Source: Acaryochloris marina MBIC11017
Lineage (GTDB): Bacteria > Cyanobacteriota > Cyanobacteriia > Thermosynechococcales > Thermosynechococcaceae
Length of the DNA: 32,000 nt
Assembly (NCBI RefSeq): GCF_000018105.1
Contig: NC_009925.1
Span: forward strand, 3,390,001-3,422,000
Reading direction: 5' to 3'
The notes under the pieces were generated by a model. That model saw only the letters and a list, made by a program, of their open reading frames with translations. It was not told the DNA's origin and searched no databases. Numbering within the stretch: the first letter of the stretch is position 1; each line of letters opens with the position of its first letter. A program made the position numbers and the translations under genes. This document shows positions 1-32,000 of the stretch, one piece after another.

Positions 1-997
1 TGTCATCTAGGATTTGATTGGCAGCCAGAATATTACGGCCTGCTGTCCACACTTCGCTATTAACTTCATAAATTTTCTTGTTCTGCACAGCACTCAATTT
101 TGACCAAAGCGGATCAGACACAAAGCCGTCATAGTCAAAGCTGCCTGATATCTGAGGGCTATGGATTAAAAAGAGCAGATCGCCATTCAAGCTATCTAAA
201 TCTTCTCGGGCAATTTGAACAGCATATCCTTTGGCATTCTTTTGTTTCGAGGGCCGATCAAATCCTATATCTTCCAGCACTGAGCCTGAAAAGCTGTTCG
301 ACGTGTATAAGCCAATCTGGCCTTGACCTGTAGCAACCACTGAAACAACGGTTTGATCAACCTCTACTAACTGCTGCTGTAGCGCTTTGACCCGTTGTTG
401 ATAGTCTGTCAAGACCTGCCGTCCTGCCGACTCCTTATTTAAGGCTTTGGCAAATAAGCGAAAATTCTCGTGCCATTCTCCTTCTCTGCCACTTCCTTCA
501 GTTAAAACCGTTGGTGCAATTCGGTCTAAATGTTTGTATATTTTGCCGGAGCTGATCTTACTGCCTAAGATTAAGTCGGGCTTCAGGCTAAGGATGGTTT
601 CTAAATTCGGTTGAGTCCCTTCTCCTACGGATGCGATGCCTTCTGTTTGGTCTCCCAAATAGGCAGGGAATTGACTATAAACCACGGAACCAACAGGTTT
701 GACACCTAATGCTAAAGCAGCATCTAATGCCGCTGTGTCTACTGTAATCACTCGTTGAGCTTGGATAGGAACTTGGCTGGTTCCCATCGCATGTTCTATG
801 GATAAAAAAGTGCCTTTAGCGAGTGGGGAACGCTGTTGAGGAAGGTTTGGTAACGGATCCGATGCACAACTCATCAACAGACTCAGGAGCAGGCAGGCAG
901 AAACGCTGAGCCAGAGAAACCGTCGGCCCCCACGTATACGTAGCCGCCGAATTCCGATTGCAAGGCTTATCGCTAGCACTAGCCATAGTAGCAACAT
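1..997 (-). CDS. Periplasmic iron-siderophore ABC substrate-binding protein (FecB/FhuD-like). The 3' end runs off the window.
   Basis: This ORF is absent from the supplied track because no stop lies inside the window. Hand translation of the minus strand from ATG 997-995 gives MLLLWLVLAISLAIGIRRLRIRGGRRFLWLSVSACLLLSLLMSCASDPLPNLPQQRSPLAKGTFLSIEHAMGTSQVPIQAQRVITVDTAALDAALALGVKPVGSVVYSQFPAYLGDQTEGIASVGEGTQPNL... The same frame is still open at position 1 (..SEVWTAGRNILAANQILDD). It has a lipobox (LLMSC) and a cluster-A binding-protein N-lobe pattern (VITVDTAALDAALALGVKPVG). It lies directly downstream of a TBDT gene. Confidence 0.8.
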   Translation of the reverse strand, partial: MLLLWLVLAISLAIGIRRLRIRGGRRFLWLSVSACLLLSLLMSCASDPLPNLPQQRSPLAKGTFLSIEHAMGTSQVPIQAQRVITVDTAALDAALALGVKPVGSVVYSQFPAYLGDQTEGIASVGEGTQPNLETILSLKPDLILGSKISSGKIYKHLDRIAPTVLTEGSGREGEWHENFRLFAKALNKESAGRQVLTDYQQRVKALQQQLVEVDQTVVSVVATGQGQIGLYTSNSFSGSVLEDIGFDRPSKQKNAKGYAVQIAREDLDSLNGDLLFLIHSPQISGSFDYDGFVSDPLWSKLSAVQNKKIYEVNSEVWTAGRNILAANQILDD

Positions 998-1055
998 GAT
1001 GATGAACTCCCACCAAACTGAAAATCTAAGAAACTAGGTGCTGGTTGAACTGGAC

Positions 1056-3749
1056 TTAAAACTCAAAACTATAGCGAATGCTATAAGTCCGGCCTTGACC
1101 GGGGAGACGGCGTAGCTCTTGAATACCCAAGCGTTCTTGGGAACTCACGGGTACATATTGGGTATCAAAGACATTTTGGATAGCGAGCTGCAGTTTCCCT
1201 GGCCCTAGGTTGACCGTACTGAAGACATCGAACACCGTGTAACCTTCAACTCGAAACTGATCGATCGCGTCATTAAAGGCACGATCTCGTCCCCCGACAA
1301 ACAACGCTTGAATTCGGTTTCGCCAACCAGGTAGGGTCTCATTCTCAACATAGACCGTTGCGTGAATGGGCTGGACATCCAGGGAGCTAAGGGCTGTAAA
1401 GACACCATCATCGTCTGGATCCGATTCACCCTCATTCCAAGTAAAGACTGTCCCTAGTTTCCATGTATCGCTGGGTTGCCAATCCGCAGTGAATTCAATG
1501 CCATAGTTCCGTTGTGGAGCCCGCACAATAGAGGTCAGCCCCACGTTATCAACGACTAGAGAAGAACCAAGAGAGGAGGTACTCAAAAAGCCCGCTAGAC
1601 TTAGCTGAACCGTATCAAAGTTGGCTTTTACCCCCAGCTCATAGTTATTGACTTTCTGAGGTTCTAAATTGAGGCTGTCAACCACGCTATTGCCAAATCG
1701 AGCTAGCCCTAGGGTTACCCCAACACCAGGAATCGAAAATCCTTGGGCAAAGTTGGTATAGATGCTAACTTCTTCAGTCGCTTTAAACACTGCACCCGCA
1801 TTAAAAACCACGTCATCGGTTGTGATTACTCCGCCTTGGATTTGTGCCGGTGGCGCAATCCCAAAATTCGCAAAAGGGCTAGCAGCATAGTCATCGACGG
1901 ACAAGCGAATATTTTCATATCGAATCCCTCCGGTGAGGGATAGCTGATCCACCACATCCCAGGTTAACTGGGAAAAAGCACCGATGCTGCGTACGGTATA
2001 AAACGGGGATTGAGTGGCCGTACCGATGATGCGGGCACGGCGGTTGAGATCAAAATCGACTGGATCTAGGGAATTGAAAAACTGCTCATTCTCTTCATAG
2101 GAAAGATCCGCACCCCACAGAATCTTGAAGCGATCTGTAATGGGAGTATCGAGCTGAAACCGTCCACCGACCTCTAAAGAATCTAAATTAGTTTGAGAAA
2201 TGACAGGCAAAAATGGGGGTGTCCCCATGGGAAAGAGATTACGAATATCACCTGGAATTTGAGTTAGATCAGTTTTCCGAAAGTAAGCCTGAGTCCGTAA
2301 TTCAGCACCTAATAAGTCTTGATGGCGATAGGTCAAATTGACATTATGGATAGCCTGGGATGGGCTGTCATCAAAGGTAAACGGTCCTACTCTCAAGGCT
2401 TCAGCATCTTGCTCCCCTGGGATACCTAAAACAATCGGATCGGAAATGAAATCGCTAGCAAAATCGTTTTGAAAGAAGTTGTAGGAGAGTTGTAGGCGCT
2501 GATCCTCAGTGATATCAACCCCCGCTTTTGTAAACAGGTTAAAGGTGTTGTTGTCTGTGGTTAAGCCATCGGGCGGAATTCGATCTCCTTCTCCATCAAA
2601 GATGGCACCATCTAGGTCCAAGGCTGCTCCAACTAGAAAATCGAATTTTCCTTGCTTGCCTGACAGACTGGCATCCACTTTGAAGCCAAAGCCATTCTCA
2701 GATAAATGTTCAAAATCGGGACGAAGGGTGAGTCCTAATTGCCCTTGAACCCCTTCTTCGACGGGGGCACGAGTCAGAATATTAATAACCCCACCAGTTG
2801 CACCATCTCCAAAGACTGCGCTAGGTCCTCTGACCACTTCAATCCGTTCAATAACCGATGGATCAATGGCGGACAACTCTGTGTCAAAGGAGGCATTACC
2901 AGTTTGGGGGATGCCATCGATCAAAATTTGCGCAGGGCGACCTCTCAAATCTTGAACACGGGTTCGACCATTCGCTGTTGGTGGTCCAAAGCCGGGCACA
3001 AATTTACCCAGGGTTGAAGTCAGGTCATTCCTTAACAGGGCTTCTTGCTCTATCTGTTCGCGAGTAATGATGGTGACAGCACGGGGGACATCTGCGAGGA
3101 GCTCTTCCGTCCGAGTGGCTGTGACGACAATTTCTAAATCATCTTCTTCACCCTCATCTGCAGGAGTATCCGCAGGTGGAGTCTCTGGGGGTTCTTCCGC
3201 CTCAGCTAACGTCTGGGTATTGATACTGAAAACGAGGGTCTGAGAATCGGGTTGAATTTGGTGACTTAATTCTGTCTGATCACCAATTACGGTCACCCGC
3301 ACGCGATTGACATCAACAGGCATGACAGAGACTGAGCGTATACCTGGGCTTGGGTTGTCTGCTTCAAAGGTTTGCCCAGTGGGTAAATTGAGTAGGGCAT
3401 TCTCAATATCAGCGATAAAGGTGGCCCCATCATCGGAAGGCGTCACCTGCAAGGTATCACCTTTAGCAACCGTCAGCACAATATTGACCCCGCCCTCTGT
3501 AGGCTCAAGGGTCACCTGCGTAATTTCGGCAATGGATAGAGGCTCTACTTGGGCAACACGATATTCGGACTTATGTGGATATAGAACGATAGATTCAACT
3601 TTACGGATCCTACGAGCCCTCTGGTCAGAGATAATCTGGAAAGGGTTTGACAGAGGCTGAGCTGCTTGGGCCGCACCCAGTGTTCCTAGGGATGTCCCCA
3701 GAGCACCCAAACAGATATAAATGATGTTTAAAGACGGTCCAGTATTCAT
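1056..3749 (-). CDS. TonB-dependent outer-membrane receptor with an N-terminal AMIN-like domain
   Basis: 897-aa ORF with an ATG start and a signal peptide (..LGTLGAAQAAQ). The N-terminus has an AMIN-like beta domain (ITQVTLEPTEGGVNIVLTV...VRVTVIGD), then a Pro/Glu/Asp linker and a TonB-box-like DDLEIVVTATR. The plug motif is ERIEVVRGPSAVFGDGATGGVINILTR. The long barrel ends in an aromatic residue (..YSIRYSFEF). Confidence 0.9.
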   Translation of the reverse strand: MNTGPSLNIIYICLGALGTSLGTLGAAQAAQPLSNPFQIISDQRARRIRKVESIVLYPHKSEYRVAQVEPLSIAEITQVTLEPTEGGVNIVLTVAKGDTLQVTPSDDGATFIADIENALLNLPTGQTFEADNPSPGIRSVSVMPVDVNRVRVTVIGDQTELSHQIQPDSQTLVFSINTQTLAEAEEPPETPPADTPADEGEEDDLEIVVTATRTEELLADVPRAVTIITREQIEQEALLRNDLTSTLGKFVPGFGPPTANGRTRVQDLRGRPAQILIDGIPQTGNASFDTELSAIDPSVIERIEVVRGPSAVFGDGATGGVINILTRAPVEEGVQGQLGLTLRPDFEHLSENGFGFKVDASLSGKQGKFDFLVGAALDLDGAIFDGEGDRIPPDGLTTDNNTFNLFTKAGVDITEDQRLQLSYNFFQNDFASDFISDPIVLGIPGEQDAEALRVGPFTFDDSPSQAIHNVNLTYRHQDLLGAELRTQAYFRKTDLTQIPGDIRNLFPMGTPPFLPVISQTNLDSLEVGGRFQLDTPITDRFKILWGADLSYEENEQFFNSLDPVDFDLNRRARIIGTATQSPFYTVRSIGAFSQLTWDVVDQLSLTGGIRYENIRLSVDDYAASPFANFGIAPPAQIQGGVITTDDVVFNAGAVFKATEEVSIYTNFAQGFSIPGVGVTLGLARFGNSVVDSLNLEPQKVNNYELGVKANFDTVQLSLAGFLSTSSLGSSLVVDNVGLTSIVRAPQRNYGIEFTADWQPSDTWKLGTVFTWNEGESDPDDDGVFTALSSLDVQPIHATVYVENETLPGWRNRIQALFVGGRDRAFNDAIDQFRVEGYTVFDVFSTVNLGPGKLQLAIQNVFDTQYVPVSSQERLGIQELRRLPGQGRTYSIRYSFEF

Positions 3750-3830
3750 TCCCTACACGGTTGCAGACGGCAAATGGCAAAGGCTCTTGAATATCCATGA
3801 CCCACGTTCAACGGTGGGCTGGCTAGATAG

Positions 3831-3860
3831 TTATTAAGAATTCTTCTCAATATAAATTAC
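3831..3860. promoter_or_regulatory. Fur-box-like A/T-rich site upstream of the TBDT gene
   Basis: The sequence is ttattaagaattcttctcaatataaattac. It contains the TTCTCAAT core and lies about 85-110 nt upstream of the TBDT start at 3749. Confidence 0.35.
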
Positions 3861-3994
3861 TAGAGTGGGATGTCGTTTTTCACACACTGCTGTCTTGCAA
3901 ACGGACTTTTTCTGTCTGAAAGCAGGACTATTTATTAGAAGTCAGAAAATCAAGGTATTGATAGTTGCCTTTTCAAAGTCAATGCGGGCCATCG

Positions 3995-4984
3995 TTAAGG
4001 ACGATACGTATTAGGGCTCACCTTAAACTGCTTGGTAAAGGCGGCGACAAAGGCAGTTCGACTGGCATACCCCACGGCATGGGCAGTTTCGGTCACATTC
4101 CATTGCCCAGAAGTGAGCAGCTGACGGGCTTTGTCCATACGGTATTGGTACAAGTAGTTAAATACAGACGTGCCAAAGACATCGCGAAAGCCTTGCTTGA
4201 GTTTGCGATCGTTAATACCCACTTGACGGGCTAATTCCATTAAGGATGGAGGGTTTAAATAGTTCTGAATCAAGATGTAGCGGGCTTTGTGGATCTGTTC
4301 AACATCAGTGGGATGAAGGCAGGCTGGTAGCGAAGCCTGGGGCGTGATGATTGCTTCCAACTGCAAGCCCAGAAGTTCAAGAGCTTTACCCGCCAGATAA
4401 ATATTTCTGGCAATCCCTTGCAAGGAGCAAGTCGCCAGTTGTTCAAGCACTAAGTGCATTCTAGGGGTCGTTGGATTCTCACAGTACAGCTTACGGGGAG
4501 TGTAGATGGGGGTGCTTAAATTTGATGACTGGGTCGCGAGTTGTTGGAGATTAAGCTGCGGAAAATGGTCTAAGTTAAAATACAGCTTTAAACAACAGAT
4601 CCGCTGATTGGCGTGATATTCCTCAATTTCAGCAGTTTGAGGTAAATGGTACAAATAGTTATTCCCAGCTCGTTCAGTCTGGGGGGTAGGCAAGGCTTCA
4701 TTGGTGACAACGGCCTGACCCGATAAGTAAAAACTAGCGGTCAAGGGCATCTGAGGGGAATGTAACTGAATGCGGTTGACATGGTTGTAGTTCAGCTCAA
4801 CATCTGCAATATCTAAGATCAGCCCTGGCTGCAAGAGATGTCTTCGGATATATCCACTGCCAAACTGGGCTGGGAGGGCAATACATTGTTCATCTTGGTC
4901 GGTATTGAGAAGGGTAGAGGCGTCACTATTATTCTGTAGAAAAGCAATAATATCGGCATTGGTGAGGGTTTTAGGCATACCCAT
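3995..4984 (-). CDS. AraC-family transcriptional regulator (PchR-like, siderophore-uptake associated)
   Basis: 329 aa. The C-terminus has a double HTH: SLMELARQVGINDRKLKQGFRDVFGTSVFNYLYQYRMDKARQLL...VTETAHAVGYASRTAFVAAFTKQFKVSPNTYR. It lies immediately upstream of a TBDT on the same strand. It is a paralog of the ORF at 19723-20748. Confidence 0.9.
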   Translation of the reverse strand: MGMPKTLTNADIIAFLQNNSDASTLLNTDQDEQCIALPAQFGSGYIRRHLLQPGLILDIADVELNYNHVNRIQLHSPQMPLTASFYLSGQAVVTNEALPTPQTERAGNNYLYHLPQTAEIEEYHANQRICCLKLYFNLDHFPQLNLQQLATQSSNLSTPIYTPRKLYCENPTTPRMHLVLEQLATCSLQGIARNIYLAGKALELLGLQLEAIITPQASLPACLHPTDVEQIHKARYILIQNYLNPPSLMELARQVGINDRKLKQGFRDVFGTSVFNYLYQYRMDKARQLLTSGQWNVTETAHAVGYASRTAFVAAFTKQFKVSPNTYRP

Positions 4985-5086
4985 TGCAGAGGGATTTATC
5001 AGAGTGTCTACACTCCAGTCTAATGTAATAAGAATAATTCCTATTTATCAAAATAGATTTTGGGCCCGATGCTGCGAATTCAGGCG

Positions 5087-6196
5087 TTAAGTGTCGTACC
5101 GCACAACTTGTGTAACTTCATATTGCCATTGGTCCTGGAGGGTCAGGGTGTCGTCAGGTTTTGCGGCTGATTTCACTGCCGTTTTAACCCTGCCCTTGGT
5201 CGCTAGCCGGACCCGATAACAACTGATTTGTGTGGCTTCAGGCAAGACAAATTGGAGGTTCACTTCAACCCAATCGGCTTCTTGTGTCCATTGTTCCAAC
5301 CACATCTGCATAAGGTTTAAGGGAATCAACTGCAGTAACGGATATAAAAACAGCTTGATCCCTTTCAGACCTTTCTTTGTGGTCCGTCCTGCTTTGGGAT
5401 AGTCTAACCAAGCCCATCCTTCTCTCTGCCAGATTTCTCCTTCCGCCATCTGTTCAAATTTCTGTAAGCCAGACCAACCCCGATAATAGGGGCGCAGGCT
5501 GGACACCTCTCCTTGACGTTCTACGAGGGTGGGCAAGATGGCTGGCTCAAGATGTCCCCAGAATTGCCCTGTGGGCAAATCTAGCAAGGTCGGGGCAAAC
5601 TGATGACCGCCAAAATGAGTTGCTTGCCAGACTCTGAGAGAACTAGGATTGTGGCCATAGTCTTGCCTAAGTTGGCGATAAATAGGGGTTCCATAACGAC
5701 CACAGGCCAAATCCACTTGGGTATGGGTACAGATCAATAGCTCCCGAATCTCTCTGGTGTTTTGCTGATACTTTCGGTAATGCTCAAAATGATTGGGTTG
5801 CTTTAGTAAGGATTTCAACAAAGCCATGGTGAAGTTGAGCCCTTCGGCTTCGGGGATAAGAAATTCCTGTTTGGCATACTGGGCAAACTGAAGACTGGGG
5901 CGATAGTAGTAGAGCAACCGTGTCCAGCCTGTTTGGGAATAGTCGCGATCGGTTGCGATCGCAATCGGTCTGATCAAGATTCCTCTGCGAAAAATCAATT
6001 TCTTGAATAAGGGAATCAAGGGTTGAACTTGAGGATGCTCAGTTAATGAATGGGACCAGGGCTGTTTCATCTCAGTAATCAGCCAGTGGTCAGCTTTTGC
6101 CGCTGTACCGAGGGGATCGACACCATTCGCTTTAGCAATATCTGCACAATAGCGGCAGTTCATTGACTGTTGATCCATAGCGGTATTGTCTGACAC
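5087..6196 (-). CDS. Sucrase/ferredoxin-like (thioredoxin-like fold) family protein with an extra C-terminal region
   Basis: 369 aa. The motifs NCRYC...GTAAKADHWLITEMKQPW and LICTHTQVDLACGRYGTPIY match the Suc_Fer-like family pattern as I recall it. The C-terminal ~130 aa carry no motif I recognise. The start is uncertain: GTG at 6196 or ATG at 6178. Confidence 0.55.
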   Translation of the reverse strand: MSDNTAMDQQSMNCRYCADIAKANGVDPLGTAAKADHWLITEMKQPWSHSLTEHPQVQPLIPLFKKLIFRRGILIRPIAIATDRDYSQTGWTRLLYYYRPSLQFAQYAKQEFLIPEAEGLNFTMALLKSLLKQPNHFEHYRKYQQNTREIRELLICTHTQVDLACGRYGTPIYRQLRQDYGHNPSSLRVWQATHFGGHQFAPTLLDLPTGQFWGHLEPAILPTLVERQGEVSSLRPYYRGWSGLQKFEQMAEGEIWQREGWAWLDYPKAGRTTKKGLKGIKLFLYPLLQLIPLNLMQMWLEQWTQEADWVEVNLQFVLPEATQISCYRVRLATKGRVKTAVKSAAKPDDTLTLQDQWQYEVTQVVRYDT

Positions 6197-6210
6197 GGCA
6201 AACCTATATC

Positions 6211-6264
6211 TATTCTCAATAATTGAACTGAAAATCGATAGATATTTTCTATATTGAGAATCTT
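6211..6264. promoter_or_regulatory. Inverted pair of Fur-box-like cores in the divergent promoter region
   Basis: attctcaata (6212-6221) and tattgagaat (6252-6261) are exact reverse complements, 30 bp apart. They lie just upstream of the 5087-6196 gene. Confidence 0.45.
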
Positions 6265-6513
6265 AGTAGAAAAATGGGTCTGGGTTTTTCAAGCATGATA
6301 TTGAACTGAGACCCTGTAGACCCTCATATCCTAATTCCTGTGATCAAATGGAGTTGACTGGCTCTACGGGAAAAATTAGGTCGTAAAGCTGATCAGCACA
6401 TTAGCTGAAATGTTTGAATTTAAAGCACTTTAAGGATTTCTTGATCTCGTCATGCTTCGATGAGTTGGTGAAACTGATCTATTCAGCCCGGTATTTATTT
6501 TTTATGGAAACAT

Positions 6514-6531
6514 AAATAAATATTGAGATTT
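6514..6531. promoter_or_regulatory. Fur-box-like site upstream of the first antenna gene
   Basis: The sequence aaataaatattgagattt is A/T-rich and carries an ATTGAGA core. It is preceded by the inverted repeat tatttattt (6492-6500) / aaataaata (6514-6522). Confidence 0.35.
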
Positions 6532-6581
6532 AACAGTTTTTCTTTGACTTTTACTCTTCAGATTTTCATGAAACGCAAGTC

Positions 6582-6614
6582 CTGATAAATTGAGAATTAG
6601 TCTCAATAGAATAT
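6582..6614. promoter_or_regulatory. Fur-box-like operator 30-60 nt upstream of the antenna gene start
   Basis: The sequence is ctgataaattgagaattagtctcaatagaatat. It contains ATTGAGAAT (6589-6597) and the dyad TTGAGA-attag-TCTCAA. An SD-like ggag lies at 6628-6631 and the ATG at 6642. Confidence 0.5.
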
Positions 6615-6641
6615 GCAAGATTAGTCTGGAGAATAATCTTT

Positions 6642-7688
6642 ATGCAAACCTATGGACAGCCCAAAGTTAACTATCCTTGGTATGCGGGCAATGCTCGTTA
6701 TACAGGGTTTAGTGCCCAATTCCTGGCTGCACATATCGGCCAAATTGCGTCGATGTGTTTCTTCGCTGGGACCTTTACTATCTTTGAACTCACTCGCTAC
6801 GATCCCGATTTGCCGTTATACAGTCAAAACTTTGTTTGCCTACCACAATTAGCGCGCGAAGGGTTTGGAGTTGGGTCTGGCGGAGTCATTGTAGACACCT
6901 ACGTCTACTTTGCGATTGGCATGATTCACCTGTTTGCAGCGGCTGTGTTTGCGTCGGGGGCCTTGTACCATATTGTGACTGGACCTAAGAACTTTGCGGA
7001 TAGCGAGTTCCCTGGTGTAAAGCGATTTCATTTTGAATGGGATGATTTTGCAACCCAGGGCAGGATTTTGGGGCACCATCTTCTTTTTTTAGGAGCAGGT
7101 GCATTTTTATTTACTTTCTGGGGAGCCACTCATGGCTTTTACGATCCAAGTATTGGAGAAGTTAGAGCAGTTATTCCACAATTTAATATAGTCAGATTAT
7201 TTAAATATGGATGGGCTATTCCCGGATTCAATCCGTTCTTTGTCGATAATCTTGAAGATGTGCAGATGGGCCATCTCTTTGTAGCTTTTCTATTTACGAT
7301 CGGTGGCGTTTTTCACATATTGATCAAACCGTGGCCTTATACTGACAGGCTGTACAAAAAAAATGCAGATGCAATCCTGGGGTATGCCTTAGGTGGACTC
7401 GCTTTTTTAGGGTTCAATGCTTGCTATTTTGCCGCTGTCAACGAAATTACATTTCCACCTGAATTCTTTGGTCCTGCTTTAGAGCTAAAGTTTGGAGTTG
7501 CACCTTACTTTGCCGATACGCTTGATATGGCCAAGGGGTCGCATTCGTCTCGCTTCTGGATTTGTAATTTTCACTATTTTTGGGGATTTTACTGTCTCCA
7601 AGGTCATCTATTTCATGCTTTGAGAGGTATGGGATTTGATTTTCGTAATGTCCCCAAATATTTCGAGCAATTCGCTCCTGAAGTGTAG
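6642..7688 (+). CDS. CP43'-type chlorophyll-binding antenna protein (IsiA/Pcb family), copy 1
   Basis: 348 aa, starting MQTYGQPKVNYPWYAGNARY.. It has six hydrophobic helices with the CP43/IsiA signatures GHHLLFLG, GHLFVAFLFTIGGVFHIL and FYCLQGHLFHALRG. It lacks the long CP43 lumenal loop, so its length is IsiA-like. Confidence 0.9.
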   Translation: MQTYGQPKVNYPWYAGNARYTGFSAQFLAAHIGQIASMCFFAGTFTIFELTRYDPDLPLYSQNFVCLPQLAREGFGVGSGGVIVDTYVYFAIGMIHLFAAAVFASGALYHIVTGPKNFADSEFPGVKRFHFEWDDFATQGRILGHHLLFLGAGAFLFTFWGATHGFYDPSIGEVRAVIPQFNIVRLFKYGWAIPGFNPFFVDNLEDVQMGHLFVAFLFTIGGVFHILIKPWPYTDRLYKKNADAILGYALGGLAFLGFNACYFAAVNEITFPPEFFGPALELKFGVAPYFADTLDMAKGSHSSRFWICNFHYFWGFYCLQGHLFHALRGMGFDFRNVPKYFEQFAPEV

Positions 7689-7955
7689 GTGTGGGTGGAG
7701 GATATGCTCTAACGTCTGACTAGCACGCACAGTTTTAAGAGTCCGTCTTTACGGTTCCAATCGTTAACTCAGCGTTAGCCAGGCGTTAGAGCTTGTATTG
7801 CATACGGTGGATAACTCTCTTGTTTGATAAGAGTCTTTGGCCATCCCTTATTTGCGCCACTGGGTGATGTTGGCTGAAACGATGAGGACGAAGTGTTTGG
7901 AATACACCCAATGTTTGATTTTTAGTAACGATTTACCCTATCGAGGATTTAATTT

Positions 7956-9017
7956 ATGACAGCATCTTTAACCAGACGCGACCCGATGGACAGGTCCGAG
8001 ATGACTGCGGGTACAGCGAGCTTGAGCGGTTATGAAGCGGAATGGTGGGCAGGCAATGTCCGCAACACCGATCTTTCTGGCACGCTTCTGGGTGCCCACT
8101 TATGCCATGCAGCTCTGATGAGCTGTGTTCCCGGCGCTTTTATTATTCAAGAAGCTGCTCGTTTTCAACCCGGCATACCACTATCTGAACAAGGGATGGT
8201 CTTTATGCCCCACCTGGCAGGCTTAGGGATTGCCGTGGGTTCAGGCGGAGAGATATTGAGTACGTATCCTTATTTTGTGATTGGCGTTTTGCACTTCTTT
8301 GTGGCGGCATTCTGTTGTGCGGGTGGACTATTCCACACCATTGCTGGAGAAGCGAAGCTAGGAGATTACCCTGAAGGTAGCTGGGCGGCTCAATTTGATT
8401 ATGATTGGGACGACTTTGAGTCTCTCTCTTCTATTTTGGGCCATCACCTGCTTTGTTTAGGGGTTGCTTGCCTTCTATTCGCATGCAATGCAGCCTTCGG
8501 TAATGGCTTATATGATCCATTAGTGGGTGAAGTGCGACAGATTACCCCCAACCTGAATCCGATTACTCTAGTGGGTTACTTATTCGGATTTGCCAATGGT
8601 GGATGGACACCTTTGGGAATGGCCGCAGTCGACAATATGGAAGACCTGGTTGGGGGACATTTCCTCGTCGCCATTGTTGATATTGCAGGGGCAGCCTTTC
8701 ATATCATCAACAAGAAGCCGACAGCCTTTTTCAACAATCGGCTGATCTTTTCTTTCCCCAATGGTGGGGTGACGCGTGCTGGCATTTGCAATAGCGAAGC
8801 GATCCTGTCTTATAGTGTGGCTTCCGTGGGTTTTATTGCCATTAGTTCTGCCATTTTTACCCAGTATTGCGATATCGCCTTTGCCCCTGAGTTCTACGGT
8901 ATTGATCGGTCTGGGGCTGCTTCTATCCAGCTGATTCTGGGATTGAACTGGATGGTCTTTGGTGGCCTATGGCACAGTATTCGTGGCGAAAGGCTCCATG
9001 CCCTTAAGAATAAATAG
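7956..9017 (+). CDS. Divergent CP43'/IsiA/Pcb-family chlorophyll-binding protein, copy 2
   Basis: 353 aa. It has a 25-aa N-terminal extension in place of the MQTYG start. GAHLCHAALM, GVLHFF...GGLFHTI, GHHLLCLG and GGHFLVAIVDIAGAAFHII are retained. Helix VI is degenerate (LNWMVFGGLWHSIRG). An SD-like gagga lies upstream of the ATG. Confidence 0.85.
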   Translation: MTASLTRRDPMDRSEMTAGTASLSGYEAEWWAGNVRNTDLSGTLLGAHLCHAALMSCVPGAFIIQEAARFQPGIPLSEQGMVFMPHLAGLGIAVGSGGEILSTYPYFVIGVLHFFVAAFCCAGGLFHTIAGEAKLGDYPEGSWAAQFDYDWDDFESLSSILGHHLLCLGVACLLFACNAAFGNGLYDPLVGEVRQITPNLNPITLVGYLFGFANGGWTPLGMAAVDNMEDLVGGHFLVAIVDIAGAAFHIINKKPTAFFNNRLIFSFPNGGVTRAGICNSEAILSYSVASVGFIAISSAIFTQYCDIAFAPEFYGIDRSGAASIQLILGLNWMVFGGLWHSIRGERLHALKNK

Positions 9018-9026
9018 TTCTATGGG

Positions 9027-9092
9027 CCAGCATTGAGATGTGACGTTGTTCGAGTTCAGGATAGCTCTATCTAATGCTGGTCTATGGTTTTT
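9027..9092 (+). terminator. Possible terminator hairpin after antenna copy 2
   Basis: ccagcatt (9027-9034) pairs with aatgctgg (9073-9080). The stem extends by 4 bp with one bulge. The loop is 29 nt. A T5 run lies at 9088-9092, 8 nt after the stem, which is not an ideal geometry. Confidence 0.3.
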
Positions 9093-9252
9093 GTCAGTCA
9101 CTCATGTTTCTTATCGCCTGACTCATAAGCTGAAGACATGAGAGTAGAAATATAGATTTTCACATTCATTTGTCGCAAGGAATGCCGTAAAGCAGTCGTT
9201 CTTGCTACATAGCTCTTTTTGAGCCGTTATTAATTATTTTTTGAATAGAACC

Positions 9253-10476
9253 ATGCAACTCAATATCAATCAATCTGAGTTTCCTTGGTATCAGGGCAAT
9301 AGTCGTCTGATTGATCCCTCGGTACAAGGCAAATGGCTGGCTGCACATATTTTGCAGATGGCTATCATCATGTTTTGGGTCGGCATCAACACTTTGTCCG
9401 AGAATCAAGTGTTTGATCCAGGCTTGCCCATGTATGACCAAGGCTTAGTCCTAATTCCGCATTTGGCCGCTGAAGGCTTTGGTGTCGGTGCTGGTGGAGT
9501 GGTGACTAACCCAGGAGTGTATGTCCAAGTTGCCCTGGTGCATATGGTGGCAAGTGTGGTGCTGTTTTTTGGTGCCTACTACCATGCCCAAATTGGACCT
9601 GCTGATCTGTCCCAAGGTGGACGGGGAAACACGGCCAAATTTTCCTTTGAATGGGATGATCCAAAACGGTTGGGATATATCCTGGGCAACCATTTAATCT
9701 TTATTGGTTTTGCCTCCTTGATCTTTGTCGGCTGGATAAAATATCACGGTCTGTATGACCCCACCCTAGGCGAAGTCTGTGCTGTTACTCCCTCAATGGA
9801 GAACTTTACCAATATCTATAAATATGGGTGGTCAACCCCTGGGTATAATCCGTTTTTTGTTGATAACTTAGGTGATTTGGCAGCAGGTCATTTTCTAGTG
9901 GGCCTACTGGATATTGCCGGTGGTATCTGGCATATTCTGGTTCCCCCATTTAAGTGGGAACAACGCTTGGGGGCTCGACAAGATAATTACAGCGCTGATG
10001 GCTTAATTGGCCTTTCCCTGGGTGGCGTTGCCATTATGGGTTTTATCTCGGCTTATTTCTGTGCGGTCAATACCTTTGTTTATCCAGTGGAGTTCTATGG
10101 CCCCGCTTTAGAGGTGAAGTTCAACCTTACTCCTTACTTTAAGGACACGGCGGATTTTGCTGATGGTGTGTTCAGTTCTCGGGCCTGGTTGGCCAATATC
10201 ACTTACTATTTGGGCTTCTACTGTCTGCAAGGGCATTTATTCCATAGTCTAAAAGCCATGGGTGTGAAGTTTGAAGAGATCCCCAATGCCCTCTCACAAA
10301 CTTTTGTCCAAGAGCCATCGATTATTACAGGGGCGGCTCCAACGACTGATGCTGCTCCAGAGACAAAGGAAGCGCCAGTAGATGAGACAACTCCCATGGA
10401 ATCTACCGAGTCAGTGCCAGCTGCTGAGGCTTCTCAGGCTAACGAATCGGACAGTACAGAATCACCTCAAACTTAA
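9253..10476 (+). CDS. CP43'/IsiA/Pcb-family chlorophyll-binding protein, copy 3, with a 52-aa acidic low-complexity C-terminal tail
   Basis: The track ORF starts at TTG 9241. The ATG at 9253 gives MQLNINQSEFPWYQGN, which aligns with copy 1's MQTYGQPKVNYPWYAGN. Core motifs are GNHLIFIG, GHFLVGLLDIAGGIWHIL and FYCLQGHLFHSLKA. The tail is SIITGAAPTTDAAPETKEAPVDETTPMESTESVPAAEASQANESDSTESPQT. Confidence 0.9.
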   Translation: MQLNINQSEFPWYQGNSRLIDPSVQGKWLAAHILQMAIIMFWVGINTLSENQVFDPGLPMYDQGLVLIPHLAAEGFGVGAGGVVTNPGVYVQVALVHMVASVVLFFGAYYHAQIGPADLSQGGRGNTAKFSFEWDDPKRLGYILGNHLIFIGFASLIFVGWIKYHGLYDPTLGEVCAVTPSMENFTNIYKYGWSTPGYNPFFVDNLGDLAAGHFLVGLLDIAGGIWHILVPPFKWEQRLGARQDNYSADGLIGLSLGGVAIMGFISAYFCAVNTFVYPVEFYGPALEVKFNLTPYFKDTADFADGVFSSRAWLANITYYLGFYCLQGHLFHSLKAMGVKFEEIPNALSQTFVQEPSIITGAAPTTDAAPETKEAPVDETTPMESTESVPAAEASQANESDSTESPQT

Positions 10477-10644
10477 ACAACAAGAGTTGATTTTGTAGCC
10501 TGTGGAGACGAGGTTTTTGAGAAAGGAGTGGTCAAAGTACAAGATGCCTAGATTGGACTGTACTGATTCAAACATCTCGTCTCCACTAGCATTTATTCTT
10601 GTGACTTATCCAAGAGGTGCTTGAAGAAGATGGGGGTGCCTAGA

Positions 10645-11256
10645 TTACACAGGGATGTTTTTGCGCCACCACAGGATGCCATTGAAAATTGCTCCAGCGA
10701 TAAAGAGCATAAAGGCCGGAATATTGTAGAAAGGGATGTGCTGTGCTGCAGTCCCAAAGCCAAATGCCAAGGTAAAAACGAGCCAAATATACCAGAGACC
10801 CAGCGTATATAAAATGCTCAGTCTTTTCGGAACATGGGCTTGATATAGATAATCAAAAATTGTGGGTTTTACCACTTCTGTGACTGAGAACAGCACCATA
10901 ATGATCCAGAGTGGAGCGGTCACTAGCCATGTTGTCCAAGAGCATGTTTCCCCTAGTTGATAGTACAGAACAATTTGGTAGAGATGGATGAGGTGGGATA
11001 TGGTCAAGGCCAGCCACAGATAGCTGCGATTGCTTTTGAGCCATAGCCCCAGTTTATTCGTTGTGGCGGTGAGAGGCTTGGTTACAAACACTAGCAAAAA
11101 TGGAATAGCGGTGGTTAATGAACTCAACCTTAGAGCAGTGAGAATATTGTCGCTGGTGATCTTGGGATAAAGGACCAAACCTGATGCAAGCAGCATAAAT
11201 ACTGTCGCGATAAAGACACCAGTCCAGCCCAAGAATGACTGTTTTTGGGTTCTCAT
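10645..11256 (-). CDS. Integral membrane protein of unknown function (about 6 TM helices; conserved-looking His pair ISHLIHLY)
   Basis: 203-aa ORF with an ATG start. Hydrophobic segments are spaced regularly. It might be a ferric-reductase/MsrQ-like heme-binding membrane domain, but I cannot support that beyond the His spacing. Confidence 0.55.
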   Translation of the reverse strand: MRTQKQSFLGWTGVFIATVFMLLASGLVLYPKITSDNILTALRLSSLTTAIPFLLVFVTKPLTATTNKLGLWLKSNRSYLWLALTISHLIHLYQIVLYYQLGETCSWTTWLVTAPLWIIMVLFSVTEVVKPTIFDYLYQAHVPKRLSILYTLGLWYIWLVFTLAFGFGTAAQHIPFYNIPAFMLFIAGAIFNGILWWRKNIPV

Positions 11257-11530
11257 AGCCTAGACTTTAGATAAAATCGACCGATAGTTTTATTTAAGGG
11301 ATAATTTTGGCTTTTGAAAGCTCTATCGTACCGCTTTTCTCTTGTTATAGCGAAAAATCTGCTGATTAAGGTCTAGTAAATCGGTTGAGAGTATGGGAGA
11401 CCTGTGGTGGGTTGCGATGGTCTCCGACCGGCCTTTGGCCATCGCACAATTGATACCCTCCCTCTCTCGTTGCTATTGTTCTGCAGCAGTAGCAACTTTA
11501 GCTATAAATCATCCACCTCAAATTCGCGCT

Positions 11531-11578
11531 TGATAAAGAATACCCGCAGAGTCTTCCATTCAGTAGGATTCTGCGGGT
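11531..11578 (-). terminator. Rho-independent terminator downstream of plastocyanin
   Basis: acccgcagagtc (11542-11553) pairs with gattctgcgggt (11567-11578), giving a 12-bp stem with one mismatch and a 13-nt loop. On the minus strand it is followed by auucuuuauca. It lies 73 nt after the petE stop. Confidence 0.6.
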
Positions 11579-11650
11579 AAAAGCTTATGAATTGAGAAAG
11601 GAATTTGAAAACGTTGAAATGATTAAAAAATCACTTGTGCTGATGTGGAT

Positions 11651-12052
11651 TTAGCCCTGAACCGTAATGGTACCAGTCATTCCTGCACCTCTATGAGGTT
11701 CACAGTAGTAGGCATAGGTTCCTGGAGCAGCATCAGCAGGGAAAGTCACATCAAATCCACCTGACATGGCAAAGGCTTGGTGAGATAAGCTCGCAACATC
11801 ACCTGCAGAATTACCCGGATCAAACACCACATTATGGGGAGGGACACCCGCCACTTCATAATGTACGGTATCTCCTGGCGCAATCGTCACTTCGGCCGGT
11901 TCAAACACTAGCATGCCCGTAGAAGACCCCATTTGAACGGTAGTCGTTGCAGCCAGAGCCATTGAAGAGCCAGGCCAAAAGCCACCGATGACCAGTAGCA
12001 CTGCCATTACGGTGGTTGTGAGCCCCAACAGTAAGGGTTTAATGTAGCGCAT
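11651..12052 (-). CDS. petE: Plastocyanin precursor
   Basis: Motifs are ..VPPHNVVFD.. and ..YAYYCEPHRGAGMTGTITVQG, which supply the type-1 copper ligands His, Cys, His and Met. I place the start at ATG 12052 (MRYIKPLLLGL...SSMALA signal peptide), preceded by GGAGAAAACCA. The track start at 12097 adds 15 unlikely residues. Confidence 0.9.
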   Translation of the reverse strand: MRYIKPLLLGLTTTVMAVLLVIGGFWPGSSMALAATTTVQMGSSTGMLVFEPAEVTIAPGDTVHYEVAGVPPHNVVFDPGNSAGDVASLSHQAFAMSGGFDVTFPADAAPGTYAYYCEPHRGAGMTGTITVQG

Positions 12053-12122
12053 TGGTTTTCTCCAAAGCTGAAATGAATACGTATGACAGCTTGTCATACT
12101 TAAACAGTAGCATCTCTTTTAC

Positions 12123-12148
12123 TAATTGAGAATCAATCTTAATTATTT
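12123..12148. promoter_or_regulatory. Fur-box-like site upstream of petE
   Basis: The sequence taattgagaatcaatcttaattattt contains the exact ATTGAGAAT core (12125-12133), 70 nt upstream of the petE ATG. Confidence 0.4.
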
Positions 12149-12335
12149 AAATGTCAAAAGTAGAAAAAAGTGGTTCGATCTCTGACTGATTCAGGTGTAA
12201 AGGGTTGGCCTGGGTGCTGCTGAGGCTGTCCGCACTGCCAGAAAAGTCCAACTCGAATTGGCATAGAGAAGACGGGTGAACATTCTCAGTAAAGCCAACA
12301 TTCGCATGTTGGGTAATGTAGCTATCAGCGGGCAT
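12147..12335 (-). CDS. Small hypothetical protein (62 aa); coding status uncertain
   Basis: An ATG-initiated ORF that fills the gap between the 148-aa gene and petE on the same strand. It has no clear SD and no recognisable motif. Confidence 0.3.
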   Translation of the reverse strand: MPADSYITQHANVGFTENVHPSSLCQFELDFSGSADSLSSTQANPLHLNQSEIEPLFSTFDI

Positions 12336-12350
12336 TACTCAAACCAAGGA

Positions 12351-12797
12351 TTAGAGGGACTTCTCAGAATTATCTGAGTATCCAAACAAAGCATAAACAT
12401 CCTGAAAAAATTGCTCTAACTTTTTTCTAGCCAGTAATGTTGGGGGCGATATACCATCAAAGTCCCAATCATCTGTTGTGGAGCGGCATCGCCAATAGGG
12501 TTCGGTATGGGTATAGCCCATGGATTCAATATCAATAATACGAGCATCAGCCGATTTAGGATTCTCTGAAAAGCGAATTTGAGTTAGAACACAATGACTA
12601 TGGCACGTGGGATGCCACCCTGGAAAATGGAAGCAGAGATCAATCGAGTGAGGATCGATCAAGTATCGGAGGGCAGGATCATAGATCCAGGGACTTAGAT
12701 CAGGATGGGCATCCAGAAACTGCTCTTTAAATAGGGACACAATTCGAGAGATCTTACTGAGCATTTCATAGGTCTCAGTATGGTCGGTCGCATTCAC
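12351..12797 (-). CDS. Hypothetical Cys/His-rich protein (148 aa)
   Basis: The GTG start at 12797 is preceded by AGGAG at -12 to -8. A dense potential metal-binding cluster is present: DLCFHFPGWHPTCHSHC. I recognise no family. It is the first gene downstream of the 21-bp palindrome. Confidence 0.6.
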   Translation of the reverse strand: MNATDHTETYEMLSKISRIVSLFKEQFLDAHPDLSPWIYDPALRYLIDPHSIDLCFHFPGWHPTCHSHCVLTQIRFSENPKSADARIIDIESMGYTHTEPYWRCRSTTDDWDFDGISPPTLLARKKLEQFFQDVYALFGYSDNSEKSL

Positions 12798-12827
12798 AGC
12801 TCATCACTCCTGCCAGTAATTTATGAG

Positions 12828-12874
12828 ATTTATTCTCAAGAAATAAAGTCTATCTTTATTTCTTGAGAATAAAT
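12828..12874. promoter_or_regulatory. Perfect 21-bp inverted repeat with a 5-bp spacer; candidate double Fur-type operator in a divergent promoter
   Basis: The left arm is atttattctcaagaaataaag (12828-12848), the spacer is tctat, and the right arm is ctttatttcttgagaataaat (12854-12874). The arms are exact reverse complements and each carries the ATTCTCAA core. The element lies 31 nt upstream of the 12797 start and 200 nt upstream of the aldolase ATG. Confidence 0.6.
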
Positions 12875-12991
12875 GATTCAGTCTAAATTTCATGCAAAAG
12901 TTCCGTTATTTTTAGCGTATTTAGAGATTTTTTGATGGCAAGCCTAGGATAAATACTCTCTCTTGATCCATCTATAGCTGGATGAAATGAC

Positions 12992-13020
12992 TTGACAATC
13001 CCATTTATTATTGACATTAT
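12992..13020 (+). promoter_or_regulatory. Possible sigma70-type promoter for the aldolase gene
   Basis: TTGACA (12992-12997), a 17-nt spacer, then CATTAT (13015-13020). A strong SD (AGGAGG, 13064-13069) precedes the ATG at 13076. Confidence 0.3.
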
Positions 13021-13075
13021 ATATCAATAAGCAAGAGATTTTAATTCCATCTCTGCTCAAATTAGGAGGTTCGAT

Positions 13076-14116
13076 ATGAGTACCTATGCCCAAGAGTTAA
13101 AGGCCACCGCTAAAGCCTTGGTGGCAGCAGGGAAGGGCATCTTGGCAATTGATGAGAGTAATGGCACTTGTAATAAGCGATTCGCTCAGCTCAGCATTCC
13201 TACAACGGAAGAGAATCGCAGAGCTTATCGAGAGTTAATCTTAACAACACCCCAGCTTTCTACTTACATCAGTGGCCCCATCTTGTTTGATGAGACTATT
13301 CGACAGTCCACTAGGAACGGCAAATCCTTTGTACAAGTGATTACTGAAGTGGGTATGCTTCCGGGGATTAAGGTGGACACGGGAGCTAAAGACTTGGCTG
13401 CCCATCGGGATGAAAAGGTAACGGAAGGTCTAGATGGCTTGCGCGAGCGCATTGCTGAGTACTACAGCATGGGCGCTCGGTTTGCGAAATGGCGGGCTGT
13501 GATTACCATTGGAGACGGTATTCCGAGCCAGGCTTGCATCAGTGTGAATGCCCAAGCTTTGGCCCGCTATGCGGCCCTGTGCCAAGAGGGAGGTCTCGTT
13601 CCCATCGTCGAACCCGAAGTTTTAATTGACGGTGACCATACCCTAGAACGGTGCTACCAGGTGACGGATCGCACCCTTCATGCTGTGTTTGGTCAACTCT
13701 ATGCTCAGGGAGTGGCTTTTGACCAAATGATTCTTAAACCCAGCATGGTTGTTGCGGGTAAAGAGTGCCCACAGCAGCCGAGTGTGGATGAGGTTGCTGA
13801 AGCAACCATCAATTGTCTACGCAAAAACGTGCCTGCTCCGGTTGCGGGAGTGGCCTTTTTGTCGGGTGGTCAAAGTGCTGAGCGATCCGCTGCCCACCTG
13901 AATATCATGAACGCTCGCTATGCCGGTATCTGTCCCTGGCCTGTTACCTTTTCCTATGCCCGAGCCATTCAGCAGCCAGCATTGGAGCATTGGCGGGGTG
14001 AGAGCCAGCGGGTATCTGAAGCTCAACAGCGCCTGTTGCATCGCGCCAAATGCAATAGTGCCGCCAGTCTGGGTGAATATAGCCCCGAGGTTGAGCGAGA
14101 ACTAGCCCTCGTCTAA
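13076..14116 (+). CDS. fda: Fructose-bisphosphate aldolase, class I (Schiff-base, metal-independent)
   Basis: 346 aa. The N-terminus GKGILAIDESNGTCNKRF is typical of class I aldolases. Other motifs are ..LPGIKVDTG.., ..IVEPEVLIDGDH.. and ..ILKPSMV.. (the active-site Lys region). Confidence 0.9.
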   Translation: MSTYAQELKATAKALVAAGKGILAIDESNGTCNKRFAQLSIPTTEENRRAYRELILTTPQLSTYISGPILFDETIRQSTRNGKSFVQVITEVGMLPGIKVDTGAKDLAAHRDEKVTEGLDGLRERIAEYYSMGARFAKWRAVITIGDGIPSQACISVNAQALARYAALCQEGGLVPIVEPEVLIDGDHTLERCYQVTDRTLHAVFGQLYAQGVAFDQMILKPSMVVAGKECPQQPSVDEVAEATINCLRKNVPAPVAGVAFLSGGQSAERSAAHLNIMNARYAGICPWPVTFSYARAIQQPALEHWRGESQRVSEAQQRLLHRAKCNSAASLGEYSPEVERELALV

Positions 14117-14166
14117 ATCATTCTCTTCTTACGCAGATCACACTGATCCTTAACACAGTCTACGTT

Positions 14167-14204
14167 CCCTGAGGAGTAACCGCATTTCTCAGGGATTTTC
14201 TTCT
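14167..14204 (+). terminator. Rho-independent terminator after fda
   Basis: ccctgag (14167-14173) pairs with ctcaggg (14188-14194), with a 14-nt loop, followed by attttcttct. Confidence 0.6.
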
Positions 14205-14254
14205 ATCATCACCCGTTAACACTAATCATTGCTGTTTCAGTCTTTATCCGAGGA

Positions 14255-14734
14255 ATGATTATGGCCGACTCTATCAATACTCTATTTGGATTCTTGGGCG
14301 GTACTATCCTGGCGGTGGAAGGCGGCTATAAAGTGTTGCCGCAAACGCCTTCAGAAAGAATCTTTAATCGCCTGTCAGATGCGAAATGGTTTTTGGCGCT
14401 GCGGTGGTGTGAGCAATGGTCAACACCAGCGGGGATTTTGACCAATGTCAGCCAAATTCCCTTCCATAATGAACGGGCTTTAACCCTGGGAGCAGATGTG
14501 TTTATCCCACTAGAATATCGACCCGCTATCTTTAAACTCTGTTTGCCGCTAGCTCCTTTAGAGACGGCTCAGTACAGTATTCCCGTTGAGCATAGTATTG
14601 CCTGTCGCACCCTCGAAATTCAAGGGATTGAGATTGATCCTCGCTATGGCAAGGTTGCGCTAGTCCGAGAATGTAGTGTGAATGGTTTTGCAGTTGCGAT
14701 GGCCGATGGCCGGTCGGAGACCATCGCAGTCTAG
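14255..14734 (+). CDS. Hypothetical protein (159 aa)
   Basis: An ORF with GAGGA just upstream of the tandem ATGs at 14255 and 14261. I recognise no motif. Confidence 0.5.
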   Translation: MIMADSINTLFGFLGGTILAVEGGYKVLPQTPSERIFNRLSDAKWFLALRWCEQWSTPAGILTNVSQIPFHNERALTLGADVFIPLEYRPAIFKLCLPLAPLETAQYSIPVEHSIACRTLEIQGIEIDPRYGKVALVRECSVNGFAVAMADGRSETIAV

Positions 14735-15103
14735 CTATCCCCAACGGTGGCACATCTTCAAAACTTAGATCGTCGCTCACCACAGCTTAGGGCATGGGCC
14801 GGAAAAAGACGGCTTCTGAATATACATCTCATGTGAAGAGTGCGGGCCTTCGGCCATCACAACCGCACTTTGAAGCATTACATCTTCCATCCTGGTAAAG
14901 CATTGACACACTAGATCGTGCTAGTCCCCATAAATTCTGAATGTCGTTTCAGATGATTGCTCCTCTCCCTGGGCAATGGTCCTCAGCGTGAGAGAAGCCA
15001 ACTATTTCTAACCCAGTATGTAACGCAGTGTCTATCTGTGTATCATCAATCGTTTTTAGTTCATTTCTTCTGTGGACGAGAGGCACCCAAACTGGAGGTT
15101 TAT

Positions 15104-15970
15104 ATGCCATCTACCCAATCTGTAAGCGCAACACAATTCCGAGGTGTTCCTGAAACATTGATGATCACCCTCTATGCTCGCGCTATGGAACACCAGCGGG
15201 TTAACCCTATCCTTCGCGATGCCAAAGCAGCAGACATTATTCAACAGCTCGATTACGATTTTTCTAAGTTCGAGCAAGGCTGGTCATCGCAATTAGGCTG
15301 TGTGATTCGAGCAAGACAGATAGATCAGATTGTCCAAAACTTTATCAAAACCCATCCTTATGCTGTGATTGTCAATTTAGGGGCAGGTTTGTGTACACGA
15401 TTCTCACGATTACAAACGGCTCATATCCATTGGTATGACGTTGATTTTCCTGATGTTATTGATCTACGCAAACAGGTATTTGCCGCCTGTGGGGGCCAAG
15501 ACGGAAGCGATCACAATCATTTAGTTGCCAAATCTATCTTGGACTTTACCTGGATGGATGAGATTGACCGTGAGCTAAAGCAACCGATGATGGTGATTTA
15601 TGAAGGGGTGTCTATGTATCTTACAGAAGCGGATAATAAAGCTCTCTTACAGCAGATTCAAGCTAGATTTGGCCCTATTGAAGTGTTATTTGATGTGATT
15701 AGTCAACGAACTGCCAGAAGTACTGCAAAACATGACACGGTTTCAAAGACTAGTGCTGAGTTTAAGTGGGGCATCAATCAGTCCCTAGATCTAGAACATT
15801 GGGGGTTAGGCTTTATCCTCAAGCGGGAGGAGTTTTATCTACAGCATTTTTTGGATGATTTACAGCGATTACCAGCCGTTTGGCGTTTGATCAGTCGAGT
15901 TTTTCCGGCTTTACCCATGATGTTATTCAAAAATTCAGGACGGATTGTGGGACTCCAAGTTGGGCTGTAG
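15104..15970 (+). CDS. Class I SAM-dependent methyltransferase, TcmP / leucine-carboxyl-methyltransferase-like family
   Basis: I start it at ATG 15104, preceded by GGAGG (15094-15098). The track's TTG at 14957 adds an unlikely extension. Motifs are VPETLMITLYARAME, VNLGAGLCTRF (SAM motif) and YEGVSMYL. Confidence 0.8.
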   Translation: MPSTQSVSATQFRGVPETLMITLYARAMEHQRVNPILRDAKAADIIQQLDYDFSKFEQGWSSQLGCVIRARQIDQIVQNFIKTHPYAVIVNLGAGLCTRFSRLQTAHIHWYDVDFPDVIDLRKQVFAACGGQDGSDHNHLVAKSILDFTWMDEIDRELKQPMMVIYEGVSMYLTEADNKALLQQIQARFGPIEVLFDVISQRTARSTAKHDTVSKTSAEFKWGINQSLDLEHWGLGFILKREEFYLQHFLDDLQRLPAVWRLISRVFPALPMMLFKNSGRIVGLQVGL

Positions 15971-16049
15971 TAACTACATTGGACGAGTGGTGACGATGGC
16001 GTTACTTTGGTTTTATTTATGAAGACTCTCATGCTCCCATAACCAAAGT

Positions 16050-17134
16050 TAAGCACCTAGCTAAAATTAATTACATAATCATCGCCGTAGGCTTTCAAAA
16101 CTCTTTCCACATATTCGACCAAAGATGACCACCCCCAGTAGGCACTCATTTCAATCCACTGATATTTCATGAATTGCCACAGACGCTCAATCAAATTTAG
16201 ATGGGGAGAATAGCTTGGCAACTCAAACAAGGTAATTCCCCGTTCGGCCCACTCTGCTTTCATCTCATAGATTGATTGGCTCGTATGGATAGGGGCTTGA
16301 TCCACCACAATGACGGTGGGCAACTCCACGTCAGCAAAAAAGGTATCAATGCAATGACTGACAACCTCACTGGTGATGGTCTGTTCTGATGTATAAGCAT
16401 GTAGCCCTTGTCGTCGACTCAAAAACCCCAGAACATTCAAGCGTTTACTTGAACGAGTCGGTATTTCCAGATACGTCCCTATGGGTTGCCATCCATAGGG
16501 AATACAGGGGACTAACGAAAAACCACTCTCATCCATAAAGAATAGATGGATGTCTCCCTTCTCTTCCTGTTCCTTGAGATGTTCTAACTGCTGTTTTTTT
16601 CGAGGTAGTGGGCATATAAAGGCTGGCCTGATGTCCCTTGGCGAAAGCGATGCCAGCTCATGTCCATCTGCTTCAAGACGCGTTTAACTGTGGCCTTTGA
16701 CACGCGTACTGACCACTGTTGTTCAATCTGAGCTAACACCTGATTGAGTTGGATGGGAGATGCCTGAGTCCACTCATAAATCTGCTGTTGTTGGTCGGGA
16801 TTAAACATCGGTTTTCGACCTCGACCTGGGTGATTATAGAGTCCTGCAAATCCTCGGTTGTTCCAAGCCTTAAGCCAGTTGTAAACCGTTTTAGGACTCA
16901 CACTAAAAAGGGAGGCTAAGGTGTAGGGGGGCCAACCCTGGGCGAACAAAATGAGGCAATGGGCGCGTTGTCTGACCTGATGATGGCGACTACTGTGATA
17001 AATCCGATGCAATAAGCGTAAGCTTTCGGTGGAGATAGGACGGACTAATAACATCAAATCAATGGATGTAAACAGAGGACTCAGGTAGTTTACAACCAGG
17101 AAATTCTATGTAATTAATTTTGTTCATCTGCTTA
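16050..17134 (-). mobile_element. IS630/Tc1-family insertion sequence (~1.08 kb) flanked by TA
   Basis: The terminal inverted repeats are taagcacctagctaaaattaattacata (16050-16077) and the reverse complement of 17107-17134 (taagcagatgaacaaaattaattacata). They match at 22 of 28 positions, including a perfect inner 15-mer. A TA dinucleotide sits at both outer ends, which is the usual IS630 target. The element encloses a two-frame transposase. Confidence 0.75.
16057..17054 (-). CDS. IS630-family transposase, two frames joined by a putative programmed -1 frameshift
   Basis: orfA (17054-16584) holds the HTH domains (..SPKTVYNWLKAWNNRGFAGL..). orfB holds the DDE domain (FFMDESGF...VVDQAPIH...PSYSPHLNLIERLW). 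The minus-strand slippery run CTC GAA AAA AAC is an A7 tract (top-strand T7 at 16594-16600). A -1 slip there reads ..HYLEKKQQLEHLKEQEEKGDIHLFFMDESGF.. and gives a fusion of about 333 aa. Confidence 0.8.
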
Positions 17135-17175
17135 TAAGCTGCTAACCGTTTAAGTAATCGTTCTACGGTAAATAT

Positions 17176-17937
17176 ATGGATCAGTATTCTGACGAAACAC
17201 GATTGTTGTGGAATCGCGTCGCGGATGACTGGGATAGACAAGTTGGTGATGATGGGGATAGCAATCGTATCCTCAATTCCGACCCCGTTCTCTGGCAGTT
17301 TGTAGGGGACGTGGCTGGTATCACTATTCTCGATGCAGGTTGCGGCACGGGGTATCTCTCCCGCAAGCTGCACGACAGGGGGGCTCACGTTCTTGGTATT
17401 GACTTTTCTGAGGAGATGATCCGGATCGCCCGCTCGAAAGCAGCTCATATTGACTTCCGCATTGACTCCATTTCGGAATTGCACACAGTGACGGATGGAT
17501 CGATTGATATTGTCATTTCGAACTACGTCCTGATGGATACCCCGGACCTTACTGAAACTGTGCAAGCCTTCTTTCGAGTACTGAAACCTGGAGGGTATGG
17601 GGTAGTCGTTTTCTCCCATCCTTGCTTCCCTCAGGAGTACGCCACAGGGACAGATAGTGACGTTGCCGTTACCTACCAGTGGAATTTTCCGTATTTCCAA
17701 CAACAGAAATGTGTTGGACCGCCTTGGGGGCACTTTACATCAGAATTTATCTGGTTTCACCGCCCCCTGTCCGATTACTGGAAAGCATTCCGTAAATCAG
17801 GGTTTGAGGTCGTTGATTTCGAAGAGCCCAGGTTATCAGAGGAGCGATACCATCTCGCGAAGAATGAGCGGCAACTGAATAACGGCAAGAACCGGCCTTA
17901 TTCGGTAGCGTTCAAGCTGAAGAAAAGAGAGCAGTAG
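17176..17937 (+). CDS. Class I SAM-dependent methyltransferase (Methyltransf_11-like)
   Basis: 253 aa. Motif I is ILDAGCGTGYLSRKL, followed by HVLGIDFSEEMI and VLKPGGYGVVVFSHP. Confidence 0.85.
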   Translation: MDQYSDETRLLWNRVADDWDRQVGDDGDSNRILNSDPVLWQFVGDVAGITILDAGCGTGYLSRKLHDRGAHVLGIDFSEEMIRIARSKAAHIDFRIDSISELHTVTDGSIDIVISNYVLMDTPDLTETVQAFFRVLKPGGYGVVVFSHPCFPQEYATGTDSDVAVTYQWNFPYFQQQKCVGPPWGHFTSEFIWFHRPLSDYWKAFRKSGFEVVDFEEPRLSEERYHLAKNERQLNNGKNRPYSVAFKLKKREQ

Positions 17938-18079
17938 AACTTGTTGCTGCAGAGGACACCTAGACGTGTTGGTCACTGAGTCCGAGCGTACTTACGAACC
18001 AGTGAATGTAATCGGGAAGTTGCCCTACTCTGTTCTACCTCCCATATCGGTTTACAAGACGTAGTCCAGACCTATCCAG

Positions 18080-18538
18080 ATGATTTTCGATCTACCGAGT
18101 CCTTTTCAAATGCGTCCTGCGGTGGGAGGTGATGTAGAAGCATTGTTTTCGATTCACCGGTCCGCCATGCATGAGTATGTTGACCGAATTTGGGGATGGG
18201 ATGATGATTGGCAGCAAAACCAATTCTTCAAAGACTTTAATCTGCTGAATCATTGTCTTGCTATTTGCAAAGTGGATGAGCCTGTTGGATTCGTGTGTTT
18301 TCAATCTGGTCCTGATGCAATATTGATTAGGACGATTGAACTCGCTAAAGATTATCAGGGGCGTGGAATTGCCAATGCATTATTTGAACAACTGATTGAC
18401 GTTTCTGAGGACAGTGGTAAGTCAATTCAACTACAAGTATTTAAAATAAACGACCGAGCACGTTGCCTCTACGAGCGTCTGGGGTTTGTTGTCATAGGAC
18501 AAACTGAATATCATTATCAAATGGAGTTTAGGGCTTAA
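18080..18538 (+). CDS. GNAT-family N-acetyltransferase
   Basis: 152 aa. The acetyl-CoA binding motif is YQGRGIANALFEQLI, and the C-terminus has RARCLYERLGF. Confidence 0.85.
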   Translation: MIFDLPSPFQMRPAVGGDVEALFSIHRSAMHEYVDRIWGWDDDWQQNQFFKDFNLLNHCLAICKVDEPVGFVCFQSGPDAILIRTIELAKDYQGRGIANALFEQLIDVSEDSGKSIQLQVFKINDRARCLYERLGFVVIGQTEYHYQMEFRA

Positions 18539-18734
18539 ACACATTGACTGAAATCTCAGCTGTCAATGTATTCAATATTTTGGTGAACCAAAATAGGACA
18601 ATGCCCTATCAGCTTCTGAAGTTAACCATTCTAGGAATACGTACATATCAACCTTCAGGGATAAATCGCTATATTTAAATGATAATATCTCTCAATAAGA
18701 TGAGATAACAGTTTTCATAAAGACCTCACGAACT

Positions 18735-19478
18735 ATGACACAACCAAACCAAGCCATCAAGCTAGTGATGGCCCTTGGACTCACCGCTACGTTGGCAGCC
18801 TGTGGCGGAGAAACTGCAACAAATGGAGATCAAAGTCCTACCGCTGAAAGTTCACCGACGACCGAATCCCCGGAAGGAGGGGAAGAGGGCAAAGAGTATA
18901 GTGAAGGCGAAAAAGCGAATGCAGAGTTTAAGGATAAATTGAGCGGTCCTGAACTCTTGAGTGCGTTGCAAAAGGGTGGACATGTGATTTACTTCCGCCA
19001 TGCCCAAACTGAAAAAGACTATGCTGACCAAGCAGATCCAAAGATGAAGCTGGATGACTGTGAGACTCAACGGAAGCTCAATGACTTGGGAATTCAACAG
19101 TCCAAAGATATTGGAGCTGCGTTTACTGAGAAAAAGATTCCAGTGGATAAAGTGATTACGAGTGAGTACTGCCGAGCTTGGAAAACAGCAGATCTAGCGT
19201 TTGGACGACATGAGAAGAATCCTAAACTGAACTTCTTGCCCTTTGAAGACTATACGGATGAGCAAGTTGAAGAAATGAAGGCCAATGTGACGCCTTTGCT
19301 GACTGCTGCGCCAGAGGATGGCAAAAATACTGTGATTGTCGGCCATGATGATCTCTTTGAGGCTGCGACGGGTATTTATCCTGATCCTCAAGGAATTGCT
19401 TATGTACTGACACCAGATGGGAGTGGTGGTTTTACACTACAGGCCAATGTGTTACCTGATGAGTGGGCAAAACTCTAA
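18735..19478 (+). CDS. Histidine phosphatase (phosphoglycerate-mutase-like) superfamily lipoprotein
   Basis: 247 aa. It has a lipobox (LTATLAAC) and a Ser/Pro/Glu/Gly low-complexity linker. VIYFRHAQTE is an RH(G/A) catalytic motif, and VIVGHDD supplies a second His. A/T-rich gataatatctctcaataagatgagataac lies upstream at 18681-18709. Confidence 0.75.
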   Translation: MTQPNQAIKLVMALGLTATLAACGGETATNGDQSPTAESSPTTESPEGGEEGKEYSEGEKANAEFKDKLSGPELLSALQKGGHVIYFRHAQTEKDYADQADPKMKLDDCETQRKLNDLGIQQSKDIGAAFTEKKIPVDKVITSEYCRAWKTADLAFGRHEKNPKLNFLPFEDYTDEQVEEMKANVTPLLTAAPEDGKNTVIVGHDDLFEAATGIYPDPQGIAYVLTPDGSGGFTLQANVLPDEWAKL

Positions 19479-19487
19479 ATAACGATG

Positions 19488-19521
19488 GAGACCACCGTCA
19501 TTGCTAACAACGGTGGTTCTC
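19488..19521 (+). terminator. Possible terminator hairpin after the phosphatase gene
   Basis: accaccgt (19491-19498) pairs with acggtggt (19510-19517). The stem extends to 11 bp with one bulged T. No clear U-tract follows. Confidence 0.35.
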
Positions 19522-19663
19522 TATGTACTGGAATTGCGATCGCACACATGTCTCCCTGTCCATAAATCTTAGTCTTGGACGCCCTCGGCTTTACAAGCCA
19601 GTCATTCTTCGAATAGAGAATCACATCCAGTTTGGTGGCGCATAAAGCAGACATAATAGTTTA

Positions 19664-19686
19664 GATAACTGAGAATAATTTCAAAT
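19664..19686. promoter_or_regulatory. Fur-box-like site upstream of the second AraC gene
   Basis: The sequence is gataactgagaataatttcaaat (core TGAGAATAAT), 37-59 nt upstream of the ATG at 19723. Confidence 0.35.
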
Positions 19687-19722
19687 ACTATAGGTTCATT
19701 CCTGAAACCAATCACTGACGCT

Positions 19723-20748
19723 ATGCGAACCACCATCAGGGAAACAGAGCTACAAACTCTATTTGCAGAAGCTCAACAGAACGGTGAATCCATCTTTCAA
19801 CACAAAGGTTCCGATCTGCTGATCTGCCCGCCGAGTCAGGTCGGTAGTGGGCAGCATCATCTCATTACCCTACGAGATGGAATCGTATTAAAAATTGCAG
19901 ATGGGCGTTTTCACCAAACCACAACCATCGAAAGCCACAGAGGCCCTGACGAACCCCTAGTCTCTAAATTTTGTTTATCCAGTCGCTTTCAGGTACAGAC
20001 GCCTCGTGTCAGTGGTATTCCAGAAGACTATACAGAATCAGCAGGGCATCACTACTTGTTTTCCTTGTCTGATGTAGTCGAATTTGAAACCTTCCAGGGT
20101 GAAGAGCGATTTCAGGTTGTGGCGTTTGAGTGGAGCCAGGACTACGTAAGGTCTTTTATCTCTGCTGCCGATGGCCTACCCCAGCCGTTGCAGAAGCTGT
20201 CTGACCATCAGACCCTGAAGCGATTCCACCAGCCTCTGGGAAAAATGACTCCTGCAATGGCCCAGATTATTCAGCAGGTTTTGGGCTGTCCTTACCAAGG
20301 GATGGTCAAGAAGATGTATTTAGAAAGTAAGGCACTAGAACTTCTGACATTGCAGTTAACAGCTTGGAGTGAAAACCAGCACCAAACTAAGATCAGCCAG
20401 CTGCTACCCGATGATCTAGAGCGAATTCAGCAAGCCTCTCATGTGCTCAATCAGAACCTCAATGCACCCCCTTCCCTGATGGGCTTGGCACGGCAAGTGG
20501 GGCTTAATGACTACAAACTCAAACTGGGGTTTCGGCAAATGTTTGGCACCACTGTGTTTGGCTATTCACAAGCTAAACGGCTGCAGTATGCTCGGCAGTT
20601 GCTGGCAGCTCAGGATCTGAGCATTCCGGGAGTCGCTCAATCTGTGGGATATGCCAGCCCTACGTCTTTCACAGCAGCCTTCAAACGACGATTTGGCCTG
20701 AGTCCCAAAGCCTATCAAATGGCCTGCCGGGGAAAAAATCCTGTTTGA
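19723..20748 (+). CDS. AraC-family transcriptional regulator (PchR-like)
   Basis: 341 aa. The C-terminal double HTH is SLMGLARQVGLNDYKLKLGFRQMFGTTVFGYSQAKRLQYARQLL...IPGVAQSVGYASPTSFTAAFKRRFGLSPKAY. It is clearly paralogous to 3995-4984 and is followed by a TBDT. Confidence 0.9.
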   Translation: MRTTIRETELQTLFAEAQQNGESIFQHKGSDLLICPPSQVGSGQHHLITLRDGIVLKIADGRFHQTTTIESHRGPDEPLVSKFCLSSRFQVQTPRVSGIPEDYTESAGHHYLFSLSDVVEFETFQGEERFQVVAFEWSQDYVRSFISAADGLPQPLQKLSDHQTLKRFHQPLGKMTPAMAQIIQQVLGCPYQGMVKKMYLESKALELLTLQLTAWSENQHQTKISQLLPDDLERIQQASHVLNQNLNAPPSLMGLARQVGLNDYKLKLGFRQMFGTTVFGYSQAKRLQYARQLLAAQDLSIPGVAQSVGYASPTSFTAAFKRRFGLSPKAYQMACRGKNPV

Positions 20749-20778
20749 AGAGAAAACAATCCTGTTTGAAGAGAAAAA
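20737..20778 (+). repeat. Tandem 21-bp direct duplication spanning the AraC stop codon
   Basis: aatcctgtttgaagagaaaa occurs at 20737-20756 and again at 20758-20777, one base apart. The first copy contains the codons AAT CCT GTT TGA, including the stop at 20746-20748. Confidence 0.9.
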
Positions 20779-20805
20779 GCTGATGCTTCCCTCCTATCAT
20801 GCCTT

Positions 20806-20841
20806 CAGAATAATTTATTGAGATTCATTCTTGATAAATTC
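20806..20841. promoter_or_regulatory. Fur-box-like site upstream of the second TBDT
   Basis: The sequence is cagaataatttattgagattcattcttgataaattc (ATTGAGATT core, with TGATAA), 30-65 nt upstream of the ATG at 20871. Confidence 0.4.
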
Positions 20842-20870
20842 TGGCGGAAATGATGGTGTGAGGGTGTTCA

Positions 20871-23420
20871 ATGCATAGCATTAGATATCAAGCCGTTCTG
20901 ATTAGCAGCAGTGTGGCTGTACTGTTGATCGGGCCATCTGCTGGGGCTAAGCCTCCATCAGAACTAGCAGAAAGGATAGACAGGGAAGGGGCAGTTTCTA
21001 CTTTGCACCCCCAACTCAGGACCACCGTTAAAGACTGGTTGGCTCAGGCCCTTGCTCAAATTACCGATATCCAGATTAACCCGACTGAATCAGGTATAGA
21101 GCTTTTTTTAGAAGCGACCAATGCAGAATTAGCCCAGGTTTCAACCCAGCGGACTGAAAACGCACTGATTCTAGAAATTCAAAATGCTCAGCTCGTGACG
21201 GGACAAGACATCAGACGAGAGAATCCTGCGGAGGGCATCGAAAGTATCTCTCTTCAAGCCCTCACTCAAGATAGCGTCCAACTGGTTATTGTCACTACTG
21301 CGGAATCAGCCCAGATTTCCACCAGTCCCAATCGCTTGACTGTGGCTGTCAATACCATGGCCCAAACAGCTTCACCAGAGCCAACTTTAAAACAAGAGGC
21401 AGATACCGAGACTGATGAGGCAGAAATTGCGGAAGACGATGAACTAGAAATTGTGGTCACTGCAGAGAAAACCCCTGAGAATGCCCAGGATGTGCCCTTG
21501 AGCCTCACCGTATTGACAGAGCAAAATATTGAAGACGCAGATATTACGACCCTAGATGGTGTAGCCGATCGAACGCCGAACTTTACCTTTTTTCCTGCCG
21601 GTTCAAATCGAACCAGTGCGTTTTATAGTGTGCGGGGCGTCACCAACTTCAATGCGTTTAGTCGTGATGCCGTCGGATTCTTTATTGATGATGTGCCCTA
21701 TGATTTCGCCGGATTTATCGATCAAGATTTGATTGATTTAGAGCGAGTCGAAGTTCTACGGGGTCCGCAAAATACCTTGTACGGCAGAAGTTCTGCTGGC
21801 GGTGTAGTGAATATCATTAGCCGTAGACCGACCAATGATTTTGAATTTAAAGGTGCAGCTAGCTATGGTAACTTTGACGCCTTCAAAACTCAGGTTAGCG
21901 TTAGCGGTCCGATCGTAGAAAATCGGCTGCTCTTCCGCTTATCAGGGAGCTTTAGTACCCAAGATGGATTTGTCACCAATACTTTACTCAATGATGATGT
22001 GGATGGTGGGACCTACTGGACGGGGCGAGGGCAACTTTTATGGACCCCCACGGATGAGTGGGAAATTTTACTGAATGCCTCCGTCGCTGACTATCGCGAA
22101 GGGGCCGATCCATTTGTACTCGTCAAGGCGGACGATCCGTTTAATACTCAACTGAGCTTTAACGGCTTTAACGATTTGGTCACTAATGCCCAATCCCTCC
22201 GAATTGCCTACAATACCTCAGATATTCGCGTCACATCCATCACCGCCCATCGCTTCTCAAGTCAGAAGGCAGCCTTTGACCAGGACGGCAGCGTTGCTAA
22301 TATTCTGATTAATGCCCCCGATTTTTCGTCGCGAGTCATTTCCCAAGAAATTCGGGTCCAGTCCCCAGAAGAAAGCGACCGTTTCCAGTGGATTTTAGGG
22401 GGCTACTTCGAACGGTCTACCTTTGATAATCAGCGTGATTTTATCTCTGGTACTGATGTGCCTCCAGCAAACCAGGGTACCCTGCGCTCAGACGGAGATA
22501 GTGTCAGCAGAAGTTTAGCGGCATTTGGGCAGGCGAGCTATAACGTCTCAGACAAGCTGACCCTGACCGCTGGCCTGCGCTATGAAGACACCCTAGCGTC
22601 CATCGATTACACTCAAACCTTTATCTCGCCGGATGGCGCATTTGTTTTACCCGTTCTGCAACTGAACAATATTGAGATTAGTGGATCTGAACTGTTGCCC
22701 CGGTTTGCGGTTGATTATCGTTTTACGCCGAATCTAACGGCTTATGGCAGTATCACCCGAGGCTATCGTCCGCCAGGTGCAAGTTTTGAACCCAATGATG
22801 AATCGACTGCAGTATTTGAAGCGGAAACATCCTGGAACTATGAAGTCGGTCTGAAAACATCCTGGTTAGAAAATCGGTTAATTCTAAATGTCAGCGGATT
22901 TTATAACGATACATCTAACTTTCAGTTTCCCAGCATTCAAAATGGAGTGGCGCTAGTTGACAATGCCGATATTCGCTCCATTGGCGGGGAACTGGAGTTA
23001 ATTGCTCGACCCATAGAAGGTTTAGAACTGAGTGCTGGCTTAGGACTACTCAACTCAGAGTTTCGCAATGGAGCGGATGCATTTACAGGAACGGCTTTAC
23101 AAGGCAATCGCACTCCCCTGACACCGAATCTGACTTATAATATCGCTGCTCAATACCGTAGCGAAATTGGCATTCTCAGCCGATTAGAGCTGATTGGGGT
23201 CGGCAGCACCTTTTTTGATGAACTGAATAGTATTGAGCAAGAACCCTTTGTTTTAGTGAATGTTCGCCTTGGCTATGAGTCTGATAACTATGGAATTTAT
23301 CTATTTGCAAATAACCTCTTTGACACCCAATACCTGACTCAATCCTTTGACTTTGGCAATAGGATTGGTATCTTTGGTGCTCCCAGAACAATAGGGGTAC
23401 AAGTCAGAGCTAATTTTTAG
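20871..23420 (+). CDS. TonB-dependent outer-membrane receptor with an N-terminal AMIN-like domain
   Basis: 849 aa with a signal peptide. The AMIN-like segment is ITDIQINPTESGIELFLEA...VQLVIVTT, followed by an acidic linker and a TonB box (DDELEIVVTAEKT). The plug motif is ERVEVLRGPQNTLYGRSSAGGVVNIISR. The C-terminus is ..GVQVRANF. Confidence 0.9.
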   Translation: MHSIRYQAVLISSSVAVLLIGPSAGAKPPSELAERIDREGAVSTLHPQLRTTVKDWLAQALAQITDIQINPTESGIELFLEATNAELAQVSTQRTENALILEIQNAQLVTGQDIRRENPAEGIESISLQALTQDSVQLVIVTTAESAQISTSPNRLTVAVNTMAQTASPEPTLKQEADTETDEAEIAEDDELEIVVTAEKTPENAQDVPLSLTVLTEQNIEDADITTLDGVADRTPNFTFFPAGSNRTSAFYSVRGVTNFNAFSRDAVGFFIDDVPYDFAGFIDQDLIDLERVEVLRGPQNTLYGRSSAGGVVNIISRRPTNDFEFKGAASYGNFDAFKTQVSVSGPIVENRLLFRLSGSFSTQDGFVTNTLLNDDVDGGTYWTGRGQLLWTPTDEWEILLNASVADYREGADPFVLVKADDPFNTQLSFNGFNDLVTNAQSLRIAYNTSDIRVTSITAHRFSSQKAAFDQDGSVANILINAPDFSSRVISQEIRVQSPEESDRFQWILGGYFERSTFDNQRDFISGTDVPPANQGTLRSDGDSVSRSLAAFGQASYNVSDKLTLTAGLRYEDTLASIDYTQTFISPDGAFVLPVLQLNNIEISGSELLPRFAVDYRFTPNLTAYGSITRGYRPPGASFEPNDESTAVFEAETSWNYEVGLKTSWLENRLILNVSGFYNDTSNFQFPSIQNGVALVDNADIRSIGGELELIARPIEGLELSAGLGLLNSEFRNGADAFTGTALQGNRTPLTPNLTYNIAAQYRSEIGILSRLELIGVGSTFFDELNSIEQEPFVLVNVRLGYESDNYGIYLFANNLFDTQYLTQSFDFGNRIGIFGAPRTIGVQVRANF

Positions 23421-23565
23421 AGCCTATTGTGTCAGGAAGACTCTAGAGACGAAGCCGATAGTTCGTCAGTTTCCCTCTAACGCACTCTCAGTCCTGCTTA
23501 GACAATAGAGAAAGCCAGGCTATCAATTGATTGCAGCCCCAGTTAATTCGTTGGAGACACAGTTT

Positions 23566-24120
23566 ATGAAGCTCAAACAATGGTTCGCTACATGGTCTCG
23601 CAAAATCCATCGCTGGATTGGTCTATATTTCGCCGTGATTGTTGTTCTTTACCTGGTTGAATCTTTGACATTGCCAGCCATTTATGGAGAAGGCTTACCA
23701 ACGGTTGATGGCACCCCTCCGACTAATGCCGTGACTAGTACGGAACCGCTCCTCTCGCAACAACAAGCGATTCAGCGATTACTAGAGCAACAGCCTCAAG
23801 GCATTCATGCTTTAGAAGATATCAACGAAATCACCTACCTACCGAAGGAAGATCTCTATCGATTGGCCAATAGCGATCGCTTTTTTGAGTGGTATATCGA
23901 TAGTCATACGGGAGAATTGCTCAAGCATGGTTTTAAAATCGCTCCCTATCTGGAAGAGCAAACCCTACTCGGTTGGTGGAGTCCTTGGGCTCATGCCATT
24001 TTGGAAGTGCCAGGGCTGTTGTTGATGATCGTGTTAGCGGTGAGTGGCGTGTATATGTTTATTCTCCCTTTTTTGCCTAAAACGGAACCGGATTCGAGTC
24101 CCTGGGTATTACCAAAGTAG
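23566..24120 (+). CDS. PepSY-domain membrane protein (short PiuB/FoxB-like)
   Basis: I start it at ATG 23566, preceded by GGAG (23553-23556). SRKIHRWIGLYFAVIVVLYL is a PepSY-associated TM helix motif. A central PepSY-like segment (ITYLPKEDLYRLANSDRFFEWYIDSHTGELL) and a C-terminal TM helix follow. It sits directly after a TBDT, as is usual for this family. Confidence 0.7.
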   Translation: MKLKQWFATWSRKIHRWIGLYFAVIVVLYLVESLTLPAIYGEGLPTVDGTPPTNAVTSTEPLLSQQQAIQRLLEQQPQGIHALEDINEITYLPKEDLYRLANSDRFFEWYIDSHTGELLKHGFKIAPYLEEQTLLGWWSPWAHAILEVPGLLLMIVLAVSGVYMFILPFLPKTEPDSSPWVLPK

Positions 24121-24217
24121 CGGTATCAGACAGGGAGAGCTACAGGAAATTTACAAGAAGAGCCTCCATACCTGGGTATTCGGGTTTTCAACTGCAATCT
24201 CCATTGATCAACATCTT

Positions 24218-24904
24218 ATGAGACATCAGAACAACGTTCTGAGGGACCCAAAAGTTGAAGCGGTCCTAGAACGCCTGCACCATACTGCTGATCGACAAGC
24301 CTTGAAGCTTTTTCTGCATTATCTGCCTCAGCTTCCCAGACTATTCTTGGGCCAAGGCATTCACTGGAATCCTGATCGGACCCATTTTTATCGCGATAAA
24401 TACATTCCGATAGAGCGGGAGCAAGGCCAGTTACTCTATTTATTAGCTCGGGCTATCAATGCCCAAACCATTGTGGAATTTGGTAGTTCCTATGGGGTTT
24501 CAACCCTCTATTTAGCCACAGCCATTCGGGATAATGGTCAGGGTAAAGTGATTGGCACCGAAATCGTTCCAGAAAAAGTGATTCAAGCCCGACAACATAT
24601 TGTCGAGGCTGGTCTAACGGAGTTTGTGGATTTGCGGGAAGGGGATGCCTTGAAAACCTTACAGGATATCGACGGCTCCATAGATTTGGTGTTGATGGAT
24701 GGGTATCCACATTTGGCCTTGGATATTTTAAGGTTGCTGCACCCTCAGATTCGTCAGGGTGGCCTGGTTATTTCAGACAATGTAGGTACGTTCAAAACAG
24801 CTTTAAATTCCTACGTCGAGTTTTTACGGACTCCTAGTCATGGCTATCGTTCGGCAACATTGCCGTTAAAGGGAGGGACTGAGTTGTCGATCAAGGCTGG
24901 CTAG
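24218..24904 (+). CDS. Class I SAM-dependent O-methyltransferase (family 3 / YrrM-MdmC-like)
   Basis: I start it at ATG 24218. The track's GTG at 24044 would overlap the PepSY gene. Motifs are IVEFGSSYGVSTLYLATAI (SAM motif I), GKVIGTEI and IDLVLMDG. Confidence 0.8.
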   Translation: MRHQNNVLRDPKVEAVLERLHHTADRQALKLFLHYLPQLPRLFLGQGIHWNPDRTHFYRDKYIPIEREQGQLLYLLARAINAQTIVEFGSSYGVSTLYLATAIRDNGQGKVIGTEIVPEKVIQARQHIVEAGLTEFVDLREGDALKTLQDIDGSIDLVLMDGYPHLALDILRLLHPQIRQGGLVISDNVGTFKTALNSYVEFLRTPSHGYRSATLPLKGGTELSIKAG

Positions 24905-25237
24905 ATATATCTGAAAAAGCGCTATTTTGCTGGAGATAGGTTGTGGTCAGCTTTACTGACTCATGATTTGGAATCTTATGACCCTAGAGGAAACAAGCAA
25001 GTTCAAGTCGAGGCTTGCCTTGGATATATCACGGCATATGAAATCTGCCAAAACAGCCTTTTCTAGCATTATGAGGTTTAGTCATTTTTCTGTTTTGATA
25101 AATCTTAATTATTTAGCTTTACTGAATGAGAAAAAGAAGGTTTGGTATTTTAAGAATAAATCTTTTGCCATAAACTATTGATAGTTTGACTAAATAATAT
25201 GCTGTAAAGCTAAAAGAGCGAGAATTGAGATAAAAGT

Positions 25238-26629
25238 ATGGTAAATTCTCCATCTGAAAAGCCTCTATCCTCTGAAAAGAACAGGACAGCAGTAGTGGTG
25301 GGAGGTGGGCCGACCGGAACGCTGATAGCTTTGTATCTAGCCCAGGCAGGATGGCATGTATCTGTCTATGAGCAGAGAAGTGCAGATGCTAAAGCGTCTA
25401 GTAATCGTCGTTCATTCAATATTGTGCTTAACAGGCGTGGACTTAAAGCTTTGGAAGACGCTGGTGTTCAGCTGCCGCCAGATAAGCAAGTATGTATCAC
25501 AGGTAATATTCGGCATACCGAGAAAGATTCAATTTTGAGAAAAGGATTTAGAACTTCGGTTTCAGTTGATAGGCATACCCTGGCTCAGTCATTAATTGCG
25601 GAAGGGAAAAATCGCTTTCCTGACAACATTCAATATTATTTTGAGCAAACTTTATTGCAGCTCAATCTTCACGATAAGACTGCGTTGTTCCAGGAAGCAT
25701 CAGGGCAACATGAACAGACATTTGATTTATTGATAGGAGCAGATGGGATCTCTAGTACTGTCAGGTATTCCATGAGTTCTCAACTCGAAGGATTTACAGT
25801 CCGACAGCATGCTGACGATATGATGTACAAAATCTGTAACTTAGGATTAGCTGAGCATTTGCCTGGTGCAACGGCAGAATGGGCAGATGCTTTTCACGTA
25901 TGGCCTGGTGCTGAACCTGTGACGATGGCTGCCCCACCGAGTGCTGATGGCGTCATCAGAGCCGTATTGATTTTGCCACAAGAAGGAGAGATTACTTTCG
26001 ACACAATCCGAACCGAAGCAGATGTATCTGCTTTGTTTAAAGCAAAGCTTCCGGTTGTGTTTCCTAATTTAGATCAAACGGGTTTCCCCTCTCACTTCGT
26101 CCAGGATTTGCTATCACAGAAAGCCGCACATGGAGGGTTTACTACTATGTGTAATCGGTTTGAAGATGGGGATTGCGTTGTGCTGTTGGGAGATGCAGCC
26201 CACTCAATTTGGCCATCTTTGGGGCAAGGGTGTAACGTAGCTCTTGAGAGTTGTCGCATTTTTGCTGAGGTGCTGGCACATGCACAAGGAGACTTATCTT
26301 TGGCTTTACCCGCTTACACGGCAGCTCGTAAACCAGATACAGATGCAGTGGCGAGGCTCTCTGAAATTGGTTTTGGCGGCAATAAACGAGCATCGAATCC
26401 CCTATTTAAGGCTAAAGTCTCGACACTCATACTGATGCATAAGCTATTGCCAAAGTGGTTTAAGGGATATGCGCTGTTACAGATTGGGAATGCTGATGTC
26501 CCTTATGCCAACATTTGGCAGCAAGCTCAGTCCCAAGAAAAACAATTACTGGGTTTATTCGCCATTGTTGTGGGTATTGTTCCTATGCTCTGGATAACGT
26601 TTCAGATTATCCACAAGGTCTGGCTTTGA
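25238..26629 (+). CDS. FAD-dependent aromatic monooxygenase, kynurenine 3-monooxygenase-like, with a C-terminal membrane anchor
   Basis: 463 aa. VVVGGGPTGTLIALYLAQAGWHVSVYEQR is a GxGxxG dinucleotide fold. RSFNIVLNRRGLKALEDAG, DLLIGADGISSTVR and LLGDAAHSIWPSLGQGCNVALES resemble KMO signatures as I recall them. The C-terminal helix LLGLFAIVVGIVPMLWITFQII is hydrophobic. Confidence 0.8.
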   Translation: MVNSPSEKPLSSEKNRTAVVVGGGPTGTLIALYLAQAGWHVSVYEQRSADAKASSNRRSFNIVLNRRGLKALEDAGVQLPPDKQVCITGNIRHTEKDSILRKGFRTSVSVDRHTLAQSLIAEGKNRFPDNIQYYFEQTLLQLNLHDKTALFQEASGQHEQTFDLLIGADGISSTVRYSMSSQLEGFTVRQHADDMMYKICNLGLAEHLPGATAEWADAFHVWPGAEPVTMAAPPSADGVIRAVLILPQEGEITFDTIRTEADVSALFKAKLPVVFPNLDQTGFPSHFVQDLLSQKAAHGGFTTMCNRFEDGDCVVLLGDAAHSIWPSLGQGCNVALESCRIFAEVLAHAQGDLSLALPAYTAARKPDTDAVARLSEIGFGGNKRASNPLFKAKVSTLILMHKLLPKWFKGYALLQIGNADVPYANIWQQAQSQEKQLLGLFAIVVGIVPMLWITFQIIHKVWL

Positions 26630-26705
26630 CGCCCGACTACTAGGTTGCTAAAGATTCGCAAAGCTCATTGATCTAGTCAGCAGCTATGGATGCAGGCTAC
26701 TTGTC

Positions 26706-26747
26706 TGCAAGCACAAATCAGGATCCTAGACCTGATTTGTGCTTGCA
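26706..26747. terminator. Perfect 17-bp stem / 8-nt loop hairpin between convergent genes (bidirectional terminator or protein-binding palindrome)
   Basis: tgcaagcacaaatcagg (26706-26722) and cctgatttgtgcttgca (26731-26747) are exact reverse complements. The loop is atcctaga. No U-tract follows on either strand. Confidence 0.45.
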
Positions 26748-26994
26748 CCGATTACTGATCAAATTGCCGATCAAAATACTCTAATAAGAACAATGTGGAA
26801 TAGGTGGCTAATGCCAAGGGCGCTAAAACGATTGAAAAACGGGGATCTAATAGTAAGTCAACAAAAATATGCATGGGATTTACTCCTGTGTATTGAGTTA
26901 ACCCACTTGAGCCTTTTTTGAAAAAGAGAAATAAAATCTTAGTTAGTCATATAAACGCCATAAAACAGTGAAAAACCATCAGAGGATTAAACCT

Positions 26995-27483
26995 TTAAGC
27001 ACTCAATGATTTAGGTTGCAACTGACTGAAAAACTGTTGGGCCTGTTCCGTGGCTTGTTGAACAACAGCCTGAGCTTTGTCAGATTGTCCTAACTGTTGA
27101 TAAAACTCATAGGCTTTTAGACTGACCATCTTTAAAGCTTTCGCCGCCTCAAAACGCAGACACTGCGAGTATTGGGTAGAACACATTAAGTCAATCGCTT
27201 GATCCAGTGCTTGCTGCATGGTCGTCTCTGCCGCCGGGACCTCATCAGATTTCAGCAAATTGTCAGCTAAATTATGACAAGCAATAACATAGGCATGAAT
27301 CGCCTCAGGGTGACGACGTTCTTGTTTCGCCGTCATCAACATTAGTTCTGCCAGGGACATCGCTTTCCGATAAGCTTGCTGAGCGTCTGCATACATGCCT
27401 GCCTGAAAACTTTGATTTCCTGCTTTGCTATGTAACTGCCAGCCCAGTTCATAGGATGAATAGGTCTGAGGGTTGTAGGTCAT
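26995..27483 (-). CDS. Hypothetical all-helical (TPR-like) protein
   Basis: 162 aa with an ATG start. It shows repeated helical Ala/Gln/Leu-rich units (..YADAQQAYRKAMSLAE.., ..SDKAQAVVQQATEQAQQFF..). I recognise no specific family. Confidence 0.5.
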   Translation of the reverse strand: MTYNPQTYSSYELGWQLHSKAGNQSFQAGMYADAQQAYRKAMSLAELMLMTAKQERRHPEAIHAYVIACHNLADNLLKSDEVPAAETTMQQALDQAIDLMCSTQYSQCLRFEAAKALKMVSLKAYEFYQQLGQSDKAQAVVQQATEQAQQFFSQLQPKSLSA

Positions 27484-27754
27484 TGTTTCAAAGAATGGTC
27501 TTGAGCTGTAATCAGTTAGTTGTCCATTATTTATCAGAAATAATTATCAGTTGAGTATTCACTCGGTAGATTCTGAAGCCAACTGTGATTGGTGATGTCC
27601 GTCTACAAGTCAGCGGTGGAGTAGCATCTTTCGATTTATAGATAATAGAAGAACCTAGCCTGATTGTTTTGTATGAAGTGTTTGATATTGAACACGATTG
27701 ATTTTTTGATGTACTTGAAGTCCACTCAAGTTGTATTGTTGCATAGTTGAAAAG

Positions 27755-27768
27755 TATTCTCAATAATT
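27755..27768. promoter_or_regulatory. Fur-box-like site in the 380-bp A/T-rich spacer upstream of the TPR-like gene
   Basis: tattctcaataatt is identical to the 14-mer at 6211-6224. TTATCAGaaataaTTATCAG also lies at 27531-27550. Confidence 0.3.
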
Positions 27769-27864
27769 TTGTGATGGCACTTACGAAATCTCTGTCAGCA
27801 TTTTCAAGATCATGTTGATTGAGATCGGATCGACAGGCTGTTTGAGAGGTCTAGGTTCGTAGGT

Positions 27865-29139
27865 TTAGTCCTTTGAAGACAGCTCTACCGATCTCAAGGG
27901 GCGACTCCCATAGCCACCGATGGCAATGAGCATTCCGCAGAGAGCAAAGATGGAAACCTGTAATGCCATCCCTGCTCCTAATCCTGTGCCAAAAATAGGT
28001 TCAAAGAAACCTGCTAATGCCCCACGGGGCTGCATGGCTGGTTCAAAGAAACGATCAGCTAACGGACCTGCGATCGCATATCCGATCGGACTACTCAACT
28101 GAGTTAAAAAAAAGCGAGTGGCAAACACACGCCCTTGCACCTCGGGTTCCACCTTTGACATCCAAATGGTTTGATTTGCACTGATAGGAAATGGAGAGCA
28201 GAATCCAGAAAACAGCGCCGTGCTAATTTTAGTGACGGTTTGTTGAGCCAGGGCTAGGACAATAATGCCAACCTTCCAGAGGGCACTGGCCATCAGAACA
28301 CTGTGAATCCGGCGCTGAGGACCGCCCCAAATGCTCAGGGTCAGTCCACCTAGGAGACCACCCAAACCAAAGAAAGCGAATAAGGTCCCCCACACGAGTG
28401 AATCATTGCCACTTCGAGCCAACACCATTGCAGGAAGAATTGCGAATGTTGCACTATCAACAAAGTTATTGATCACCCAAAAACTTAGCAAAGCCATCAG
28501 GCTAGGTCGACCCCAAAGATACTGAAAGCCAAAAGTCAGCGTTTGCCAAGGCGGCAGCTCATTGGATGGTGATGATTCTGGAGTCTGGGAAATATGAACT
28601 ATTCCCAGACTAGCGATAGCAACAAAAAAGGTGGTGATATCAATGGCGAGAATGCCGGTGAACCCAATGCTGGCATAAAGAGCACCCGCTAAAATGGGTG
28701 CCAGGATAAAGGTGCTCGACGTCTTTACAGAACCCAAGGCCGTGACCCGGCTATAGTGCTGTTTAGGAACAATCAATGTTAAGGAAGCTGTATAGGCTAA
28801 GCCCTGAATATAGCCAAATAAGCCATTAATCGCGCCAGTGATATAGAGATGCCAAACCTGTAAATGATCGGAAAGAAAGAGAGCTAATAATGCCAGGGTG
28901 GAACATCCTGCGACACAGTCACCGAGTAACATTAAATATTTGCGAGAATAGCGATCGACCCAAATCCCAGCAAAGGGCGCTATTAGTAGTTTAGGTATTT
29001 GGGTGAAAAGCATAATGAGGGAAAGTGGCGTAGCTCGTCCAGTGGTTTCCCAGGCCCAAAGCGTGGTAGCAAAGTTGGTCAGTTCTGAGCCTAGAAGAGA
29101 GGCAAATTGCCCTAGCCAGATGATAAGAAAGGTATGCAA
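27865..29139 (-). CDS. MFS transporter, MFS_3 / EntS-like (siderophore-exporter type)
   Basis: 424 aa with about 12 TM segments. The N-terminus LIIWLGQFASLLGSELTNFA...APFAGIWVDRYSRK is typical of the enterobactin-exporter-like MFS_3 family. The only in-frame start after an upstream stop is TTG 29139. Confidence 0.8.
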   Translation of the reverse strand: MHTFLIIWLGQFASLLGSELTNFATTLWAWETTGRATPLSLIMLFTQIPKLLIAPFAGIWVDRYSRKYLMLLGDCVAGCSTLALLALFLSDHLQVWHLYITGAINGLFGYIQGLAYTASLTLIVPKQHYSRVTALGSVKTSSTFILAPILAGALYASIGFTGILAIDITTFFVAIASLGIVHISQTPESSPSNELPPWQTLTFGFQYLWGRPSLMALLSFWVINNFVDSATFAILPAMVLARSGNDSLVWGTLFAFFGLGGLLGGLTLSIWGGPQRRIHSVLMASALWKVGIIVLALAQQTVTKISTALFSGFCSPFPISANQTIWMSKVEPEVQGRVFATRFFLTQLSSPIGYAIAGPLADRFFEPAMQPRGALAGFFEPIFGTGLGAGMALQVSIFALCGMLIAIGGYGSRPLRSVELSSKD

Positions 29140-29329
29140 AGGGGAAGCTCCTGATCACAGGCTCCGATTGTTACTCAATGACGATGGCAAGCTGAACTAG
29201 CTTAGAAGGGGGTAGGGTTTACTCACTAGAGATTTTGAGCCGGAAACACAGTCTTTTTGCGCCCCAAACGCATTTTGTGTGGAGTTGCCTTAGTGAAGTG
29301 CCTGGAATTCAGACCAGCGTTAGTTATAT

Positions 29330-30004
29330 CTACCGCTTACGAGCCAAAGTTATACCGTCTGCAATACCTAAGGTGCTGACATCGACCCGCTTATCTTGAT
29401 GCAGGCACTCATTGAGCGCTCGAATGGCCCTAGTATTGTGGTCTTGCATCATGGGTTGAGCGACTTTGCCTCCCCAAAGCACATTGTCAATGATGATCAG
29501 CCCTCCAGATCTCAGAAGTTGTAAACATTGCTCATAATAAGTTGGGTAATTTGGCTTATCCGCATCAATAAACGCAAAATCAAAGGTGCCGTTCTGGCCC
29601 GATGCGATTAACTGCTGAAGGGTTTCGGTCGCGGGAGCAATTCTCAGATCAATTTTGTCGGCTAGACCAGCCTGCTGCCAGTATCGACGTGCAACTGCTG
29701 TTGTCTTTTCGTTCACATCGCAGGTAATGATCCGACCATCGATTGGCAATGCTAGAGCCAACCACAGGGTGCTATAGCCGGTAAAGGTGCCAATCTCAAT
29801 TCCGTTCTTGGCCCCCATGAGTTGGATTAGCAGCGCCATTAACTGCCCTTGGTCGGGAGCAATTTGCATCATTCCGTCACGACGTTTGGCGGTTTCCTGT
29901 CGCAGTTGGTTAAGCAGCTGGGATTCTCGTAAGGAGATGGATAGCAGATAGTGGTAAAGAGTATCGCTGAGGCCAATGTTTTTATGATTTCTGCGCTTCC
30001 ACAT
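29330..30004 (-). CDS. Cation-dependent catechol/caffeoyl-CoA-type O-methyltransferase (family 3, PF01596-like)
   Basis: 224 aa. Motifs are GIEIGTFTGYSTLWLALAL (SAM motif), FAFIDADKPNYPTYY and IIIDNVLWGGKV (metal/catechol-binding Asp/Asn motifs). The ATG at 30004 overlaps the upstream binding-protein gene by 23 nt. Confidence 0.85.
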   Translation of the reverse strand: MWKRRNHKNIGLSDTLYHYLLSISLRESQLLNQLRQETAKRRDGMMQIAPDQGQLMALLIQLMGAKNGIEIGTFTGYSTLWLALALPIDGRIITCDVNEKTTAVARRYWQQAGLADKIDLRIAPATETLQQLIASGQNGTFDFAFIDADKPNYPTYYEQCLQLLRSGGLIIIDNVLWGGKVAQPMMQDHNTRAIRALNECLHQDKRVDVSTLGIADGITLARKR

Positions 30005-31040
30005 GCTTTCTAGTTTGGGGTGTGAGTAACTGCTGCTTGAGTTCGTTTAGATACAGCTCAGTCCCGATGGGGCCGGGTAAACCTAAACACAGATAGGCAG
30101 GGACAAAGTAGACTCGTCCGGATTTACTGGCCTTTAGAGATTGTGCGATCGCATTTTGCTGCCATGCCTGTTTGATGGGTTGAAGCTGCTGGTTGCTGAA
30201 CTCAGTGCCGCTATCTTTGGGGTTGAAATCATAACCGAACAAAATGATGGAGTTAGCAGCGTTGAGCTGGGGTAGCGTTTCGATAGAAAGAGTCGGATGC
30301 TGAGAAGCCTCTAAATCTTGTGGTTTTAATCCTTTTGGATAGACCAATTGAAAGCCCAAATCTTTGAGGAACGAACCACAAAAGCTGTTGGTATGACTGA
30401 TCAGCGTGAAGGACTGGGCATCAGCAGAGCTGAGCGCCAGCACCTTTGGATGGTCAGCAACCACAGGTTGAAAGGTGGTCTGAGCAGCCTGAAGTTGCTG
30501 TTTATTCTGAGCAACGAGCTGCTGGGCGCGATCTCGACGATCAAGAGCCTGGGCGATCGCCTGTAAATTGGTCTTACCGCCCTCAATTTTAAAGCTTAGG
30601 GTTGGGGCAATTTGGGTTAACGCCTGGTACTGATTGGTGGCTAGATCAGGAGCCAAAATTAGATCGGGTTGGGCCTTGAGAATCGCCTCTACTGAAGGCT
30701 GATAGGCTAAACCCACATTAACAGGCTGCGTTTTGACGCGGTTGCCCAAGTAAGGAATTTGCTCACTAGGTTTCTTATAGTCTCCTTGATGCAGCGTCAA
30801 GTGGTCGGCGTATCCAACTGGCTGGGCGCCCAAAGCTAGAACCTGTTCGAGTAAATAGGGACCCAGGACAACAATCCGTTGCGGCTGTCTACAAATCTCG
30901 GTCTTGCCCTGTTCATGAGTAATGGTGCGACAGCTTCCAAATTCTGCGGATGAAGGAGAATTTTTGGACGGCTCGGTCCGCTGGCAGGCGAGTAGACTCC
31001 CTGACAGCATGACTAGAAGTAGTAATTTAAAAAGTGACAT
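29982..31040 (-). CDS. Periplasmic iron-siderophore ABC substrate-binding lipoprotein (FecB/FhuD-like)
   Basis: About 352 aa. The lipobox is LSGSLLAC. Other motifs are ..PQRIVVLGPYLLEQVLALGAQPVG.. and ..KAQPDLILAP.. The ATG at 31040 shares one base with the TGA of the upstream TBDT (TGATG). The track lists TTG 31043. Confidence 0.85.
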   Translation of the reverse strand: MSLFKLLLLVMLSGSLLACQRTEPSKNSPSSAEFGSCRTITHEQGKTEICRQPQRIVVLGPYLLEQVLALGAQPVGYADHLTLHQGDYKKPSEQIPYLGNRVKTQPVNVGLAYQPSVEAILKAQPDLILAPDLATNQYQALTQIAPTLSFKIEGGKTNLQAIAQALDRRDRAQQLVAQNKQQLQAAQTTFQPVVADHPKVLALSSADAQSFTLISHTNSFCGSFLKDLGFQLVYPKGLKPQDLEASQHPTLSIETLPQLNAANSIILFGYDFNPKDSGTEFSNQQLQPIKQAWQQNAIAQSLKASKSGRVYFVPAYLCLGLPGPIGTELYLNELKQQLLTPQTRKHVEAQKS

Positions 31041-32000
31041 CAAAAGCTCACTGACACTGAACCTAAAATTGTGAACGGAGCACCAGGCGCATTCCCAAAG
31101 TCGCGAGAGTTGTTGGTGCTGGAAATGTATTCAACATTGAAAATGTTGGTAAAATTGAGGCCAAATCGCCAGTTATCTCGCTTGTAGAACAGTGCTGCAT
31201 TGGCCAGGCAATAGTCGCCAACTTGAAAGGTGTTGGCGTTGTCACCAAAGCGATCACCAACGTAATTAAATCCCAACCCAAAGCCCAGCCCTTCTAAATC
31301 ACCCTGCTGAATTTCATAGGTTGTCCACAGCCCAGCGCTATGGAGAGGAGCGTTAAAGAGGCGATTGCCCACCGGGATGTCATTGTCTTCAGTGACCCTA
31401 GCATCAGTGTAGGCATAGTTAGCAATGACGTTCCAGCCCGGTAAAATCTCTCCAGCAATATCCAGCTCAACGCCTTGGCTGCGCTGTTCTCCAGTGGCGA
31501 TCGAAAAAAATGGATTATTGGGGTCAGTGGTGGCTACGTTGCGCTTGGTGATATCGAAGTAAGCGAGGGTGGCAAACATATTGCCGTCTAAGAATTCACC
31601 TTTTACTCCCACCTCAAATCCAGAGGCTGTTTCTGGTCCCACAGTACCGCCGCCAACAAGCTGACCAAAGCTAGGGGTAAAGGATTCAGAGTAGTTGGCG
31701 TAAAGAGAGATGGTTTCGATGGGCTTAAAGATGAGACCAATTCTGGGACTCAGAGCTTGGTCGGATCGATTTTCACTGGTGTTTGTTAAGTTGCGAAAAT
31801 CAACGCTGTCGTACCGTAAACTTCCCACCAAAATAAATTTATCGAGGAAGCTAATTTGATCCTGAATAAAGACGCCAATGCGGTCGGTTTCATTTTCAAA
31901 GCCAGGGAAAAACGGGGCAGTACTGAGGTCTGGCCTGGGCACAGCGCCATAAACCGGATTAAAGATATTGAGAATAGTGGGTGTATTAAAGTCCAAGCGG
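31040..32000 (-). CDS. TonB-dependent siderophore receptor (FhuA-like), C-terminal part only. The N-terminus lies beyond the window.
   Basis: The frame is open to position 32000. Beta-barrel motifs are ..LSPRIGLIFKP..SLYANYSESF.., ..GEQRSQGVELDIAGEILPGWNVIANYAYTDARVTED.. and the terminal ..ILGSVSVSF. Confidence 0.9.
   Translation of the reverse strand, partial: RLDFNTPTILNIFNPVYGAVPRPDLSTAPFFPGFENETDRIGVFIQDQISFLDKFILVGSLRYDSVDFRNLTNTSENRSDQALSPRIGLIFKPIETISLYANYSESFTPSFGQLVGGGTVGPETASGFEVGVKGEFLDGNMFATLAYFDITKRNVATTDPNNPFFSIATGEQRSQGVELDIAGEILPGWNVIANYAYTDARVTEDNDIPVGNRLFNAPLHSAGLWTTYEIQQGDLEGLGFGLGFNYVGDRFGDNANTFQVGDYCLANAALFYKRDNWRFGLNFTNIFNVEYISSTNNSRDFGNAPGAPFTILGSVSVSF

Follow-up and report, generated by a model that had tools for sequence, protein, structure and literature searches.

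We conclude, with a probability of roughly two in three, that the functional core of the promoter region upstream of the 148-aa gene is a Fur-type operator at positions 12822–12840 and that the perfect 21-bp palindrome overlapping it is a strain-specific by-product of a template switch. Positions refer to the window, that is, the whole 32-kb stretch of DNA that was analyzed. The earlier note had proposed the 47-bp dyad formed by this palindrome as the operator. This was not borne out: the axis of the dyad lies at 12851 and that of the box at 12831, an offset of 20 bp, and the distal arm of the dyad is not conserved. A Fur operator identical with the 47-bp dyad would share its axis and have both arms conserved, and neither feature was found; in contrast, the sequence match, the regulon context, and the fixed position in orthologs expected of a Fur-type operator were all found at 12822–12840. 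Judging from the sequence, Fur would be the binding protein, repression would occur by occlusion, and the gene would respond to iron.

The window is an iron-stress and iron-uptake island, as read from its gene content. It contains genes for TonB-dependent receptors (1056–3749 and 20871–23420, with a fragment at 31040–31996), three isiA-like genes (6642–10476), and a plastocyanin-like gene (11651–12052/12097). Two AraC-family regulators, a sucrase/ferredoxin-like protein, class I aldolase, and a periplasmic binding protein are also encoded, as are an MFS transporter, PepSY_TM, methyltransferases, and an IS630-type transposase. The DNA is cyanobacterial, as indicated by its PSII/CP43-like genes and by six copies of the HIP1 octamer (GCGATCGC), compared with about 0.5 expected. 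The third isiA-like ORF (9241–10476) is 411 aa long, compared with 348 and 353 aa, and its PSII-domain match stops at residue 289, indicating a C-terminal extension. The IS630-type element (16055–17132; DDE_3 and HTH ORFs at 16057–17057) lies between two methyltransferase genes and is absent from the related locus L001, in which the flanks are contiguous. Relative to L001, the window also has extra DNA of approximately 8.8 kb at 17960–26751, containing GNAT, histidine phosphatase, the second AraC regulator (AraC2), the second TonB-dependent receptor, PepSY_TM, methyltransferase, and FAD monooxygenase genes, as well as most of the MFS transporter gene (approximately 28116–29223). Therefore, the iron-uptake modules vary between close relatives.

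The published FurA consensus of Anabaena is 5'-AAATAAATTCTCAATAAAT-3' (PMC4005646), in agreement with the earlier note. In Synechocystis, the Fur motif is a 21–23-nt, AT-rich sequence, palindromic around one central base, and is usually located between −100 and +50 relative to the transcription start (PMC8634477). In the window, the motif takes the form of a 19-bp AT-rich inverted repeat, ATTGAGAAT-N-ATTCTCAAT. The word ATTCTCAA occurs 11 times, compared with 2.1 expected; seven of these occurrences are intergenic, two of them being the arms of the dyad itself. When up to three mismatches were allowed, TGAGAATNATTCTCA had 12 matches in the window, compared with 1.8 expected from shuffles, and nine of the 12 were intergenic, although intergenic DNA accounts for only 20% of the window. 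The intergenic matches are all located shortly 5' of a gene start, at a distance of 28–52 nt in seven cases (including the 148-aa gene) and 86 nt upstream of the first receptor gene. They occur at 3835 (receptor gene), 5029 (AraC), 6591 (first isiA-like gene), 12127 (plastocyanin-like gene), 12824 (148-aa gene, with one mismatch), 18680 (histidine-phosphatase gene), 19670 (AraC2), 20819 (second receptor), and 27748 (in the 27484–27864 spacer). Boxes of the TGAGAAT-N-ATTCTCA type precede at least nine genes of the island. Even when the palindrome was masked, ATTGAGA/TCTCAAT remained the most over-represented intergenic 7-mer, with 14 occurrences compared with 1.15 expected. Furthermore, the ten window positions that share at least 14 of 19 bases with the Anabaena consensus were all intergenic, and nine of them coincided with a Fur-type word, the exception being 26929. 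These counts uphold the proposal that the core of each dyad arm is a FurA-box-like word that recurs upstream of iron-stress genes.

The best Fur-type box of the window (ATTGAGAATTAGTCTCAAT, 6589–6607), which serves here as the reference example, scored 24.7 bits and lies 35 nt upstream of the first isiA-like gene. The palindromic position weight matrix (PWM) used for scoring was built from the eight other boxes alone, with the site under study left out. A position within the fda coding region (13227–13245, ATCGAGAGTTAATCTTAAC) scored 15.1 bits with this matrix, above the operator at 12822–12840, and is either a chance match that limits the specificity of the matrix or an internal site. Just upstream of the sucrase/ferredoxin-like gene (6202–6271), two outward-facing half-sites, ATTCTCAAT at 6212 and ATTGAGAAT at 6253, lie 41 bp apart; their orientation is the same as in the dyad, and the intervening sequence is unrelated.

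The operator of the 148-aa gene (TATGAGATTTATTCTCAAG, 12822–12840) has a 7-1-7 core, TGAGATT-T-ATTCTCA (12824–12838), with a single mismatch to TGAGAATNATTCTCA, and shares 15 of 19 positions with the Anabaena FurA consensus. In the leave-one-out matrix, it scored 13.7 bits, the second-best value among the non-training positions of the 32 kb and lower than that of any of the eight training boxes. It carries a G-to-T change in the left half-site and poor outermost positions, with four mismatches to the 19-mer. The box has 13 bp in common with the proximal arm of the palindrome, and its remaining 6 bp lie outside the palindrome. Comparison with seven orthologous loci placed it in a block that is invariant in all eight aligned sequences: besides the start codon and the Shine-Dalgarno sequence, the invariant columns of the spacer covered 12821–12839. 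Variation among the orthologs, which have TGAGAAT-A/T-A/TATCTCA, is limited to the low-information central bases. The distance from the end of the box to the start codon was 24–25 nt in six lineages, including L001, L004, L005, L006, and L007. Because the box ends 24 nt upstream of the GTG, it very likely overlaps the core promoter or the transcription start of the 148-aa gene, as judged from position. A sigma-70 scan of the minus strand near the box returned no promoter for this gene; by eye, TAAATT and GAGAAT are candidate −10 hexamers, neither of which is favored.

The 148-aa gene (12351–12797, minus strand) starts with GTG at 12797, preceded by a GGAG Shine-Dalgarno sequence at 12807–12810; neither the start codon nor the Shine-Dalgarno sequence nor the N-terminus MNATDHT varies among its orthologs. 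The protein had no Pfam match; it belongs to an uncharacterized family of approximately 145 aa, for which a profile search found 99 representative clusters. The conserved residues of the family are M1-N2-A3, P36, W37, D53, W102, and G115, of which P36, D53, W102, and G115 are invariant; the Cys/His cluster that had been used to characterize the protein is not conserved in the family. A confident AlphaFold model (pLDDT 89.8, pTM 0.83) consists of a helix, a five-stranded sheet, and a helix, and a fold search of the PDB with this model gave no significant match (best E = 0.12, TM 0.30). Divergent pairing of the family with fda was found in L001, L004, L007, L010, L013, and L014, down to 39–47% protein identity. 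In L016 and L017, the family member has other neighbors, and L015 is too short for the pairing to be judged. The family and class I aldolase could be functionally linked in one cyanobacterial subclade. The distant homologs (L010–L012, with 39% identity, and L015, L016, and L017) had no clear box, and some are not beside fda, suggesting that the regulatory link is limited to the near clade and to L013/L014, where the box is weak (7.5 bits).

The palindrome itself is as exact as the earlier note had described. The arms at 12828–12848 (ATTTATTCTCAAGAAATAAAG) and 12854–12874 (CTTTATTTCTTGAGAATAAAT) are complementary at 21 of 21 positions and enclose a 5-nt spacer, TCTAT (12849–12853). No other inverted repeat in the window is as strong, the runner-up being a perfect 17-bp pair at 26706–26747. 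In 25 dinucleotide-preserving shuffles (spacer 0–20), the longest perfect stem was 8–12 bp, compared with the 21 bp observed. As single-stranded DNA, the dyad forms a hairpin of −18.6 kcal/mol (z = −10.9), and as RNA, the two strands fold with −27.8 and −30.2 kcal/mol (z = −5.8 and −7.3). The stem is 81% A+T, and each arm is a near-palindrome on its own (TTTATTCT-CA-AGAAATAAA); the ATTCTCAA cores of the two arms lie 31 bp apart, or approximately three helical turns. The position attributed to the dyad also holds, with a gap of 30 nt to the GTG at 12797 and of 201 nt to the fda ATG at 13076, which places it within the promoter region of the 148-aa gene. The argument that a perfect 21-bp dyad has a chance of 4^-21 rules out coincidence, but it does not prove selection because a one-step template switch can yield a perfect dyad. 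The 17-bp repeat at 26706–26747 has an 8-nt loop and lies between the convergent genes 25238–26629 (plus strand) and 26995–27483 (minus strand), where it is probably a bidirectional terminator. In L003, the public assembly contig ends within the palindrome (L003 1–25, corresponding to window position 12857 onward), and the sequence at the contig break (GTGTGCTCTTCCGATCT) resembles an Illumina adapter; the break and the adapter-like sequence within the palindrome suggest that the hairpin disrupts assembly or library preparation.

The exact 148-aa protein and four diverged homologs (76–93% identity) were located on assembled contigs. L002 and L003 were 100% identical to the window and thus represent the same strain, while identity was approximately 91% in L001 and 82–88% in L004. 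The proximal arm (12828–12848) shows 100% identity between the window and L001, with L004 almost identical; its outer 13 bp form the right part of the Fur-type box, and its inner 10 bp (AGAAATAAAG) are kept in near relatives and may be part of the promoter. The distal arm (12854–12874), a strain-specific inverted copy of the proximal arm that contains one FurA-consensus-like half-site (TTGAGAAT), is perfect only in the window and L002/L003; in L001 it is degenerate, and L004, L006, and L007 lack it. In L001, the distal side reads ATTTA-AATC-AGAAATAAAG, giving a perfect inner stem of 10 bp, a 4 × 6 internal loop, and five outer pairs. L004, L006, and L007 keep a short AAAGATCTTT/ATAAAGATCTTTAT core or nothing; the outer arm is missing, and the distal sequence is barely alignable.

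The 26 nt comprising the distal arm and spacer of the window are eight edits away from the collinear sequence of L001, but only one edit away from the reverse complement of the L001 spacer plus proximal arm. The spacer, TCTAT in the window, is inverted relative to this sister lineage: on the minus strand of the window it reads ATAGA, while L001 has TCCAT, whose reverse complement, ATGGA, differs by one base. The window and L001 do not differ in the 55 nt that run from the proximal arm to the GTG, while the remaining approximately 215 nt of the intergenic spacer contain 12 substitutions. Homogenization of the arms together with inversion of the spacer is the described mark of template switching (PMC8604942, PMC13100816, PMC8794818), and both were found here, the edit distance of arm plus spacer falling from eight to one. 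The difference in edit distance is thus the signature of a replication template switch, and the perfect dyad would be the product of a single such event in the lineage of the window strain, making its symmetry mutational in origin. Because template switching cannot turn a perfect repeat into an imperfect one, the event is best placed in the lineage of the window. In L001, the outer ATTTA is still in register, indicating that a long imperfect repeat was already present in the common ancestor; this repeat is probably the product of a similar, earlier event. Parsimony from two lineages, with outgroups that are poorly alignable in the distal stretch, suggests the direction of the switch, and the perfect dyad could in principle have been retained from the ancestor rather than re-made.

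A reading in which selection has made the full 47-bp dyad a double operator of high affinity (for two Fur dimers on inverted sites or for Fur polymerizing across both arms) or a cruciform, tightening repression of the 148-aa gene or coupling it to fda, has several observations in its favor. Within the window, each arm ranks among the ten positions that best match the Anabaena FurA consensus (15/19 for the site at the proximal arm and 14/19 for the distal arm), their cores are spaced by about three helical turns, and the hairpin is very stable for its composition. Furthermore, the pair of half-sites at 6212 and 6253 faces outward in a similar manner, and twin Fur boxes in divergent promoters are not only known but have been called a hallmark of Fur regulation (PMC8634477). 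We nevertheless consider this reading unlikely. In every other lineage, the distal arm is either degenerate or missing, whereas the off-axis box is invariant; no full palindromic box is centered on the distal arm, where the best score of the palindromic PWM was 0.16 bits, reflecting the lack of a second half-site; and a single mutational event suffices to explain the perfection of the dyad. Therefore, the symmetry of the dyad does not appear to be a conserved design for two back-to-back dimers. A second Fur site at the distal arm is possible in the window strain, given its resemblance to the consensus. That the template switch gave birth to such a FurA-consensus-like site, recruiting extra Fur or favoring a cruciform and thereby shifting the iron threshold of the 148-aa gene, is an improbable extension of this idea; if true, it would represent the birth or duplication of a bacterial operator by template switching, caught in the act.

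Coupling with fda is opposed by the organization of the aldolase promoter. [quoted passage not shown] This box was found at the same position in L001, L004, and L007 (18.1 bits; ATTGATATATATTCTCAAT) and in L013/L014 (11.6 bits), the latter being relatives with 47% protein identity. The −35 element of fda is located 117 nt beyond the dyad, and approximately 110 nt of non-conserved sequence separate the two modules. The suggestion that the dyad controls both divergent units is therefore unlikely, as fda has its own conserved promoter and Fur-like box (12992–13028). No report of a cyanobacterial class I aldolase being controlled by Fur or iron was found in a literature search, which returned only papers on diatoms.

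The plastocyanin-like gene has a Fur-type box of its own at 12125–12143 (ATTGAGAATCAATCTTAAT), with two mismatches to the 19-mer consensus, and this box and the upstream TTGACA are kept in L001 and L004. The joint unit of the 148-aa gene and an orphan petE gene that had been assumed is thus doubtful and probably consists of two transcription units. Between the box and the start codon of the plastocyanin-like gene lies a conserved 8-bp hairpin (GTATGACA-N3-TGTCATAC, 12081–12099, minus strand), which the scan rated terminator-like and which may be either an element of the 5' leader or a terminator for the 148-aa gene upstream.

The conserved box could instead be the operator of another regulator, such as Zur/FurB, PerR/FurC, an AraC protein of the island, or another iron or redox regulator. 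Several cyanobacterial Fur paralogs share similar 7-1-7 AT-rich boxes (PMC4005646), and the window contains two AraC genes. On the other hand, the FurA consensus has half-sites of the same GAGAAT/ATTCTC type, and the genes marked by the box include those for TonB-dependent receptors and the isiA-like genes, classic targets of iron regulation. Activators of the AraC type typically recognize direct repeats close to −35. No such repeat was seen at the box, and the AraC genes carry the box themselves, suggesting that these genes lie downstream of it. For these reasons, we regard control by a regulator other than Fur as quite unlikely.

The element might also act as an RNA hairpin, that is, as a 5'-UTR stabilizer or attenuator of the 148-aa mRNA, a terminator, or a small RNA, and both strands do fold well; however, this is very unlikely because the 81% A+T stem has no T-run on either strand, the dyad sits between divergent starts, and the hairpin lacks both conservation and compensatory changes. 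The intrinsic terminator scan did not call the dyad, and Rfam (E-value mode) returned only sub-threshold matches to miRNA precursors, which are typical of any perfect hairpin. Least likely of all is an inserted MITE- or REP-type dispersed repeat: perfect palindromes of this size are typical of such elements and the window does contain a strain-specific IS630-type insertion, but all relatives have the proximal arm as part of a conserved, orthologous promoter, with neither presence or absence of the whole element nor a target-site duplication. The search for further arm copies proposed in the earlier note likewise revealed no dispersed repeat: the 21-mer had no other copy in the 32-kb window with up to three mismatches, the related loci had no further copy, and an exact search of 596 Gb of reference genomes, excluding the source genome, gave only two single-arm chance matches in unrelated phyla.

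With a Fur-type operator at 12822–12840 as the functional core, the following mechanism can be proposed. Under iron sufficiency, a Fur-Fe2+ dimer bound at 12822–12840 would block RNA polymerase at the 148-aa gene; under iron starvation, Fur would leave, and the gene would be expressed along with the rest of the island, that is, the TonB-dependent receptors, AraC regulators, three isiA-like genes, plastocyanin-like gene, and class I aldolase, all of which have boxes of their own. Beside the box, an older, imperfect inverted repeat would have been homogenized by one replication template switch, which placed a copy of the proximal arm, and with it half of the Fur box, on the other side and inverted the 5-nt spacer. 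The distal arm would contribute at most one extra half-site in the window strain. If this reading is right, the Fur regulon gains one more gene, encoding an uncharacterized 148-aa protein paired with class I aldolase. It also implies that a perfect promoter palindrome far beyond chance expectation may be the product of a one-step mutation and is not proof of design, which calls for caution in motif hunting. The window strain and a strain of the L001 type would then constitute a natural experiment on the effect of an extra inverted half-site on Fur control. The wider island probably matters more than the dyad, since isiA-like, plastocyanin-like, and metal-independent aldolase genes stand behind the same box.

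The box is of the known cyanobacterial Fur type, and the palindrome falls within the known class of template-switch products. Like the Fur boxes described in cyanobacteria (PMC4005646, PMC8634477), the present box is an inverted repeat, rich in A and T, that has a single central base and a core of ATTCTCA/TGAGAAT and is located near a gene start in an iron-stress cluster with divergent promoters and one box per direction; here, however, the site is putative, one half-site is degenerate (TGAGATT), and the box is embedded in a 47-bp palindrome whose axis lies 20 bp away. Twin or multiple Fur boxes are known from bidirectional promoters such as that of tonB/exbB1D1 in Synechocystis, which has four (PMC8634477), and the present locus similarly has two divergent iron-island genes with Fur-like boxes approximately 190 bp apart. 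It differs in that each box is near its own gene with non-conserved DNA in between, and the palindrome is not a shared central operator. As in reported template-switch mutations (PMC8604942, PMC13100816, PMC8794818, PMC7202029), the changes are clustered in one arm and the spacer, all but one of them are explained by copying of the opposite arm, the spacer is inverted, and the outcome is a longer perfect repeat beside a transcription-factor site, as in yeast promoters; in contrast to those cases, the event suggested here, from two lineages, occurred in a cyanobacterial promoter and copied half of a Fur-type box. Finally, plastocyanin and class I fructose-bisphosphate aldolase belong to the low-iron substitution set of oceanic diatoms (PMC3491386), which resembles the plastocyanin-like gene, the metal-independent class I aldolase, and the isiA-like genes that stand behind Fur-type boxes at 6589–14116.
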